Positions 1-64,000 of a stretch of 64,000 nucleotides of DNA are shown piece after piece. The notes under the pieces are model-generated. The model made no database searches, was not told the origin of the DNA, and was given only the letters and a program-made list of their open reading frames with translations. Made by a program: the position numbers and the translations under genes. Origin of the DNA: Candidatus Bathyarchaeia archaeon (GTDB lineage: Archaea > Thermoproteota > Bathyarchaeia > Bathyarchaeales > Bathycorpusculaceae); contig JBEKOM010000001.1 in assembly GCA_049521795.1 (NCBI GenBank), positions 1 to 64,000 on the forward strand, written 5' to 3'. Position 1 is the first letter of the stretch. Each line of letters starts with the position of its first letter.

Positions 1-1823
1 TGCCTTTGCTTTTCAAAACTGTCAATTACATAAGGCAAATCTTTCTCAGGATTAATGTCACCTACACCTAATTTGAGCAATTCTTCTAATGAATAGCCTG
101 TTATTTCGCAAATTCTGGGATTAGCAAAAGAGAATCTTCTTGTTTTAGCATCGGCAGCAAGAATGCCATCGTTTGCTCCCTCAAAGATTGCCCTAAATCT
201 TTCTTCGCTCTCCTGCAGTGTCTTTTCTACTTTCTTGTGTTCAGTGATGTCCCTAACAATCCCGGTGACTGCTATCACTCTTCCGCTATCATCTCTGACA
301 GGATTTAGGCTGGCACTACTATACAATTCACGACCTTCGACAACCATTTTTTCATCTATATGCGTGCTCTTGCCAGTATCAAATACATTTTTGATGTTTT
401 TCGAGAATTGGGCTGCAATTGTTTCCGGGAATACCTCAGACATTGACCTGCCGATCATCTCTTGAGGAGACATCCTGAAAAGATCTGCCCCGGTCTTATT
501 TACGGATAAAAATCTGCAGTCCCTATCTAACATGAATATCTGGTCGCTTGAGTTTTCAACAATACTCCTTGATCTCTCTTCCGACTCTATCGACGCTTGT
601 TCTGTTTTCTTGCGTTTAGTGATTTTTCCCAATCTCTCTGCAATAGCATCTATTAGGAGTCTTTCTTCTTTCAGAAAGGGGCCTTCAGCAATTGTAGGCC
701 GTTCTTCAAGGTAACAAACTTCCACAGAGCCAACCTTTTTTCCAGATATTTCAATGTCAGCCTGCAGCTTCCATCTGGTCTCCTTGAAGGCTTTCGTCGA
801 AAACTCTCGATTCTCAACAACTACTCTTGCACATGTAATGTCTGGATATCGCATAGCAGGGGGAAGCAGGTCAGCCGTTTTTTGCAATGCATCATCTAAC
901 GAAATGTCCGATTTCTCAAAAAGCCTTGACATACCATAAAAACAGTTGAGCTCCTTTACACGCTCACGAAGGTCATGAAGAAGCCTGCTTTTTTCTTCCT
1001 CCATTTTCTTGCGTTCGGTGATGTCTCTCATTATGCTCACAAGACCTGAGGGGTTGCCCGAGGAATCTTTGAGGATGCTTGCAGAAAGTTCTCCCCAAGA
1101 CTCCTCTCCATCCTTATTCAACAGAGTATATTCTGAGTTCCTCGTTGTTCCTTGTTCTAGCGTTTTCTTCAGAGTCTCATATGCTTTTTGGCGGTCTTTT
1201 TGCGCAATAAAATCGATACTGTTTTTGCCAATCAATTCTTCCCTGGATGAGAATCCGAGCATTTTCCATGCTGTTTCGTTGCAATCAAGGATGTTACCAC
1301 GCAAATCACTCAGGGCTATGGCATCGGGTGACGAACTAAATACTGCTCTCAGTCTCTCCTCTCTCTCCCACAATTTCATTTCTATCTTTTTTCTTTCTGT
1401 GGCTTGGCGTATGCCATTTGCTAATTCACCATAGACTGTTTCTGGTTGACCTTGTTTGGTGAAGTATCCCGAAGCACCCAGGTTCAGGGCTTTCATGGCT
1501 ATTTCTTCTCTGCCTTTTCCAGTGAAAATAATGAGCGGAACCGTGTTTCCCTTTTTTCGTAGTTCTTCCAAGAGTTCAAGACCATCTTTGCCTGGCATTT
1601 GATAATCAGAAACAATAACATCATAATTCGTTTTCTTCAACTTCTCCAAGGCTTCGTTGACTGAAGACGCAGTATCTACTTCAAATTCGCTCTGCAACTC
1701 CAAACATTGCTTCGCAACCTTCAGCAAAGCAGGCTCATCGTCAACGTGCAAGACACGAATCAGCTTCTTCTCTGTAGAATCGACAACTATCTCGGCATGT
1801 GACCGAACAGCAGATTCAACCAT
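1..1823 (-). CDS. REC + multi-PAS (+GAF-like) signal transduction protein, probably a hybrid histidine kinase; 3' end runs off the window
   Basis: Not in ORF track because there is no stop in the window. Manual translation from ATG 1823: MVESAVRSHAEIVVDSTEKKLIRVLHVDDEPALLKVAKQCLE...DVIVSDYQMPGKDG...FTGKG (receiver domain), then repeated PAS/PAC motifs (RDITE). Paralogous to 6095..9799. Confidence 0.9.
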   Translation of the reverse strand, partial: MVESAVRSHAEIVVDSTEKKLIRVLHVDDEPALLKVAKQCLELQSEFEVDTASSVNEALEKLKKTNYDVIVSDYQMPGKDGLELLEELRKKGNTVPLIIFTGKGREEIAMKALNLGASGYFTKQGQPETVYGELANGIRQATERKKIEMKLWEREERLRAVFSSSPDAIALSDLRGNILDCNETAWKMLGFSSREELIGKNSIDFIAQKDRQKAYETLKKTLEQGTTRNSEYTLLNKDGEESWGELSASILKDSSGNPSGLVSIMRDITERKKMEEEKSRLLHDLRERVKELNCFYGMSRLFEKSDISLDDALQKTADLLPPAMRYPDITCARVVVENREFSTKAFKETRWKLQADIEISGKKVGSVEVCYLEERPTIAEGPFLKEERLLIDAIAERLGKITKRKKTEQASIESEERSRSIVENSSDQIFMLDRDCRFLSVNKTGADLFRMSPQEMIGRSMSEVFPETIAAQFSKNIKNVFDTGKSTHIDEKMVVEGRELYSSASLNPVRDDSGRVIAVTGIVRDITEHKKVEKTLQESEERFRAIFEGANDGILAADAKTRRFSFANPRICEITGYSLEELLKLGVGDINPEKDLPYVIDSFEKQR

Positions 1824-2023
1824 GTAAACCACACTTAAACTATTCCACTACACGCATGTGAATCTGTAGCGTTTTCTCTAGTGTCCTTTTCCTGATTAAA
1901 CAGTTATGAACACAGAATCAATACTCAAGAGCAACCTCTCCAAAGAATATACCAAAACTCAACGCAAGACCGATATTCAACATAAAAGACAAAAAAGGGG
2001 GTTTTGCTGGTGATGTCTCCAGT

Positions 2024-2056
2024 GTAGTGGGGACTCAAACCCCGTCCCCCGCACCA
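2024..2056 (+). other. Degenerate tRNA(Leu)-like 3' fragment, possible att scar
   Basis: gggga-ctcaaac-cccgt-cccccgc-a-cca has T-arm/acceptor/discriminator/CCA spacing. The acceptor strand CCCCCGC-A fits archaeal tRNA-Leu. The T-stem is imperfect and there is no 5' half. Confidence 0.3.
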
Positions 2057-2069
2057 TAACATGCTACTC

Positions 2070-3902
2070 TTACGGTTTATCTGCCGACAACAAGTGTTCA
2101 GCCATGATCGCCCAGACTTTTTCTCTTTCCTCCGGGCAAGGCTGAATGGGAAGCGTCACAATGAACGTGCTTCCTTTGCCAACAGTGCTTCTTACATGGA
2201 TCTTGCCGCCATGCGCCTCAACGAAGCGCTTGCAGATAGCCAAGCCGAAACCCATTCCCTTCGCTTTAGTGGTGAAAAGGGGCCTGTAAATATTTCCCAA
2301 AGTTTTCTCCGACATACCAACCCCTGTGTCTGAGAAAACAATTTCCAAGTCACCGTTTGATTCCCTGCTTTCTATCGTCAGTCTGCCGCCTTTGGGCATG
2401 GCATCGACAGCGTTCTTGATTATGTTCACAAACACTCTCTTCATTTTGCCAGTGTCAACTTTCATCTCTGGCTTGTCTCTTGTCAGATCTGCTACCTCAA
2501 CTTTTTTGGGAATTTTGACAGCGGACAAGGCTTCCTTCACCATTGATCCAGGGTTGCTCTCATTCAAATCAAGCTTTATGTCTCTTGAGTATTCTAAGAG
2601 GTCGTTTATGATCTTGTTCGAATATTCAACATCCTTCTCGATGACCTTGAACATTTCTTTCAATTTGCTGTCCATTTTCGGGCTGCATTTTGCCTTCAGG
2701 TAGTATGCGGCTCCTGCGATGCCCGTTAACGGGTTGCGCAGGTCGTGACCAATCATGGCTGCTAACTCGCCGATGGCAGCAAGTCTCTCAGACTTGACAA
2801 GCTGCTGCTGAGCCTCCTTCAGTTGTTCGGTTCGCTCCTCCACCTTTTCCTCCAAGTGCTGCGCGTACTCCCTGACTTGTTGTATCAGTTTCCCGTTTTC
2901 GATGGCTGTGGCAGCTTGATGAGCAAACAGTTCAAGGGGAGCAAGTGACGCTCTCGTCGGACGCCGGCCATCTTGCGGGTCATCCATGCTCATTATGCCC
3001 ACAACTCTTCCGCCTGGCAGTCGCAATGGTATGTACAACAGGTCGTCAGGGTTCCAGTCAAAAGCATTCTTTTGCTGCATCTTGCTCGGAACTGCATACT
3101 TAAACTGCTCTTGAACAAGCGGGTCGCTCCAAGGCAGATAGTAGAATTCGCCTAAGCGATAATGTTCAAACATGGAACTCAAACGCTTACGCATTACTTC
3201 GCCAGATGGCTGATGACCCCTCAGGTGCTCTTCTTCTTCCTTGGTTAATCCTGCTGCCACAACATCTGTTGTTTCCAGGTTTTCGTCCTTCAAGGTTATG
3301 ACTGCTCTTTTCCATCCCTGCTCGCAAACAACTTCCAGAATCGTTTGCAGTCGCTTGTGAAGATCCGTTGAGCTGAGCAGTACGGCGGAGCTTTTCATCA
3401 AACCAGACATCTTTTTGGATATGTTCCGATAGTTTTCCTCGCTTTCTCGCAAGGCATTTTCCATCTGCGTTCGATCGGTAATATCCCAGAAAGTGCCCAG
3501 TATGCCAACGACATTGCCCTTTTCATCTTTTACAGGAGTTTTGACTGTGTGCACATACACTCTTTTCTTATCCTGGACATATTCCTCATCTATGCCTTCG
3601 GTGTTCCCTGACTCCAAGATTCTCTTGTCATCGGCTCTGTATTTTTCGGCCAACTCCTTAGGATAAAAATCAAAATCTGTTTTGCCCTTGATCTCTTCGC
3701 TCCTGATTTTTAAGTCTTGAGCGTAATTCTTGCTGCAGAATATATAAACCGAATTTCTATCCTTGAAGAAGACTTTCTGCGGAAGGTTTTCAAGCAATGT
3801 TTTGGTCTTGGGCTCATCGTCAACTTGCAAAACACGCAACTTCACCTTCTCAGCAGAACCGAGGACTATCTCAGCTGCAGACGGAACAACAGATTCAACC
3901 AT
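2070..3902 (-). CDS. PAS-GAF histidine kinase (HisKA + HATPase) with a vestigial N-terminal receiver stub
   Basis: H-box GHDLRNPL, N-box NIIKNAVDAM, DTGVGM, GMGFGL. PAS TLLENLPQKVFFKD, then GAF. The N-terminus matches the paralog REC start only up to VDDEP. Confidence 0.92.
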   Translation of the reverse strand: MVESVVPSAAEIVLGSAEKVKLRVLQVDDEPKTKTLLENLPQKVFFKDRNSVYIFCSKNYAQDLKIRSEEIKGKTDFDFYPKELAEKYRADDKRILESGNTEGIDEEYVQDKKRVYVHTVKTPVKDEKGNVVGILGTFWDITDRTQMENALRESEENYRNISKKMSGLMKSSAVLLSSTDLHKRLQTILEVVCEQGWKRAVITLKDENLETTDVVAAGLTKEEEEHLRGHQPSGEVMRKRLSSMFEHYRLGEFYYLPWSDPLVQEQFKYAVPSKMQQKNAFDWNPDDLLYIPLRLPGGRVVGIMSMDDPQDGRRPTRASLAPLELFAHQAATAIENGKLIQQVREYAQHLEEKVEERTEQLKEAQQQLVKSERLAAIGELAAMIGHDLRNPLTGIAGAAYYLKAKCSPKMDSKLKEMFKVIEKDVEYSNKIINDLLEYSRDIKLDLNESNPGSMVKEALSAVKIPKKVEVADLTRDKPEMKVDTGKMKRVFVNIIKNAVDAMPKGGRLTIESRESNGDLEIVFSDTGVGMSEKTLGNIYRPLFTTKAKGMGFGLAICKRFVEAHGGKIHVRSTVGKGSTFIVTLPIQPCPEEREKVWAIMAEHLLSADKP

Positions 3903-4077
3903 GAACGATACCCCTCACACTCACCATTACACGCATGCGCATCATCACCAACATGTTGGAAGGCTTCTTCCTCATTAAACAATTATGAATACACTGTCAA
4001 TATTCAAAAACAGGTTTCAATGATAGCTTTGAACGGCAACATGTTTCTAACTGATTTGAAAAAAATGGGAATTGTGT

Positions 4078-4476
4078 TTAAGCTACGTTGAACGTTGCTT
4101 GTCCAGTCCCGCTTTGGTACCCTGTTAGGGACGCCGTTGCAACAACTCCATAGGTTCCTCTCTGAGCGCTTCGTCCTACTCTGTAAGTAAATCGCACTGT
4201 ACCGCTTGAGCTTGTCGTGCCAGAGCCCGTCCACGCCGCTGAGCCGCTTGGGTAGTAAACCGTGACCTTAACCGATACTCCTCGAAGCGGGTTTCCAGTG
4301 ATGCTGTCCTTAACGGTCACCGTTATGTAAACATACGACCCACGTGAGTACGTTGTCTTATCCGTTACGACAGTAACACTTGGAGTCTTTGCACTAGATG
4401 CGAATGGCGTTGCCGCGGCAGCGCTGGCTAAAAGTTTAATGCTGTCATCAACATCTGCTTTGGCCGAAATGACCAT
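4078..4476 (-). CDS. Ig-like beta-sandwich (TDKxxY-type) domain, probably a remnant C-terminus of a secreted/surface protein
   Basis: VTVVTDKTTYSRG...VTVTV...GTYGVVATAS pattern, Ser/Thr/Gly rich, no clear signal peptide. Confidence 0.55.
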   Translation of the reverse strand: MVISAKADVDDSIKLLASAAAATPFASSAKTPSVTVVTDKTTYSRGSYVYITVTVKDSITGNPLRGVSVKVTVYYPSGSAAWTGSGTTSSSGTVRFTYRVGRSAQRGTYGVVATASLTGYQSGTGQATFNVA

Positions 4477-4492
4477 CTGCCTTTGAGGGTTT

Positions 4493-4876
4493 CTAGATCC
4501 ATCTTGTTTTTATTTCTTTGATTGTTTGAAAATGAGGGTCATCTGAGACGCAGCTTGCTTTCAGGTGTGATGCTGTAGCTGCTATCATGCTGTCGGCCAT
4601 GGAGAGCTTGTACTTGTGCCTCAGTTCAGCCGAGCCTTTTGCGATTTCTGCGTCTACCCTCACTATCTTGAAATCTTTCTCCAGCAAGGTCGTCCTCAGC
4701 ATTGCGGACTCGCGCCCCTCGCGCGTAAGCGTAAGCTGATAAACTTCGTGGATCACGATGGCTGAGACGTATTTCTCTCGGCCTCTCAATTCTTCTTTAG
4801 TTCTTTGAAGTACTTTCCCATCCTTAGAGTAGTAGTGTTCAATGAAGAATCTAGTGTCGTAAACCGTTCGAGACAT
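4493..4876 (-). CDS. vapC: VapC-family PIN domain toxin
   Basis: VYDTRF, IVIHE, LSMADSMIAATA and SDD PIN acidic motifs; overlaps the upstream antitoxin. Confidence 0.9.
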   Translation of the reverse strand: MSRTVYDTRFFIEHYYSKDGKVLQRTKEELRGREKYVSAIVIHEVYQLTLTREGRESAMLRTTLLEKDFKIVRVDAEIAKGSAELRHKYKLSMADSMIAATASHLKASCVSDDPHFQTIKEIKTRWI

Positions 4877-5108
4877 CTTCTTCCCTGAGCTTATCCAGAA
4901 GTTTCTTCATTTCTTTAGGGGTTCCATACTGGGATCCGGAACCAGCAAGGTCCAACGTCGATTTCTTGGGTTTGAACAGTATCCCGTCTTCGGTCTCGAT
5001 GACCTGAAGCCTCGTTCCCTCTTCAATCTTGAACTTCTCACGGAGTCGCGCTGGAATTGTGGTCTGACCCTTTCTGGTTACTACAACCTCGTGTTCCAAC
5101 TCTTTCAC
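4851..5108 (-). CDS. AbrB/MazE/SpoVT-family antitoxin
   Basis: VVTRKGQTTIPARLREKFKIEEG motif, directly upstream of the PIN toxin. Confidence 0.9.
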   Translation of the reverse strand: MKELEHEVVVTRKGQTTIPARLREKFKIEEGTRLQVIETEDGILFKPKKSTLDLAGSGSQYGTPKEMKKLLDKLREEDVSNGLRH

Positions 5109-5109
5109 T

Positions 5110-5136
5110 GTAGTACATTTCCTCAGTAGTACATTT
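5110..5136 (-). promoter_or_regulatory. Probable autoregulatory operator of the TA operon
   Basis: Direct repeat gtagtacattt at 5110-5120 and 5126-5136, between the antitoxin start and a TATA-like cttaaat (minus strand). Confidence 0.5.
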
Positions 5137-5181
5137 AAGTCTTCCTACTGAAATTGCCAGCCGTCTCTTCTGTGCCAGATT

Positions 5182-5650
5182 TTATATCCTGATGCTAGTA
5201 ACCATTAAGCCGATCGCGGTCTGCGGGAGATGTCTCCATAGAAGTGTTGCTCCAAGCAAAACTAGAGGCTTTGCATGGACTGATTTCACAAAAAAAGGAG
5301 AGCTGCGGGAGACTTCTCCATTTGAGACGAGACTAGGAGACCCAGGCAGGTTTTTTAGAGACCCCGTCACGTTTTTGGCGTCTCGCTTGCGTTTTCTCAG
5401 GAAGGCGAGACTGTCTTTTTGGCAGACGTATTCGAAGCCTGCTTCCAGCAGCGCCTTGGCTTCTTCAGGTTTCCCAGTCACCTTCACGGTGAACTCGTCG
5501 CATGCCGACTCAAACATTGTCCGTTCGATATTTATGTATATCTCGGTGCTGGCGAGTGACTTGTGGCCTAGGAAATCCTTGACGTAGTAGGGGTCTTTGG
5601 TCTGATGATAAAGCATCGTCGCCTTTCAGTGGCGGAACGTGTGAAGGTTA
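5182..5650 (-). pseudogene. Tyrosine recombinase C-terminal fragment with an in-frame stop
   Basis: Reads LHTFRH*KATMLYHQTKDPYYVKDFLGHKSLASTEIY: HxxR, LGH and catalytic Y present. TGA at 5628-5626 probably replaces Trp. N-terminal part missing. Confidence 0.85.
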
Positions 5651-5656
5651 CCCTCA

Positions 5657-6034
5657 GCAGTCATGGCCAAGCACAACCCGTTCGCCGAAAAGGCCGGAAT
5701 GAAGAAGATACTTGAGCAGCGACCACCGAAAGAGACTGTGAATATCGAGAGAGTCCTTGAGGGTCTTGGGTTTAGCGCCAGCTTCTTGGCAGCAGGACAT
5801 GCATGGTCAGTAAGCTGCAGATCCTAATTGAGAAGGATGTTTTGAGAATAAGGGAGGTCTTTGCAAAGTGCAGATACGTGCGCTTCCTTAGGAGCTTCTC
5901 ACACAATCTTCCATTTGGCACAAGAGACGCTTACGTCAAAGAGAAATGGCAGCGGACCTTGACAAGCTTGCAGGCCTCATAGGGATCTACGGTTTCTTGA
6001 TGCAGACAAAAGCCTATCTCTTCTGGCAAGCATG
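5657..6034 (+). pseudogene. Frameshifted C-terminal fragment of a COG2401-like (ABC ATPase/acetyltransferase-associated) protein
   Basis: AVMAKHNPFAEKAGMKKI resembles the AxMAxYNPFFEKAG motif of this family. A later segment GFLMQTKAYLFW is separated from it by a stop/frameshifts. Confidence 0.45.
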
Positions 6035-6094
6035 AGCATCTAAGCTTTTCTCTTGCCATTGAGGTTTCTGTCAATGTTCTGTCTAGGCTTGGAT

Positions 6095-9000
6095 TCAGCC
6101 AAGCTTGTAGTTTTGTCTTCCGTCTGGTTTGGCTTTAGGTATGTTCATGGTGAATTGTGCTCCTTTCCCATGCGTGCCTGTTTCGTCGATTGCCCAACCA
6201 TAAACCTCCATCATCCTTCTAATCAGATAGAGCCCGTAGCCTGAGCCTTTGCCCGTAGTGAACCCCTCATTGAAAAGCTTTGCTTTATTATCTTTGGATA
6301 TGCCTACGCCGTCATCTTCATAGACTAGTTTCAGCTGGTTTTCAGATTTCTCGTAGCGGATTCTGATTTGAGTCAGCTTCTCGCCGTACTTTAACGAGTC
6401 ATCGATCAAATTGTAGAAGAGTTGCCTCAGGAGCGAATCAGCCAACACGGTCAATCCTCCGCACTCGTTCACTATCTTGACGCCTTGCAAGTCTGGAAAC
6501 ATCCCAACAGCTTCGTCAACAGTCTTCTTCACGTCCATGTAAGCCAGTTGTTCGACGCCCAGCTTCTCGTATGTTCTGGCAAACTCGAAAATGGTTTCCA
6601 CGTTTCTGACTGCGTTTTCCATGTCGGCCAACTGCTCCAAGGCTTCAGGGTTTCCAGCCAGCTTTCGCCTCAGCAGATAAGCGTTTCCAGTTACCGCGCA
6701 CAGCTTGTTTCGCACGTCATGTCTCGTGAGGCTACCTACAACCCGCAGTTTTTCCTCAAGATTCTTCCTTTCCAAAATGTCGCGGAATACGACGAGATCA
6801 GCCGGTTTGCCTTTATAATCGATTTTCGCCGCGTTTATTTCGTACATCAGTTTTCCTCCGTCCTTCTTTAGTAGTTCGACTTCGTATGGCTCCACGTGCG
6901 TTCCCATCATTCTTTCGGCCAGTTTCTTTATCATCACTGCTTTGGTCTTCGCCCCAAACATCTTTGTTTTCAGCAAGTTCTTTCCGACAAGCTCTTCTTT
7001 CTTGAACCCTGTTATTTCCTCCACTTTTTGCGTGACCTCCAAGATTTTTCCTCTTCCATCCACGACAGCCACCGGGTCAGCCATAAGGTCAAACAGCATT
7101 TGGAAATGTTTTCTCGACTCTTCCGATTCTTCCTGCGCCCTTTTCAGCTCTGTTATGTCCTTGTACAAAACTATGTCACCTAAATGCTGGCCTTGGAGCA
7201 CAATTGGGGCAGAGGACAAGGCCACAGGAATTGGAGAGCCCTTTTTGTTCTTCCTAACAGTCTCATAGTAGACGTATCCTTCCTTGCCTTTCTGGGCTAA
7301 CATCAACGCCTCTTTTCTCCTATCCTCTGGCACTACAAAGTCGTCGAGGAATTTTTCCTTGACTTCGTCAAAAGAGTATCCAAAAAGCTCGGTGAAACGC
7401 GGATTAACGTTCAAGACTCTTTCGTTTGGGTCTACGTACACTGCCGCCTCGGGATTACTCATGAATAGCTGTTCAAACTTTTGTTGATTCTCTTGAATCA
7501 GCTTTTCTGCGTTCTTTCGTTCAGAGACATCTCTCATGACTACTTGAACGCCTACAGGCTTGCCATCTTCAATCAATAATCCAGGATGCACTTCTGCCCA
7601 TCGACTCGTTCCATCTTTCCGAACATAAAGGAATTCAACTGGTGAAAGTGGTTCTCCATTCATCAGTGAGCTGAACATCTCTTGAAATTTTGGAATGTCC
7701 TCCACTCGAATAGTCTTCAACTCCGTGAATGGCTTGCCAACGATTCCTTCGTCAGAGTCATAGCCTACTAGCCTCAGGAAACTACGGTTGGCCGATGTGA
7801 CTATGCCTTCTGCATTCACAGCTACTATGCCGTCGGGAGCCAGCTCAACCAGATCTCTATACTTTTCCTCAGATTCCTTCAACGTTTGTTCTGCTTTCCT
7901 GCGTTCGGTGATGTCTCTATGTATGACTTCTATACCGATGATCTTGCCTTTCTGTTTATACGTGCTAACGCTGAGCTCAAGCGGAACGGATTCTCCTTTC
8001 TTGTTCATTCCCCTTATTTCGTATACCAGGGGAAGTTCCTCTTCTGAGTATTTTGTCTGATATTTCTCCAGAACCATGGCGCGATCCTCAGGGTGGACAA
8101 AATCCAAGAACACTTTGCCTTTCAGTTCTTCATCAGCGTATCCCGATGATTTCTTGAATGCTGTGTTGTAGTCTATCAGATGCCCTTCTTTTCCAACGAA
8201 AATACCTACAGGGTCTTGAATGCTTTCGAACAAGCCCCTAAACCTTCCCTCAGACTCCCTCAGCAACTCCTCGCTTTTCTTGCGTTCAGTCACGTCTCTG
8301 ATGTTTATTTGCACTCCAGCAACATTGTTTTCCTTTGCTATAGCACCCGCGTGGTATTCCACAAGAATCTTTCCTGCAGGGGCGGCTAGTTCGACTTCAT
8401 TCTTGGCAGGCTCTCCCTGAGCTACCTTTGAGAAATCCCTCATAACTGCTGGCCAGTATTCTTTGGACACAAAATCGAGAATGTTCTTTCCGACCAGATC
8501 TTCTTTCTCGTAGCCAAAACGCAATACGGAACTGTTTACTGCGGTAATGCTTCCTTTCAGGTCTAAAGTAACTATCGCGTCGATAGCGCTTTCAAACAAG
8601 TTCCTGTATTTTTCCTCAGATTCTCTTAAAGTCTCTTCTGTTTTCTTGCGTTCTGAGATGTCTTTAGCGAAGACAGATAAACCATCCTTGGTGGGGTACG
8701 CATCTATTTCAAAGACAAAGTCCTTATCTCCCATCCGATACTTATTTACAAATGTCTGATGCTGGTTTGTTCTCAGAGTGTTTTGGTAGAACTGTTCAAC
8801 TTCTGTGCCTTCAACATCTGGGAAAACCTCGGTGAGAGATTTTCCAATGGCATCTTTCGCTGAAATACCTGTCAGCCTCTCTGAGGCTTTGTTCCAGTCA
8901 GTGTATCTGAAATCTCTATCCATTGTGAAGAAAACGTCACTGATGCTTTCAATGAGCACGTCATATCTCCCCTCACTTTCCCTCAGCTCTTCTTCTGCTT

Positions 9001-9799
9001 TCTCGTGTCCGGTGGTGTCTTCTAGAATGGTTTGTATTCCGACAACTCTGTTGTCGGAGAATATTGGGTTGCTTCTATACTCTGCTATTTTGTCTCCTTT
9101 CGGCGTGTGCATTTCAATTCTGCCTTCTGCTGTTTTTCCCAAAGCTATTTGGGCAACGTCTTTGAGCAGTTTCGGCCAATATCTCTTGGAGACAAACTTC
9201 AGCATATTCTTTCCAAGCATCCCACTCCTGCTGAAGCCATATTCTTCTGCCCCCTTGTTGACGGAAGTTACGTTTCCTTTTAGGTCAAATAGGATGATAA
9301 CGCTGTTTGCGTTTTCGAAAAGATTCCTGTACCTTTCTTCAGATAGTCTAACCAGCTCTTCTGCTTTCTTGGTTTTGGCCAGTTCTGCTATGGCATGAGC
9401 TAGTTCCGTGTAAACAGTCTCAGTTTCTCCTGTTTTGTTGAGGTACTGGTTGGCTCCCAAGTTAAGGGCTCTTATCGCGACTTCCTCTCTTCCCTTTCCC
9501 GTAAACATGATGAAGGGAACACTGTTTCCGCTCTCTCTCAGCTCTTTCAGAAATTCCAGACCGTCTTTTCCAGGCATCTGATAGTCCGAAACGACCGCGT
9601 CATACCGCTCCTTCGCAAGCTTCGCTAACGCTTCTTCAACAGAGCTTACCGAATCAACTCGAAACGGGCCCTGCATCTCCAAACATTGCTTCGCAACCTT
9701 CAGCAAAGCGGGCTCATCGTCAACATGCAAGACACGAATCTTTTTTTCAGTGGAATCTATGACTATCTCAGCTTGAGACTCGACGACAGAGTCGACCAT
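6095..9799 (-). CDS. Hybrid sensor kinase: REC + 7 PAS + HisKA/HATPase
   Basis: VDDE...SDYQMPGKDG receiver, seven PAS repeats, H-box RHDVRN, DDGVG, GSGYGL. Confidence 0.95.
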   Translation of the reverse strand: MVDSVVESQAEIVIDSTEKKIRVLHVDDEPALLKVAKQCLEMQGPFRVDSVSSVEEALAKLAKERYDAVVSDYQMPGKDGLEFLKELRESGNSVPFIMFTGKGREEVAIRALNLGANQYLNKTGETETVYTELAHAIAELAKTKKAEELVRLSEERYRNLFENANSVIILFDLKGNVTSVNKGAEEYGFSRSGMLGKNMLKFVSKRYWPKLLKDVAQIALGKTAEGRIEMHTPKGDKIAEYRSNPIFSDNRVVGIQTILEDTTGHEKAEEELRESEGRYDVLIESISDVFFTMDRDFRYTDWNKASERLTGISAKDAIGKSLTEVFPDVEGTEVEQFYQNTLRTNQHQTFVNKYRMGDKDFVFEIDAYPTKDGLSVFAKDISERKKTEETLRESEEKYRNLFESAIDAIVTLDLKGSITAVNSSVLRFGYEKEDLVGKNILDFVSKEYWPAVMRDFSKVAQGEPAKNEVELAAPAGKILVEYHAGAIAKENNVAGVQINIRDVTERKKSEELLRESEGRFRGLFESIQDPVGIFVGKEGHLIDYNTAFKKSSGYADEELKGKVFLDFVHPEDRAMVLEKYQTKYSEEELPLVYEIRGMNKKGESVPLELSVSTYKQKGKIIGIEVIHRDITERRKAEQTLKESEEKYRDLVELAPDGIVAVNAEGIVTSANRSFLRLVGYDSDEGIVGKPFTELKTIRVEDIPKFQEMFSSLMNGEPLSPVEFLYVRKDGTSRWAEVHPGLLIEDGKPVGVQVVMRDVSERKNAEKLIQENQQKFEQLFMSNPEAAVYVDPNERVLNVNPRFTELFGYSFDEVKEKFLDDFVVPEDRRKEALMLAQKGKEGYVYYETVRKNKKGSPIPVALSSAPIVLQGQHLGDIVLYKDITELKRAQEESEESRKHFQMLFDLMADPVAVVDGRGKILEVTQKVEEITGFKKEELVGKNLLKTKMFGAKTKAVMIKKLAERMMGTHVEPYEVELLKKDGGKLMYEINAAKIDYKGKPADLVVFRDILERKNLEEKLRVVGSLTRHDVRNKLCAVTGNAYLLRRKLAGNPEALEQLADMENAVRNVETIFEFARTYEKLGVEQLAYMDVKKTVDEAVGMFPDLQGVKIVNECGGLTVLADSLLRQLFYNLIDDSLKYGEKLTQIRIRYEKSENQLKLVYEDDGVGISKDNKAKLFNEGFTTGKGSGYGLYLIRRMMEVYGWAIDETGTHGKGAQFTMNIPKAKPDGRQNYKLG

Positions 9800-9957
9800 G
9801 AGAATTATCCTCTAAGCTAATCATTACGCACCTGTGCACTGGAACATTGTTTTGAAGGTCTCCCCCTGACTTAACACTTGTGAACACAGAATTAATATCT
9901 AAAAACAACCCTACAGAACCACACCGATGCTCACCATGAAGCTGAGGCTCAATCAAT

Positions 9958-11286
9958 ATGGAAAAAAATGGGGATTTTGCGGGAGGTATACGAGTGAGTG
10001 CTTGTGTTCACCGTTTGCCCGGATTGGTACTAGTTGATCACGAATTCAACGTGCCACTCGATTACGCCCGACCAGAGGGCGAGACAATAAATGTGTTTGC
10101 ACGTGAGGTGGGTGCAACTGACAAAGAAAAACAGGATCAGCCCTGGCTAATCTTCTTTCAAGGCGGTCCTGGCTCGTCAGCGCCGCGCCCAGAAGACAAG
10201 AGTGGCTGGTTGAAACGGGCACTGCAAGAATATCGCGTGTTGCTCCTCGACCAGCGCGGCACGGGTCGCAGCTCACCGATCAACTACCAGACATTGGCAC
10301 GCTTTGCCACGGCTAGAATGCAGGCTGATTACCTGAAAAATTTCCGCGCCGACTCCATCGTCCGCGACGCTGAACTGATCCGACGCAAGTTGATCGGAGC
10401 GGAAAAACGCTGGACTGTGCTGGGGCAAAGCTACGGCGGCTTCTGCGTGACGCACTATTTGTCCGCTGCACCAGACGGCTTGAAAGAAGCGATAATAACC
10501 GGTGGTTTACCGCCTTTGAATCGACCTCCAGACGATGTTTACCGCGCTACTTATCGGCGTGTAAGCGAAAGGAACAAGCTCTACTACGAGCGTTACCCCG
10601 ATGACACCGAGCGCGTCCGCGAGATCGTCGACCACTTAGCATCTCACGAGGCAAACCTGCCCAACGGTGACCGCGTCTCGCAACGACGTTTTCAACAACT
10701 CGGCATAGCCTTCGGGATGAGCACCGGTTTCGAGCGAGTTCACTACTTGCTCGAAGACGCGTTCCTTCAGGGCGCAACCAGCCGAGAGATCAGTTACACT
10801 TTCCTGCGCGGCTTCGAAAATTCTCTATGGTTTGAAACCAATCCGATCTACACGATCCTGCACGAGTCAATCTACTGCGAAGGGGTTGCGTCGAACTGGT
10901 CGGCCCAGCGTGTACGTTCGGAATACCCGGAATTCGAGGTCACGCCCGGTCAGCCTGTGTTCTTTACGGGCGAGATGGTGTACCCGTGGATGCTCGATGA
11001 ATACAGGTACCTCCGCCCGTTGAAAGAAGCTGCGAAGATTCTGGCAGCATATGACGGCTGGCCGCATCTGTACGACAAATCAACCCTGCAATCGAACACT
11101 GTTCCGTGCGCAGCGGTCATCTACTACAACGACATGTACGTTGAGCGCAGCCTTTCAGAAGAGACTGCCCGAAACATTCAAGGGATCAAACTGTTGGTCA
11201 CCAGCGAATACCAACATGACGGCCTGCGCGTCGACGGCGACAAAGTGCTGGGCCGCCTGCTCGACATGCTCCACGGCGAGATATAA
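9958..11286 (+). CDS. pip: Proline iminopeptidase (alpha/beta hydrolase, bacterial type)
   Basis: QGGPG, LLDQRGTGRS, GQSYGG nucleophile, DMYV, EYQHDGLR. True start may be GTG near 9994. Confidence 0.88.
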   Translation: MEKNGDFAGGIRVSACVHRLPGLVLVDHEFNVPLDYARPEGETINVFAREVGATDKEKQDQPWLIFFQGGPGSSAPRPEDKSGWLKRALQEYRVLLLDQRGTGRSSPINYQTLARFATARMQADYLKNFRADSIVRDAELIRRKLIGAEKRWTVLGQSYGGFCVTHYLSAAPDGLKEAIITGGLPPLNRPPDDVYRATYRRVSERNKLYYERYPDDTERVREIVDHLASHEANLPNGDRVSQRRFQQLGIAFGMSTGFERVHYLLEDAFLQGATSREISYTFLRGFENSLWFETNPIYTILHESIYCEGVASNWSAQRVRSEYPEFEVTPGQPVFFTGEMVYPWMLDEYRYLRPLKEAAKILAAYDGWPHLYDKSTLQSNTVPCAAVIYYNDMYVERSLSEETARNIQGIKLLVTSEYQHDGLRVDGDKVLGRLLDMLHGEI

Positions 11287-11431
11287 CAAATTCAGCATCG
11301 ACCAGTTCGAGACAAGAACCTAACGAATCACTTCTTCGGCGTTCTTAGTGTGAGGAGCATTAGCAAAATCTCGAAAACAATGTGCTGTTTGTCACATCAA
11401 TCTGTGATCGAAAGTGCGACCGAAACGTGCT

Positions 11432-11989
11432 CTACGTGTTGATCTTCTTTATCAGCCAAGCAAGTCTTTGCCCAAAGTCTTTGACCGTGTTAATTCCTTC
11501 CTCGTCTTTCAGAACATCTCCCTTTGAGCGACCAAAGGCCACGGTCCAATATGATGAGCCGGGAACGATCATTTCAGAGATCATAAAGAAGAACATGAGC
11601 TGCGCAAGAGTAAAATTGTGCCCAGCTCGACGGGCGACAACGATTGGTCCGCCCACCTTGTTTTTCAACGGTTTTCCACGTGTACTGTAAAACCTGCTGA
11701 TCAAGCTAACTATCTGCGGTGTGGCTGCACCGAAGTAGACTGGAGTGGCAAGTATGATCCCATCGGCTTCCTTCATCTTCTTGAAGATGGATTCAAAATC
11801 GTCTCTGATGTGACACTTGCCAGTTTTCAAACAGCTTCTACACCCATCACAAGGCTCTATTTTCTTTCCTGCCAAGCTTACTAGTTCTGTTTCAAGCCCC
11901 TCTTTCTCTACTTCGTCCAGCGCTATGCGAGTCAAAATCTCAGTGTTTCCACCCAGCCTTGCACTACCAACTATGCCCACGACCTTCAT
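11432..11989 (-). CDS. Iron-sulfur flavoprotein / NADPH-dependent FMN reductase family
   Basis: GSARLGGNT, CDGCRSC...C cluster motif, ATPVYFG. Start set at MKVVGIV. Confidence 0.88.
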   Translation of the reverse strand: MKVVGIVGSARLGGNTEILTRIALDEVEKEGLETELVSLAGKKIEPCDGCRSCLKTGKCHIRDDFESIFKKMKEADGIILATPVYFGAATPQIVSLISRFYSTRGKPLKNKVGGPIVVARRAGHNFTLAQLMFFFMISEMIVPGSSYWTVAFGRSKGDVLKDEEGINTVKDFGQRLAWLIKKINT

Positions 11990-12036
11990 TCCTCGGTCAC
12001 TCTCACCTACGGAAACTCTTTTTGCGCGCGCGCTCG

Positions 12037-12435
12037 TTAGACACACCTGACAGACTCGCTGGCCACGCAGAGCTCACAATTCTCAATGTCGACCAACGGG
12101 TCAAAAGCCTTATGCAGCTTGCACAACAAACCCTTCGCCCTGATCGTCCTGCACACTCCGCAGTACATGACGATCAAATCCCGATGTGAAGAACCACCCT
12201 TAGCCAATGACTCGGAAATGTTGGCCACCAAACGCTTAACGTCACGGTCATTCCCCAGGTCGATGGCCCTTCCCCTGATGTTTCTGCAGTACAAGCTTAT
12301 CGCCGGCTGGCTGACTCCGAGAAGCTTGGCCGCTTCAACCTGCCTGAGTCCGTGGCTAACCATGAGCTTCCTGGCAATCATAGCGCGGACCACTGGCAAG
12401 ACGCATTTGACGGCAACTTCGCATGGAACAGACAT
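12037..12435 (-). CDS. Archaeal HTH transcriptional regulator with Cys/His metal motifs (COG2522-like)
   Basis: PCE N-terminus, QVEAAKLLGVSQPAISLY HTH, CxxC...CxxH...CxxC C-terminus. Confidence 0.8.
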   Translation of the reverse strand: MSVPCEVAVKCVLPVVRAMIARKLMVSHGLRQVEAAKLLGVSQPAISLYCRNIRGRAIDLGNDRDVKRLVANISESLAKGGSSHRDLIVMYCGVCRTIRAKGLLCKLHKAFDPLVDIENCELCVASESVRCV

Positions 12436-12518
12436 TGACGGAGCTTCCTGCTAGTAGTTGTAGAAAGGCATAAATATATTTTATTACCATCGTCATATTC
12501 GCTTGAAAGGTGAAATAA

Positions 12519-13706
12519 ATGAGTTGGAGAAACGCTGCTGAAATCTCTAAAGAAGTCTTCTGGGTAGGCATAAGAGACTATAACAGAAGACTCTTCGACG
12601 CGCTGATTCCGCTTCCCAGAGGAACAACGTACAATTCGTACTTAGTGATCGGGTCAGCAAAAAAGGCGGTGATTGACACTGTCAACCCGGGTTTTGAAAA
12701 GGAATGGCAAGAAAAAATAGGCAAAGTTGTGAACCCTGCTGACATCGATTATGTGATAATGAACCACGCCGAACCTGACCACGCAGGCTCAATTCCGCAC
12801 ATGATGTCGATCAACAGCAAAGCCACGCTCATCACAACAAGCCAGGGGGCAAAGATGGCACGCGTCTTTTACAAGGTCCCTGAAAACAGGATAAAGACCG
12901 TCGCAAACGGAGATTCACTAGACCTTGGCGGCAAGATCCTCAGGTTCATCGAGGCCCCGATGCTTCACTGGCCCGAAACAATGTTCACTTACCTTCCAGA
13001 GAACAAGACCCTGTTTCCATGCGACTTCTTCGGATCCCACGTCGCACAGGGACTGTTCGACGACGAAATAGAGGATTTACTCGTCTTCGCTCAGAAGTAT
13101 TTCGGCGAAATCATGATGCCTTTCAGATTCAACGCCCAAAAAGGCATGGAAAAAATCAAAGACCTAGAGATCAACATGATCGCACCGAGCCACGGGCCCA
13201 TACACAGAAACCCAGAGCGAATTCTGTCTGCTTACCGAAAATGGGTAAACGGAGAAACCAGACAGAAGGCGGTGATAGTCTACGCGACCATGTGGAACAG
13301 CACAGATAAGATGGTCAAAGTGATTGAAGATACCTTAGCCTCCGAAGGAATAGAAGTGGCAAAGCACAATCTAACCGTTGTGGACATGGGCGAATTGGCA
13401 AAAGACTTGGTTGATTCTCGAGCCATCATCTTAGGCGCGCCCACTGTGCTCGGCGGGGCTCATCCGCTGGCGATGTACGCGACGTACTTGGCAAGGGTCC
13501 TTCGTCCGCCAGCAAAGTTTGCGGTCGTGCTCACCTCGTACGGCTGGAGCGGAGGGGCGCTGAAACACATTCAGGAAACGCTGGGACCGACAAAAATGGA
13601 AATCGTTGGAACACTAGAGGTCAATGGTCCACCAACAGAAACCGACATCAACAAGATAGTCGAGTATGGGAAGATTCTTGCAAAGAAAATCAAGGAACAA
13701 GGCTAG
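12519..13706 (+). CDS. fprA: Flavodiiron protein (FprA, type A flavoprotein)
   Basis: GTTYNSY, NHAEPDH, HWPE, APSHG and a flavodoxin domain (SYGWSG). Confidence 0.93.
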   Translation: MSWRNAAEISKEVFWVGIRDYNRRLFDALIPLPRGTTYNSYLVIGSAKKAVIDTVNPGFEKEWQEKIGKVVNPADIDYVIMNHAEPDHAGSIPHMMSINSKATLITTSQGAKMARVFYKVPENRIKTVANGDSLDLGGKILRFIEAPMLHWPETMFTYLPENKTLFPCDFFGSHVAQGLFDDEIEDLLVFAQKYFGEIMMPFRFNAQKGMEKIKDLEINMIAPSHGPIHRNPERILSAYRKWVNGETRQKAVIVYATMWNSTDKMVKVIEDTLASEGIEVAKHNLTVVDMGELAKDLVDSRAIILGAPTVLGGAHPLAMYATYLARVLRPPAKFAVVLTSYGWSGGALKHIQETLGPTKMEIVGTLEVNGPPTETDINKIVEYGKILAKKIKEQG

Positions 13707-13776
13707 AAGACCTGGGCCGCTATTGTTTTAATACCTGTAACGCGTGAATCTAGCATTCTGAGAAGGTGCAAACAGT

Positions 13777-15003
13777 ATGAGTGGGATGGATGAAGCTAAG
13801 AAAAAGCTGTTGAAAGAGATAATCAAGCAGTTACCAGGGGGAGCATCGCCGAGCGAGGTAAAAGAAAAGTTCAGAGAAGCCCTCAAGGGCGTAACCTCCG
13901 AGGACATCGTCAAGGTTGAACAGGAACTCGTCAAGGAAGGAATGCCACGCGAAGAACTGCAGAAGCTCTGCGACATACACATGGCAATCTTCGGCGAGCA
14001 ACTGCAGGAGCAGGAGCTGCACATTGCGCGTGGGCACCCTATCAGCATTCTCATTGAAGAGCACAGCATAATGCTTCAACGCGCTGAGAGACTGGAGACG
14101 CTTTTGGGCATGGTTGAAGAGGCTTGCGACTCCGTTTACGTTGGAGACGTCCTGACCGAACTGCAGAACATAGCAAAGGAGTTTCAGGACTCGGAGAAAC
14201 ATTACCTGAGGGAGGAGAACGTACTCTTTCCCATGGTGGAGAAGCATGGAATCACGGAACCTCCGGCTATAATGTGGATGGAACACGACAAGATAAGAGA
14301 GGTCAAGAAAAAGTTCACCAACCTGGTTGAAAAATGGAACACTATGACCTATGAAGAGTTCAAGAAGAGACTGAGCGACGCGACGAAACCACTATGCAGC
14401 CTACTTCCATCTCACTTTTACAAAGAAAACAACATACTGTTTCCAGCTGCCCTTGAATCAGTTTCCATCGACGAATGGGAAGAGGCCAGGAAAGAGTTCG
14501 ACGAGATAGGCTACTGCTGCTTCACACCTCCAGCCGCAACGGTGAGAATGCAAGCTGAAGAGCCAAGAGGCAAACCGGAACCCATGACTGAGGAAACACT
14601 GAAGTTTGAAACCGGAAGCCTTACAAAAGAAGAAGTCGCGGCCATTCTTGACTCGCTCCCCATAGACATATCGTTCGTCGACAGGAAAGACAGCGTGAAG
14701 TACTTCAACAAGGCCGAGAAAAGGATCTTCGTGCGCACCAAAGCCGTCATCGGCCGAAAAGTGCAGATGTGCCACCCGCAGAAAAGCGTCCACATAGTGA
14801 ACAAGATCGTTGAATCCTTCAAGAAAGGCAGGAAAGATTCGGCTGAATTCTGGATCACGATGGGCGGTCGATTCGTTCACATCAGATACTTTGCGGTCAG
14901 AGATAAGAACGGAAAATATCTCGGAACGATGGAAGTGACACAGGACTTGACTGACATAAAGAAGCTTGAGGGCGAAAAGAGACTTCTGGACTGGACAGAA
15001 TAG
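13777..15003 (+). CDS. DUF438 + hemerythrin + PAS domain protein
   Basis: LCDIH, GHPI..EEH, HYLREENVLFP, MWMEHD, KENNILFP; C-terminal PAS with CHP. Confidence 0.88.
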   Translation: MSGMDEAKKKLLKEIIKQLPGGASPSEVKEKFREALKGVTSEDIVKVEQELVKEGMPREELQKLCDIHMAIFGEQLQEQELHIARGHPISILIEEHSIMLQRAERLETLLGMVEEACDSVYVGDVLTELQNIAKEFQDSEKHYLREENVLFPMVEKHGITEPPAIMWMEHDKIREVKKKFTNLVEKWNTMTYEEFKKRLSDATKPLCSLLPSHFYKENNILFPAALESVSIDEWEEARKEFDEIGYCCFTPPAATVRMQAEEPRGKPEPMTEETLKFETGSLTKEEVAAILDSLPIDISFVDRKDSVKYFNKAEKRIFVRTKAVIGRKVQMCHPQKSVHIVNKIVESFKKGRKDSAEFWITMGGRFVHIRYFAVRDKNGKYLGTMEVTQDLTDIKKLEGEKRLLDWTE

Positions 15004-15019
15004 TTAGACAGGGCAAACG

Positions 15020-15379
15020 CTATTTTTTCTTTTTGACTTTTTTGTCGTAAAGTTTCTTGGCTCGCTTCTTCTTGAAAAACCAAGGGTATCGCTGCATGTC
15101 CTCGTATATGGGTCTAGGCATGCGTCCAGTATAGACGTCCGGGTGCCCTTCAGGCGACACAATGGGATATTTCAGTCTGACGTTCTTGATCGTCATCCGA
15201 TACACCACGTAAATTGAAAAGACGAAGGCCCCTAGGACAAATGCCAAGGGCCAAACCCACCCAGCGTACGCAAAACCGGCAATTGGAAGCGAATACATGA
15301 CAACGACAAAAAAGAAACCTAACCAGAACCTAGCCTTCCTGTCCAACTCCTTCCCTGAAAGAACAAACAGACACCTCAC
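15020..15379 (-). CDS. Hypothetical membrane protein (2 TM)
   Basis: Two hydrophobic helices and a basic C-terminus; fills the intergenic space. Confidence 0.6.
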   Translation of the reverse strand: MRCLFVLSGKELDRKARFWLGFFFVVVMYSLPIAGFAYAGWVWPLAFVLGAFVFSIYVVYRMTIKNVRLKYPIVSPEGHPDVYTGRMPRPIYEDMQRYPWFFKKKRAKKLYDKKVKKKK

Positions 15380-15734
15380 TTATACCCTTTGTTTATGGGC
15401 TCAGAGCCCACGCACCTTGATTATTGAGTAGGATACCGCTGGTTTGGAAAATCAACAAAAAGAAGACGTGTCTCGCGTTCACGCTTAGATGGAACCCAGT
15501 TTTCATGGACTCCGGAGAACCGAGTCAGAAATTGCGTTCTTTCGCGGAAAGAGTAACAAGTCGACAAGAATACGGTTTTTGCGTGCATAACACGCTTTTG
15601 GCAACATGGAGCGGGATCGTTCGAAGGCTGAAACGTAGACTCAGATTAAAAGAGTTTCAGATAGGAAAGGTTTTTAGTTTAGTTGTCGTATGAGAGACTG
15701 CAATAGATTAGGATAGATTGTGAGGAATGCATGA

Positions 15735-16463
15735 ATGTCTGTATTTGCAGCACCAGGCGCATACGACCGTGCGATAACTGTTTTTTCACCAGACGGCCGG
15801 CTTTTTCAAGTTGAATACGCGATGGAGTTGGTTAACCGTGGAGCTACGATCTTAGCCATCCGCTGCTCAGGAGGAGCCGTTTTAGGAGCGGAAGAGACGG
15901 TGGATCCCCTTGAAGAATCAGAATACTCTTGGAAGATCTTCAAGATAGACGACCACGTGTGCGCGGGCATAGTAGGCTTGAGCTCAGATGCGCGCATACT
16001 GATTGACCAAGCGAGGGTTTACGCTCAGTCGAACAAGCTTACGTACGACGAGCCGATCGACACGGAAGTCGTGACCAAGAGAATATGCGACATAAAACAG
16101 CTCTACACACAGCACGCAGGCGTGAGGCCCTTCGGAGTCTCTATGATCTTTGCTGGTGTCGATAAGACTGGAAGCCGCGTGTTCGGAACTCACCCAAGCG
16201 GAACTTACAGGGGATACAAGGCAAGAGCAGAGGGCGCTGGAAGAGAAACAGTTTTCAACATTCTGAAGGAAGAGTACAAGGAAGAAATGGACCTCAAAGA
16301 AGCCACGAAGCTTGCTGTGAAATGCCTAGCCAAAGCCCTAGAAGCAAGGCAGCTTCCTCAAAGAATGAAAGTAGCAGTGATCCCATTGGAAACCATGAAG
16401 ATCGAGATGCTGGACGACGAGAAAGTCGACACCATGATAAAAGAGCTAGGCGTGAGCAAGTGA
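15735..16463 (+). CDS. psmA: Proteasome alpha subunit
   Basis: YDRAITVFSPDGRLFQVEYA signature, RPFGVS. Confidence 0.97.
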   Translation: MSVFAAPGAYDRAITVFSPDGRLFQVEYAMELVNRGATILAIRCSGGAVLGAEETVDPLEESEYSWKIFKIDDHVCAGIVGLSSDARILIDQARVYAQSNKLTYDEPIDTEVVTKRICDIKQLYTQHAGVRPFGVSMIFAGVDKTGSRVFGTHPSGTYRGYKARAEGAGRETVFNILKEEYKEEMDLKEATKLAVKCLAKALEARQLPQRMKVAVIPLETMKIEMLDDEKVDTMIKELGVSK

Positions 16464-16470
16464 AACATCG

Positions 16471-17160
16471 ATGAGTGATAAGTACACCGTTGCACGCATG
16501 ACAAAGGACAACGAACACTTTGAGGTCCTCGTTAAGCCCGAAAAGGCCTTAGACTACCGCATGGGGAAAACGACCTCGGTGACCGAGGTCTTGGCTGCCG
16601 AAACGATATTTTCAGACGCGAACAAGGGCACGAGGGCTTCAGAGGAAAACCTGCGCAAAGCGTTTGACACGACTGACGCGTTGAAAATAGCAGGAGTGAT
16701 ACTGACCAAGGGAACTTTGCAGCTTACGACAGAGCAGCGGAGAAAGATGATCGAGGACAAGAGGAAACAGATCGTTGACTTTATTGCGAGGCAGAGCGTT
16801 GACCCCAAGACAAACCTTCCGCACCCGCCTGCACGCATAGAAAACGCTATGGAACAGATTCGCTATTCGTTAGACCCATTCAAGCCTGTCGAAGAGCAGG
16901 CAAAGGAAATAATCAAGGCGTTGCGAGCTATTCTGCCACTTAAAATGGAGCAAATATCGCTGGGCGTCACGATTCCGGCAGCGTACTCAGTAAGAGCTTA
17001 CGGGTCTATCAAGGGCTTCGGAACGATCAAACACGAAGAATGGCGCCCAGACGGCTCATGGTACGGCGTTGTGGAGATGCCTGCAGGTACCTACGCCCCC
17101 TTCCTAGATAAACTCGGTGAAGTAACCAAAGGAAGCGGGGAAGCAAAAATAGTTCGTTAA
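16471..17160 (+). CDS. Ribosome assembly factor SBDS
   Basis: FEVLV, GTLQLTTEQRR, PHPPARIENAM; exosome-operon position. Confidence 0.95.
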   Translation: MSDKYTVARMTKDNEHFEVLVKPEKALDYRMGKTTSVTEVLAAETIFSDANKGTRASEENLRKAFDTTDALKIAGVILTKGTLQLTTEQRRKMIEDKRKQIVDFIARQSVDPKTNLPHPPARIENAMEQIRYSLDPFKPVEEQAKEIIKALRAILPLKMEQISLGVTIPAAYSVRAYGSIKGFGTIKHEEWRPDGSWYGVVEMPAGTYAPFLDKLGEVTKGSGEAKIVR

Positions 17161-17189
17161 GAGTTTTATGAACAAACCAGGTGTAGAAT

Positions 17190-17897
17190 ATGCCAATACT
17201 TTTGGAAAAAAAACAACTTGTGACTCCTGGAGACTTGATCGCTGAAGGCGAGTACATCGCCGGAGAGAACACATTCGTAGAAAACGGCAAGATTTACGCA
17301 GCACGCGTTGGAATACTTGAGTACGAAAGCAAAAGAGTGGACGTAGTGGCCCTGAAAGCCTTCTACATCCCAAGAGCCGGCGACATAGTCATAGGAACGA
17401 TCACAGAGGTCGGATTCAACGGGTGGACAGTGGACATAAACTCACCTTACATCGCCCTCTTGAGAGCATCAGACGTCCTCAGCAGGCCTTTCAAACCTCA
17501 GAAGGACGACCTGCCGCAAGTGCTCGACGCAGGAGACCTTGTGGTTGCAAAAATAGTCTCCTATGACAGAACACACGACCCGCAGCTGACCGTTGCAGAA
17601 CCAGGATTGGGAAAGATCACCCGTGGACAAATAATCAAAGTCACACCGACAAAGATCCCACGTGTGATCGGAAGAAAAGGCTCGATGATATCCATGATAA
17701 AGCAGGAAACGGGATGCAACATAATCCTGGGACTCAACGGAGTCGTTCTGATCACCGGCAAAACATTAGAAGACGAACATCTCGCGCTGAGAGCGATCCT
17801 TAAAATTGAACAGGAGTCACACACCAGCGGCCTAACAGACCGCATAACCCAGATGCTTCGAGAAGAAAAATCAAAAACGGAGGAAAACAAGAAATGA
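17190..17897 (+). CDS. rrp4: Exosome RNA-binding protein Rrp4
   Basis: [17 protein letters not shown]1 domain, KH motif [10 protein letters not shown]. Confidence 0.95.
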
Positions 17898-18643
17898 ATG
17901 ATAAACCTGAAAAGTTAATCGACAAAAAAGGCCTAAGACTGGACGGCAGAAAACCAGACGAGCTGAGGCCTGTAAAACTTGAAGTCGGCGTCATACCGAA
18001 CGCTGACGGTTCAGCTTACGTTGAACATGGAAAAAACAAGATTCTAGCAGCCGTGTACGGCCCGAGAGAAGTGCATCCTAAACACTTAGCACTCCAGGAC
18101 CGAACAGTCCTGAAGTGCCGCTATCACATGGCGCCATTCTCTGTCCAAGAACGCAAATCGCCCGCACCCTCAAGAAGGGAAATTGAACTCTCAAAAATGA
18201 TAAGAGAATCTCTTGAACCCGCCGTCTTCATGGAGTACTACCCCCGAACAATGATAGATGTTTTCGTAGAAGTGCTGCAGGCTGACGGGGGAACAAGATG
18301 CGCCAGCATAACAGCCGCGGCCTTAGCCCTTGCTGATTCAGGAATTCCCATGAGGGACCTCGTCGTAGCGTGCGCAGCAGGCAAGATCGACAACACGGTT
18401 GTGCTGGACCTGATGGACACAGAGGACAAAGTGGGCTCTGCAGACGTCCCAGTGGCTCTGATGCCCAACCTGAACGCTGTAACACTTCTGCAGATGGACG
18501 GCAATCTGACGCGTGAAGAGTTCGAGACCGCTGTTAACATGGCCCTCGACGGATGCAGAAAGATCTACGCCATACAGAAGGAGGCTCTGAAGACGAAGTA
18601 CGTCAACGTTAGCGGAGACATCAAGGAGGAGGCTGAAGATTAA
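17894..18643 (+). CDS. rrp41: Exosome exonuclease Rrp41
   Basis: [25 protein letters not shown]. Confidence 0.96.
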
Positions 18644-19434
18644 TGGCCCAAATAATCACTCGTGTGAAGAAGAAGCAAGTTACAGAGATGATAGACAAAG
18701 AAAAACGCATGGACGGCCGCGACCTGACAGAGTATCGCGACTTGAAAATCGAGCAAGGCATCATCGAACGCGCAGAAGGCTCTGCCAGAGTGCTCCTCGG
18801 CAAAACAGAGGTCGTGGTCGGAGTGAAAATCGAGATGGGTGAACCGTTTCCAGACACGCCTAACGAAGGCGTCTTGACAGTCAACGCGGAACTCACACCT
18901 ATGGCTTCACCGGATTTTGAGGCAGGACCGCCAGACGAGGACTCCATAGAACTTGCAAGAATCGTTGACAGGGGAATAAGAGAGTCAAAAGCCATCGACA
19001 CGGAGAAACTCGTCATCGAACCCGGAAAAAAGGTCTTCGTGGTGTTCGTGGACCTCTACATCCTCAACCACGATGGAAACCTCATAGACGCGGCAGCATT
19101 GGCTGCAGTGGCCGCACTGCTCAACACGAAAATGGCCAACTACGAAGTCAAAGAAGGAGAAGTCAAAATTAAACCCGGCTACGAAAAACTTCCCATAAAC
19201 AAGCGTCCGATAACGGTAACAGTTGCCAAGATAGGAAACAAACTTGTCGTAGACCCGCAGCTAGAGGAGGAACAGGTCATGGACGCAAGGATCTCAATGG
19301 CCATCGATGATGATGACCACATATGCGCCATACAGAAGGGCGGCAGCGGCTACTTCGAACCAAACCAAGTGCTGGAAGCAGCGAAGATAATTGAACAAAA
19401 ATCCAAGGAAATGCGAAAGAAACTGAACTGGTGA
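18643..19434 (+). CDS. rrp42: Exosome subunit Rrp42
   Basis: RMDGR, AEGSA, PFPDTP, ELARIVDRGIRES. Confidence 0.96.
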   Translation: MAQIITRVKKKQVTEMIDKEKRMDGRDLTEYRDLKIEQGIIERAEGSARVLLGKTEVVVGVKIEMGEPFPDTPNEGVLTVNAELTPMASPDFEAGPPDEDSIELARIVDRGIRESKAIDTEKLVIEPGKKVFVVFVDLYILNHDGNLIDAAALAAVAALLNTKMANYEVKEGEVKIKPGYEKLPINKRPITVTVAKIGNKLVVDPQLEEEQVMDARISMAIDDDDHICAIQKGGSGYFEPNQVLEAAKIIEQKSKEMRKKLNW

Positions 19435-19441
19435 CCACCAG

Positions 19442-19756
19442 ATGCCAAGAACCAAGAAAGTCGGACCCACACGAGGCCTGGGACCTCGCTACGGCTCCAC
19501 CGTCAGAAAACGCTACATCAAAGTAATGGAGGAAATGAGAAAACCTCACCAGTGCCCGCAATGCGGATTTCTCAGAGTCAAGAGAGAAAGCGTCGGCGTC
19601 TGGAAGTGCAGAAAATGCGGGTACACCTACACGGGCGGAGCTTACACGCCGATAACAAAGCTAGGCGTAGTAGCGAAACGCTCAGCAAAGGGATTGCCAG
19701 CCGAAGAGATAACGAAAACAGCACCAGAAGAAGAAACAGAACCGGAAGCCGCTTGA
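19442..19756 (+). CDS. rpl37ae: 50S ribosomal protein L37ae with acidic C-terminal extension
   Basis: GPRYG, CPQC...GVWKCRKC, GGAY. Confidence 0.95.
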   Translation: MPRTKKVGPTRGLGPRYGSTVRKRYIKVMEEMRKPHQCPQCGFLRVKRESVGVWKCRKCGYTYTGGAYTPITKLGVVAKRSAKGLPAEEITKTAPEEETEPEAA

Positions 19757-19816
19757 TTCTCCCACTTCACCATTCTGTCCAAAACGTCGTTTTACGATGA
19801 ACAGTGGGTTTGAAGC

Positions 19817-20074
19817 TTGGCAGTGAAGACAAGGGCAACCATACGCCTAAAGTTCTCTTCAAAAGAAAAACTACAAACCGTTCTCAACTCATTGAAGCCA
19901 GAAACCAAAAACCCAGCCACCACTCGAGCGCGAACGTTCTTGAAGCAAGAAGACGAATCCCTGATTCTGAGCGTTGAAGCCGACGACACGGTCGCGCTAC
20001 GCGCATCACTGAACGCATACCTGAGATGGACAAACTCCATCTTGAACGTCCTCGAAATTCTAGAAACACGATAA
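19817..20074 (+). CDS. pcc1: KEOPS complex subunit Pcc1
   Basis: SLKPE...ADDTVALRASLNAYLRW; operon position. Confidence 0.88.
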   Translation: MAVKTRATIRLKFSSKEKLQTVLNSLKPETKNPATTRARTFLKQEDESLILSVEADDTVALRASLNAYLRWTNSILNVLEILETR

Positions 20075-20183
20075 TTTCGCCCCGCGAACAGAGGCAGCAG
20101 CGATGACAGCGCTGTTTCATGAGGCGCTGAGAAAATGTTAATTAACAGCTCGGCTTATTGCAGTCCAGACGGAAGGAATAAAG

Positions 20184-20552
20184 GTGAGTGATGAAGAGTC
20201 AACGCTTCCGCCCCAAGTTCAAGAACGTCTGCTGAGACTTCAGCAGCTTCAACAAACGCTCCAATCAGTGGTGGGGCAGAAGCAGCAAGTGGAAATGGAA
20301 CTTATGGAGATAGACCAAGCCTTGAATGAGCTGCAAAAACTAGCCGACGACGCAGTCATTTACAAGGCAGCAGGCTCACTTCTAGTTAAATCTGAAAAAA
20401 CCAGGGTAACGACAGACCTGAACGACCGAAAAGAACTGCTCAAAACGCGAATAACAGTCCTCGGAAAGCAAGAGGAACGCTTACGAGGTCAACTTAAAGA
20501 CGTGCAAACCAAGCTTCAGCAAGACCTGAACCCAGTTTCCCCAATTGCCTAG
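20184..20552 (+). CDS. pfdB: Prefoldin beta subunit
   Basis: LPPQVQ, coiled coils, IYKAAGSLLVK hairpin. Confidence 0.93.
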   Translation: MSDEESTLPPQVQERLLRLQQLQQTLQSVVGQKQQVEMELMEIDQALNELQKLADDAVIYKAAGSLLVKSEKTRVTTDLNDRKELLKTRITVLGKQEERLRGQLKDVQTKLQQDLNPVSPIA

Positions 20553-20874
20553 CGGCAAAACGGGTGAAAACGTGGAGGAGCTCGGCCTACCAGACCTAAC
20601 GAGCGAACAGGTCGAGCAACTGTGCTTAACGGCAGAAGAAGCAGCGAGGAAGCACGTTCTAAGACGGGTCCCATCAAAAAAGATAGAAACCCTGAACATA
20701 AGCGCTGAAGCAGACCACGCAAAGCCCCTGAGACTAGCGGTCGACGTAGACATCCAGCTGTCAACAGACGCAGAAAGTCTTAACGTACAAAAAATCGCTG
20801 ACGAAGCCGTGAAAGAAGCATTCGCTTCAGCTGAAAAATACCTGAGGGAACTGGCTTGTCATACGCGGAAATAG
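20545..20874 (+). CDS. Conserved archaeal protein (DUF3194-like)
   Basis: GLPDLT..Q...AEEAARK pattern; usual position between pfdB and DHH. Confidence 0.6.
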   Translation: MPSGKTGENVEELGLPDLTSEQVEQLCLTAEEAARKHVLRRVPSKKIETLNISAEADHAKPLRLAVDVDIQLSTDAESLNVQKIADEAVKEAFASAEKYLRELACHTRK

Positions 20875-21851
20875 CCAAACTCTTAGAAACACTGAATGCA
20901 AAACTAGTCGTTCTTCTATGCCACCACAACGCTGACCCGGACGCAATCTGCTCCTCGTACGCCTTCGCAAGCCTGCTCAAACAGACACGCCCACAAACAG
21001 AAATCGAGGTCGGAGCCTCCCAAGGAATAAGCCGACTCTCAAGACATCTTCTACAATACTTACCCATAAACGTTAAGCCACAACCCAGCGTCGAGAAAGC
21101 AGACGTAATCGTGCTGCTCGACACCAACACGATCCAGCAGTTGGACACCCTCTCCGAAAAAGTGAAAGACTCAAAAGCGCCAATCATAGTGATCGACCAT
21201 CACGCAAGCCACCCCGAAACAGAAAGCCTCGCAAAAATCTGCATAACCAACGAAGAATCATCATCAACATGCGAAATCATCTACAATTTCTACAAGGAAA
21301 CCGGCATAAAGCCCGGCGAAACCGAAGCCAAAGCACTGTTCCTGGGCATAACATTCGACACGCGACACTTCGTCCTGGCCAGCTCAACCACGCTGAAAAA
21401 CATCGCAGAACTCATCGACGCCGGCGTAAACGCACAGGAAACCTTGCCGATGCTCTCCCTGCCGATGGACTTCTCCGAACGGGTAGCAAGACTCAAGGCC
21501 TCGCGAAGAACCAAACTCTTCAAGATCAACGAATGGATAATAGCCCTCTCCAACGTCAGCGCCTACGAAGCCTCAGCAGCCCGAGCTCTCATCGAACTGG
21601 GCGCCCACGTCGCAGCCGTAGCAGGGACAAAAAACGGCAAGATCGAAATCAGCCTGCGCAGCTCCCTTGAGTTCTACAAGCAGACCAGCATACACTTGGG
21701 AAGAGACATAGCGAAACCGCTGGGCGAACACCTCAACGGCATGGGAGGAGGACACGCCACGGCCGCCGGAGTGAACGGCGAGGGAGACATAGAGATCGGG
21801 CTTAAATGGTGCTTTTCCCTACTTAAAGAAAGGCTGGATAGCCACAATTAA
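20856..21851 (+). CDS. DHH-family phosphoesterase (NrnA-like)
   Basis: HHNADPD, LLD, IDHH, GGGH motifs. Confidence 0.92.
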   Translation: MSYAEIAKLLETLNAKLVVLLCHHNADPDAICSSYAFASLLKQTRPQTEIEVGASQGISRLSRHLLQYLPINVKPQPSVEKADVIVLLDTNTIQQLDTLSEKVKDSKAPIIVIDHHASHPETESLAKICITNEESSSTCEIIYNFYKETGIKPGETEAKALFLGITFDTRHFVLASSTTLKNIAELIDAGVNAQETLPMLSLPMDFSERVARLKASRRTKLFKINEWIIALSNVSAYEASAARALIELGAHVAAVAGTKNGKIEISLRSSLEFYKQTSIHLGRDIAKPLGEHLNGMGGGHATAAGVNGEGDIEIGLKWCFSLLKERLDSHN

Positions 21852-21865
21852 GTAGCTACTCTTAA

Positions 21866-22759
21866 ATGAGCCGAAAACCCGCTTCAAGCCAGGCAGGCAT
21901 CGGTTCTATGGTCCTCATCGAAACAAAAGAACTTACGTACACGTACCCAGGCGCAACAAGACACTCCATCGAAGACATCTCCATAAGAATAGAGAAAGGC
22001 GAGTTCACACTGATCACCGGACCAAGCGGCTGCGGAAAAACAACCCTCTGCCGATGCTTCAACGGCCTAATCCCCCACTTCTACCAAGGCGAAATCAAAG
22101 GCCAAGTTTTTCTCGCCGGACTGAACGTTGCTGACCACCAGATCTATGAACTGGCTAAACACGCGGGGCTCGTCTTCCAAAACCCGGAGAACCAGCTCTT
22201 CGCACTTTCCGTCGAAAAAGACGTGGCGTTTGGGCTTGAAAACCTAGGAGTCCCAAGGGAAGAAATTCGCAAAAAAGTAGACTGGGCCCTGGAGTTAACA
22301 GGGATCTACGATCTGAGGGAGAGAGCTCCACACGAGCTTTCAGGCGGACAGCAACAACGCGTTGCCATAGCCTCCGTCCTTGCGATGCAGCCTGAAGTGA
22401 TAGTCCTAGATGAACCGACCTCCTTCCTCGACCCCTTGAGCGCAAGAAGAATATTCGAGACGATCCACCAGCTGAACAAAACTCTGGGAATAACAGTCGT
22501 ACTGGTGGAACACAGACTCGACTTGACAGCCAGGTTTACGAACCACATAATCATAATGAACGAAGGAAAGGTCGTCTCCGACGGCGACCCCCACGATATT
22601 CTACAGTCGGAAGAAACACGTCTGATCGGAGTTGGAATTCCAAAGGCAACGCGCCTCTATCAGTTGCTACGAAAAGCCGGAGTTGAACTGGGCAACACGC
22701 TTCCGCTGTCTTCGGAAGAAATGGCAAAGATGATCCAGGAGGCTCTCAAGACCAGATGA
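21866..22759 (+). CDS. ECF transporter ATPase (EcfA)
   Basis: GPSGCGKT, FQNPENQ, LSGGQ, LDEP. Likely start 21908. Confidence 0.92.
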   Translation: MSRKPASSQAGIGSMVLIETKELTYTYPGATRHSIEDISIRIEKGEFTLITGPSGCGKTTLCRCFNGLIPHFYQGEIKGQVFLAGLNVADHQIYELAKHAGLVFQNPENQLFALSVEKDVAFGLENLGVPREEIRKKVDWALELTGIYDLRERAPHELSGGQQQRVAIASVLAMQPEVIVLDEPTSFLDPLSARRIFETIHQLNKTLGITVVLVEHRLDLTARFTNHIIIMNEGKVVSDGDPHDILQSEETRLIGVGIPKATRLYQLLRKAGVELGNTLPLSSEEMAKMIQEALKTR

Positions 22760-23580
22760 TCGAAGTGAATGACATCCACTTCACGTACCCAAACGCTGTG
22801 GAAGCATTGAAGGGCGTATCCTTAAGGATTGAAAACGGCGATTTCTTGGCAATCATGGGGCAGAACGGCGCTGGCAAGACGACACTTGTGAAGCATTTCA
22901 ATGGTTTACTCAAACCAAATCAAGGAAGTGTGCTCGTTGACGGCGTTGACACTGCAAAAACAAGCGTGGCAAAGCTTTCTCGAAACGTCGGCTTCGTCTT
23001 CCAAAACCCAGATCATCAGCTCTTCAGTGAAACAGTGGAAGAAGAAATTGCCTTCGCGCTGAGAAATTTCGGGTTTGACGAAAACACAACTGAAAAAAGG
23101 ATAACCTGGGCCCTTAACCTTCTAGGCCTGACCCAGTACAGAAAAACCTCTCCCTTCATGCTCAGCGGCGGAGAAAGAAAACGTGTGGCCTTGGCCTCAG
23201 TGTTAGCCTGGGACCCTGAAACGCTGATACTGGACGAGCCAACGATAGGACAGGATTATGAGCAGAAGGAGAAACTGAGACAGTTCATCATGCAAATGAA
23301 AACTCAGAAGAAAACAACGATCATCGTTACGCATGATGTCGAGTTTGTGGCTGAATGCAACCCAAGAGTTGTGCTGATGCTGGATGGAAAAATCATCGCT
23401 GACGGCGAGGCTGGAAGAATCCTGACCGAAGCGGAAACGTTGGAACGAGCATCAATCGTGCCGCCGCAAATAGCGCAAATTTTCTTGGACCTGCCTGGTC
23501 TAGGTCTTCCGAAGAACGTGATCGACGTTTACGAAGCTCAGAGAATCCTCCTTCAGATTCTGGAGAAACGCGCAACATGA
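22756..23580 (+). CDS. ECF transporter ATPase (EcfA')
   Basis: GQNGAGKT, FQNPDHQ, LSGGE, LDEP. Confidence 0.92.
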   Translation: MIEVNDIHFTYPNAVEALKGVSLRIENGDFLAIMGQNGAGKTTLVKHFNGLLKPNQGSVLVDGVDTAKTSVAKLSRNVGFVFQNPDHQLFSETVEEEIAFALRNFGFDENTTEKRITWALNLLGLTQYRKTSPFMLSGGERKRVALASVLAWDPETLILDEPTIGQDYEQKEKLRQFIMQMKTQKKTTIIVTHDVEFVAECNPRVVLMLDGKIIADGEAGRILTEAETLERASIVPPQIAQIFLDLPGLGLPKNVIDVYEAQRILLQILEKRAT

Positions 23581-24404
23581 GCGTTTTCACCGGGCTCAAG
23601 TTTCGAAAAATCTACTCACCCATCCACAACCTGGACCCGAGAATAAAGTTTCTCTACGTTTGCGCAATCTTCGTCGCTGCGATCATGTTTTGGGAGTTAT
23701 TACCTCTAATCGTGCTCTTCCTGATCCAAGTCCCATTTGTAATTATTGCAGGCGTCAGACGCGAGTGGCTACGCTCAATGCGCGGAGCAGCCTTCTTGGC
23801 CACCGTGATTTTCCTCACAAACTTCATCTTCTCATTCATCGGAGCCGGCTACACGGTCGTACCTAAGAACGTCGAAGGGGCCGTTGCCCTGACTCTCCGC
23901 TTCGTAGTGCTTGTTGAGTCATTCTCCGTCTTCTTCCTGACGACCTCGCCTGACCACTTGGGTCTAGCGTTGGAACAGACACACGTACCTTACGAGTTCG
24001 TCTTCGCCTTCACAACCGCAGTGCGTTTTGTCCCGGTGCTGGCTGAGGAGGCACAGACAATCATGGACGCCCAAAAAGCAAGAGGACTGGAGCTTGAACG
24101 CGGAAACTTTCTGAAAAGGATTAGAAACTACATTCCGGTCCTGATACCGCTGATCGTAAGCGCGATACGTAGAAGCTTGGAATTGGCCGAAGCCATGGAA
24201 TCCCGCGCTTGGGGAGCCACAAAAAACCGCACCAACCTCTACGTGCTCAGAATGCACAGGGGCGATTTCATCCTCATAATCCTAACGATCATAATTTTGG
24301 TATCAGCAGTGTACGTTCGCTTATTCGTAGGAATTCCATCAGTATACGACCTCCTAAGAAGAACTCTTGAAGTTACAAAGCTTTCAATCTTAACTCTTGC
24401 GTGA
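23577..24404 (+). CDS. ecfT: ECF transporter transmembrane component T
   Basis: LDPRIK, AQKARG, AMESR conserved Arg motifs. Confidence 0.92.
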   Translation: MSVFTGLKFRKIYSPIHNLDPRIKFLYVCAIFVAAIMFWELLPLIVLFLIQVPFVIIAGVRREWLRSMRGAAFLATVIFLTNFIFSFIGAGYTVVPKNVEGAVALTLRFVVLVESFSVFFLTTSPDHLGLALEQTHVPYEFVFAFTTAVRFVPVLAEEAQTIMDAQKARGLELERGNFLKRIRNYIPVLIPLIVSAIRRSLELAEAMESRAWGATKNRTNLYVLRMHRGDFILIILTIIILVSAVYVRLFVGIPSVYDLLRRTLEVTKLSILTLA

Positions 24405-24555
24405 AGGCCGTTTCGATTAACGAACCAGTTGAAACGGTTGAAAGCAGCAGAGGAGAGAGCGCCGTCGGCCTACATGAACCGCGAGGAAGACCTGAAGCAC
24501 AGACACACGACGACAGAAGAAAAACTCGAAACGTCGCATCAAACCACACTAAGCT

Positions 24556-24879
24556 CTATTCCTTTGCGGTCTTCTTCGCATAGTTCTCTCTGACTTTCTC
24601 TGCAAGCTTGCCATCTCTGACGATGAAAGCTCCGCGATATCCACAGTTCCTGCATTCCCAGATGGACCAAAGATGCGGCAGGCCAGAAGCCCAGTAGATG
24701 TTTGTTGAACCACACTGTGGACAAAACAACATGCCTCGCCTGTAACCAGTCCGTTTTGGCTTGATCTCTTGTCCACCGTCATGGGCACACTTGAGCCTCT
24801 TTCTCTGCCTTCTGAGCAATCTTCGCTTTGGCAGCTTTGGCCTTCGCACGCGCTCAGCATCCTTTGTGACCCCACTCAT
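24556..24879 (-). CDS. Small Zn-ribbon protein
   Basis: CPQCGS...WECRNCGYRG. Start uncertain. Confidence 0.7.
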   Translation of the reverse strand: MSGVTKDAERVRRPKLPKRRLLRRQRKRLKCAHDGGQEIKPKRTGYRRGMLFCPQCGSTNIYWASGLPHLWSIWECRNCGYRGAFIVRDGKLAEKVRENYAKKTAKE

Positions 24880-25028
24880 CCAAGGCCCTCATAGCAACAC
24901 GTAAGCTCTGCTTCTATTAAGGCTGACCTGCGTTAAGTGCGCTAAGGATTAGACGTGCATATAACTTATTAAGACTCACTACACAATACATATTCAACAC
25001 CACTATAGACTGTAAACCCAAAAGGGCA

Positions 25029-26597
25029 GTGAAAACTACGACAGAACAGGCAAAGCCTTCAAACAGTCGAACGGAAGCGCCACCAGGCTTCATCATAGAA
25101 AGCCAAGTAAAGAAGCTGGCTGTCTTCAGAGAGGCCTATCCAATACAAGAACCATACGTGTACGCGGCAATTATCAAAGACCCAGAAACTCAGAAAGTAC
25201 GCTACGAAATCATGGAGCCAACGCTTCAAGAAGAGGAAGAGAAACAACTGAAAGAGCTAAAGAGCTTGTTAATGCAGGAAGTTGACGTTAACTCGAATGA
25301 AATAGAAACTAAAGAGAAAGCAATAGATTACCTTAGAGAAAGGACGAAGGGAATAGTAAAGAAGTACAGAATGAAGATCGTGCCAGAAGCAATCGACAAG
25401 CTGGTTTACTACATAGTAAGGGACTTCATAGGCTATGGAAGAATCGACCCTCTAATGAAGGACCATTTCATTGAAGACATATCCGCCGACGGAGTGAACA
25501 TACCGCTCTATGTCTGGCACAGAATGTACGAATCAATACCAACAAACATCATATTCAAAGAAGAATCAGAACTGGACTCATTCATAGTTCGTATGGCGTA
25601 CCTGTCTGGAAAGAACGTTTCCATTGCATCACCAATGCTAGACGCTTCGCTTCCGGACGGCAGCAGAATTCAGCTAACATACGGAAAAGAGGTCACAAGA
25701 AGAGGGTCAACGTTCACTATTCGACGCTTCAGGGTAGACCCGTTGACAATCTCAGACCTAATCGCTTTCAACACCATTTCTTCGGAAATGGCCGCATACC
25801 TGTGGTACATAATAGAAAACAGAGCCTCAGTGCTCGTGGCGGGCGGTGTAGCCTCTGGAAAAACAACCATGCTCAATTGCCTATCAATGTTCATAAAACC
25901 TGAAATGAAAGTAGTGAGCGTAGAAGACACGCAAGAACTCAATCTCCCACACGAAAACTGGATACCATCAGTTGTAAGGTCAGGCTTTGGACACGAAGAC
26001 AAGAGAAGCGGTACGATAACCCTGTTCGATCTCCTGAAAGCTGCTGTTAGACAAAGACCCGACTACATCATCGTCGGCGAGGTTCGCGGAGACGAGGCAT
26101 ACACCCTCTTTCAAGCAATGGCAACAGGACACCTGGGAATGTCCACAATACATGCAGAATCGGTTGAAGCTACCATAAACCGGCTTGAATCTGAACCGAT
26201 GAACATTCCGAAACCACTTATCGCAATGACAAGCGTCATCATGATCATGACCAGAACAGAGATTGACGGAAGACCAGCAAGAAGAGCCAGCACAACCGCA
26301 GAACTCGTTGAACTGAACCCTGAGAAGAGCAATATTTCAACGAAAGAGGTGTTCAGTTGGAATCCCAAGTTTGACAAGTTCTCATCCCTCGGCAACAGCG
26401 TCTTACTAGAGAGACACATGAACAAGTTGGGAATCAATCAAGAAGATGTTAGACGCGAGCTGAACCGAAGACAGATGGTTCTGGACTGGGCGACCCGTGA
26501 AGGCATTCGACGACACGCCGACGTTGCAAACGTAATCAGAGAGTATTACGCTAATCCAGAGAGGGTTTTCCAAAAAGCCAGAGTTGGCCTCAAATGA
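25029..26597 (+). CDS. Type IV pilus / type II-IV secretion ATPase (FlaI/TadA family)
   Basis: IEDIS, GGVASGKT, VEDTQE, RQRPDYIIVGEVRG, TGH. Confidence 0.95.
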   Translation: MKTTTEQAKPSNSRTEAPPGFIIESQVKKLAVFREAYPIQEPYVYAAIIKDPETQKVRYEIMEPTLQEEEEKQLKELKSLLMQEVDVNSNEIETKEKAIDYLRERTKGIVKKYRMKIVPEAIDKLVYYIVRDFIGYGRIDPLMKDHFIEDISADGVNIPLYVWHRMYESIPTNIIFKEESELDSFIVRMAYLSGKNVSIASPMLDASLPDGSRIQLTYGKEVTRRGSTFTIRRFRVDPLTISDLIAFNTISSEMAAYLWYIIENRASVLVAGGVASGKTTMLNCLSMFIKPEMKVVSVEDTQELNLPHENWIPSVVRSGFGHEDKRSGTITLFDLLKAAVRQRPDYIIVGEVRGDEAYTLFQAMATGHLGMSTIHAESVEATINRLESEPMNIPKPLIAMTSVIMIMTRTEIDGRPARRASTTAELVELNPEKSNISTKEVFSWNPKFDKFSSLGNSVLLERHMNKLGINQEDVRRELNRRQMVLDWATREGIRRHADVANVIREYYANPERVFQKARVGLK

Positions 26598-27604
26598 AAA
26601 CGGCACACACTCTTTTGGAAAGAGTCAAAACAGTCTTCAACAGGCTCAAAGCAAGATTAAGACCCCCAGCTTTCAGAATGCCCAGTAACACGTCCGATAA
26701 CCCGCAAGCAAAGATCAAGCTGACCCTCGGCAGCCTTCAAACGATAGCCTACGAACTCTTCGGAGAAAAGACAGGACGTATCTTGCCCCTTTTCAAGGAT
26801 CTTGACACAAACTTGCAAAGATCAGGAATGAGGGTCAACTTCAAAGCCTACGTCACGCTGACAATGTTTTGCACGATCTCGCTCTCCCTTGCAATCCTGA
26901 CCGCTGTTCCATGCCTACTCTTCTTTCTACTCAACGTCGCCCTCATACCAGCCATTTTGTTCGGACTAGGTGGCAGCCTCCTAGCAATTGCATTCACAAC
27001 CATAGGATTCTACGGTTACCCCATTTATCGCGCAGACACTACAAAAAGACAGTTAGAAGACGAACTACCATTCACGACGGGGTACATGGCGATCCTCACA
27101 AGCGCAGGCGTTTCTTCGGAGAAGATTTTCAGTTCCCTCGCAGATCTTCCGGTTGATCTAGCCATATCAACGCAGGCCAAAGATGTTGTAAGAGACGTAA
27201 ACCTGTTTGGTCGCGACATCATCTCTGCTCTCGAAGATGCCTCGAAACGAACACCTTCCGAAAGATTCCGCGAGATGATTGAAGGGTTCATCTCGATGAT
27301 TCACTCTGGCGGCAATGTAGCAAGTTACATGCGCGAAAAATCCGCGCAGTACATGAAGCTGAAGAGAATAGGTCTCAAGAAATATGCGGACACCTTGTCA
27401 ATGTTGTCAGAGTTTTACGTAACCATTCTTCTCACAGGCCCCCTCATGCTAGTAATCATGCTGACAGTGATGGACATGCTTGGTAATAGCAGCCTTGGAT
27501 TCCTGAGCCCAGACTTCCTGCTGAGCCTGCTAACGTACGTGGGAATACCGTTAGGCTCTGTAATATTCCTAATTCTCCTTGATGCAACATCACCGAAATG
27601 GTAG
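26594..27604 (+). CDS. Type II secretion system F / TadC-like platform protein
   Basis: ELPF, G.DII.AL, TPS..F, SGG; multiple TM helices. Confidence 0.88.
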   Translation: MKTAHTLLERVKTVFNRLKARLRPPAFRMPSNTSDNPQAKIKLTLGSLQTIAYELFGEKTGRILPLFKDLDTNLQRSGMRVNFKAYVTLTMFCTISLSLAILTAVPCLLFFLLNVALIPAILFGLGGSLLAIAFTTIGFYGYPIYRADTTKRQLEDELPFTTGYMAILTSAGVSSEKIFSSLADLPVDLAISTQAKDVVRDVNLFGRDIISALEDASKRTPSERFREMIEGFISMIHSGGNVASYMREKSAQYMKLKRIGLKKYADTLSMLSEFYVTILLTGPLMLVIMLTVMDMLGNSSLGFLSPDFLLSLLTYVGIPLGSVIFLILLDATSPKW

Positions 27605-28425
27605 TGAAAATGCCAAAAATAGAGACAAAGGTGAAGCAAATCACATGGATCATCTCAGCTGCGCTAGCCATAGCCATATTTGCACTCGGCGTTTTCGTAT
27701 TCTCGGGAACCGTAACATTCGACGAGTCGGTGTTCTTCGCGATCACTGTGAGCATCTTTCCTCCTGCAATCCTGACCTACATTGATTACAGGTGGAGAAA
27801 ATCCATAGATGAACACTTGCCAGACCTGTTCAGAACAATAGTTCAAGCGCAAGAAACAGGCATGACGCTTCCCCAAGCCTTAGAGGAAGCAGCAAAAAGA
27901 AAATATGGACCGCTCACTGCAGAGTTGAGAAAAATGACCGCGCAAATGTCGTGGGGAATGAGTTTTGAAGATGCTCTTGTGGCCCTTGAAAAACGTGTCA
28001 GCACGGTACTAGTGCAAAGAACAGTGCCCATGATAATCGAAGCAAGCCGTTCTGGAGGACACGTTGAAAAAGTCTTTGAACCGATGGGAAAATTCATACA
28101 GACAACCCTTCTACTCGACAAGGAGCGCAGGACTCAAGCAAGACCCTACATAGCAATAGTCTACGTGGCCTTCTTCGTTTTCATCTTCACAATAGTGCTA
28201 CTCTTTAGGTCATTCTTCGTAAGCATAGAACAGTTGCCAACGCTGGGAACAGCGCTTATGGCGCCTGAAGAAATGAAGCGCATGTTCCTCAACATGACAT
28301 TAGTGCAAGCCTTTTTCGGAGGACTTGTAGCTGGGAAAATGGGGGAGGGGACAATCAACGCTGGGTTGAAACACTGTTTAATACTGATGGTCTGCGGTTA
28401 CCTGGCCTTGAAACTCTTCTTGTAG
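27598..28425 (+). CDS. Type II secretion system F / TadC-like platform protein 2
   Basis: LPDLFR, YGPL, GLVAGKMGEG...GLKH. Confidence 0.88.
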   Translation: MVVKMPKIETKVKQITWIISAALAIAIFALGVFVFSGTVTFDESVFFAITVSIFPPAILTYIDYRWRKSIDEHLPDLFRTIVQAQETGMTLPQALEEAAKRKYGPLTAELRKMTAQMSWGMSFEDALVALEKRVSTVLVQRTVPMIIEASRSGGHVEKVFEPMGKFIQTTLLLDKERRTQARPYIAIVYVAFFVFIFTIVLLFRSFFVSIEQLPTLGTALMAPEEMKRMFLNMTLVQAFFGGLVAGKMGEGTINAGLKHCLILMVCGYLALKLFL

Positions 28426-28435
28426 AGGTGAGAAA

Positions 28436-28852
28436 ATGCGGACATTGTTTAAGATCTTCAGGGATAAACGGGGCATAACCCCTGTTCTTAGCAATCTGTT
28501 GCTCACAGTCGTCGCTGTCGCTGCGATGGCGATTGCTACGTCAGCAACCTATGTCATAACGACTAATCTGCGTGAAAACATGAGTGAACGCGTAATCGTG
28601 GAAGATGTATGGTTCAACAACTACACCAACAACATTGGCATTTACGTTCGAAATGTTGGAAAGGTTGCAGTGTACATTACTGCAGTCTATGTCAACCGTA
28701 CGTCTCAATCTTTCACCAACCCTTTCAGGCTGGAAATCAACGAACACCAGTGGCTGAACGTTTCCCAAAACTGGGTTCCAAACAGCCTATACTACATTGA
28801 TGTTTTGACCACAAGGGGGACACATGTTGCTGCTTACTATGAAGCGCCTTAG
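28436..28852 (+). CDS. Archaeal type IV pilin
   Basis: Class III signal peptide DKRG|ITPVLS plus hydrophobic helix; VRNVG and TTRG motifs. Confidence 0.85.
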   Translation: MRTLFKIFRDKRGITPVLSNLLLTVVAVAAMAIATSATYVITTNLRENMSERVIVEDVWFNNYTNNIGIYVRNVGKVAVYITAVYVNRTSQSFTNPFRLEINEHQWLNVSQNWVPNSLYYIDVLTTRGTHVAAYYEAP

Positions 28853-30788
28853 ACATGACAACCGTGGAATAAGCAACGTGATAGTCGTCATGCTAAGCCT
28901 AGTTCTAGTCGTGATCATTGTTTCTAACGTGATCCTGTCGAGTTACCAGATGAATGAATTTGACTGGGAAAGAATGCAAGAAAATGTTGAAATCGTTAAC
29001 GTAGCCAAAATGGACAGTTCTTCCTGGTCAGTAGCTCAAAATGAATATGCCGTTAACGTTGGCAGCCACGTAAGCGGGTCCTATGTGGATACTCAAGCCA
29101 TTGATGGTCGTTACGAAACGTTCATGGAAAGCAATTCTGGGGGAGGTTGGCTAGGAGGCTGGAGCAAACGGATAGGGATCACCATTGACCACAGTAACAT
29201 CGATAATACACTGAACGATTTTCCGGTAATGCTATACCTTAGCAATTCTTCTGGCAGGTTCGGAAATGACGTTTCTTGCGTGTTCGATGAGTTACAAAGT
29301 GCCGGCAACAGGAAGAAAATAGCCATCACAACAAGCGACGGCATAACTCAGTGCTTCGTAGAGATTGAAAAATGGGATGCCACCAACAGAGAAGCGTGGC
29401 TGTGGACAAAGGTTCCTAGTATAAGCAGTTCACAAGACACTCTACTGTACTTGTATTACGACAAGAATCAAGCTGACAACACTGCGCACGTGGGAGATAC
29501 AGGCTCATTGGCTGCCATGAACGTGTGGGACAGCAACTTTAAGCTTGTCATGCATCTAGCTGAGTCTAGCGGGGTCCATCAAGATTCGACTTCGAACAGC
29601 AACGTTGGGGTTCCCCAAGGCGGGGTAACACAGGGTGTTTCCGGCGAAATAGACGGTGCGGACGCGTTTGACGGGACAAATGGCAGAGTTCAGACGCAGG
29701 ACAGTCCAAGCCTCGACTTTACAAACAGCCAACTCACGATCGAAGCATGGGTAAAACTCAGCTCTTTGCCAACCACCGAAACTGTTATTGCAAGAAAGGA
29801 CAATCAGTGGCAGATTGGCTTCATAAACTCACACGCCATCAGAAACTTGGTGAAAACAAACGGTGCGGATGGATGGACAGGGGCGAATGATGAGAATTAT
29901 CCTTTCCAGACGGACACATGGTATTATTGGACTTTTACGTATGATGGCTCACAGATTACGAATATTGAAGATGCTCAGCAAGTAGGCTCAACTCACACAG
30001 TGACTGGAAACATCGTTTACAACTCAGCACCTATTTACCTCGCTTATTGTGTTTATTCAGGAGGCTATTTGAACGGCATCATTGATGAAGTGCGGGTTTC
30101 TAACGTTGCAAGAAGCGACGCTTGGATCAAGGCTAGCTATGAAAGCGATAGAGACAATTTAGTTGTTTATGGTGCACAAGAGGTACAGGGCGGACAATCC
30201 AGTCAGCTAGAAGTTGTCGGAACATTTTCAATCGATTTGGGCGCAATACCTTTCACCTCAATTCAAACTGTTGAAATCCAATTGAAATATCGTGCAAATG
30301 ACTCAGGTGAGAACTGGTATCTGAAGGCCTTTAACTGGACATTGGGGGAATACTCTGATAGCGGCTTCAACTCTACTGCGGGTAATACACCCACTACAGA
30401 CTGGGACAATTACGCTCTCAATTTGACCGACCAGTGGCGGAGCTACGTTACTGACAACGGTATGATCTACGTGAAATTACAAGACGGGCAAATGGATGTT
30501 AATCAGACTTTTGTTGACATTGACTTCTTAGGTGTCAGAGCAGTTGTCGTTGATGGAGCAACGTTTACGTTGCAGAACAAGGGCTCCGTGACTGCTCATC
30601 TGGTTTCTCTGTGGGTAGACAGCACGGCAATCCATCAGAGATATGACATGAACTTGTTCATTATCGCTGGAGATTCAGTCAATTACACTCGCGCCGATAT
30701 AAGCTTGGTTGATGACTCGTCCGTCGTCAAGGTCGTTACTGAAAGAGGAACCGTCTCAGTGTTCAAACCTTCTTGGCAAAACCCCTAG
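28824..30788 (+). CDS. Large pilin/adhesin with DUF2341-like and LamG (concanavalin-like) domains
   Basis: DNRG|ISNVIV class III signal; EIEKW...WLWTKVP...YLYY; TIEAWVK...GIIDEVRVS...WIKASY; pilin-like C-terminus QNKG...VTERG. Confidence 0.82.
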   Translation: MLLLTMKRLRHDNRGISNVIVVMLSLVLVVIIVSNVILSSYQMNEFDWERMQENVEIVNVAKMDSSSWSVAQNEYAVNVGSHVSGSYVDTQAIDGRYETFMESNSGGGWLGGWSKRIGITIDHSNIDNTLNDFPVMLYLSNSSGRFGNDVSCVFDELQSAGNRKKIAITTSDGITQCFVEIEKWDATNREAWLWTKVPSISSSQDTLLYLYYDKNQADNTAHVGDTGSLAAMNVWDSNFKLVMHLAESSGVHQDSTSNSNVGVPQGGVTQGVSGEIDGADAFDGTNGRVQTQDSPSLDFTNSQLTIEAWVKLSSLPTTETVIARKDNQWQIGFINSHAIRNLVKTNGADGWTGANDENYPFQTDTWYYWTFTYDGSQITNIEDAQQVGSTHTVTGNIVYNSAPIYLAYCVYSGGYLNGIIDEVRVSNVARSDAWIKASYESDRDNLVVYGAQEVQGGQSSQLEVVGTFSIDLGAIPFTSIQTVEIQLKYRANDSGENWYLKAFNWTLGEYSDSGFNSTAGNTPTTDWDNYALNLTDQWRSYVTDNGMIYVKLQDGQMDVNQTFVDIDFLGVRAVVVDGATFTLQNKGSVTAHLVSLWVDSTAIHQRYDMNLFIIAGDSVNYTRADISLVDDSSVVKVVTERGTVSVFKPSWQNP

Positions 30789-30804
30789 TTTCAGTTTAAC
30801 ACTT

Positions 30805-31791
30805 CTATTTCTTTGCATGCAGCTCTTCTGTGAGAATCGTCGTTGCGTCTTTCTGGTCCTTCACCTCAACCAGATGAATCTTGTACAATTCCGCCATTCT
30901 CTTTCCGTTGTCGTTTACCTTCGGAATTGCGATAAGGTACGCGTCCTCTGGCGATACGTCAAACATCTTTGCAAACAGTGCGATAACAGGCTGTTCTGTC
31001 ACGCAAGCACCGGTTGAGGTTGCCAGATCGATGACTGTCACTTTCTCTGCAGTGTCTCCCTTACGAGCGACTATGTCAAACATGTGATTAGCCCCTGATT
31101 TGCCCTTCAGAAAGGCGGGGCCTTCAACTTGGAACCCGTTTTGTGCAAGCACCTCCTTTATCGGCGCAATCAGAACCCAGCCCAGAGCAGCTTCTTCTTT
31201 AGCTTCTTTCCTCAGCTTGTACGCATACACATCTTTGACCTTCACATCTTCATAAGTGAAGTTTCCATGACAATCCCGGCAAAAAAGTGCGGTGACTGGA
31301 ATGTCGAAACTCTTGCTGCAGTCCTTGCAAGTGCACCACATTCCAGCTCTTCTGTAATCAGCATCGGGTTTTCTCAGTTCATCTTTACATTTTGGACAGA
31401 TGAGCTTGTCATCTTTGTGGAAGTTTTCCTCGACATCCATGTATCCGCACTTTACGTGCTCGATCAGGGAACTTTTCCGTATGTCGAAAGATTTGCAGTA
31501 AGGGCAACAGTAATGGATGGAAATGCTTGTTGAACTGCATTTTGGGCAGAAGATAACTTTGTCAAGGAGTGTTCTCTCGAGTATTCCACCTTCGTAGAGT
31601 TTTTTGAGAAATGACTCAGCGCTTGACGCGTCTCCAACAATTGCCTCAATCGTCGGGTATCGATATCCCAGCTTAGGATCACACGTTGGTTGAACTTCGC
31701 TTATCTCGCCGTTCAAGAACTTGTTCAGTAGGACTTGCGTATTTCGATCGTTGTAGAGTTCCTTCCTTTCCGCTTTACCCGACGTGTACAA
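30805..31791 (-). CDS. TackOD1-like multi-Zn-ribbon protein with C-terminal nuclease-like (PD-D/ExK-type) domain
   Basis: GYRYP, CPKC...CPYC...IEHxxCG...CPKC...CxxC...CxxC, then GKSGANHMFD. Confidence 0.7.
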   Translation of the reverse strand: MYTSGKAERKELYNDRNTQVLLNKFLNGEISEVQPTCDPKLGYRYPTIEAIVGDASSAESFLKKLYEGGILERTLLDKVIFCPKCSSTSISIHYCCPYCKSFDIRKSSLIEHVKCGYMDVEENFHKDDKLICPKCKDELRKPDADYRRAGMWCTCKDCSKSFDIPVTALFCRDCHGNFTYEDVKVKDVYAYKLRKEAKEEAALGWVLIAPIKEVLAQNGFQVEGPAFLKGKSGANHMFDIVARKGDTAEKVTVIDLATSTGACVTEQPVIALFAKMFDVSPEDAYLIAIPKVNDNGKRMAELYKIHLVEVKDQKDATTILTEELHAKK

Positions 31792-32016
31792 TCCACTCCA
31801 AGTTGACCAAGCCGCTTAGTTCCTGTAGAGATTATTTCTAGTTCCACTCGTTTAAACATATCCAGAAGAGCTTTAAGAATTTTGTTCGGTCGACATGGAA
31901 AGTGATTGAGGCGAACGCTAGTCCCAGGCGAATAGTTCGAAGCCGAAGACGCGGTCGCGCATTTGACTTAACCTATGGCACTCTGAGTTTTCGCATCGTC
32001 AGGCTGCCAATCTTCA

Positions 32017-33069
32017 GTGCACTGCACAGGGACAAAATGCCCGATGTGTGGCCACGAATTGCCTTTGATCGCAACGCAAGTTCGTGACGTCATCTCTTCC
32101 ACACCAACGGGGATCGCTGGATCACAGTCACATTTTTTAATGAGAATCTTCATAATTGAACCAAAATGCTGCCAAGAACATGCGGTGAAAGATTTGCAAA
32201 CGCAGTCTGAACAAAAAGGACGAGTGGCCCGCTGGACCACAATGAAAGGATTAAACAAAGTGATCCTGTTTCTCGCAGTGGCAGCATTGATCGAGTTTCT
32301 CGTCGTTCTTTACGCTATGAGCTTGGGCGTTGAGGACACATCAGTCTTGAAATGGAGTTTCAACTTTCCAGGGACGGGTTGGCCAGAGACGATAGCGATA
32401 AGCCCAGCGTTCTTTCTGGTCCCCATTTGCGTCATAATCACGCTTGCAGTCAGCTGGGCGTACCTCACTAAGAAGGTATCTTTGCGACGGCAAGAAATAC
32501 GAAGAGGAAAGGTTGAAACCTTCCCAAGGCAGAGGGTTCAAAAGAGGGGACTGCTATCACGAATAAGTCGCGCTGCAAGGAACTTTTCTAAGAGGATAAA
32601 GTCAAAGCTGCCGAAAACCAAGGGGATTTCTTCTCTTTCCCAAAGAATGCACATCCAAAGAGCCACAGTCAGAAGCGCCTTGATTGTACTGCTGGCTTTT
32701 GTAGCTTTCACCCTGCTTTTCTCTCTTTTTGCCTACCCGCAGGCAATCTTTCGGTTTGTAACGAACGCTTATCAGACCGACCCGTCGCTACGCAACTTCG
32801 TCATCTCGGTAGACAACTGGGCGAAAGGAGCGGCGCAAGCTCTGGGACCCATAGGCTGGCTGAGCACTTCCATAAACAACGGTCTGATTGCTGCTTCACC
32901 AGGGGTCAGAGATCTAGGAGTTGCTTTTGGGGGCCTGATCAGTCCAATAGCAACCTTAGCCAGTGTTGACAAGTTCTTGCTTTTCCAAAACGCTGCGGCC
33001 TGGATTTCTGTAATATTAGTTTTCATTTATGGAGAGCGAACAGGGAAAAGCTACAGGTACAAGAAATAG
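32017..33069 (+). CDS. Hypothetical membrane protein
   Basis: Several TM helices and a basic loop. True start probably 32224-32242. Confidence 0.65.
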   Translation: MHCTGTKCPMCGHELPLIATQVRDVISSTPTGIAGSQSHFLMRIFIIEPKCCQEHAVKDLQTQSEQKGRVARWTTMKGLNKVILFLAVAALIEFLVVLYAMSLGVEDTSVLKWSFNFPGTGWPETIAISPAFFLVPICVIITLAVSWAYLTKKVSLRRQEIRRGKVETFPRQRVQKRGLLSRISRAARNFSKRIKSKLPKTKGISSLSQRMHIQRATVRSALIVLLAFVAFTLLFSLFAYPQAIFRFVTNAYQTDPSLRNFVISVDNWAKGAAQALGPIGWLSTSINNGLIAASPGVRDLGVAFGGLISPIATLASVDKFLLFQNAAAWISVILVFIYGERTGKSYRYKK

Positions 33070-33088
33070 CCAGACCCACGGGATCTCT

Positions 33089-33955
33089 ATGGATCGACGG
33101 CCCAGATTCGGTCCAGCTGGGGTTCCCCCACTGTTCAAGTCTATGAAGGCAACTTTGACGGATATTCCGAGACTTCTACGCGCAGAGGGACTTGACGCCT
33201 TCGAGTACGAAGCCGTTCAATGGGGAAAGAAGCCCCAAATGAGAAAAGAAGAGGCTCAGAAACTAGAGCTGGAAGCCAAGCAGAATGATGTTTGGCTCAG
33301 TCTTCACGGTTCGTACTTCATCAATTTCTGCGGCGAAAAAGCAATTGTTGAGGCAAGCAAACAACGCTTGATAGCGTGCGCAACTGCCGCTGAATGGATG
33401 AATGCGCACGTTGTGGTTTTCCATCCCGGTTTCTACGGAAAGAAAACACCCAAGGAGGCTCTCAAAACGTGCTCAAAAGCCTTGGAAGAGGTTGTTGAAA
33501 ACATGCTGAGCCTGGGGATTAGAAACGTTAGGATAGGACCAGAAACGATGGGCAGGACTTATCAGCTGGGAAGCCTCGACGAAACCTTGAGTCTGTGCGA
33601 GACAGTTGAACACACGCAGCTGGTTGTTGATTGGTCCCATCTTCACGCAAGAGACATAGGGCGCTTCAGAACTATCGAGGATTTCCGCAAGGTCGCAGAG
33701 CTCATTGAGAATAGACTTGGAACTGACGCTCTCAAGAATTTGCACTGTCACTTCACGAAAATCGAGTTCACTGACAAGGGTGAAAGACGCCATCGCACGC
33801 TGCAGGAAGCACGTTACGGACCAGACTTCCGAATGCTTGCAAGAGCCATCATTGAATTCGAGCTGAAACCAGTCATCATAAGCGAAAGCCCAATCCTAGA
33901 TCTCGACGCAATGAAGATGCGTGACATACTTCAAGAAGAGCTAAACAAGAGCTAA
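33089..33955 (+). CDS. Archaeal endonuclease IV (TIM barrel)
   Basis: RFGPAG, SLHGSYFIN, VFHPG, PETMG, DWSH, HCHF, ERRH, ISESP. Confidence 0.9.
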   Translation: MDRRPRFGPAGVPPLFKSMKATLTDIPRLLRAEGLDAFEYEAVQWGKKPQMRKEEAQKLELEAKQNDVWLSLHGSYFINFCGEKAIVEASKQRLIACATAAEWMNAHVVVFHPGFYGKKTPKEALKTCSKALEEVVENMLSLGIRNVRIGPETMGRTYQLGSLDETLSLCETVEHTQLVVDWSHLHARDIGRFRTIEDFRKVAELIENRLGTDALKNLHCHFTKIEFTDKGERRHRTLQEARYGPDFRMLARAIIEFELKPVIISESPILDLDAMKMRDILQEELNKS

Positions 33956-34009
33956 GAAAGTGCGATACGTTTTTACGCTGTCCTGTAGTGCTTTTCAAGA
34001 GGGCATGTT

Positions 34010-35257
34010 TTGGTTCGATTGAGAGGATTTCAAAAACTAGTCCCAGTAGAAACCGCGTTACAAACGTTTCTCGGAACATTGCGGATCAAACCGAAAGAAA
34101 CGTCTAGTCCCTTGCACTCAGCTCTAAACCGTGTCCTAGCCGAACAAATAATCGCAAGGACAGATTTGCCGAGGACTAACAGGTCAGCGATGGATGGATA
34201 CGCTGTAAACGCCGACAGCACTGCCCAAGCAACACAGCGTAGACCAGAAACTCTCAAGATCGTCAACAAGAGCGTCATGAACGAAGGCGAAGCAAAGCAG
34301 GTTTGGACGGGCAACTCGGTTCCCATTGGCGCAAACGCTGTCGTGATGCTGGAAAATGTCAAACTGGATGGAGACAAGGTCGCCGTGTCTAGCCCTGTGC
34401 CCCAATGGGAAAACGTTTCAAAAAAGGGCGAAGACGTGCGAAAACGACAGGTCGTTGCCGAAGCAGGAACTCGTCTAAAGCCTCAACATCTTGGACTGAT
34501 AGCTGCCTTTGGCATCGCTGAAGTAAAGGTTTTCAGAAGGCCCAAGATCGCCATTTTAGCAACTGGAAACGAGCTTGCCGAGGTGGGTAGCAGACTGCGA
34601 AGAGAACAGGTGTTTGACACCAACAGAACTGCCCTAGTTGCATTATGCAGTGAGCTAGGAGCACAAACTCTGGACTTGGGCATTGCCAGAGATGACGTAG
34701 ACGAAATCTCGGAAAAGCTGAGGCTAGGCCTCCTGAAGGCTGACGGCGTGATTAGTTCTGGCGGAACCAGTGTCGGGGGCCTGGATCTCGTTCCGGAAAC
34801 TGTCAATCGAGTTGGAAAGCCAGGCGTCATCGTTCATGGCGTGGCAATGCGTCCAGGCATGCCAACGGCGTTGGCGGTCGTGAAAGACAAACCCATCATC
34901 GTACTCCCTGGCAACCCTGTTGCTGCTATGCTAGGCTTCGAGGTTTTTGGCAGACCGGTGCTGAGCATGATGCTTGGGCTTAAACGGGCAGAACTGAGAC
35001 CCATATTGAGGGCGAGAATGACTAGGAGAATCTCCACCACCTTGGGAAGGAAGAATTTAGTTCGTGTCCACGTTGTTCAGAAGGATGATGATTTCTTCGC
35101 TGAACCAATTAGCGCTCGAGGTTCAAGTCTGATTTCCACTATGACAAGAGCTAACGGTTATGTCGTCGTGCCAGAAAACGTGGAAGGCGTAGAAGAAGGA
35201 GACATTGTCTTGGTCAACATGTTTGACGATTTAGAGGCGAATAGAAATCATGTTTAG
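34010..35257 (+). CDS. moeA: Molybdopterin molybdotransferase MoeA
   Basis: SAMDGYAV, TGNEL, SGGTSVG, PGMP, LPGNP. Confidence 0.93.
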   Translation: MVRLRGFQKLVPVETALQTFLGTLRIKPKETSSPLHSALNRVLAEQIIARTDLPRTNRSAMDGYAVNADSTAQATQRRPETLKIVNKSVMNEGEAKQVWTGNSVPIGANAVVMLENVKLDGDKVAVSSPVPQWENVSKKGEDVRKRQVVAEAGTRLKPQHLGLIAAFGIAEVKVFRRPKIAILATGNELAEVGSRLRREQVFDTNRTALVALCSELGAQTLDLGIARDDVDEISEKLRLGLLKADGVISSGGTSVGGLDLVPETVNRVGKPGVIVHGVAMRPGMPTALAVVKDKPIIVLPGNPVAAMLGFEVFGRPVLSMMLGLKRAELRPILRARMTRRISTTLGRKNLVRVHVVQKDDDFFAEPISARGSSLISTMTRANGYVVVPENVEGVEEGDIVLVNMFDDLEANRNHV

Positions 35258-36491
35258 GAAACTGTTGACTTTTGAAGAGGCAAAAAAGGTCATTCTGGAA
35301 CGATTCAGCCCTAAGCCTTTGGGCGTTGAAGAGATTTCGCTTCTTGAGGCTAGCAGCCGTGTTCTGGCACAAGACGTGACGGCCGGCAGAGACATTCCAC
35401 CATTTGATCGGTCAACAGTCGATGGATACGCTGTCAGGGCTCAAGACACCTTTGGTGCCGAGGAAAACAGACCGATTACGCTGACGGCTCACGGAGCAGT
35501 GCGCGTTGGAGAAACTTCTAAGATAGTTGTCAGAAAGAAAGAAGCAGCAGAAATAGTCACAGGAGCACCTATCCCTGAAGGCGCAGATGCTGTTGTCATG
35601 GTTGAGCAGACTGAAAGAAAGGCTAACCGTATTCGTGTTTTCAGCGCAGTTGCAAGGCGTGAGAACATAATGAAGGCAGGACAGGACATCGGAAAAGGCG
35701 AGACTGTTCTCAAAACTGGCAAACTGCTCAGTTCGAGAGAAGTCGGTGTTCTAGCTGCCTTGGGCATAGCGAATGTCAAGGTTTACGTAGTTCCTCGAGT
35801 GGCAGTTTTTTCGACGGGAGCTGAGGTAACCGAACCAGGCAGAAGCCTGCCCGCTGGGAAGATCTACGACATCAACGCGTACACCTTGAGCGCAGCAGTG
35901 CTCGAAAGCGGAGCGAAGCCCATTTTTCTCGGCGTTTTCCCTGATGACCTCGTCAAACTTCAAAAAGCGCTGAGGCACGCCTTGGCCTCCGCCGACGTTG
36001 TAGTAACGTCTGGCGGTGTCTCCGTAGGTCCAAAGGACGTTATGCCAAAAGCCGTGGCCTCCCTCGGCCAACCTGGCACGATCATATCTGGAATAGCAAT
36101 GAAGCCTGGAAAACCCACGACGATAGGGTTGATCCGTAACAAACCAGTGTTTTCACTTCCCGGACATCCTACGTCTGCTTTGCTTGTTTTCCATCTGCTT
36201 GCCCGCCCGATAATACAGGCAATGGGAGGGAGAAAAGCAGAAGAAGACTCAGAAGTGAAGGCCCTAGCGAATGCAAGGATGTTCGCAGCAAAGGGAAGAA
36301 GAACATTTGTCATGGTAAGTGTGAACCGGAGTGAACTAAACAGGACTGTGGCCGAGCCTATTCTAGCAGGGGATTCTGGAGCGATAACGACCCTCACAAG
36401 AGCAGATGGTTATGTCGAGATACCTGAAAACGTGCAATTCGTGGATGTAGGCGAGGAAGTCACGGTGCGACTTTTTCGAAAAATGCCGTAA
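35250..36491 (+). CDS. moeA: Molybdopterin molybdotransferase MoeA, second paralog
   Basis: PPFDRSTVDGYAV, SGGVSVG, KPGKP, LPGHP. Confidence 0.93.
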   Translation: MFRKLLTFEEAKKVILERFSPKPLGVEEISLLEASSRVLAQDVTAGRDIPPFDRSTVDGYAVRAQDTFGAEENRPITLTAHGAVRVGETSKIVVRKKEAAEIVTGAPIPEGADAVVMVEQTERKANRIRVFSAVARRENIMKAGQDIGKGETVLKTGKLLSSREVGVLAALGIANVKVYVVPRVAVFSTGAEVTEPGRSLPAGKIYDINAYTLSAAVLESGAKPIFLGVFPDDLVKLQKALRHALASADVVVTSGGVSVGPKDVMPKAVASLGQPGTIISGIAMKPGKPTTIGLIRNKPVFSLPGHPTSALLVFHLLARPIIQAMGGRKAEEDSEVKALANARMFAAKGRRTFVMVSVNRSELNRTVAEPILAGDSGAITTLTRADGYVEIPENVQFVDVGEEVTVRLFRKMP

Positions 36492-36554
36492 GCGACAAAA
36501 AGAATCTGGGGAAACGAAAGTTAACGCGATAGTATAAAATGAGAAAAGATGTCC

Positions 36555-36911
36555 TTATTCTTCTAGAACTTTTCTCTTGTTTGCGGCGTATGCTGTGAAG
36601 ACCCATGTTAGAATGAGGTAGAAAATCATTCCGACGCCGAGAAAATAATTGGCTGTAAAAACACTGAAAATGACATAGGACGCGTAGGTTGTGCTAGCGA
36701 AGAACAAGATTATGATAAACCAGAATGACCAGGCTCTCTTCCTAAACATGCCATAGGCAGCGATCAGGCTTAGTATGCCGAGGATCCCAACGTGCGGCGG
36801 AAAGCCACTCAATGGCAAAAGAGCAACGAATGCTATTCCAACGATTGCGTAGAAAACAGATGTTGCAAACAATCCCCAGCTCTCAATCCTCAGCCTCGAC
36901 CCGAGTGACAT
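36555..36911 (-). CDS. Hypothetical 4-TM membrane protein
   Basis: Four hydrophobic helices. Confidence 0.7.
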   Translation of the reverse strand: MSLGSRLRIESWGLFATSVFYAIVGIAFVALLPLSGFPPHVGILGILSLIAAYGMFRKRAWSFWFIIILFFASTTYASYVIFSVFTANYFLGVGMIFYLILTWVFTAYAANKRKVLEE

Positions 36912-36953
36912 TTTCCATACGCCTTTAACCCTAATGCATTGACAGTAAGATTA

Positions 36954-36972
36954 ATAAATCTAATGTTCCACT
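36954..36972 (+). repeat. Boundary repeat copy 1 (att-like)
   Basis: 19/19 identical to 44455-44473, with further similarity downstream (cttaa...cacactt). Confidence 0.75.
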
Positions 36973-37116
36973 GTCCGCTTAAACTCACACTTTTCGATAC
37001 TTGTCTTTCTACATAAGAGCCTATACAATCACTGGAGTATCCATTGTAGTTCCTTCAGAAAAGAACATGTTAAGTCCACTAAAGGCTTCGTTTCATTTGC
37101 TTGATGAAGTTTTCCT

Positions 37117-37344
37117 TTATGCAAAACTCGTACGTATTCCTCTTTCAGCTTGACTGAAGCCTTTTGAACGTTTTTCAAACCATGGTTCATACCATGTTTT
37201 AGATACCCACTTATGTTTTTCACACGCAAGGATTTTTGTTTTAACATTAGTCTTATGTTCTGGGTTATGAAATGGACAGTTTTTATTTTCGGTGATTTTC
37301 AATTCACCTTTAAGCAATGCCTCTTTTATCCATCCTTTAGTCAT
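37117..37344 (-). CDS. Hypothetical protein
   Basis: Overlaps the HNH stop (ATGA coupling); CPFH...CEKH. Confidence 0.5.
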   Translation of the reverse strand: MTKGWIKEALLKGELKITENKNCPFHNPEHKTNVKTKILACEKHKWVSKTWYEPWFEKRSKGFSQAERGIRTSFA

Positions 37345-37754
37345 GTCTTCACCATTTTCTTTTCACTCATTTTTGAACCTCTCATTTGCTCTCTTTGTTG
37401 CCAAATCTCCCTTATTACATTACCCACCCTTTTGAATTCCTCATAGGTTAAAAAATCTGTCTTAGCCATATTACAGAGGGCGCAAGCCAAAACCGAATTC
37501 TCCAACGTATAACCTTGCTCGTTATCCTTACGGTCTATTTCCAACCTTCGTCCTCTCCTTCCAGAACCATAAAACTTCTTTTCCCAGATGCTAGTAAATT
37601 CCTTTTCCTCTATTCCGCAATAATGACACCTTGTTCCGTCCCTCTCGTAAAGTTGTTTTCGTAGTTTCTCTTTCTCTTTGACACCTCTTGGTGCTACATC
37701 TTTGAACTTTCTTGCGTGCTCTATAATCTTAATCCCCCTCTTCTGACTTATCAT
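37341..37754 (-). CDS. HNH endonuclease-like protein
   Basis: RDGTRCHYCG...LEIDRKDN..GY...NSVLACALCN.AK. Confidence 0.82.
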   Translation of the reverse strand: MISQKRGIKIIEHARKFKDVAPRGVKEKEKLRKQLYERDGTRCHYCGIEEKEFTSIWEKKFYGSGRRGRRLEIDRKDNEQGYTLENSVLACALCNMAKTDFLTYEEFKRVGNVIREIWQQREQMRGSKMSEKKMVKT

Positions 37755-37928
37755 ACTTCTTCCTCTTTGTCATTTTTGAACATCTAGTTTGTCCTTTGTA
37801 GTATGCAGATTTAAGATTTCTGTCTTGCCTATTCTTCACATTTCACAATAAGAAAGAACAAGATTTGCGATTCATAAAATCTAATTCCTTCTCCTTGACT
37901 AATCAAATACAAAGAAAGGTAACCATCT

Positions 37929-38399
37929 ATGGGCAATTGTGCAAAATGCGGAAAGCAACTGAGCTGGATAGGTCAAAATGCAAGTTGTCAATTCATGCCA
38001 CGTTTTGTAAAGCAACATCCAGAGTACAAAGGTAAGAAATTCTGTAGAGAATGCATGGTTAAGGAGACTGCCGAAAGACAATTTAGAGAAGCACAAGACG
38101 GAAAAACCGCATTCATACAAGACGACGCCCAAACAGTTTTGCAGGATAGACAAAAAAGATTGACAATCTACACAGATGTAGCGGCAAAATTCGGCTATAC
38201 CTTTAAGCAAATCGAAGATGCCGCTTATAATAGAAGTGCTTATTCTATACCAGTTCAAATTCATCCTGCGACAATGATTTTCGAGAAAGCCATAGCCACT
38301 AATAAGGAAACCAATTTCCTCAATTGTCAATACTGCAAAACTCGCTATGATACAAACCAATACTTCAAATGTCCTCAATGCGGTTCGCCAGCAGCTTAG
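37929..38399 (+). CDS. Hypothetical protein with N- and C-terminal Zn fingers
   Basis: CAKC...CREC and CQYC...CPQCG. Confidence 0.75.
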   Translation: MGNCAKCGKQLSWIGQNASCQFMPRFVKQHPEYKGKKFCRECMVKETAERQFREAQDGKTAFIQDDAQTVLQDRQKRLTIYTDVAAKFGYTFKQIEDAAYNRSAYSIPVQIHPATMIFEKAIATNKETNFLNCQYCKTRYDTNQYFKCPQCGSPAA

Positions 38400-38412
38400 A
38401 GAAGGCAAAAGG

Positions 38413-38647
38413 GATGATGAGAATGGTGTGGGTAAAAGGTCACGCAAGAATAAGCGGAAAGTGTAACCATTGCAGGAAGGAAGTCAATAAAGGTGATACT
38501 GCTTTTGTTGAAATTCATGGCATATTTCCAAGGCCTTCAACAACTACAGCGTTATGCGAGGACTGCTTTAATCAATTGCATCCCAACGAAAAAACCGTTT
38601 CTGAAACGGGTTTGGCACTAAGAAGATTCACGTTTAGAACAAGCTAG
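38413..38647 (+). CDS. Small Zn-finger protein, possibly frameshifted near its 3' end
   Basis: CNHC...LCEDC. A protein-like continuation KLEDSSDQIELP...LLKV* in another frame ends at about 38727. Confidence 0.55.
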
Positions 38648-38739
38648 AAGATTCATCAGACCAGATAGAACTACCAAATACACTTTCCCAAGAACTGGAA
38701 GAGATTAGTAAACTCTTGAAGGTGTGAAAACTCGAGAAG

Positions 38740-39060
38740 ATGAATGAAAAAATGAAAGACGAAACGAAGTTGGATATTGCTTTACTCTTAATTGTTCTTG
38801 CGACTCTGTTTCTTGTACCTCTGGCAGCCACTTGCATACTATATTATTCGTCAATCTTTAGACCGTCAACATTCACGGCAATCTATATTTGCACCTTCAT
38901 ATTTTGGTTCATTGCCTTTTTCGCTATTGTTGGATGGTATGACGAACAAGAACAGAATCGACAGATATTCGGAAGAATCAGAAAAGACATTGAAGAACGT
39001 AGAGAGCTAAGAGAGAGAATGCTGGAAAAACTACGCAAAGAACAAGATGAAGAAACTTAA
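38740..39060 (+). CDS. Hypothetical 2-TM membrane protein
   Basis: Two TM helices and a charged coiled tail. Confidence 0.7.
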   Translation: MNEKMKDETKLDIALLLIVLATLFLVPLAATCILYYSSIFRPSTFTAIYICTFIFWFIAFFAIVGWYDEQEQNRQIFGRIRKDIEERRELRERMLEKLRKEQDEET

Positions 39061-39146
39061 ACCCTTTCCTCTTTTGTTTCATCGACTTTTGTTTCACTCG
39101 TTCCTGAATCCCCAGTTTATCTTCTGTTGCTGTGAAGATTTAAGAT

Positions 39147-39296
39147 TTAGAGATTGATTTTCCCTATTTCTGGACAACTGTGCTTTTTCATTCTGTAACA
39201 AACTACCGTTCCATCGGTTCTTATGTGGAACAATGAGGAGTTGCAGTTTCGGCATCGCAGATATTTCTGTTTTCCATCATGCTTCAAGTTTTCCAT
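39147..39296 (-). CDS. 49-aa Zn-finger microprotein (below ORF-track cutoff)
   Basis: MENLKHDGKQKYLRCRNCNSSLFHIRTDGTVVCYRMKKHSCPEIGKINL*, directly downstream of repeat A copy 39308-39346. Confidence 0.6.
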   Translation of the reverse strand: MENLKHDGKQKYLRCRNCNSSLFHIRTDGTVVCYRMKKHSCPEIGKINL

Positions 39297-39375
39297 GTCT
39301 CTCGGCCAGTTTGTCTTCTGTTACCGTGCCGATTTAAGATTTCTGTGTTACAGCTTGACTAGAGCCTTTTCACCC

Positions 39376-39699
39376 TTAATAATCATAATAGGGTGCTCCT
39401 ATTCGCTTTGCTTCCTTTTTGAAATTTTCACCCTCTTCGCCCCAATCAGGTAATCCTCTTCTGTAAAGTTCTGCATGAACCATCTCATGTTTCAGAGTGG
39501 TTTCAAAGTTAGTTTCTTTGAGATTTAGACTAGCATAGTTTTCCAGCATATGTATTGTGAGGTTTTCTGGGTCTGTTCGTCCTTGTGCAGATTTCTCATC
39601 AAACAGAATAGTGTATGAGGGAAGTTTGCCCCCATAATACTTCTTGTTCAAAATAAAGAAAATTCTCTGTGCTTCTTGTCTTTTTGTATCATCAGTCAT
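39376..39699 (-). CDS. SprT-like zinc metalloprotease domain protein
   Basis: F..LN.KYYGGKLP...TLKHEMVH...F. The distal His of the usual HG motif is not evident (DWG). Confidence 0.72.
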   Translation of the reverse strand: MTDDTKRQEAQRIFFILNKKYYGGKLPSYTILFDEKSAQGRTDPENLTIHMLENYASLNLKETNFETTLKHEMVHAELYRRGLPDWGEEGENFKKEAKRIGAPYYDY

Positions 39700-39775
39700 T
39701 TTGAAATCTCTACTTTTGTTCTTCTGTTGCTGTGCAGATTAAAGATTTCTGTTAATTGACGTCTGAGTAGAGTCT

Positions 39776-40411
39776 TTATGATGTCGGTGTAAACATGCCG
39801 ACCACGTCTTCAGTGAAAGTCGTTGTATTTGTTTGGTTTGGTTGGACAGAAAACAGTTGTGCCTCGAACGTCAAATCGCCTAAATTGAAACCTATCGCAG
39901 TAACGTCAGGCGATATCCAATTAGGTTTTAGAAAGACCGTCAATTCCACGAGCAACTTATCTTCTATTGAGTTTATCACATTCCTTGAAATGAAGTATTG
40001 ATGTATGGCTCCTCCTAAGTAAGATGGTGAGTGTTCCATGGAGTTTAGATATTTCATGTCAAGCTCCAAGTTTACTTCACTAGTGTTGGCGAGATTGAGA
40101 GTATTGACGTTAATTGTTAACATGCCGTCATAAGGAGTTACCACTTTCAAATCCACCGTGACAAGTCCATCTAGGCTAGCAAAAGTATCATTACGCACGC
40201 AATACATAGAGTTGAGCGTTGAGGTCGCATTAATCGAGAATATGAAAGGTTGAAAGTAGGTGAGAGAGTTTATGGAGTTCTGCAAGTTGTAACTTTGCGA
40301 TGCATAATATATGTTGAAACCCGTGCTGATGAGCAGAGCAATCAAAGTAAGCATAGAGAGCCATTTTCTTCCTTTTCGAATCTTGATTCCATTCGCTTCT
40401 ATATATGCCAT
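39776..40411 (-). CDS. Membrane-anchored extracellular hypothetical protein
   Basis: Single N-terminal TM and a beta-rich domain with N-x-S/T sequons. Confidence 0.7.
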   Translation of the reverse strand: MAYIEANGIKIRKGRKWLSMLTLIALLISTGFNIYYASQSYNLQNSINSLTYFQPFIFSINATSTLNSMYCVRNDTFASLDGLVTVDLKVVTPYDGMLTINVNTLNLANTSEVNLELDMKYLNSMEHSPSYLGGAIHQYFISRNVINSIEDKLLVELTVFLKPNWISPDVTAIGFNLGDLTFEAQLFSVQPNQTNTTTFTEDVVGMFTPTS

Positions 40412-40466
40412 ATCCGCTAATGACAAACCCTAGAGAAATAAGATTTCTGTCTTTGTTGCGTTTCGT

Positions 40467-41006
40467 TTAGGTTGAACTAGGTTGCTGTGGGTTAGTAGGC
40501 GGTGGTGGTCGATTGGTTTCTACCGTTCTTTTCCTATGGCGTAGAGCGACCGCCAAAGCCATAATCACGATTAGAAGTATCACGACAACACCGATGATTA
40601 TCAACAATTGCCCTATGTCAAAGCCAAAGACCGAAGATAAGCCAACGTCATATGTCAAGTACACCGTTTTCCCAGTAAACAATGAGAAAGTGTTGCCGAA
40701 ATGTAATGTGTACGCTCCAGATGCTTGTGCGGTGAAATCAAATGTCTTACCTTGTGTGACTCTTCCATAGTCAAGGATTTTAGTACCTTGAGGGTCTGTC
40801 ACCCAGAAATCAATATCATTGCCACCACCACTTATAGACAATGACCCCGTGAACTTCTGTCCACCATCCAGATTAAACGTCACCATTTCCTCGCTCAATG
40901 CACCTACTTGAACAGTTTCAACACTAGAAGCCTTTACGAACGAAAAAGCAACAACTGATAATAGAATTGCCGTTATCACTAGAGCCAAAAAGAATTTGTT
41001 TTTCAA
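40467..41006 (-). CDS. emp24/GOLD-like domain type I membrane protein
   Basis: Signal peptide; GGGNDIDFWVTDPQG...FDFTA..SGAYTLHFGNTFS..K.V; TM; basic plus Pro-rich tail. Confidence 0.75.
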   Translation of the reverse strand: MKNKFFLALVITAILLSVVAFSFVKASSVETVQVGALSEEMVTFNLDGGQKFTGSLSISGGGNDIDFWVTDPQGTKILDYGRVTQGKTFDFTAQASGAYTLHFGNTFSLFTGKTVYLTYDVGLSSVFGFDIGQLLIIIGVVVILLIVIMALAVALRHRKRTVETNRPPPPTNPQQPSST

Positions 41007-41100
41007 TTGACTGCCTCAATTCAAGACTGACTTTTGACTCTAATAAAACTATGGGTTAATCGTCATTTCTGAAAAAGAATCAAGATAATGAACAGAATAT

Positions 41101-41859
41101 TCAGTTGGCAAGTGGTGGTGGAGGTGGAGTCGGCAATTGTTTCTTCTTCGACCTATTTCTCCTAATAACCAAGCCTGTTGTTACAGTTAATGCGCATACG
41201 ACAACTACAATACCTATGGCGACATAGGTCCAAGGAAATTGTGGTTGGACTCCTTTTATCGTTATCCATACTGGGTCCTCAACTCCACCAATTATGCCAC
41301 CGTCATTTGAAAAATATGGAGCATCCCCACCGCCAATAGGTCCGCTTCCTTCTTCGGATGCATCTTTGCAGTGGAAAGAACCAACAAGGTCGATGACATA
41401 ATGGAGCTTCACGGTCTCATCCTGAGCGATATTTTGATAAGGTCTTGACGCATTTACCGTATATGAGAATGATTGAGAACTGTTGAGAACTAAAGTATTT
41501 GACTGCACCCGCACTAAAGTCATCATCTGTTTGGAAAGGTCTTTAGAAAGAATTCTCTCTGTACCGAGTTCTACATAGACATCGTACACGCTAAGACTGA
41601 GATTCTCCACATTTGGATTTATGTTTTTTATTCCTATTGTGAAGTCTATTTCATGGTTTTCCTTTAGAAGCCAAATGTCATTATCCCATGAAAAACGAAT
41701 ATCTACATCAAAAAGCCTAGGTCCTATCAACCAACTGTAATGAAAAGTCGTTACCTTGGACCCACCGCTACAATATACCGTAAAGACAAGATTGCCAAAA
41801 AGCAAGCAGAAAAGAGTCAGCAGGGCGATTAGAGTGACCGCTTTCATCAGTCTCACCAT
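41101..41859 (-). CDS. Secreted type I membrane protein with Pro-rich tail
   Basis: Signal peptide, C-terminal TM, RRNRSKKK...PPPPP. Start at ATG 41859 follows repeat A. Confidence 0.7.
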   Translation of the reverse strand: MVRLMKAVTLIALLTLFCLLFGNLVFTVYCSGGSKVTTFHYSWLIGPRLFDVDIRFSWDNDIWLLKENHEIDFTIGIKNINPNVENLSLSVYDVYVELGTERILSKDLSKQMMTLVRVQSNTLVLNSSQSFSYTVNASRPYQNIAQDETVKLHYVIDLVGSFHCKDASEEGSGPIGGGDAPYFSNDGGIIGGVEDPVWITIKGVQPQFPWTYVAIGIVVVVCALTVTTGLVIRRNRSKKKQLPTPPPPPLAN

Positions 41860-41902
41860 GGGTGTTCTGATGCATCTGTGGATTAAAGATTTCTGTCCTT
41901 GA

Positions 41903-42477
41903 GGTTTTGCGGAAAAGTTATAGCCGAACCGAAATAACACCATCTTCACAGGTGTTAGGAATGGTTGACATAACAGAGATTTCTGCCCTTGTAGCTGCTG
42001 CAGGTGTGCTAGTTGGTGTTGCTTACTATGTTCTAGACATGAGGAATCAGACAAAAATGAGACAGATGGATTTTGTCCTGAGACTGCCTTCTTCCTTCAT
42101 AGGAAGAGATGTGTTTGAAACAATTGCAACTGTCATGAAAACAGAATTTAAGACCTTTGATGACTATGAAGAGAAATGTGGCATTGAAGCCCGTCAAGTA
42201 GCTGGCTTGGGTGAAGACCTTGGGCTTCTAGTCAAAAAAAAGGTCGTAGAATTTAACCTAGTCTATGAAAGGTATGATGTGAGGTCTGTATATGAAAAGT
42301 TGAAACCTTGGATAGAAGAGTCTAGAAGAAGAACGAACAATCCAAGAAATTTTGAATATTTTGAATATCTCTACAATGAAGAAAAGAAGAGAGAACAGAA
42401 ACTCAAGAAATCAAAAGCGTAAACTATCAGTCTTTTTGAACCAGTTTTTGGTTTTGCGGAAAAGTTATAGCTGAACC
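41903..42477 (+). repeat. Repeat family B (2 copies, 27/28 identical), BRE/TATA-like
   Basis: ggttttgcggaaaagttatagcYgaacc at 41903-41930 and 42450-42477, each about 30 nt upstream of a plus-strand gene. Confidence 0.85.
41961..42422 (+). CDS. DUF4760-like protein (N-terminal TM)
   Basis: N-terminal TM; E.LGLLVKK...YEKLKPWI...R...FE.FEYL. Confidence 0.65.
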   Translation: MVDITEISALVAAAGVLVGVAYYVLDMRNQTKMRQMDFVLRLPSSFIGRDVFETIATVMKTEFKTFDDYEEKCGIEARQVAGLGEDLGLLVKKKVVEFNLVYERYDVRSVYEKLKPWIEESRRRTNNPRNFEYFEYLYNEEKKREQKLKKSKA

Positions 42478-42506
42478 AATGTAACTCTGTGGGTTGGTGA
42501 GTTGGG

Positions 42507-43058
42507 TTGCTTGAAGGTAAACTTGTGAACCTGCGAGCTTGGGAAAGGGAAGATATTGATTTCTTAGCTGAACATCGCAATGACATTAATTGTATGGGTG
42601 AGTACTGGCCCATTATTAGGCAGTATTCGAAGTCAGATTACCAGAAAGTGTTTGATAATCCTTCAAACTTGCAAATCTTACTTGAGGCTAAGACATTTGT
42701 CATTCAGAAGAAAGATGGGACTAGGATAGGAGAGATTCATCATTATCTAGATATAACCCATCATTGGATGGAGCTTGGTTATTGGTTAGTGCCGAGTGAA
42801 AGGAAAAAAGGATATGCAACCGAAGCAGTCCAGTTAATAGTTGACTACCCGTTTCTTTCAAAGGAACTTGTGCGTGTTCAGGCTATTACTGATGTCAGAA
42901 ATTTCGCTTCTCAGAGGGTTCTTGAAAAAGCAGGGTTCACGAAAGAAGGGATAGTCCGCAAGAGTGCTTTCACCCGAGGAGAATGGAAAGACGGGTGCCT
43001 ATTCAGTATTCTCAGAGAAGAATGGAAAGAACCAAAAATACTAACAAAAACCATATGA
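42507..43058 (+). CDS. GNAT N-acetyltransferase, RimJ/RimL family
   Basis: LEGKLVNLR, ELGYW, RKKGYATEA, NFASQRVLEKAGF.EG. Confidence 0.9.
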   Translation: MLEGKLVNLRAWEREDIDFLAEHRNDINCMGEYWPIIRQYSKSDYQKVFDNPSNLQILLEAKTFVIQKKDGTRIGEIHHYLDITHHWMELGYWLVPSERKKGYATEAVQLIVDYPFLSKELVRVQAITDVRNFASQRVLEKAGFTKEGIVRKSAFTRGEWKDGCLFSILREEWKEPKILTKTI

Positions 43059-43146
43059 AGATGAATTGGCTGGCGTTTTTCTGTTCTACGCTTTCGACAT
43101 AACTCTCTTCTTTTCTGATGTATTAGAAGTTCTAAAAAGAAAAGTG

Positions 43147-44133
43147 CTAAGATTCTAGAAATCTCTTGATAGTTTCCATTGGACTCTCTTCGGTCATCAG
43201 TGCCAAGCTCTCTGAGGAATATTGTCCCCGAGACTGCCCAAGTTCTCTCTTGATGATTTTTGCCAAGGCCATTGCAATAGTGTCCACATCCAATTGATTG
43301 GCCTTGCCATTGACTTTCTCTAGAGGAATTGAATTTACAATTTGTTGCCAAGCCTCTCGAAGTTCATCTCTAGACAGGATATATGTCAAAACATCCTTGT
43401 TCACAGTCTTGAACATCAGAATCCTTAGAATGTCTCGATTTACATTCAAATGGCATCCAGTGTCGAAGAATATCTTTCGCATTATATGAGGATTGAAGAC
43501 AGGAACTCCAGCAATCTTGCAGATTCGTTCTAACATCTTGGCGATACCTCTTTTGGTTGTTGGCAATTCAAGACCTGACTTCTGAAGCTGTGTTGCAAGT
43601 CCCAGGGTCATTTCCGAAATGTAGACTCGGCCAGGAACATTCTCTTTTTCTGATTCTATCAAGAAAGTTCCTTCAGTCATTCTTGGAATAACTTTCTTCA
43701 CCAAGTCACCAACTCTGCAAGGACAGTCTCTCATTAGACCCAGCACCGTCTTAGTCTGCAGATCTCCTAGCCTGAAGCAATTCTGTAGATTTTCCAAGGT
43801 CGGAATATTGACATCAATCTTCATCTGGGTATCTGGAATTTTGTTTTTCAATCGAAGTTCCAAATCATAGTAACTAAAGAATGAACTTGCTCCGAAGACA
43901 TAATTGCTTGCTGTGGACTTGCTAAGTTTCTTTTTGTCCTGCAAGAATTTCCAGAATAAGACAATTTCTGTGGTGAACCTCTTTCCTTCCTTTCTTCTTA
44001 GTTCCAATATTTCTTCAGAGTCCATTCCAAGGAACTCTTTAAGATACAAGAATGCCTTAGCATGGTGAAGTTTGGTTGATTCCGAAATCAGACTTGCTAA
44101 CCATTCTTGTTCCTTGTCCAACATAGGATCCAA
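43147..44133 (-). CDS. Tyrosine recombinase/integrase, divergent
   Basis: N-terminal core-binding domain (LSKSTASNYV...SSFF); catalytic R (CRVGD), K (SEKE), HIMR and Y (VLTY). The usual LMGH box reads LMFK. Confidence 0.8.
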   Translation of the reverse strand: MDPMLDKEQEWLASLISESTKLHHAKAFLYLKEFLGMDSEEILELRRKEGKRFTTEIVLFWKFLQDKKKLSKSTASNYVFGASSFFSYYDLELRLKNKIPDTQMKIDVNIPTLENLQNCFRLGDLQTKTVLGLMRDCPCRVGDLVKKVIPRMTEGTFLIESEKENVPGRVYISEMTLGLATQLQKSGLELPTTKRGIAKMLERICKIAGVPVFNPHIMRKIFFDTGCHLNVNRDILRILMFKTVNKDVLTYILSRDELREAWQQIVNSIPLEKVNGKANQLDVDTIAMALAKIIKRELGQSRGQYSSESLALMTEESPMETIKRFLES

Positions 44134-44454
44134 TTCTCGTGCCTCCCTTTTCGTTTTTATGAAGGCAGAATTCAGAAACGAGAACAGTCAGTTCCTACTT
44201 GGATCCAAATATCCATGGTACGTTGAAACCGAGGAGGGGTAGGTTCCTCAGCCCACCAAATAAGACTTCTCAACCCACTAAAATCTAAGAGGCGGGATGG
44301 AAGTTGAGTCCTGGCAAATGGGGACATCACCAGCCGACCCGCCCACTCTCCCTTCTTCTTTCTGCATCAACGTATTCTGGTCACTTGGCATTAACATATG
44401 CATCCCGCAGTCAAACCAGAACGCTTTAGCTGGCATCGTCCGACTATGGCACCG

Positions 44455-44473
44455 ATAAATCTAATGTTCCACT
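44455..44473 (+). repeat. Boundary repeat copy 2 (att-like)
   Basis: Identical to 36954-36972. Confidence 0.75.
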
Positions 44474-44593
44474 CCACACTTAACTCCACACTTCACCGGA
44501 TGGAACTTCTAGGAAAGCAAGAGCGCGCGTTACGCTTATTAGTGAGCAATTTTGAGAGATCGTTCACAGTGCACTTTACGGGGCTAAACTGCA

Positions 44594-45325
44594 ATGGGAA
44601 CAGCTAAGGAAGAAAACTTTGACGAAGTCAATTACGAGCATCAAATCAAAGTCACCAGGAATGGCCCATACATTGTTTCTGGCAAACTCCCCATATCCGA
44701 ACAAATAATCATCGTCAACAAGGAAGGGATTCCAGTCGAATGGCGTTCGGGCAAGAAATATCCTTTACAGGAAAAATGCGGCCTTTGCCGATGCGGAGAA
44801 TCAAAGAACAAACCTTTCTGCGATGGAACACACACAAAAATCGGTTTTGACGGTACCGAAGGGGCCAGCAGTGAACCCTACCTGAAACAGGCAAAAACTA
44901 TACAGGGCCCAACGCTCAAGCTAACCGACGTTGAAGATCTTTGCGCCTCTGCGCGTTTCTGTCATAGAGCAGGCGAAATTTGGAACCTTGTTCCAAAATC
45001 AGACGACTTGGATTCTAAACGTGCGGCAATCGAAGAAGCAGCAGACTGCCCCTCAGGTCGCCTTGTAGTTTGGGACAAGAAAACAGGGAAGGCGATTGAA
45101 CCAAAATTGGAAAAATCAATCGGGCTAATCGAAGACCCTCAGCTGGAGTGCAGCGGTCCGATCTGGGTGCGAGGAAGCATCCCGATCAGGTCTGCAGATG
45201 GAAGAATCTATGAAGTTCGCAATCGCGTTACTCTCTGTCGCTGCGGCAAGTCCTCCATCAAGCCATTTTGCGACAGCAGCCACTTTCCCGAGCATCTCTA
45301 CGAAGAAATGATGTCTTCTAAGTAA
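44594..45325 (+). CDS. CDGSH iron-sulfur domain protein (two CDGSH + divergent 4Fe-4S/3Fe-4S domain)
   Basis: LCRCGESKNKPFCDGTH, CASARFC...CPSG, LCRCGKS..KPFCDSSH. Confidence 0.92.
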   Translation: MGTAKEENFDEVNYEHQIKVTRNGPYIVSGKLPISEQIIIVNKEGIPVEWRSGKKYPLQEKCGLCRCGESKNKPFCDGTHTKIGFDGTEGASSEPYLKQAKTIQGPTLKLTDVEDLCASARFCHRAGEIWNLVPKSDDLDSKRAAIEEAADCPSGRLVVWDKKTGKAIEPKLEKSIGLIEDPQLECSGPIWVRGSIPIRSADGRIYEVRNRVTLCRCGKSSIKPFCDSSHFPEHLYEEMMSSK

Positions 45326-45570
45326 AGTCAACATGACCTTAATATTTTGCCGCGCGTGCGCTGAGAAAAACGGGAGGCCACCTACTGCCATGCTTTTCGC
45401 ACTGAGCATTTGAGCTAATGTTAGTAAGCTTCAACATCGATTACATTAGTCCAAGCTGCTTCATCATTCCGACTACGTCGTAGAAAAGACGTTCCTCTGC
45501 GATTTCGCTGCTTTTCCAAGTGGCAACGGTGCAGAATTCAAGGGGAAGCGCGCTAAAAAATGAGAAAAAT

Positions 45571-45909
45571 CTACGGATTCTTGGTGAGTTCTGCTAGTTG
45601 TTTTTTATTGAGCCCAACTCCAGGCGTGGCATCAAGTCTCTTGTGCACCTTTCCTTTTTTGAAAAGAAGCACCGTGGGGTAGTACTCTATCGCGTATAGC
45701 TCACATAAATCTGGTCTGTCATCAACTATGACGCTCATGCACTCTTGCGGATTGCCTCTTGCGTACTCTTCAAATACTGGTAGGAACCTTTGGGAAAATG
45801 GGCACCAACTAGCGTAGAAAAGGACGAAAGCCCTTTCCTTGTTTTCTATTTCTCCTTCCGGACTGCTGCTTCTGGAGACTTCTACTTTACGCCTTTCAGC
45901 TTTGCTCAT
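45571..45909 (-). CDS. Thioredoxin-fold protein with monothiol CxxS
   Basis: FYASWCPFS...YPT...F.KG. Confidence 0.85.
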   Translation of the reverse strand: MSKAERRKVEVSRSSSPEGEIENKERAFVLFYASWCPFSQRFLPVFEEYARGNPQECMSVIVDDRPDLCELYAIEYYPTVLLFKKGKVHKRLDATPGVGLNKKQLAELTKNP

Positions 45910-46000
45910 TCATCCATCGGCCTCTTCTTCAACACATCTTAACCCTGTATGTCAGCAACCATTAGAGTTAACCTTAACGCATTTTTTATCATGGTTACAA

Positions 46001-46015
46001 ATAAATCTAATGTTC
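46001..46015 (+). repeat. Boundary repeat copy 3 (15-bp core)
   Basis: ataaatctaatgttc. Confidence 0.6.
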
Positions 46016-47297
46016 GAACAATACTGTTAAGGCAAGTTGCCCGGTTCTTTGAGGCCCCAATCCGTTTTGGATTGTCAACTTTTTTTGACTTAACATTGAT
46101 TAATTCAGTTGTTTTCTGAGAGTTTGACACCTATTTCCGTCAAGTTTTCTTGACGAAAAGAGTTTTCTTCACGTTGTTGCACAAGTTAATTGGAGACATC
46201 TTATGTCTACTAATGATGAAGAACCATATTCGACGATTTTTGCATCTTTAAAACATCCCATCCGCCGTAGGATTCTGAGGATGTTGTCGAAGCAGCCTAT
46301 GGGTTTCATGGAGATGATTGAGGTTCTAGGGGTGTCCAATTCCTTTCTGACTTATCATCTTGAGAATCTCGGTGAATTGCTCAGCAAGACGGAAGACGGC
46401 AAGTACAAGCTCTCTAGTTTCGGGGAAGCTGCGAATGCAACAATGACCAAGGTAGAAGACATCCCAACGACTATACCCCACCATTCCACGAGAATAAAGA
46501 CACGTGGGTTTAGAGGCGGAAGTGCTGCCACGGCATTAGGAATAATCTGCATTTTGTTGATTGCTGGTTTGGGCGGAACACTTGCATACTATGCGATGGC
46601 AATTAACAACAAACAAAGTGAACTAAACTCTGCAAACAACACAATCAGCCAGCTAAACACTACCATAGCGAGCCAGAAAGAAGCTATTACCCAGTTGAAT
46701 ACCACGGTCACGAACCTTCAAGACCAAAACGGAAACCTGCAAACATGGCTAGATGGAAACCTGACTCTGACTAATAAGACTCAAATGTGGCTCAGTGGGA
46801 ATGTGACTGCCTACAATCAGCTTCAAGATGAAGTTAGTAACATCCACATCGGGGGCACAAAGAACTCTACGGTTTTGGTGAACAACGAAACATACCCACA
46901 GTATGAAGGACCGACGATAACGGAAAACAACGAAACAATCCAAATCATTCAGCTGGGCTGGGGTTTTTCTGTGCCATCTGCAGGATATATTTCTGTGATG
47001 TTTTCTTCAAACGGTACCTCAACCCCTGTTGAAGTCTCGTACTATCAGAACAGCACCATTAACTGGCTTGGATTCAACCCGATCCTTCAGTTTGATCTGG
47101 GTTCAAGTGGAATAATAGTTTTTCCCGTTTCGGCCTCTACAACCTACCTAATATCTCTTCATAATCCTCTCGGTGAAACTTCTGCTTTCACAATAACAAT
47201 AACGTACCACTACTAGAACCCATTTCTCTTTCTTTAGTCAATCAAGAAATACGAAGAATTTGTGTTGGGTAACTTACCTTAACAGTATCTGTTCGAA
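46013..47297. repeat. About 30-bp imperfect inverted repeats flanking the wHTH gene
   Basis: 46013-46042 ttcgaacaatactgttaaggcaagttgccc versus 47267-47297 gggtaacttaccttaacagtatctgttcgaa: reverse complements with 2 mismatches and 1 gap. Confidence 0.8.
46203..47216 (+). CDS. Membrane-anchored ArsR-type wHTH regulator with coiled coil and extracellular domain
   Basis: IFASLKHPIRRRILRML...LTYHL..L, one TM, N/Q-rich heptads, beta-rich C-terminus. Confidence 0.82.
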   Translation: MSTNDEEPYSTIFASLKHPIRRRILRMLSKQPMGFMEMIEVLGVSNSFLTYHLENLGELLSKTEDGKYKLSSFGEAANATMTKVEDIPTTIPHHSTRIKTRGFRGGSAATALGIICILLIAGLGGTLAYYAMAINNKQSELNSANNTISQLNTTIASQKEAITQLNTTVTNLQDQNGNLQTWLDGNLTLTNKTQMWLSGNVTAYNQLQDEVSNIHIGGTKNSTVLVNNETYPQYEGPTITENNETIQIIQLGWGFSVPSAGYISVMFSSNGTSTPVEVSYYQNSTINWLGFNPILQFDLGSSGIIVFPVSASTTYLISLHNPLGETSAFTITITYHY

Positions 47298-47350
47298 TTT
47301 CCTTTCTTAGCGCGCGCTGTTTGTTAAGGTTTGACCTGCGCTCTTCAACT

Positions 47351-48250
47351 TCATGTTTTGATCTTCTTTTCTAGCATAACCAGATGAGAAATATCTTGCT
47401 CATCAGCCCCAAACTCTAACTCGCCCACAACTTCTTCGAAACGCTTCTCAAGCGTCACCATGGCCGTGTTCAAACCACCTTCCAAAGCAATCTTTACACT
47501 ATGCGAAACCTGCCCCAGAACACCCTCTGAATCATGGGCATAAACTGTGAAACTCCACCACGGCTGATCCTTCCTGTCAGGCCTCAGATGACAAAAAGAC
47601 AACGAATCGATCTTTTCATTCTTCAATCCAACGTAGAAACGATGATCCTTACCGATCTCTTCAAGATTCTCCAGACTAAACTCCAAAGCCTTCCAATCAT
47701 AAACCAAAACCCCACCAGGGATCATGTCGACATTGTTTCTCAGCAAATCATAAAGCACGTTAGACCCCGTTTCTTCTAAAACATAGCGAACTCGCATCGG
47801 AGGCGACATCTTCACCGCAGTAGCCCAGAACACAGCCAACTCAAGAACGCTTGAGAACCCAGCTTTCACCGCAATCTTCAATGACTCGACATTCCGATCA
47901 CTAGTCGTATAACGAAGCCGCGCAACACCCAACCGCTCACCCTCTGCAACCAAATAAGCAGTGATTTCATTCGCATACCCTCTCTGCCTAAAATCTGGAT
48001 GCACCCTTAGGCCTTCCAACCAGCCAGTCCGTCCACCCTCAATCAGTCGTAAATTACCCACAGCCACAACCCTGCCCTCGACCTCCACACCGACAAAATC
48101 ACATTTCGGATCATTCACCCACACATCAAAAACCGTTCCCAAATAATCATGTCCATCCCAAGTATGCGCTGAAATCTCCAAAACATCGTCCCGATCCGAC
48201 TCAACCAATCTCCGAATCAACACAGACATGACCTCCCCAGCGGCTTCCAT
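47351..48250 (-). CDS. GNAT N-acetyltransferase
   Basis: WDGHDY, WLEGLRVHPDFRQRGYA, N..S...A.KAGF. Confidence 0.85.
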   Translation of the reverse strand: MEAAGEVMSVLIRRLVESDRDDVLEISAHTWDGHDYLGTVFDVWVNDPKCDFVGVEVEGRVVAVGNLRLIEGGRTGWLEGLRVHPDFRQRGYANEITAYLVAEGERLGVARLRYTTSDRNVESLKIAVKAGFSSVLELAVFWATAVKMSPPMRVRYVLEETGSNVLYDLLRNNVDMIPGGVLVYDWKALEFSLENLEEIGKDHRFYVGLKNEKIDSLSFCHLRPDRKDQPWWSFTVYAHDSEGVLGQVSHSVKIALEGGLNTAMVTLEKRFEEVVGELEFGADEQDISHLVMLEKKIKT

Positions 48251-48410
48251 CCTTATTTCATTTTTCCCGCAAACACGGAAACGAGGAACCGCTCCCGAAA
48301 AACCGCGGGCGCTAACTTCCTATCTTCTTTTCTGTTTCTTTCCGCCACGGGCTCTTCTCGCCTGATGTCCCTTCTGCCTATCGATTGCTTTTCCCATAGG
48401 CTTACTTCTT

Positions 48411-48698
48411 TTACTCATTCTTGTCATCACCGCCTGAAGTGCGCTCAGGAGTTGATTCCGTTCCATTCGGATGCTTCTTCATCCACCTCAATGCGTAAGC
48501 TTCTGCTTTCGATGCAGTCGCATACTCTGGCGATATAGCCTCTCCCTTATCATCAACCCTTACCCTGGGAAACAGCAACGCCACGTATTCCGCCCCAAAC
48601 TCCTTCTTTGTAACAACAAGATTCTGTCCTGTGGTCTCATTCACGAATCCTCGCTGTCGGTCCATTTTTCTCCAGCCTGCTACTATTTTCAATGACAA
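48411..48698 (-). CDS. Hypothetical protein
   Basis: Plausible ORF, co-oriented downstream of the OB-fold gene. Confidence 0.55.
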   Translation of the reverse strand: MSLKIVAGWRKMDRQRGFVNETTGQNLVVTKKEFGAEYVALLFPRVRVDDKGEAISPEYATASKAEAYALRWMKKHPNGTESTPERTSGGDDKNE

Positions 48699-48730
48699 TT
48701 CCTCAGTCGCTCTTCTTTGGCATGTGAGCC

Positions 48731-49372
48731 TTAAGAGCTGATCACTGCTTTCAACTGGCAGCTTGACTCGCGGACGCAGCTGAGCACGCCGTTTCTTCCA
48801 ATGTTCAACTGTCTTTGGCCTTTGAACGTAGAAGCCCTTGCATTCTCAATCTGAATAGTATCTCCCGTAGATATGGAGCCTATCTGCTCGTTCCACAAAC
48901 AAAGTCTGATCGTTCCTGTTTCATCTGCTATCAAGACATTTGCCACGCTCGCATAGTTTCCATAACGAGTGTAGACCAAGCTTGGCTTCGGAATCTCCAA
49001 AACCTTGGCCGTCAGACAAACCTGCCTCATCCCGCTCCGCAGATCTCTGATTGCAAGAACCGAAGATAGCCTAAGCTTCTTGGCTAGGAACCTGCATATC
49101 TTGTCAGTCCCCATATAATCTCTGATGGGATGACCCTTCTCTAAGAGGAATTCCTTGAACACTGAAAGCTGCGCAACAACTTTGGAACTCGTCATAATTA
49201 GAAACATGACCTTGTCCCGTGTTTCACCGCGCCATTCGATCGAAAGGTCCCCGCACACGGACTTCTTACCTTCTTCTGCCACAATCAACGCATAGAAGAG
49301 CCTGTCTGGGTCAACCTCGTATTTTGCTGAAAGAAACGCGAGATACTCAATGGTTGAAGTTTTCTTTCTCAA
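48731..49372 (-). CDS. SSB/RPA-like OB-fold protein with N-terminal extension
   Basis: IRDLRSG...AKVLE...ADETGTIRLCLWNEQ...GD.IQIENA...F.G..QLNIG. Confidence 0.82.
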   Translation of the reverse strand: MRKKTSTIEYLAFLSAKYEVDPDRLFYALIVAEEGKKSVCGDLSIEWRGETRDKVMFLIMTSSKVVAQLSVFKEFLLEKGHPIRDYMGTDKICRFLAKKLRLSSVLAIRDLRSGMRQVCLTAKVLEIPKPSLVYTRYGNYASVANVLIADETGTIRLCLWNEQIGSISTGDTIQIENARASTFKGQRQLNIGRNGVLSCVRESSCQLKAVISS

Positions 49373-49443
49373 GACATCTCACTCATTTTCTATGCTTTAC
49401 CTGTTTTGGAAATGATGGTCAAATTCGAAAGCCCTGACAGCAA

Positions 49444-49749
49444 CTACATGGTAAGGTAGCCTTTGAGCCTCAATTGCTCAGTCTGGTTCTTTCTGTATCG
49501 CCAGAATATGTCGCCTCGTGTGTCTGACTGGAAGTCCCAAGGAGAGACTAGCACGATGTCTCCGTCTCGGATCCACACGCGTCTTTTCAGTTTGCCTCGG
49601 ACTCTGCATAATCGTTCCTTGCCATCTTGGCATTTGACCATGATTCGATCGAAACCAAGCATTTTGACTGCCACTCCTAACACGTCATTCTTGCTTGGGA
49701 ACAACATGTTTTCCAAGTTTTCTTCATTAATGACTTTTCTTTTACCCAA
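49444..49749 (-). CDS. eif1a: Translation initiation factor aIF-1A
   Basis: MLG...C.DGKERLCRVRGKLKRRVWIR.GD.VLV.PWDFQ..RGDI.WRY. TTG start after SD GGAGGTG. Confidence 0.93.
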   Translation of the reverse strand: MGKRKVINEENLENMLFPSKNDVLGVAVKMLGFDRIMVKCQDGKERLCRVRGKLKRRVWIRDGDIVLVSPWDFQSDTRGDIFWRYRKNQTEQLRLKGYLTM

Positions 49750-50113
49750 TTTTCGCACCTCCAGAACCATCGGAGCATGGTTGCCTAAAGGGTCGTGACT
49801 AGTCAGAACGATCAGAGAAAAAGCGCACTCTGCGATCCAACTCTTCCTCTAAAGAATCCCAACTAGTAAGAGATGCGTCGCCAAGTATATAGGTCTATGT
49901 GGACAATTTTCTCAAAGTATCATCCGGCACAACTTTTTTGGCTCAGATGGGCCAGTGTTTTGAGTCTTTCGGCCTACGTCTTGTGGGGAGCACTCGGAAT
50001 CATTTCCGCCCGAGAATACCCCATTACAGTTTGAAGACACTTGTGGGCTCCCGCTCAGAAGAAAATCGAAAAATGGAAGAAAAATGATGCCAAGCTAGCG
50101 TTGCCGGCTTAGC

Positions 50114-50254
50114 TTAGAATCTTCTTCGTGGCGGTCCTCGTTTCGAATAGCAATCTCGACAGTAAACAGGTCTGCTTGGGTCAGGCTTGAATGGAACTTC
50201 ACAGTCTTTTCCACAATCAGCACAGACTGCCTTATGCATTTCTTTCTCGGACAT
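50114..50254 (-). CDS. CxxC-x17-CxxC domain small protein
   Basis: MHKAVCADCGKDCEVPFKPDPSRPVYCRDC. Confidence 0.9.
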   Translation of the reverse strand: MSEKEMHKAVCADCGKDCEVPFKPDPSRPVYCRDCYSKRGPPRRRF

Positions 50255-50410
50255 TAACTCTTTCAACTCCTCATATGCTGCTGTGCAAAAATCGCTTCTT
50301 ACACGCTGCATCGACGTTCGCCTCGGGGCTTATAAATAGAGCACCCTCAAATCGAGAAGATATACATGTTTAAGAGTGAGACATGCGTTAGAACGGTGTT
50401 GCAATGGTGT

Positions 50411-50686
50411 ATGCTTGTGTCTCAACCGGTTTATGGAACAATAGTGAATTATCGCATAGGCATCAGAACACAGATGTCAAAATGGTGCCTCATCCAGATC
50501 ATAGGCGAAAGTACCGTCTCTAAGGCAGGCCAGCTCATTGGACGAAGAGTCGTGCTAAAGTACGGAAAGAACAGCTTCACTGGTAGAATCATAAGCTTAC
50601 ACGGCAAGAAAGGCGTCGTCACAGCTAAATTCCGGAAAGGCATACCTGGACAAGCATTAGGAGCAAGGGTCGAACTAACTAGCTAA
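50411..50686 (+). CDS. rpl35ae: 50S ribosomal protein L35ae
   Basis: G.IVNYR.G..TQ...LIG..V...G.I...HG..G.V.AKF..G.PGQA.G. Confidence 0.88.
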   Translation: MLVSQPVYGTIVNYRIGIRTQMSKWCLIQIIGESTVSKAGQLIGRRVVLKYGKNSFTGRIISLHGKKGVVTAKFRKGIPGQALGARVELTS

Positions 50687-50794
50687 CCGCGCGCGCTAGT
50701 TTTTGCCTGAGCTCGTAAGAGTGGGCTTCTCGAACATTTAAGGGCAGGTCGAATACTATCATTAAGGCCAGAGGATTTGACCATGCAGTTCCGG

Positions 50795-51442
50795 TCATTT
50801 GACGGTCACTATCTTCCAGTAGTTCGGTCTGTCTTCTAGAGAAGTCACGTCGACCTTGGAAAAGTGATTCAGCAATCTGAGAACTTCGCATTTCGTAAAA
50901 AAGTGATGCGTTTCTCCAAAGCGTTTCTTTTCATAATCCTCCAAAATCCAGAAAGTATTCTTCTCCAGCATTCGACCTGTTCCATATCGCAGATCGTTTA
51001 CTGAAGCCAGGTTTGCGAAAAACCAACCATCTTTCCCGAGGATTCTGTAGACTTCGCTTACGCTTCTTACAATGTCCTTCTTGAGCGCATGATGCATGAC
51101 GCTGACACTGACAACAGCATCTAGACAGCAATCATTTATTGGGATGTTGGTCATCGTTGCGCGAACAAGGGCTACATTTTCTAGTCTCTCTTTTTGAACC
51201 CACGACCTCGCCATTTTCAGCGCGTTCTTCGAAATGTCCATACCGATAACTTCAAAGCCACTGTTCGCAAGCAAGACGCAGTGTCTACCAACCCCACAAC
51301 CCAGGTCGAGGATCTTCTTGACTTCGTGTTTTGTCAAGTCAGGTATAGCATCTGCAATGAACTGAGCAGTTTTCTTCAGTCTTTTTGGCACTTGCTTCAA
51401 AGTTGAATAGTATCTATCCCAGTTGGACCGCGTCTCGATCAA
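50795..51442 (-). CDS. Class I SAM-dependent methyltransferase
   Basis: ILDLGCGVGRH, GMDIS. Confidence 0.88.
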   Translation of the reverse strand: MIETRSNWDRYYSTLKQVPKRLKKTAQFIADAIPDLTKHEVKKILDLGCGVGRHCVLLANSGFEVIGMDISKNALKMARSWVQKERLENVALVRATMTNIPINDCCLDAVVSVSVMHHALKKDIVRSVSEVYRILGKDGWFFANLASVNDLRYGTGRMLEKNTFWILEDYEKKRFGETHHFFTKCEVLRLLNHFSKVDVTSLEDRPNYWKIVTVK

Positions 51443-51632
51443 TATTTACTTCCCCGGTTAAGCCCGCACATGATTTCTTTTGTAGGCAATCGCAATATCT
51501 CTTTATGCATAGGCGTTAACATAAATGAATTCAATGTTGAAGGTTTGGCAGCCTTACGGAATTTTTAATATTAGGTTATGGTCCACAAGTGATAAGTACG
51601 GAAAGAAATGTCTAGCAAGCGGATGAAGACAG

Positions 51633-52532
51633 ATGAGCTATCATGAACTTTTTGTTTCGCCTTCAAACATCTTCAGCGGTTTTCAAAAACCATTTGACAA
51701 GGCAAACTATGCAATATTGGGAGTGCCGTTTGACGTCACTAGTACATACCGCACTGGAGCCAGGTTTGGACCCACCGCAATTCGGCAAGCGTCGCTTAAC
51801 ATAGAAACCTACAGTTTTCGCACGGGCGTGGATGTAGAAGACCTAGGTCTCCACGACCTGGGCGATTTGCACGTGTCTTCTGACACGGCGAAAACCTTGG
51901 AAATGCTTGAGCTTGTCATTGGGGACATCCTGAAAACGGGGAAGGTTCCGGTAACGATTGGCGGGGAACACACCATAACCTTTGGCATAGCAAAAGGCCT
52001 TGCAAAAATGGCTTCTACAACAGCAATAGTAAGCTTCGACGCCCACCTTGACATGCGTGACGAGTTCTTGGGACTGAAAATGTCACACACGACCTTCATG
52101 CGCAGAATAAATGAGGAAGTGAGACCCGCAAAAATCGTCGAGGTCGGCACACGGGCAGTCTGCAGAGAAGAGCTAAGGTACGCAAGAAAGGCACGAATAG
52201 AGTTTTTGACGACGGAGCAGATCAGAAAAGAAGGAACCAAACGCACAATAGAACAGTTGAGGGAAACACTGTCGAGCTACAAGAACGTCTACGTATCGGT
52301 CGACATGGACATACTTGACCCGGCTTTCGTGCCTGCCGTACAGAACCCAGAGGCTGACGGTTTAGAAATGCACTCTCTGCTTGACATTCTAGCAGGCATA
52401 TGTGATAAGCGTGTAGTCGGCTTTGACGTCCTAGAGATTGCGCCTGACTACGACCGAGGAGTCTCTGCGATCCAGGCGGCAAAAGTCATTTTCGAAATGC
52501 TTTGCCAAATAGAAAAGTCAAGGATAGCCTAG
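51633..52532 (+). CDS. speB: Agmatinase
   Basis: GVPFD, GARFGP, GGEHT, DAHLD, SVDMDILDP. Confidence 0.92.
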   Translation: MSYHELFVSPSNIFSGFQKPFDKANYAILGVPFDVTSTYRTGARFGPTAIRQASLNIETYSFRTGVDVEDLGLHDLGDLHVSSDTAKTLEMLELVIGDILKTGKVPVTIGGEHTITFGIAKGLAKMASTTAIVSFDAHLDMRDEFLGLKMSHTTFMRRINEEVRPAKIVEVGTRAVCREELRYARKARIEFLTTEQIRKEGTKRTIEQLRETLSSYKNVYVSVDMDILDPAFVPAVQNPEADGLEMHSLLDILAGICDKRVVGFDVLEIAPDYDRGVSAIQAAKVIFEMLCQIEKSRIA

Positions 52533-52736
52533 TCGGAAATAAGAGAAGTCAAAGTGTGGCGCTACGAGAAGTCAGAGGATAAGAAAGGAGACCTATGCCA
52601 AGTAGAATTATTCTCAAGAACTATTCGACAGAATACTTGAATGTGAGCTTGCTGTGTGCAAGAAACCCGATGCCCTGACATTAGCAGATCACTTGTGGGA
52701 AGGAAGGCGCAAGCCAAGCCTTTCTGAATTGGCTCC

Positions 52737-54146
52737 TCAATCCTTGCTTTTCACAAGCTTCGCTATGAACAGACCGCTGCAGTGATGAACGTGCGGATAC
52801 AGTCTCTGACATTTGTCAAGTCCTCTTAAGCCTCCTAAACCTATTCTTGGCAGTATTTCGGTCAGCGAAAACTCAGGATGCCATTTCAGAAACCTTTCAA
52901 TGAGCATCTCATTTTCTTCAACTGTTATGCTGCATGTGGAATAGACCAATGCACCCTCAGGCCTGACGTATCCCGAGCAGTTGTCCAACATCTCCCATTG
53001 AATCTGAGCCATTCTGTCCACGGAACTTGGCGTCAGCCTCCATTTGAACGAGGGCAGTCTGCCAAAGATGCCTGTTCCCGTGCACGGTGCGTCCAACACC
53101 ACCAAGTCTGCTTCCACGTCGAAGGGCAGTGGGCTGCGAGCGTCAGCGATGATTGGCTCGGCGATCTTCACACTCATGCGCTTCACCTCGTTCTTCCAAG
53201 AGACCATTCTGCGCCTAGAATAGTCCACAGAAAGGATACGGCCGTTGTTTTGCATCAGCTGCCCCAGGTATGTCGTCTTTCCTCCTGGAGCGGAACAGAC
53301 GTCCAATACGGTCATACTTGGAGTTGGATTCGCCGCTTCAGCCGCAAAAGAGCTTGCTTTGTCCTGGATGTAAACAAGACCTTCTTTAAAGCAGGAGGTT
53401 TCCGTTATGGGTTGTCTTGCATTCTTGACCTCATACGCAAACATTAAATCTTTAACCTTATCAGCCTCAACCCCATCTTCAGAGAGCTTCTTTAGAATTC
53501 CGTCTCGTTCAGAATTAAGCGTGTTCAACCTTACGTAAGTTGGCATGGGCGATCTGTTCGATTCCAGCATCGCCAGGGCGTCTCTTCTGCCAAAAAGCCT
53601 GAAGCAGTATTCGACAAACCAGATGTGATGAAAAGTGCACAATGCGACTCGAGCTTCATCATTTTTCTGCTCTAAGACCACCTCAGGTCTTTGCGTTAGC
53701 AGCATGCCTAGAAAAGGCTCGATGGGTCGCAAGGTTTCCCATCCTAAAACGGAGCGTGCCAGTTTGACTATGTTTTCAGCCTCTTCAACGTCAGCTTCAG
53801 ACCAGTGCTTAGCTATTCTCGTTTGATACACGTAAAGCCGCAGGAAAGCTTGAACGCCAAGGTTGAATTGACCTAGTTCTGCAGGCTTAATGGCTTTGTT
53901 TACAAAAGCATCTATGAAGTTCTGTCTCCGAACGGTTTCGTACACAAGCAAGCGAGCAAGTCGGACAGCATCTGGGTCTCGCATTCTCAGCTGTTTAACG
54001 GTCCTCGCCAAAGCTGAAGGCTCACTCAGCCTTCGCATTTGCATCCAGCTGAGAGTTTCAATCGCAATCGTCCAAGCTTCTCTGAGCAAAGTGTCCACAC
54101 AGTCAGACATATGCAAGGTTCTACATAAAAATAGAAGATGCCCCAT
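52737..54146 (-). CDS. RsmB/NOP2 RNA m5C methyltransferase with NusB-like N-terminus
   Basis: QDKAS, DVCSAPGGKT, DAPCTG.G, YSTCS...ENE. Start uncertain. Confidence 0.9.
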   Translation of the reverse strand: MGHLLFLCRTLHMSDCVDTLLREAWTIAIETLSWMQMRRLSEPSALARTVKQLRMRDPDAVRLARLLVYETVRRQNFIDAFVNKAIKPAELGQFNLGVQAFLRLYVYQTRIAKHWSEADVEEAENIVKLARSVLGWETLRPIEPFLGMLLTQRPEVVLEQKNDEARVALCTFHHIWFVEYCFRLFGRRDALAMLESNRSPMPTYVRLNTLNSERDGILKKLSEDGVEADKVKDLMFAYEVKNARQPITETSCFKEGLVYIQDKASSFAAEAANPTPSMTVLDVCSAPGGKTTYLGQLMQNNGRILSVDYSRRRMVSWKNEVKRMSVKIAEPIIADARSPLPFDVEADLVVLDAPCTGTGIFGRLPSFKWRLTPSSVDRMAQIQWEMLDNCSGYVRPEGALVYSTCSITVEENEMLIERFLKWHPEFSLTEILPRIGLGGLRGLDKCQRLYPHVHHCSGLFIAKLVKSKD

Positions 54147-54320
54147 TCATTCCGCGTCCAGCCTGAAATCAACGAACTTAAAGAAGGCGTTTGACCGTCG
54201 TTGAGGCCATCAACAGTGACAAAAACTATTCCAGTTAAGAGAGACGACATGGCCAACAGCATCTGAGGACAAGAGATTTTAAGCAATCCAGTTCATAAAA
54301 GCAATCGAGTCAAGACCTCG

Positions 54321-57017
54321 ATGACGCAGAAGACACAGAAACACTTGGAGGATTTTCCATCCAAGGAACGCAAACCTTCGACTGAAAAGAAAGTTGACTC
54401 TGGGCCGTTGGCAATCGGAGAGCATGGAAAGAGAGAAGGGAGAAGACGCGTCTTTCCCCCGCTTGCTCCTGAGAACTTGCCATGTTCATACTTTGTCTCA
54501 GCCACTTATGACGGAAGGGCTGGCAAGGCAGTAATCAAACTCTATGAACCGATTTCGGGTCAGATCTACTTCTGGTATGACAACACAGGCCACCAACCCT
54601 ACTGTCTCACAAACCTTTCGCAGTACGAGCTTGAAAAAATCAGCCGTGTAATTCAACACCCAGGCTTCGACCGTTTTGAGATTGTGGAAAAATTTGACCC
54701 GCTGCTAGACAGGAAGGTGAAGGTCACGAAAATAGTGACCAAAGATCCGTTGGCTATCGGCGGCCGACCCTCGGGATGCATTAGAGACATTATTCCAGAG
54801 GATTTCCCAAAGGTCTCTGACGCGCCAATTGTCCCAGAAGAAATCAAAGTCTGGGAATCAACGATAAAGTATTACCAATCCTACATTTACGACCGGCAAC
54901 TTCTGCCCGGAATGATTTACGAGATACGAGACTGCAACCTCGTCCTGAAAAGGCTCGAAGAAGCCGACAAGACCGTGTGTCAGATTCGAGGAACCTTCAA
55001 GGACTCGACTGATGAAGAGTTGGAATTCATCGAAGAATGGGCTAGACTGCTGGAATACCCTGCTCCCAAGTTTCGCCGCGTGGCCCTCGACATAGAAGTG
55101 TTGGCCCCTATCTCCACGAGAGTACCTGACCCCCGGGAAGCGGCTTGCCCCGTTATATGTGTTTCACTATACGGTTCAGATGGACTGAAGAAAGTCTTGC
55201 TCCTGAAACGCGAGGGAGTCCGCGAGGGCACGGAGCACCTGTGCGCGGATGTGGAGCTTGAAAGTTTTGATTCTGAGGACAAACTCATAAGTTCTGTTCT
55301 TGACGTGTTGTGGGAATATCCTTTCGTCCTGACTTTTAACGGGGACGACTTTGACCTTCAATACTTGTTCCACCGTGCTCTGAACCTTGGCATCAGACGA
55401 AGCGAGATCCCAATAGAAGTTGGAAAGAGATCCTGCTTGCTGAGTTATGGAGTTCATCTTGACCTTTACAAGTTTTTCTTCAACCGTTCAATTCAGATTT
55501 ATGCTTTCAACAACCGTTACAGAGACGTGACGCTGAATGACGTTGGAAAAGCTCTGATCGAACTTGAAAAAGTGCCACTTGACAAAACTTTAGGCGAGTT
55601 AACTTACACAGAGCTTGCCGAGTATTGCCTCAGAGACTCTGAAATCACTTTCAAACTTACAAGTTTTGAAGACGAACTCGTCATGAAGCTGATCCTAGTC
55701 CTTGCAAGAATCAGCAGCATGCCGATGGAAGACGTGAGTCGACAAGGCGTCTCTCGCTGGATACGAAACTTTCTGCAACGGGAGCACCGCAAGAGGAACA
55801 TGCTCATCCCGAGTCCCCAAGACATACTGGCGACGAAGGGCAAGACCGCAACGAAAGCAATCATAAAGGGCAAGAAATACAAGGGAGCAATAGTCGTCGA
55901 GCCTGTGCCAGGAGTTTACTTCAACGTTGCTGTTATGGATTTTCCAAGCCTGTACCCGTCAATCATCAAGGTGTGGAACCTGGGCTACCAGTCCATATTG
56001 TGTCCGCACCCGGAATGCCGCGGCAACGTCGTTCCAGGCACGCCAAACTGGGTTTGTACTAGGAAACGAGCGTTAGAGAGCTTGTTGATCGGTTCTTTGA
56101 GAGACTTGCGTGTGCAGTGGTACAAGCCTAAGACGAAAGACAAGTCTCTCAGCGCTGATTTGAGAAGCTGGTACAACATCACTCAGGGAGCTCTTAAAGT
56201 CATACTGAACGCGAGCTACGGCGTCTTCGGAGCCGAAAGCTTCGACCTCTACTGCCCACCAGTGGCTGAGGCAACGGCGGCCATCGGAAGACACTCAATA
56301 ACGCGGATACTCAACAAAGCAGAGGAGCTGAGTATCCAGGTGCTCTACGGAGACACGGACAGCCTCTTCCTGAAAAACCCTTCAAAACAGCAAACTGAAG
56401 AACTGGCGCACTGGACAGAACACGAACTTAAAATGAGCTTGGACGTTGACAAGGTTTACAGGTATGCCGTTTTCAGCTCTCGCAAAAAAAACTATCTCGG
56501 AGTCTTTGAAGACGGCGCAGTTGACGTCAAAGGATTAACAGGCAAGAAGAAACACATTCCAATTCTCATCAAGAAAGCCTTCGACAGAATGAAGGACTCT
56601 CTCGCGAAAGTCAAAACTCCGACAGACTTTGAAGAGGCAAAAAAAAGCATCTGCGAAATTGTCCTCGAATGCTACATACAGTTGAAGAGGCGAGAATGGG
56701 AAAACCTACGTGAATTGGCATTTAACGTAGTCTTAGGTGAAGATATCGAGCACTATACGAAGACAACTCCTCAACATGTCAAAGCCGCTAAGATTCTGCA
56801 GAAGAATGGGGCAGAGCTGAGAGCTGGCGACCTCATAAGCTTCGTTAAGACGACCAGAGAGCCAAACGTGAAACCAGTCGAGTTGGCAACCAAAAACGAG
56901 GTTGACGTTGACAAATACGTAGCTTACCTACGTTCGACGTTTGACCAAGTCTTGGACGCGCTGGGTCTGGACTTTGACGAAATAATAGGATTAACAAAAC
57001 TGGAAAGATTCATGTGA
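54321..57017 (+). CDS. polB: Family B DNA polymerase (PolB1 type)
   Basis: Exo DIE, FNGDDFD; polymerase DFPSLYPS, KVILNASYG, YGDTDS, KKNY. Confidence 0.96.
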   Translation: MTQKTQKHLEDFPSKERKPSTEKKVDSGPLAIGEHGKREGRRRVFPPLAPENLPCSYFVSATYDGRAGKAVIKLYEPISGQIYFWYDNTGHQPYCLTNLSQYELEKISRVIQHPGFDRFEIVEKFDPLLDRKVKVTKIVTKDPLAIGGRPSGCIRDIIPEDFPKVSDAPIVPEEIKVWESTIKYYQSYIYDRQLLPGMIYEIRDCNLVLKRLEEADKTVCQIRGTFKDSTDEELEFIEEWARLLEYPAPKFRRVALDIEVLAPISTRVPDPREAACPVICVSLYGSDGLKKVLLLKREGVREGTEHLCADVELESFDSEDKLISSVLDVLWEYPFVLTFNGDDFDLQYLFHRALNLGIRRSEIPIEVGKRSCLLSYGVHLDLYKFFFNRSIQIYAFNNRYRDVTLNDVGKALIELEKVPLDKTLGELTYTELAEYCLRDSEITFKLTSFEDELVMKLILVLARISSMPMEDVSRQGVSRWIRNFLQREHRKRNMLIPSPQDILATKGKTATKAIIKGKKYKGAIVVEPVPGVYFNVAVMDFPSLYPSIIKVWNLGYQSILCPHPECRGNVVPGTPNWVCTRKRALESLLIGSLRDLRVQWYKPKTKDKSLSADLRSWYNITQGALKVILNASYGVFGAESFDLYCPPVAEATAAIGRHSITRILNKAEELSIQVLYGDTDSLFLKNPSKQQTEELAHWTEHELKMSLDVDKVYRYAVFSSRKKNYLGVFEDGAVDVKGLTGKKKHIPILIKKAFDRMKDSLAKVKTPTDFEEAKKSICEIVLECYIQLKRREWENLRELAFNVVLGEDIEHYTKTTPQHVKAAKILQKNGAELRAGDLISFVKTTREPNVKPVELATKNEVDVDKYVAYLRSTFDQVLDALGLDFDEIIGLTKLERFM

Positions 57018-57023
57018 ACGTTG

Positions 57024-57578
57024 CTACTTGTTTTCAGTGACCACTCTTAGGCCCCTAGACTTTAGAGGCTCAATAAAGCCTTTCCTGCTTAACACTGAAA
57101 GCAATAAGTAGCCAATTCCTGCTAACACAATTAAGCTGCTAATGGTCAAACTTACAACCATCGCAGCCCACGCTGGCAAGACGCTGAGAACCTGTGGAGG
57201 CTGAAAGTCGAAAACCAGCCAAAGGTAGCTGCCAACGATGAGGCCTATCGGAAGGGCCCCAAGAACACAAGCAGCGAACCGATGCTTCCTCAGAAGCAAT
57301 ATAACCATTGCCGCAATCAGATTTGCAATCGGCCCAATGACAACATCTTGAACTCCTATAAAGTAATAGGCGTTTGTCAAAAAACAGCCCAGCGTCACGC
57401 CTGCGCCGATTGGCCACCCCAGTAGCGCAACGAGAGGAATGAGACAGTCTGCGAGGCGCAACTGAACTGGCCCATATATCGTCGGGTTGCCAACTGAAAC
57501 CATCTGAAGAACGTTGATGACAACATACAAAGCAGCGAAAACGCTTGCCAACACTAAATCTCTGGATTCAATTCTCAA
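57024..57578 (-). CDS. queT: QueT-family (7-deazaguanine precursor) ECF S-component
   Basis: A.VFAALYVV...YGPVQLRLAD.L..L...GVTLGCFLTN...D...G. TTG start at 57578 with SD GGAGG 7-8 nt upstream. Confidence 0.8.
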   Translation of the reverse strand: MRIESRDLVLASVFAALYVVINVLQMVSVGNPTIYGPVQLRLADCLIPLVALLGWPIGAGVTLGCFLTNAYYFIGVQDVVIGPIANLIAAMVILLLRKHRFAACVLGALPIGLIVGSYLWLVFDFQPPQVLSVLPAWAAMVVSLTISSLIVLAGIGYLLLSVLSRKGFIEPLKSRGLRVVTENK

Positions 57579-57650
57579 TCTTTCTGCCTCCCTCGCCCGG
57601 GGTTTACTAAGGCGGAACGGGTGGAGGCCCACTCACCCGCCTAAGGCCTA
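57579..57650 (-). promoter_or_regulatory. Structured 5' leader of queT, candidate riboswitch; promoter tttaataa at about 57666-57673
   Basis: Stem GCGGGUG/CACCCGU; loop GCCUC complementary to SD GAGGC; intervening stem CGCCU/GGGCG. Confidence 0.45.
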
Positions 57651-58023
57651 AGAACACCACAGATCTTTATTAAACATTCCTGAGACTCACACGCTCGCGC
57701 TCGTCAAACGAGCTTTGACAATTGAAAAAGTGGCTCTTACAATTAATAGACATCAATGGTACTCGCTCAAAGAAGTCTGGAAGATAGGCGTGTCGGACTA
57801 GGAAAACAGCCCACGTAGCTCCGCATCCAACCTGAACAACCTCACCGTTTTCAACAACGCTTGCAAAGTGTATATACAAAACGTATATACAAAATGTATA
57901 TGCTTTCATTTTCACTTTTTTTGCGAATTTGGAGGATAAGCCCGCGCGGTGTACGTGGAAAATTTATGGGTGACGCATGAACGTCTGGAGGCTGCTTGAA
58001 AATGCTTTTCAAACAGTGCTACT

Positions 58024-58893
58024 TCATGTTAAGAGCCTGAGGGCGAGAGCAAGGGACGTTGATGCTGCAACAAGGACCGAGACGAGCAAGACAGCCTGAC
58101 GCTCGGTCAGAGGCCGATGAAACGTGAGAAGAGTGAGTAGGCTTCTTCTGTGATCTGAAGACAGTCTTTTCCCATCAAAAGAGAGACTCGCCTTGGTCCG
58201 GTAGATAAAGAAGGTCAGCAGTATCAGCGCAGAATTGAAAATGTACGGCAGAACAGACACGACTAAGTCCAGCTTTATCTCGGATATGATCCCGAAAGAA
58301 GCCAAAGTCATCCCAATGGCGAAGGATCCTGTGTTGCCAACGAAGATCTTTCCTTCAAAATTCAAGAAAGCAAGGATGAGCCATACGGCCAAGGGAACGT
58401 AAAGCAGGACTCCGTTTGACCCTGACATAGCCATCAACCCTATCATGACTATTGCCGGACACACCGTTTCCAAACCGTTCAGCCCCCCCAGCTGATTCAC
58501 CGTATTCGTAACTATCGTGACGAGCACCGGAATTATCACATAGTAGTACCACACCCCGAAGTCAATAGTGCCGAGCAACGGAATCGCCATAGACGTGCGA
58601 ACTCCAGGAGTGTAAAACGCAAAGGCCGCAAGAGGCAACGCAACGACAAGCGGAAGAAACGCTTTAAAACGCCACTTCAGATCCATCCAGTCATCCAGCA
58701 ACCCCATGAAGCCGCCGAACAGCACGCACACGGCCAACGTCAAAGGCGGAGAAACCCCGTTTGAGGCCTTGACTATGTTCAGAGAGTACAAGAGAAACAG
58801 GTACACGACACTGGTCAGAACGTAGACGATGCCTAGGCCATTAGGAACCAAAGGCTTGTTTGGCTTGTGCTGGTCAGGAGCCCTAGGAAGCAA
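58024..58893 (-). CDS. UDP-GlcNAc:dolichol-phosphate GlcNAc-1-P transferase (GT4/MraY family, AglH-like)
   Basis: D.HKP...VP..LG, GLLDD, NTVNQLGGLNGLE, IFVGNTG; immediately downstream of aglB. Confidence 0.82.
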   Translation of the reverse strand: MLPRAPDQHKPNKPLVPNGLGIVYVLTSVVYLFLLYSLNIVKASNGVSPPLTLAVCVLFGGFMGLLDDWMDLKWRFKAFLPLVVALPLAAFAFYTPGVRTSMAIPLLGTIDFGVWYYYVIIPVLVTIVTNTVNQLGGLNGLETVCPAIVMIGLMAMSGSNGVLLYVPLAVWLILAFLNFEGKIFVGNTGSFAIGMTLASFGIISEIKLDLVVSVLPYIFNSALILLTFFIYRTKASLSFDGKRLSSDHRRSLLTLLTFHRPLTERQAVLLVSVLVAASTSLALALRLLT

Positions 58894-58907
58894 AGACGTT
58901 CCCCTTT

Positions 58908-61154
58908 CTAAGCATTCGGATAATCTTGGTAGTACTTTTGCCAGTCGATTTTGTAGAGGCACACAAGTGGCACAAGCCCGCCGTAATTGCTCTGTGAGGC
59001 AGTGGGCGTCAAGGTCTCACCTGAGAAGAACTCTTCCGTAAAGTACGTAGGCTGAGTAACGTTGCCAGCGTCAGGGTCGCTAACGCTGTTGACCGTACAC
59101 CAACGGTCTTTTCCCCAGCTCATCAACTTGTACACCGTTGAGTTTAATCCAACGCTGTTCCACACCCACGCGTTAGTCGTGTTGTCGAACGCGCCGAACG
59201 TGGTCTCATTTTGCCAGGAAGAGGCCTGGTCGATAAGGTTGTTACTTATGAACCGTTGTTGCGCGTTTCCGGAAATCTTTGCCATCCAAGTCCACTTTCC
59301 GTTGTCGCCGCCCGCCCAGTCAACCCAGCTTCCCTGGTAGCTAAAAGTGTCGAACACAAGTATGTATTGCGCGTCGTATTTCTTCAGCATGTTCACCGAA
59401 TAAGTCTCGTTTGCCATAAAGATGAACCCAAGATTCTCTATCTGCGTACTGTTAATCGTGGCGTTGTCGGCAATCGTGGTGACGTTTCCCAGGAAGGTCA
59501 GCCAGTATCCGTAGTCCCACCAACTGACCACAACGGTGGAAGAGCTTTGGAAGTCGTTCAGGTATTTCAGCATGTCGAACCACTGTGTGACAGGCTGATT
59601 GGGCGTCACCGAAAGACTGCCTCCGGTGACCGTGACTGGCTGGTAAGCTTGTCTGTAGACTGTAGGTACACCGCCAGATTGTGGCGAAAATGCTAGGTTT
59701 GTCATCAGAACTATGAATATTAGGAAAATGGCAACTCCGCTGAACTCTTTTCCCACGTGCTCCAGAGCTCTTCTTTTTCCAGCCAATCTCGGCGGTTCCT
59801 TCAACAAGGTCACAAACGGTTTTGACATGCCCACTATTCCTACAGCCGCGACAAGAGCGAACGCAGGAGCCAAAATGACCATCAAGCGCACCTCTGAAGC
59901 AGCGAAGTAAACGGTCGTCAAAGCAAAGAGCAGCATGAAGAGATTCTTATTCGTAAGGTTCCTTGCAAGAAAGAATAGACCCACGCCAAAGAAGAGTATC
60001 GCTATGCCAAGGTCGTAGTACATTGAACCCCAAGAAGATATCCTGTGTTCAGCCACAGACTCTATTAGCGCGACATCCCCTCGCAGGTACGGATTTAGAA
60101 CCGTAAGGATCTTTCCAGATATGCGCGTCATGTAACCGGACAACGTGAGCACGGTGAAACTGCCGATTATTCCCGCTACGAACACCACGACAAACATGAA
60201 CTTTTCCCTGGCGGAGGTCAGGTTGTTGATGATCTCGTTCAGACAAAGAAGACCGAAGACTGCTGCAACAGGCAAGATGGCGGACGTAACGGCGAAATCG
60301 GTTGTGATTTCAGTTCGGGTGCTCATAGCAAAGAGGAGACTCGGCCCGAAAGTCAAACCATAAACCAAAAAGAGGCGCCGCGAGTATCTCTTAAGCAGGA
60401 GCAACGCGAAAACGAAGAGCGCGGCCAGGTCTATCGGATAGTATGACGCGCCCCATCCAAGAACGAAGTAAGTTAAGGCGACGCCTGATCCAAGTGAGTA
60501 TGCAACTGTTGAACCTATCGGCCTTTCTTCATCAACGGCCCTTAGGAAGAAAAGAATGAAGGCTGGGAGCGCAACGATGCCAACGTTTTCGGTGGTAAAG
60601 AAGCCCAGCGTAATCTTGGTGATGACAGCGGGGCTTATCGCCAAGAAGAGGGCCGCAAGCAAGCCGACAGGTTTTCCTCCCAAGTCCTTTCCAAGGAAAT
60701 AGAGTATTAAAGCGCCGAGCGCGGCCATTATTGGAGGCAACAGCGCCAAGAAGGCCATCAAGTCGAAGTTAACGCCCAAGAACGTCACGATTTCGTAAAG
60801 GACAGACCCAACGAATGGCAACCCAGGGAGAGACACCCCCATGTTTATACCGTCTGGGTACCAGCGCTGCTTGTCAACCCATTGCGTAGGCCAGTAGGGC
60901 GACAGCAAACCATGAGTCGTCATCTCCTTCGCAAGACTGTACTGATAGTACGGGTCAAACTCCGAAAGATGAATTGTCCCTAATTGTATCTCCCAACGAA
61001 GCGGCAGCACACGTATGGTGAAAGCCAGGAGGAGGACGAGCAGCAAGGCCGAAGAAGTTAAGATTTGAGTATGGTTTACTTTGGGTCGCAGTTTTCCTAG
61101 GCTCTTTATGCCTTTGACAAGACTCTCTCTTGATAGGACGCTGCTGAGCTTCAC
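58908..61154 (-). CDS. aglB: Oligosaccharyltransferase AglB (STT3)
   Basis: EFDPY, SVAEH, WWDYG, ADNAT; many TM helices. Start GTG 61154 is inferred (ORF extends to 61214). Confidence 0.95.
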   Translation of the reverse strand: MKLSSVLSRESLVKGIKSLGKLRPKVNHTQILTSSALLLVLLLAFTIRVLPLRWEIQLGTIHLSEFDPYYQYSLAKEMTTHGLLSPYWPTQWVDKQRWYPDGINMGVSLPGLPFVGSVLYEIVTFLGVNFDLMAFLALLPPIMAALGALILYFLGKDLGGKPVGLLAALFLAISPAVITKITLGFFTTENVGIVALPAFILFFLRAVDEERPIGSTVAYSLGSGVALTYFVLGWGASYYPIDLAALFVFALLLLKRYSRRLFLVYGLTFGPSLLFAMSTRTEITTDFAVTSAILPVAAVFGLLCLNEIINNLTSAREKFMFVVVFVAGIIGSFTVLTLSGYMTRISGKILTVLNPYLRGDVALIESVAEHRISSWGSMYYDLGIAILFFGVGLFFLARNLTNKNLFMLLFALTTVYFAASEVRLMVILAPAFALVAAVGIVGMSKPFVTLLKEPPRLAGKRRALEHVGKEFSGVAIFLIFIVLMTNLAFSPQSGGVPTVYRQAYQPVTVTGGSLSVTPNQPVTQWFDMLKYLNDFQSSSTVVVSWWDYGYWLTFLGNVTTIADNATINSTQIENLGFIFMANETYSVNMLKKYDAQYILVFDTFSYQGSWVDWAGGDNGKWTWMAKISGNAQQRFISNNLIDQASSWQNETTFGAFDNTTNAWVWNSVGLNSTVYKLMSWGKDRWCTVNSVSDPDAGNVTQPTYFTEEFFSGETLTPTASQSNYGGLVPLVCLYKIDWQKYYQDYPNA

Positions 61155-61289
61155 TCTTGGTTCATCTCTTACACACAGTTCTTGGAGGTGTTTTATTTTC
61201 CTTGCGGTTAACAACGTCTACGGAAGTGTTCAGATGAGAAGCGCCGTTCATATAAGCCTTTCCGACCCTCAAACAACCTGAAACAGACG

Positions 61290-62441
61290 CTACGCTCGTT
61301 CTGTTCTTCGCTTGTAGCCGTATTTTTCAGGGTCGTAGAGCGGGAACGCTTCTATCTTGCTCTTTGTCATCTTGCCGCGTATGTTTACGTTTATGAGTGT
61401 GCCTTTTTCGGCATAGGAAGCTTGAACATACCCCATACCGACGCCGCACTTAAGAAGCGGCGAAAAAGTGCCGCTCGTCACCCGACCAATCCTTTCCCCT
61501 ACGGGCGAATAGATTTCAAAACCTGGTCTAGGTATTCCCTGATCAGTCATCCCTATTCCAATGCGTTTGCGTTTCAATCCTTCAGTTTTCTGTTTAAGCA
61601 ACGCTTCTTTCCCAATGAATCTTTCCTTCTGCAGTTTTACAACGAAGCCAAGTCCTGCTTCTAGAGGCGTTGTACCTTCATCGATGTCATTTCCGTAGAG
61701 ACACAGCCCAGCTTCAAGTCGGAGTGTGTCTCTGGCTCCTAGGCCGCAAGGTTCTATTCCGAAGTTCTTACCAGCTTCGATAATCGCGTTCCACACTTTC
61801 ACAGCCAAGTCTGGCTTCTCTAGTGAAGCGTCCCACACGAAGACTTCGAACCCGTCTTCTCCAGTGTAACCTGTTCGAGAAAGAAAAACATCCACATCTG
61901 CCAGACGCGAATGACCACACTTGAACCTTCCAATTTCACCTAGGTCTTTACTGGAGGTTTTCTGAAGCGTCTTTTCAGCATTCGGACCTTGAACTGCAAA
62001 CATTGCCACGTTATCCGACACATCCTCAATCCTCACATTGAAGCCCTTCGCATTCTTGATAAACCAGTTGTAATCCTTTTCACGATTGCTCGCGTTGAAG
62101 ACTACTAGAAACTTTTCTGTCTCAAGCCGATACACGACAAAGTCGTCTACTATACCGCCAGTTTGAATGCACATGACCGAGTATTGGGCACTGTCCGATG
62201 AGAGGATCGAGACATCGTTCGTCATGACGTAGTTCAAAAAACGTTCTGCGTCAGCACCTGTGACCACCACGCGCCCCATGTGGCTGATGTCAAAGATGCC
62301 GACGCTGTTGCGTACAGCCATATGTTCAGGTGCTATGTCTTTGTAGTAAAGCGGCATTTCAAAGCCTGCGAAGACCGTTAGTTTAGCTGCTTTCATATGC
62401 ATTTCGTGTAGTTGTGTCCTTCGGATTGCTTCGCCGTTCAA
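61290..62441 (-). CDS. gcvT: Glycine cleavage system T protein (aminomethyltransferase)
   Basis: FAGFEMP, FDISHMG, RTGYTGEDGFE, GLGARDTLRLEAG. Confidence 0.96.
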   Translation of the reverse strand: MNGEAIRRTQLHEMHMKAAKLTVFAGFEMPLYYKDIAPEHMAVRNSVGIFDISHMGRVVVTGADAERFLNYVMTNDVSILSSDSAQYSVMCIQTGGIVDDFVVYRLETEKFLVVFNASNREKDYNWFIKNAKGFNVRIEDVSDNVAMFAVQGPNAEKTLQKTSSKDLGEIGRFKCGHSRLADVDVFLSRTGYTGEDGFEVFVWDASLEKPDLAVKVWNAIIEAGKNFGIEPCGLGARDTLRLEAGLCLYGNDIDEGTTPLEAGLGFVVKLQKERFIGKEALLKQKTEGLKRKRIGIGMTDQGIPRPGFEIYSPVGERIGRVTSGTFSPLLKCGVGMGYVQASYAEKGTLINVNIRGKMTKSKIEAFPLYDPEKYGYKRRTERA

Positions 62442-62461
62442 ACCTCTATCCTCTTTAAGAA

Positions 62462-62626
62462 CTATTTAGCAGGCTTCACGTCCACATCGATAGGTATAAG
62501 GGAAAGCTTCTTCCCACACTTCGGGCATTTTCCCTCGAGCTCGTGCAAGATCTCATCAGGGGGTCGCAATTCAGCACCTTCATACAGTATGTGACCGCAT
62601 CCTTCACAGGCAACTCGTTGAGGCAT
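62462..62626 (-). CDS. 54-aa Zn-ribbon protein (below ORF-track cutoff)
   Basis: MPQRVACEGCGHILYEGAELRPPDEILHELEGKCPKCGKKLSLIPIDVDVKPAK*, directly upstream of gcvT. Confidence 0.75.
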   Translation of the reverse strand: MPQRVACEGCGHILYEGAELRPPDEILHELEGKCPKCGKKLSLIPIDVDVKPAK

Positions 62627-63140
62627 GACAACTGTGCTCCTAGTGATGATAAAAGAAGTAAACGACCATGACGTATTTATCGGTTGCTAGGCAAGCGAAC
62701 TCGATCCCGTTCAATGCAGCACGTGATGTCCTGATTCTGAATTGCAGGCCGTTCCCAGTTTCGCTTTTTCACACCACTAACGAACCCACCCCTAGGTTTT
62801 TTCTGCAGCAAACACCGCGATGCGATCTTTAACGGATGCCTAAATCCTTCTCGATCATTGACCTGCCACTTTCAGCATGAAAGTCGGAACTTGTGCTAGG
62901 TCGCCAACTTCATCGGTTTCCTGCCATAGCCTTTCCCAGCTTTCAAACCTTGACCTTGTTACTTCACGTCTCAAGGAGATAGAACATAGTTTGTCATTTT
63001 TCAGCCTTCTTGATTCGTGCCAGTCTCCGGAAAAGACGCCATGGAGCAACGAAGCCGCCAAGGCAGGCAAAATCTTAATCTCCTCTCAACCTTTACTTTG
63101 AACGATATGTGGGAAGAAATATCAGCGGCTCGTATAACGT

Positions 63141-64000
63141 ATGAATAGGTACACCCTGATCATAACGGAGAAGCCGGATGCTGCACGAAGAATCGCCTGT
63201 GCCCTTGACGAACTGGAAAAGCCCAGGAAACTGTCGGACAACGGCGTGCCTTACTACGTAGCTAAGCGTGACGCGGAAATAGTTGTAGTTCCAGCCTTGG
63301 GTCATCTGTACACGATTGCTGACGAGCTGAAGGGAAGAAACCACTACCCGGTCTTCAATTTTAGATGGGTGCCGAGATACGTTGCCGAGAGAGGAGCAGC
63401 CCGGATTCGCGACTGGCTTCAGACTATCACGACGTTGGCAAAGAACGCTGAAGTTTTTATCGATGCTTGCGACTTCGACGTGGAAGGGTGCGTCATCGGT
63501 TACTGCATACTTAAACATGCTTGCGGGGGCAAGGAACACGTATCCAAGCGAATGAAATTCTCAACTCTGACGAAGCGGGAATTGGAAAAAGCCTACGCTC
63601 AACCATTACCACACTTGGATTTTGGCCTGATAGAAGCAGGACTTACGAGGCACGAAGTCGATTGGCTGTACGGCATAAACCTTTCAAGGGCCCTTACTAT
63701 CGCAACCAGAAAATGCAGCGGGAAGTACGCAACACTAACTACCGGAAGAGTCCAAGGCCCAACTCTAAAGTTTCTCGTTGCAAGAGAAGAAGCTATCAGA
63801 AGCTTCGTGCCGACGCCGTACTGGAAAATCAGAGCCCAAGTCGAGATCGACGGCCGAATCTTTGAAGCGAGATACGTAGAAGAAAGAATTGAGAACAGGA
63901 ACGAAGCGGAAACTATCGCAAACTCTTGCATAGACAAGAAAGGGCAGGTTGAAGAAATCGAGATCAAACAATTCAAGCAACCACCACCCTTCCCTTTTAA
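63141..64000 (+). CDS. topA: DNA topoisomerase IA, 5' part
   Basis: Not in ORF track because there is no stop in the window. MNRYTLIITEKPDAARRIA...GHL...ACDFDVEG...RMKFS...DWLYGINLSR...GRVQGPTL. Confidence 0.95.
   Translation, partial: MNRYTLIITEKPDAARRIACALDELEKPRKLSDNGVPYYVAKRDAEIVVVPALGHLYTIADELKGRNHYPVFNFRWVPRYVAERGAARIRDWLQTITTLAKNAEVFIDACDFDVEGCVIGYCILKHACGGKEHVSKRMKFSTLTKRELEKAYAQPLPHLDFGLIEAGLTRHEVDWLYGINLSRALTIATRKCSGKYATLTTGRVQGPTLKFLVAREEAIRSFVPTPYWKIRAQVEIDGRIFEARYVEERIENRNEAETIANSCIDKKGQVEEIEIKQFKQPPPFPF

Follow-up and report, generated by a model that had tools for sequence, protein, structure and literature searches.

The AT-rich block at positions 36954-44473 of the window (the whole stretch of 64,000 nucleotides analysed here) is probably a 7.5-kb integrated mobile element, put by its own integrase into a promoter-like chromosomal site of an uncultured peat archaeon. 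We give this reading a probability of about 0.78. The 19-bp direct repeat that a first-pass annotation had reported at the block edges is exact (36954-36972 and 44455-44473) and behaves as the attL and attR of a single element. The same annotation had proposed an integron-like cassette array, which was not borne out; we find one attL/attR-bounded unit that relatives lack in its entirety. Its description of an AT-rich block of short, unrelated genes was accurate. The block encodes 12 cargo genes and a tyrosine recombinase, and an all-against-all BLASTP of these 13 proteins gave no non-self matches (E <= 0.01). GC content is 0.370-0.414 in the block (1-kb intervals, 37001-44000), 0.464-0.521 in the left flank (34001-37000), and 0.46-0.47 in the right flank (44001-46000), with a genome mean of 0.486, and the drop is limited to the DNA between both repeat copies. 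The features are as follows.

36923-36953: left arm of putative attL, forming the promoter-like host side of unit U; 5' of a 118-aa membrane-protein gene (36555-36911, minus)
36954-36972, plus: putative attL core of 19 bp, identical to attR
36973-44454, no strand: body of the probable integrated element, 7482 bp, GC ~0.39
37117-37344, minus: 75-aa protein, no family in Pfam, PHROGs, or NCBIfam
37341-37754, minus: HNH endonuclease, 137 aa (PHROG 1035, E 2.9e-15; Pfam HNH weak)
37770-37826, minus: repeat A copy 1, TATA module 37804-37826 and leader module 37770-37791; 53 nt before the HNH start
37929-38399, plus: Zn-ribbon protein, 156 aa (weak zinc-ribbon matches only)
38369-38647, plus: Cys-rich ORF, 92 aa, start uncertain
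38740-39060, plus: membrane protein, 106 aa
39112-39155, minus: sixth and weaker repeat A copy (39133-39155); no ORF >=60 aa behind it; antisense to 38740-39060
39147-39296, minus: Zn-ribbon ORF, 49 aa
39306-39349, minus: repeat A copy, 34 nt before the 49-aa ORF
39376-39699, minus: SprT-like metalloprotease, 107 aa (Pfam SprT-like E 1.9e-5, barely below cut-off; NCBIfam SprT weak)
39712-39755, minus: repeat A copy, 37 nt before the SprT-like gene
39776-40426, minus: membrane protein, 216 aa, listed start TTG
40431-40453, minus: repeat A copy, 2 mismatches in 16; 8 nt before the listed TTG start of the 216-aa gene
40467-41006, minus: GOLD/emp24-domain membrane protein, 179 aa (Pfam EMP24_GP25L, E 3.8e-13)
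41101-41859, minus: membrane protein, 252 aa counted from the second ATG
41877-41938, no strand: back-to-back promoter-like pair; A (41877-41899) faces the minus-strand genes, B (41903-41938) the plus-strand genes
41952-42422, plus: DUF4760 protein (Pfam, E 1.5e-12)
42438-42485, plus: repeat B copy 2, long form, 35 nt before the GNAT gene
42507-43058, plus: GNAT acetyltransferase, RimJ/RimL-like (Pfam Acetyltransf_3, E 1.7e-22)
43147-44133, minus: divergent tyrosine integrase, 328 aa (family profile, residues, predicted fold)
44134-44454, no strand: region 5' of the integrase gene, with the att arm of the element side
44196-44307: copy of a ~112-nt dispersed repeat with other copies in the same genome
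44455-44473, plus: putative attR core, 19 bp
44474-44529: right arm of putative attR, ending in GCGCGCG; lies 5' of the CDGSH gene (44594-45325)
45983-46019, plus: third, partial copy of unit U, outside the element (core 16/16 and TTAACC..GCATT arm); upstream of a thioredoxin gene

Similarity around the two 19-mers spans 39 nt at 82%, and at up to three mismatches the 19-mer has three matches in the window versus 0.03 expected. It forms the core of a ~130-nt, putatively promoter-bearing unit (unit U), and is low-copy, occurring in 15 of 121 family genomes with 1-3 copies each in the core count. Homology of the left flank to four congeners (G001, G002, G005, and G009) stops at 36972-36985, and homology of the right flank restarts at 44508-44520 (G001 and G009). 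G115, which belongs to a different genus, has a single core 118 nt upstream of a 90%-identical CDGSH gene, and the right arm of attR matches this single-copy site. The left neighbour differs in G115, and no relative was found to combine a single core with the original flank on each side. Three peat metagenome runs yielded contigs that match unique parts of the element at 100% identity; attL is spanned by one metagenome contig and attR by another, from two runs of different studies. Neither an excised circle nor an empty site was found among the 15 joints listed out of 66, which come from metagenome contigs and not from reads.

The claim that an intact-looking, divergent tyrosine recombinase lies at one end of the block agrees with its family profile, conserved residues, and predicted fold. 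The integrase gene starts 322 nt from attR. The protein has no Pfam match of its own and is missed by PF00589, which matches 24 of 31 integrase-family members, while the family profile matches archaeal XerA (E 3.2e-20). The catalytic set is R140, K163, H216, R219, K242, and Y251, all invariant in the family alignment except for the near-invariant H216. Tyrosine recombinases of other families usually have His or Trp at the position equivalent to K242, which is kept in 31/31 aligned members. The predicted model has a pLDDT of 89.8, and its top Foldseek matches are all tyrosine recombinases. The two-domain fold and the R..K..HxxR..Y set are those of XerA and phage-type recombinases (PDB 4a8e, 5hxy; lambda Int; SSV1 Int), but identity to the solved structures is just 12-17% and, unlike XerA, the gene lies at an insertion end and not at a chromosome dimer-resolution locus. 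The closest relative with context (L015, 66% identity) adjoins an att repeat of 29 nt and belongs to one of two elements in tandem; their cargo is unrelated, and none of the repeats described here is present.

From this arrangement we infer that the integrase would have joined an element attP with the 19-bp core inside unit U, a promoter-like intergenic target between the genes for the small membrane protein and the CDGSH iron-sulfur protein. Recombination would have doubled the core into attL and attR, with a TATA-like core kept before the host gene at either side, and the element may still be mobile today.

No replication, partition, or capsid genes were recognised among the block proteins with Pfam, PHROGs, and NCBIfam. 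Given this result, the element may be non-autonomous or what is left of a decayed one, and it is classed as cryptic for want of recognisable replication or capsid genes. Its cargo includes host-like genes: the DUF4760 gene has eight more matching places in the same genome and the GNAT gene has paralogues of ~54% identity on seven other contigs, which counts against the integrated-element reading. The GOLD protein has a homologue of 69% identity in G116 that adjoins repeat A copies and an integrase. A survey of Thaumarchaeota integrated elements (PMC6563490) catalogues elements of 2.6-98 kb, including cryptic ones (CIE), with an intergenic target in 15 of 68. The block resembles the CIE described there in having an integrase as its sole hallmark gene, a size in range, flanking direct repeats, an intergenic target, and tandem arrays at one site. 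In contrast to those elements, its host belongs to the Bathyarchaeia, it targets a core within a promoter-like unit and not a tRNA gene, and its integrase clade is too divergent for PF00589, with Lys where other families have His/Trp.

The occupied sites in relatives bear on an alternative in which several kinds of integrase use U as a docking site and stack small U-bearing circles of one to few genes, so that the block is the latest and largest insert in a slowly growing array and not self-contained. We consider this unlikely. Integrases of at least three kinds adjoin the core across related genomes, including a split PF00589 integrase that abuts it in G150 and an integrase fragment beside the third core in G001, and copies of the core have other cargo between them in G001 (n=3) and G009 (n=4). 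In G001 a U-CMD gene-U arrangement inside 650 bp is followed by U-bounded segments with glyoxalase and GNAT genes, and in G009 four U copies bound segments of 1.3-3 kb (cupin, CAAX protease, secreted proteins, SDR) without an integrase. The internal copies bear both U-type arms, and arrays of complete units spaced by one to four genes could come from small-circle capture. However, site-specific integrations in tandem that later decay produce the same pattern, and such cases are on record for elements of archaea (PMC6563490). Two of the four copies in G009 are part of a tandem duplication of 1.3 kb, the arrays occur in only two genomes, and no circular intermediates were seen.

Even less probable is an ordinary strain-specific genomic island that the neighbouring recombinase did not mobilise. 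The 19-bp repeat would then be a host promoter motif present twice, and the recombinase gene would be a passenger, either stray or in decay. The U-like copies elsewhere in the genome (window 46001, C4:114115) would suit such an island, as would the host-like GNAT and DUF4760 cargo and the lack of recognised replication genes. The island is countered by the 19/19 identity placed precisely where the GC drop begins and ends, the synteny break at the core, and a full-length integrase in which no catalytic residue is missing. The element-side arm is moreover common to a second occupied site in G001, where a stretch beside the third att copy is 84% identical to 44196-44307.

Repeats A and B within the block were described largely correctly. 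The seven genes said to lie right behind them start 8-53 nt behind the repeat core (HNH, the 49-aa Zn-ribbon ORF, SprT-like, and the 216- and 252-aa membrane proteins behind A; DUF4760 and GNAT behind B). Their 5' position and resemblance to BRE-TATA promoters also stood, with a near-fixed distance to the genes, and a promoter function for A, B, and U seems likely on these motifs. As stated, they are not attC-like hairpins, since A, B, and U fold no better than shuffles (z -1.5 to +0.3). At up to three mismatches, A has six matches in the window (five in the block) versus 1.03 expected, a number reached by 0/100 shuffles, and B has two exact 22-mers versus 0 expected. The back-to-back A/B pair is also present in G150.

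Both repeats extend far beyond the block. B, a 40-nt BRE/TATA-like module that precedes many unrelated genes, has 306 copies spread over 57 of 121 family genomes; only two of the 15 copies in this genome are in the block. Most copies occur singly and dispersed along chromosomes; one contig of G116, for example, has them at about 15 separate positions. Repeat A occurs in 23 of the 121 genomes, and four of its eight copies in this genome (<=1 mismatch) fall within the block, which is 0.3% of the genome. This enrichment exceeds the prediction for a neutral host promoter and counts against the reading that we favour.

An integron-like capture platform, with promoter-bearing cassettes, A and B doubling as recombination sites, and a neighbouring recombinase that inserts and shuffles them, is the least likely explanation. 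The small, unrelated, cassette-like genes and the 7/12 directly behind A or B speak for it, as do arrays of about 8-16 B-led single-gene units in G150 and G101. In the same direction, B-led units are placed differently in two congeners and on different contigs in congener G134, and one 520-nt unit is 98% identical between congeners, with other shared stretches at 66-92%. A and B are common promoter-like modules across genome and family, yet B is not wholly unlinked to the recombinase family, lying within 1.5 kb of 5/29 integrase-family loci outside this genome versus ~0.24 expected (a hand estimate from B counts). The expectation that recombinase homologues would consistently be flanked by the same repeats failed: B is absent within 1.5 kb at 24 of the 30 best loci, L015 lacks every repeat, and five other integrase loci showed no att-like direct repeats that include B. 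The bounding repeat belongs to U, synteny breaks there and not at A or B, cargo genes lie on both strands (7 minus, 5 plus), and the integrase profile is closest to XerA, with no match to integron-integrase-specific features in NCBIfam and profile searches. The proposal that a promoter doubles as the recombination site would hold for the promoter-like 19-bp core of U and not for A and B.

As in integrons, including archaeal ones, a tyrosine recombinase stands beside short, unrelated accessory genes with conserved repeats between them; compared with the systems in PMC9668308, the block gives no evidence of an IntI-specific domain or attC hairpins, its repeats are 5' promoter modules, its genes run in both directions, and one att duplication bounds the whole. 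We do not class it as an integron because the repeats before its genes are promoter motifs used across the archaeal family. A and B also resemble putative mobile promoters (PMC3575422), being near-identical upstream sequences that precede non-homologous genes and are common to several genera. In that survey none was common at domain level, archaeal arrays were not described, and a 50-nt criterion was applied; B, at 40 nt, is below this criterion and heads tandem single-gene units.

For the integrated element that we favour, the 19-bp core would be a hotspot occupied by other integrases and cargo in related genomes; we regard it as such because other integrases adjoin it elsewhere and congeners hold three to four copies with other cargo. 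A and B would be two lineage-wide promoter/leader modules that also precede a number of unrelated genes of the host, many in all, and would not be recombination sites of this element, whose genes, including the host-like GNAT and DUF4760, may simply use them. B-led units may possibly be mobile genes that carry their own promoter.

The AT-rich block at window positions 36954-44473 is, at a probability of about 0.78, an integrated mobile element belonging to a known kind, residing in a poorly explored host and combining an unusual integrase clade with a promoter-like hotspot as its target. The first-pass annotation had described a block of low GC content filled with short, mutually unrelated genes, and this anatomy was borne out by three results: the GC content is 0.37-0.41 across the block versus 0.46-0.52 in both flanks (genome mean, 0.486), 13 open reading frames (ORFs) within it were taken as genes, and no match at E<=0.01 was found between any two of the block's 13 proteins.

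Genes of the block (window 36954-44473)
Block: 75-aa protein
Block: HNH endonuclease (PHROG 1035, E 2.9e-15)
Block: two Cys-rich or zinc-ribbon proteins
Block, 38740-39060: 106-aa membrane protein
Block: 49-aa zinc-ribbon ORF
Block: SprT-like protein
Block: three membrane/secreted proteins, one with a GOLD/emp24 domain (Pfam, E 3.8e-13)
Block: DUF4760 protein (Pfam, E 1.5e-12)
Block: GNAT acetyltransferase (Pfam, E 1.7e-22)
43147-44133, minus strand: 328-aa protein (recombinase)

No virion hallmarks (capsid, packaging) were found among the 13 proteins, for which PHROGs named only HNH and acetyltransferase families. The small membrane proteins of the block could be unrecognised virion proteins. 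Directly 3' of the GNAT stop codon lies a T-rich stretch (43070-43101) that is 97-100% identical behind GNAT genes in three further genomes (G101, G150, and G098) and present in very many copies in peat contigs; it could represent the 3' end of GNAT units or a conserved terminator.

The evidence for integration starts from a 19-bp core, which is found as an exact repeat at both edges of the GC drop (36954-36972 and 44455-44473; 0.03 matches expected in a search of the window). We compared the flanking genes in five same-genus genomes. Homology of the left flank ends at window 36972-36985 in G001, G002, G005, and G009, homology of the right flank restarts at 44508-44520 in G001 and G009, and the DNA between the two flanks is different in each congener. 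A genome from another genus, G115, carries just one exact core, located 118 nt upstream of the gene for a CDGSH protein (90% identical), which in the window is the right host neighbour of the element. The arm adjoining this core matches the attR arm of the window, and we take the site as a probable unoccupied target, though its left neighbour differs from that of the window. The core is rare, being present in 15 of 121 family genomes at one to three copies each, and the integrase-side arm of attR is 84% identical to a second occupied site in G001, as expected of an arm derived from the element. Together, the exact repeats, the synteny break, the G115 core, its rarity, and the shared arm form the standard signature of site-specific integration, here of the whole of 36973-44454. 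Among the genomes fetched, no relative had both original flanks around one core. Neither the joint left by excision (36972-44474) nor the joint of a circle was among the 15 of 66 joints listed from contigs of four peat runs (habitat taken from the run records); contigs drop rare variants, and these absences prove nothing either way.

A tRNA gene or another known RNA gene was considered as the integration target and rejected: ARAGORN reported 0 tRNA genes in the window, and Rfam gave 0 matches at gathering scores. A permissive Rfam scan of 44100-44600 returned chance-level matches only (best E 0.14). Upstream of the integrase, a sequence of about 112 nt (44196-44307), also without an Rfam match, is 89-91% identical to two intergenic copies, one in the same genome (C3:119318-119431) and one in a congener (G002:C4:23400-23512), both downstream of a ThiF/MoeB-like gene. 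Shorter copies occur at no fewer than four further contig sites, and the sequence may represent either a dispersed repeat or a gene for a small RNA.

The 328-aa protein itself matched 0 Pfam families at E<=0.01. A scan of 1.84 billion cluster representatives assembled a family of 94 proteins (E<=0.001), the best of them 65% identical, from which 30 full-length matches were picked and aligned with the window protein (n=31). R140, D143, K163, R219, K242, and Y251 are invariant across this alignment, and at least 90% of its members have H216. The fifth catalytic position of tyrosine recombinases (Arg-Lys-His-x-x-Arg-[His/Trp]-Tyr) is usually His or Trp; in the window clade it is the invariant K242. 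The family profile matches archaeal XerA structures (E 3.2e-20 and 2.1e-18), and PF00589 is matched by 24 of the 31 aligned members, though not by the window protein, which scores 23 bits against NCBIfam XerA_Arch (cut-off, 220). Its AlphaFold model (pLDDT 89.8) has the two-domain fold of tyrosine recombinases, a SAM-like N domain followed by the catalytic domain. Foldseek ranks 1-10 in the PDB are all tyrosine recombinases, the first being XerA (5hxy, E 4.4e-7), with Brujita Int, IntI4, Tn1549 Int, lambda Int, Cre, and SSV1 Int also among the top matches. The conserved residues, the XerA profile match, PF00589 in the relatives, and the predicted fold all argue that this protein is an intact, very divergent tyrosine recombinase.

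The best other match to this integrase in 61 related genomes reached 28-31% identity. Neither IMG/VR, queried with a family alignment, nor a phage collection yielded a relative, and nor did a pattern scan of the GTDB species genomes with the single protein. A small-alignment search of metagenome contigs yielded three loci, the only close relatives with genomic context. On the metagenome contig L015, a 66%-identical integrase lies directly inside a 29-nt direct repeat, its cargo is unrelated to that of our block, and its element is preceded by another with its own PF00589 integrase. The L015 repeat is located at 2860-2888 and 8860-8888, and the two elements, whose tyrosine integrases differ (one of the PF00589 type, one of the window clade), stand in tandem beside TtuA and kinase genes.

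Alignment of its copies places the core within a unit of about 130 nt, which we call U. Read on the minus strand, the core is an A/T-rich TATA-like box some 40-60 nt ahead of the start of a 118-aa membrane-protein gene, and a partial third copy of U at 46001 is situated ahead of a thioredoxin gene. We infer from these sequence features that U is a promoter. Other recombinases also occur near the core or its relatives: a split PF00589 integrase in G150 ends 88 nt from a core, beside low-GC DNA; an integrase fragment in G001 adjoins the third core copy; and on contig C4 of the window's own genome a U-like copy lies 5.5 kb from another integrase fragment. The G001 fragment is a 70-aa ORF with no Pfam match, accepted solely because tblastx matched it (E 1.5e-18) to an ORF of the window's own genome that in turn matches PF00589. 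There are three core copies in G001 and four in G009 (two of these within a 1.3-kb duplication), and the segments between them encode a CMD-family gene, a glyoxalase, GNATs, a cupin, a CAAX protease, an SDR, and secreted proteins. Archaeal elements are known to integrate in tandem at a single site (PMC6563490). The core is a hotspot that other recombinases use as well.

The genes inside the element are accompanied by two further repeats. Repeat A has two parts, a TATA-like module and a leader ending in a start codon; repeat B is a BRE/TATA-like module whose conserved part measures 40 nt (consensus of 41 copies from eight genomes). It is the downstream start, rather than the stop upstream, to which their spacing is fixed. 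In the window and ten fetched loci, an ORF of at least 50 aa starts 16-66 nt downstream of 24 of 30 B copies (mode, 36 nt), and the genes led by B include GNAT, DUF4760, DinB, methyltransferase, HAD, HD, DUF4037, DUF1059, and 2'-5' RNA ligase-like genes. The integrase gene is convergent with its nearest B-led genes. Within the window, A and B are confined to the block, which holds two of the 15 B cores in its genome (<=2 mismatches) and four of the eight A cores (<=1 mismatch). B was found in 57 of 121 family genomes and 40 of 70 genera, with 306 copies by hand sum and up to 38 per genome (seven matches in a reversed-pattern control), and A in 23 of the 121. In the peat contigs, the summed depth of the repeat pieces was in the hundreds to thousands versus 2-26 for the element's unique parts, which fits motifs common to many loci and organisms; these spikes show only that the motifs are highly multi-copy in those communities. 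We read A and B as putative lineage-wide promoter and leader modules. Among described concepts, putative mobile promoters (PMC3575422) come closest: in both cases near-identical sequences stand upstream of non-homologous genes within and between genomes, but the conserved stretch of B falls short of that study's 50 nt. Placed back to back, A and B form a divergent pair of about 50 nt that is nearly identical in two genera (window 41877-41924; G150 locus L028, 6481-6524). One copy of A (39112-39155) has no ORF behind it and points antisense into the gene for the 106-aa membrane protein; it may be an orphan or antisense promoter.

Long arrays of single genes, each led by the 40-nt B, were observed in two other genomes (L027, G101:C7:55000-74000; L028, G150:C1:349000-360000), with GNATs, DinB, a methyltransferase, HAD, and others. 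The G101 array has 11 B cores at <=2 mismatches (15 at <=3) over 15 kb, and the G150 array six (seven at <=3) over 8 kb; both are one-directional. A CMD-family gene is also present within the G101 array. Units of the G101 array are on different contigs in its congener G134: one 520-nt unit, consisting of a 104-aa gene and B, is 98% identical between the two with unrelated flanks, a GNAT unit is 92% identical, and the other 15 common stretches are 66-86% identical.

The repeats were also sought around the integrases (integrase +/- 1.5 kb). The expectation that homologues of the recombinase would be consistently flanked by the same repeats did not hold, as L015 lacks A, B, and U altogether, and among the best 30 integrase-family loci B occurs at six and A at two. 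The converse possibility, that the repeats are common promoters unlinked to this recombinase family, held in part: A and B are common beyond both block and integrase, but without the window B is still near the integrase at five of 29 loci versus about 0.24 expected, by a hand estimate that ignores relatedness and clustering in flexible regions. We searched five of the integrase loci (G098, G002, G116, G134, and G027) for direct repeats of at least 12 nt between the integrase-proximal zone and the rest of the locus and found no att-like repeats with B. B was accordingly rejected as the att site of these related integrases, the search yielding solely 12-13-mers of chance size; other element ends may lie beyond the fetched stretches.

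Homologous recombination between near-identical 40-nt modules, or simple co-location on genomic islands, would explain both the differing places of the array units and the proximity of B to integrases without a dedicated capture system. We consider it doubtful that gene flux in this archaeal family runs on promoter-bearing units (U, the 40-nt B, perhaps A). Under that scheme, each travelling gene would bring its promoter module along, and integrases of the window's clade would dock genes at promoter-type sites. Arrays of cassettes that express themselves would result, serving the function of an integron with promoters in place of attC hairpins, and the window would represent one extreme, an entire element that is docked in U and contains genes led by A and B.

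The integron-like reading of the block itself, proposed in the first-pass annotation, is very improbable. Integrons, as characterized in PMC9668308, are marked by an IntI with an extra domain, by attC sites that fold as single-stranded DNA, and by co-oriented cassettes running from an attI beside intI. Here, in contrast, the best profile matches of the recombinase are to XerA, with IntI4 (2a3v) matched over 47 positions at E 0.0063. K163 and H216 of the window recombinase are 53 residues apart, a spacing that we judge too short to accommodate the extra domain typical of IntI around patch III. Integron cassettes are each followed by an attC palindrome at their 3' end, whereas seven 71-nt stretches over A, B, and U, folded as single-stranded DNA, did not exceed shuffles in stability (z +0.32 to -1.50; 19-120 of 200 shuffles fold as stably), in agreement with the earlier observation that the repeats are not attC-like hairpins. 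Instead of being co-oriented, the genes of the block, integrase aside, are split between strands (seven minus, five plus), and one att duplication bounds the whole.

A further candidate for a cassette boundary, the octamer GCGCGCGC, was rejected as cassette-specific because it is over-represented genome-wide and mostly intergenic. It has 417 copies in the 2.44-Mb genome versus about 30 expected from base composition, and on contigs C1-C3 only 32 of 174 copies fall inside ORFs of at least 100 aa, which cover 84% of bases. In the window it is seen, for example, at 44523-44529, 47310-47317, and 50688-50696. Synteny and unit boundaries often fall at this octamer, which looks like a lineage-specific intergenic punctuation motif. 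It also ends a dispersed repeat of about 100 nt (C3:56816-56913, position 12817-12914 of the stretch L032), of which about 20 copies at 74-90% identity exist in the same genome and more in G002, with a partial copy at window 57883-57948. This repeat marks one breakpoint of a variable 4-kb island on C3, and the other breakpoint (L032 ~16874-16952) abuts a candidate tRNA gene, recognized by eye. The island contains two DUF4760 genes, a GNAT, and a repeat-A-led secreted protein. G002 is without the island at the matching site and carries its GNAT unit, 93% identical, on another contig.

A literature search found nothing on the element, the B module, or promoter-led cassettes in Bathyarchaeia, though the supplements of a paper on Bathyarchaeia viruses (PMC10848311) could list a related provirus. 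The integrated element is cleanly delimited and comes from Bathyarchaeia, where little is known about mobile elements. Instead of a tRNA gene it targets a promoter-like core, one that other integrases also reuse, and its integrase belongs to a very divergent clade with 94 representatives in 1.84 billion proteins, missed by Pfam. Copies of the B module from different genera are nearly identical in sequence, and they precede many accessory genes that are unrelated to one another. If B-led units move as units, this would be a new way for archaea to capture genes; otherwise, B would be a regulon promoter of unusual rigidity. In both cases, the module would help to annotate transcription starts and to build expression tools for this uncultured lineage.

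Follow-up and report, generated by a model that had tools for sequence, protein, structure and literature searches.

A conserved pseudoknot in the leader of archaeal queT genes looks like a riboswitch class absent from the databases searched

The window analysed here is a stretch of 64,000 nucleotides from the genome of a Candidatus Bathyarchaeia archaeon, and the feature under study lies on its minus strand, where a leader of about 65 nt (57641–57586) precedes queT. The coding sequence of this gene, which we regard as the regulated one, occupies 57024–57578 (minus strand, 184 aa) and its product was identified as QueT by PF06177 (E 1.4e-21; score of 77.7 bits, cut-off 33.7); QueT homologues are present in 52 of 61 related genomes. 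The minus strand of 57650–57576 is exactly the transcript-sense string on which the original prediction, a preQ1-II-like riboswitch upstream of queT, had been based. By its own terms, that prediction would fall if translation began at GTG 57632, the start of the longest open reading frame (202 aa), and not at TTG 57578. Our results favor the TTG codon (57576–57578, minus strand). Homologue alignments begin at residues 1–5 of the N-terminus that it defines, and at residues 1–3 in 29 of 30 loci. The Shine-Dalgarno (SD) sequence GGAGG (57591–57587) lies 8 nt upstream of it. The Pfam QueT profile starts at residue 26 of the longer frame, and the open frame upstream of the queT match ranges from 0 to about 90 codons among relatives. 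Because of these homologue N-termini, the SD spacing and the freely varying upstream frame, we conclude that GTG 57632 is not the real start; it sits within the RNA element described below, in the 5' strand of hairpin P2.

Upstream of the leader, a TATA box (TTTAATAA, 57674–57667, minus strand) can be read in the sequence at the place where the original prediction had put one. Across 169 loci with enough upstream DNA, the A+T content is 0.72–0.89 over positions -35 to -27 relative to the first base of stem P1, with a peak of 0.79–0.89 at -32 to -28, and an A-rich stretch precedes this region. From the usual archaeal spacing between TATA box and transcription start, the transcript is predicted to begin at about 57642–57646, 1–5 nt upstream of P1. 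The conserved TATA peak some 30 nt before P1 thus suggests that the element forms the very start of the mRNA, and the 5' flank AGGCC probably lies at or before the transcription start. At the other end the SD and the start codon directly follow the element, and a scan for sigma-70 promoters and terminators, a tool ill-suited to archaea, yielded no terminator-like site.

Among the 61 related genomes searched, 30 loci were drawn for comparison and all 30 carry the leader. It is near-identical over about 65 nt and directly upstream of the matched queT in 28 of them, and in the remaining two it stands upstream of a second queT paralogue at the same locus. In 26 relatives a 31-nt hairpin of the leader is 85–100% identical to that of the window (mean 93%), whereas the QueT proteins share 47–74% identity (mean 62%), and two relatives with less than 50% protein identity carry an identical 31-nt hairpin. 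Single-sequence folding adds little to this picture: the region has a minimum free energy (MFE) of -28.6 kcal/mol (z = -0.30), a value equalled or bettered by 69 of 200 shuffled sequences, so thermodynamics are uninformative here and the window by itself proves nothing. That the region is more than a chance arrangement follows from the comparative signal, i.e., from its conservation and from compensatory changes among its relatives.

The first helix of the element, P1, joins GGCGG (57637–57641, minus strand) to CCGCC (57611–57615) and is also predicted by RNAalifold. Covariation was observed at both of its ends. In an alignment of 100 deliberately diverse sequences the outer pair is GC in 62, AU in 20, CG in 4, GU in 4, UA in 3, UG in 2 and unpaired or otherwise in 5, and the inner pair is GC in 98 and CG in 2. 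In 128 sequences derived from pattern matches the outer pair reads GC in 108, GU in 7, UA in 6, AU in 2, CG in 2 and otherwise in 3, with an inner pair that was not varied. The three middle pairs never vary because they were fixed by the search pattern and by the model, and are therefore uninformative either way. None of 500 shuffles of the 100-sequence alignment reached the covariation score of P1, a count that is not a probability since the sequences share kinship; registers slid against each other as controls paired in 29–65% of cells, compared with 99.2% for the P1 structure. These data support a 5-bp stem P1.

This stem replaces the one originally proposed, GCGGGUG/CACCCGU; both use the same 5' bases and cannot coexist, and the helix that covaries is GGCGG/CCGCC. 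Two members (L174 and L175) in which the inner G-C pair is swapped to C-G keep P1, yet the same swap would break the proposed stem. A competing pairing had been suggested as well, and the part of it that involves GGCGG and CCGCC does form, only as the covarying P1 itself; the alternative through AGGCC fares less well, as that 5' flank is not conserved. The additional hairpin CGCC/GGCG drawn between the pseudoknot strands occurs in the sequence of the window alone and is not conserved.

The second helix, S2, links the interior of the P1 loop to the ribosome-binding site. Its 5' strand S2a (57618–57628, minus strand) consists of the loop GCCU of hairpin P2, the 3' strand CCACCC of that hairpin and a junction G, and contains the anti-SD; its 3' strand S2b (57586–57599, minus strand) runs from CGGG to GGAGGC, includes the whole SD and covaries with S2a. 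In the window, GCCUCC pairs with GGAGGC and CCCG with CGGG, giving 10 bp and a duplex energy of -15.6 kcal/mol (duplexfold). Complementarity between the hairpin loop and the SD had been part of the original prediction, and it is both present and longer than was then stated. Over all 184 unique instances the S2 duplex ranges from -10.9 to -21.8 kcal/mol (median -16.05), reaching -10 kcal/mol or lower in every one, and at least 8 bp are formed in 182; these values come from a duplex-energy program, with the pairing order of the pseudoknot taken from the order of the strands in the sequence. Native partners (mean -16.36 kcal/mol) are more stable than swapped ones (-14.81 kcal/mol), and none of 2000 swaps was as low. 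With a single sequence kept per S2a type (n = 68) the values are -16.26 versus -14.41 kcal/mol, with none of 5000 swaps as low; kinship among the sequences again keeps these counts from being read as probabilities.

The two strands change together in several ways. An added C on one is accompanied by an added G on the other and an added U by an added A, and the base before CCUCC changes with the base after GGAGG (G-C, G.U, A-U and U-A). CCUCCC occurs with GGGAGG, and CCUCCU with AGGAGG. Wholesale compensatory replacements comprise UUCCGAC/GUCGGAA, CCACC/GGUGG, GCCCCCU/AGGGGGC, CCCUCCU/AGGAGGG, CUUCCAC/GUGGGAG, CUCGCA/UGCGAG and UUCGCA/UGCGAA. Several of them have lost their likeness to an SD, which indicates that the constraint lies in pairing between the strands and not in pairing with 16S rRNA. 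The variants, together with the duplex energies and the partner swaps, support a long pseudoknot helix S2, and P1 and S2 would by their order in the sequence form a classical H-type pseudoknot. By hand count, a U before CCG co-occurs with an A after CGG in 10 of the 11 sequences that have it; few independent events underlie this figure and S2 itself partly accounts for it.

An alternative hairpin, P2, can form within the P1 loop. Its 5' strand GAGUGG (57629–57634, minus strand), which in the pseudoknot state is part of loop L1, pairs with CCACCC (57619–57624) around the loop GCCU with one A.C mismatch, at a hairpin energy of -4.7 kcal/mol in the window. P2 shows U-A to C-G swaps and covaries in length. 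Over the 184 instances its median energy is -5.3 kcal/mol; the value is -4 kcal/mol or lower in 151, whereas 23 do not reach -2 kcal/mol, P2 being weak or absent there, and one Asgard member (L235) lacks it. P2 and S2 are mutually exclusive, S2 being universal and P2 found in most members. A copy preceding a frameshifted queT (L024) has substitutions that weaken both P1 and P2, a single anecdote that fits relaxed selection.

Unpaired residues are conserved as well. L1 consists of GU followed by 2–9 nt. Its GU, J1/2 (57635–57636, minus strand), occurs in all instances read, i.e., in all 171 parsed instances as well as in divergent and Asgard ones, with the proviso that 3 of the 171 were parsed one register off, which shifts the GU field, and that search pattern and model favor GU. 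L2, or J2/1 (57616–57617, minus strand), is UU in the window, AU or CU in some relatives and longer in two Asgard members. L3 (57599–57610, minus strand) is made of a variable linker and a tail that is A-rich and then C-rich, AAACCCC (57605–57599). In the form AAAYCMC this tail persists in every group, also where the GG after it has been lost. A convincing partner for it was sought by eye across sequences, and no consistent covariation was seen. Pairing with GGGU at the border of P1 and J1 was unsupported, as were register-shifted combinations of GUU or GAU with AAC or AUC of the tail. Pairing with GUG or GUGA of J1/2 fits CAC variants only, and pairing with the 5' strand of P2 fails where the last G of that strand varies. 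Across members the element measures about 42–70 nt.

The element recurs in hundreds of genomes, with compensatory changes. In a scan with a degenerate pattern, covering one genome per prokaryotic species, at least 120 matching stretches were found, and 104 of the 120 listed carry the motif. Record titles of motif-bearing stretches among the first 80 listed mostly name Bathyarchaeia, a Candidatus Bathyarchaeum tardum genome (L047) being one of the motif-bearing records; some name Nitrososphaerota/Nitrososphaerales, and there is a single record each from Methanomethylicota and from an Asgard archaeon (Promethearchaeati). The other 16 of the 120 are GC-rich and have no anti-SD, SD or TATA box, and were taken as bacterial or chance matches; ten bore bacterial record titles, those of the other six not being shown. 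A covariance model, R1, built from 128 non-identical instances separates the two sets. The 16 score at most 22.7 bits (15 of them at most 13.2 bits), whereas the scored pattern-derived archaeal members reach 57.6–88 bits. Among the pattern matches listed and the R1 searches, the element was found in archaeal records only.

With R1 we found one copy in the genome of the window. The model also matched 93 of 151 sampled genomes of the same class, Bathyarchaeia (72 of 95 high-quality ones), 28 of the 151 in a phylum-wide sample and, in the phylum to which the Asgard record belongs, 23 of 121 genomes, with E ≤ 2.2e-7 in 10 of these; all of these counts are from samples in which relatives are not independent. 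In the phylum-wide sample, matches outside the class cluster in a few families, and several other families have none. Much of the apparent invariance of the core is in part imposed by the search pattern and by the model made from its matches.

Downstream genes were tallied for 173 unique instances outside the Asgard set. QueT-like proteins follow in 156 according to a local HMM, in a further 8 by reading of the three frames, where odd start codons or a wrong choice of reading frame had hidden them, and in one as a truncated QueT-like start at a contig end, recognized by eye. Four instances precede radical-SAM proteins whose best NCBIfam matches are QueE families (E 1e-25 to 1e-31, below the curated cut-offs), and one precedes QueC (PF06508 at 212 bits; TIGR00364 above its cut-off). 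The remaining three stand before membrane proteins without a Pfam or NCBIfam match, two of which are 35% identical to each other; the ESM Atlas places one of them beside ECF S components (0.93), which we treat as a lead only in calling this family ECF-S-like. Among Asgard instances, 10 of 11 precede QueT-like genes and the eleventh is cut by a contig end. Taken together, queT, the queE-like genes, queC and the ECF-S-like genes are, on these assignments, a putative 7-deazaguanine regulon. The genome of the window, 98.75% complete, encodes an archaeosine-type TGT (283 bits). It contains no convincing QueC (best match 28 bits, in larger PP-loop proteins) and no convincing QueE (best match 25 bits with a QueE query), from which it follows that 7-deazaguanine import is probably needed; the organism thus probably imports its 7-deazaguanine.

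What emerges is a conserved structured leader with covariation that is tied to genes of one pathway, the generic mark of a riboswitch. We regard it as almost certain, judging from the compared sequences, that the element is a real cis-regulatory structured RNA. The existence of such an RNA in the queT leader had been the core of the original prediction, and it is upheld by the orthologous leaders, which are conserved and in which P1 and S2 both show the compensatory changes that had been proposed as a check. It is also probable, with good confidence, that the element binds a metabolite. Beyond that the evidence leads us to favor, with due reserve, a new class of translational OFF riboswitch for preQ0 or a close 7-deazaguanine, in which ligand, pocket and direction of switching are inferred from the fold and the gene context.

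The mechanism we propose starts from the fold that comparison supports. P1, with its 5 bp, closes a loop whose 3' part holds the anti-SD CCUCC, then AC, then CCG. This 3' part pairs with CGG, GU and GGAGG downstream to form an S2 of about 10 bp that buries the ribosome-binding site, and the AAACCCC tail becomes the third loop of the pseudoknot. Most members have an alternative, in which the 5' part of that loop pairs with the anti-SD strand to give P2; this would leave the SD free. A 7-deazaguanine, most likely preQ0, may bind at the junction of P1 and S2, around which GU, UU and AAAYCC, present in each instance read, would lie. Such a ligand would stabilize the pseudoknot over P2 and turn translation of the transporter off, in the manner of the bacterial preQ1-I and preQ1-II switches that act on translation. 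Where the element precedes genes of preQ0 synthesis in other genomes, it would turn those genes off. More speculatively, strand invasion could find a toehold in the CGG:CCG end of S2 and in the mismatch that lies at the base of P2. The choice of preQ0 draws on the archaeal pathway, in which preQ0 is the last free base and is inserted by ArcTGT, and on the fact that most archaea have no QueF.

Several other explanations have to be weighed against this OFF switch for preQ0. The same RNA and the same fold might serve another ligand, namely preQ1, guanine or another purine, archaeosine base, queuine or an intermediate such as CDG. The gene set of queT, queE-like and queC genes indicates a pathway and not a single compound, the substrate of archaeal QueT is not established, and bacterial preQ1 aptamers bind preQ0 too (PMC11625349, in the parts available). 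Against this, the simplest regulatory logic is one in which the end product preQ0 controls queC and queE, and we consider a different ligand unlikely. A further concern is energetic. The predicted stability of S2 greatly exceeds that of P2 (medians of -16 versus -5.3 kcal/mol), so that the SD could be sequestered constitutively and it is hard to see what a ligand would add in energy. The leader could thus function without any ligand, either as a site for a protein or another trans-acting factor, or as a constitutive or temperature-dependent pseudoknot that masks the SD and sets the level of translation. S2 alone could do this, and the MFE of the region is unexceptional. Two observations speak against a ligand-free leader, to which we assign a small chance: the unpaired GU, UU and AAAYCCC are nearly invariant across Bathyarchaeia, Nitrososphaerota, Methanomethylicota and Asgard archaea, as is typical of a ligand pocket, and genes that are not homologous but serve one pathway have acquired the element.

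The same excess of stability in S2 might mean that the default state is OFF and that the logic is opposite to that proposed above, with a ligand stabilizing the P1-P2 hairpin with its docked tail and thereby preventing S2. High conservation of P2 and of the junction in most members would agree with such an ON switch. However, it would be illogical for a product to turn on the genes of its own import and synthesis, and the weakness or absence of P2 in 23 of 184 instances and in L235, set against a universal S2, argues that the pseudoknot is the conserved functional fold; we therefore consider an ON switch improbable. The fold first drawn for this leader, a preQ1-II-like pseudoknot on GCGGGUG/CACCCGU with an inserted hairpin, can indeed be drawn in the window, where it has seven pairs and a loop that pairs with the SD. 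Yet it excludes the covarying P1, L174 and L175 compensate in P1 and would break its stem, the hairpin inserted in it lacks conservation, and no match to the Rfam model of preQ1-II appears even at E ≤ 10, all of which makes it very improbable. Finally, one could suppose that there is no RNA element, and that the conserved stretch is an N-terminal coding extension of queT from GTG 57632 or a product of chance. An open reading frame does run from 57632. Upstream frames in relatives nevertheless vary from 0 to about 90 codons, the Pfam match and the homologue alignments begin after TTG 57578, and nucleotide identity (93%) far exceeds protein identity (62%), with changes that compensate pairing; this possibility is practically negligible.

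Returning to the OFF switch, we lean slightly towards a still wider statement, namely that the element is the first riboswitch class confined to archaea, a preQ0 sensor whose ligand-locked, SD-sequestering pseudoknot controls the import and synthesis of 7-deazaguanines in Bathyarchaeia, Nitrososphaerota, Methanomethylicota and Asgard archaea, that is possibly old within the TACK-Asgard group and that marks the ECF-S-like family as a 7-deazaguanine transporter. If this were true, archaea would have evolved metabolite-sensing RNAs of their own, here in the form of an abundant archaea-restricted class for the archaeosine precursor. It would be a fourth independent RNA solution to 7-deazaguanine recognition and would aid the comparison of RNA-ligand recognition. 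The sources available describe the three known preQ1 classes from bacteria only and the archaeal riboswitch classes as few and shared with bacteria. The element would also provide direct evidence on SD-dependent translational control in mostly uncultured lineages, including Asgard archaea, and would help to annotate genes of preQ0 salvage, such as QueT subfamilies and the new ECF-S-like family.

Comparison with databases indicates that the element looks like a riboswitch class absent from those searched. Over the whole window, no family of Rfam 15 matches at its gathering score. The models of preQ1-I (presumably RF00522), preQ1-II (the COG4708/queT motif, which we take to be RF01054) and preQ1-III gave no match at E ≤ 10 within 57500–57800 (301 nt) and none at E ≤ 1 in 16 divergent loci. 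The original prediction had allowed for a variant or a new class, and the lack of a match to any of these three models agrees with that. In the literature searched, we found no leader motif for archaeal queT, preQ0 or preQ1, although supplementary motif lists of structured-RNA screens may hold one. The available text of a 2024 review of the preQ1 family covers three classes and does not contain the word archaea (PMC11625349).

Among these classes, preQ1-I is the closest in architecture. According to the parts of the review at hand, it controls queT, yhhQ and queCDEF in bacteria, binds preQ0 as well, and is likewise a small pseudoknot of the H type with which mRNAs of que genes begin; its P1 has 5 bp, its third loop is rich in A, and its second helix involves a region at or next to the SD (PMC11625349). 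The archaeal element has the H-type topology (by sequence order), the covarying 5-bp P1, and AAAYCMC after an A/U-rich linker in L3. It differs in its second helix (8–11 bp versus 3–4), in a loop that holds an optional competing hairpin, in its length (42–65 nt versus about 34 nt) and in its archaeal hosts. Furthermore, the conserved C of preQ1-I that directly precedes the 3' strand of P1 (AC or UC) and pairs with the ligand (PMC11625349, in the same parts) is absent here, where GUU, GAU or GCU stands before that strand in all 171 parsed instances.

The likeness to preQ1-II that had been predicted is functional: both elements lie upstream of queT, both take the whole SD into a pseudoknot helix and both would act on translation. 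It does not extend to structure. As described in the available portion of the review, preQ1-II forms an HLout pseudoknot of P1–P4 with an inserted P4 hairpin and is limited to Bacillota (PMC11625349), whereas the archaeal topology is that of a plain H-type pseudoknot of P1 and S2, with an optional P2 that competes with S2 and no conserved inserted hairpin, and is not recognized by the Rfam model. With preQ1-III (RF02680) the element shares an anti-SD in a hairpin loop that pairs with a downstream SD, there as the nested H-type helix P5 (PMC11625349, in the portion available); in contrast, the aptamer of preQ1-III lies far from the SD as an HLout pseudoknot of its own, about 100 nt in size, and the archaeal element has a single pseudoknot, one half of which is the anti-SD:SD helix. 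The pockets of preQ1-II and preQ1-III have ten nucleotides in common, which the review gives by residue number (PMC11625349). A 2017 survey, in the text available, states that archaea use very few known riboswitch classes, mainly those for TPP and fluoride (PMC5473149). Like these, the element described here would be a cis-acting leader RNA of archaeal mRNAs; unlike it, the TPP and fluoride riboswitches are bacterial classes that also occur in some archaea (PMC5473149, in the same text).

Within the window, queT appears to be monocistronic, since its three neighbours are all unrelated to the metabolism of queuosine or archaeosine. These neighbours are a convergently oriented family-B DNA polymerase gene (54321–57017, plus strand) and two minus-strand genes that overlap by ~55 nt, encoding a family 4 glycosyltransferase (58024–58962) and a 768-amino-acid multi-pass membrane protein (58908–61214). 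The intergenic region between the glycosyltransferase gene and the queT promoter also carries a tandem repeat (57869–57900, plus strand) comprising ~2.5 copies of a 12–13-nt, GTATATACAAAA-like unit, which lies ~200 nt from the queT TATA box on its upstream side.

At four loci in other genomes (L213, L214, L190, and L181), the downstream strand of the pseudoknot reads GUCGGAA or GUCGG and is no longer Shine-Dalgarno (SD)-like. Because an ATG follows this strand by only 1–2 nt in L213 and L214, the sequences suggest that in these mRNAs, which lack an SD, the pseudoknot occludes the start-codon region. In L190 the ORF start that was picked lies farther from the strand, and L181 has no ATG near it.

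Searches of the sampled genomes with the covariance model showed that the element is present two or three times in some of them, and some encode two queT paralogues, only one of which is preceded by the element. Such multiple copies or paralogues occur at loci L026 (genome G052) and L029 (G060) and in genomes G022, G110, G118, G119, G147, G170, and G252. The element-associated QueT proteins fall into several distinct subfamilies. At L024 (G027:C2, about 90919–91453), queT is broken by a frameshift or stop, yielding two overlapping matches, and substitutions weaken both stem P1 and the competing hairpin P2 of the leader; gene and leader look as if they are decaying jointly. With 21.4 bits, L189 (G119:C2:367230–368150) is the weakest model match; because the opposite strand carries an overlapping tRNA-like sequence, it was taken as a false positive, and L188 (23.9 bits) was also excluded.

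In three instances the gene downstream of the leader encodes a membrane protein of 242–277 amino acids (L143, 5816–6541, plus strand; L139, 883–1617, plus strand; L070, 5727–6557, minus strand). These proteins have no match in Pfam or NCBIfam; those of L143 and L070 share 35% identity (E = 4e-32). They constitute a candidate new family of 7-deazaguanine transporters, and the ESM Atlas neighbours of the L143 protein, to be read as a lead only, are clusters annotated as ‘ECF transporter S component’ (0.93).
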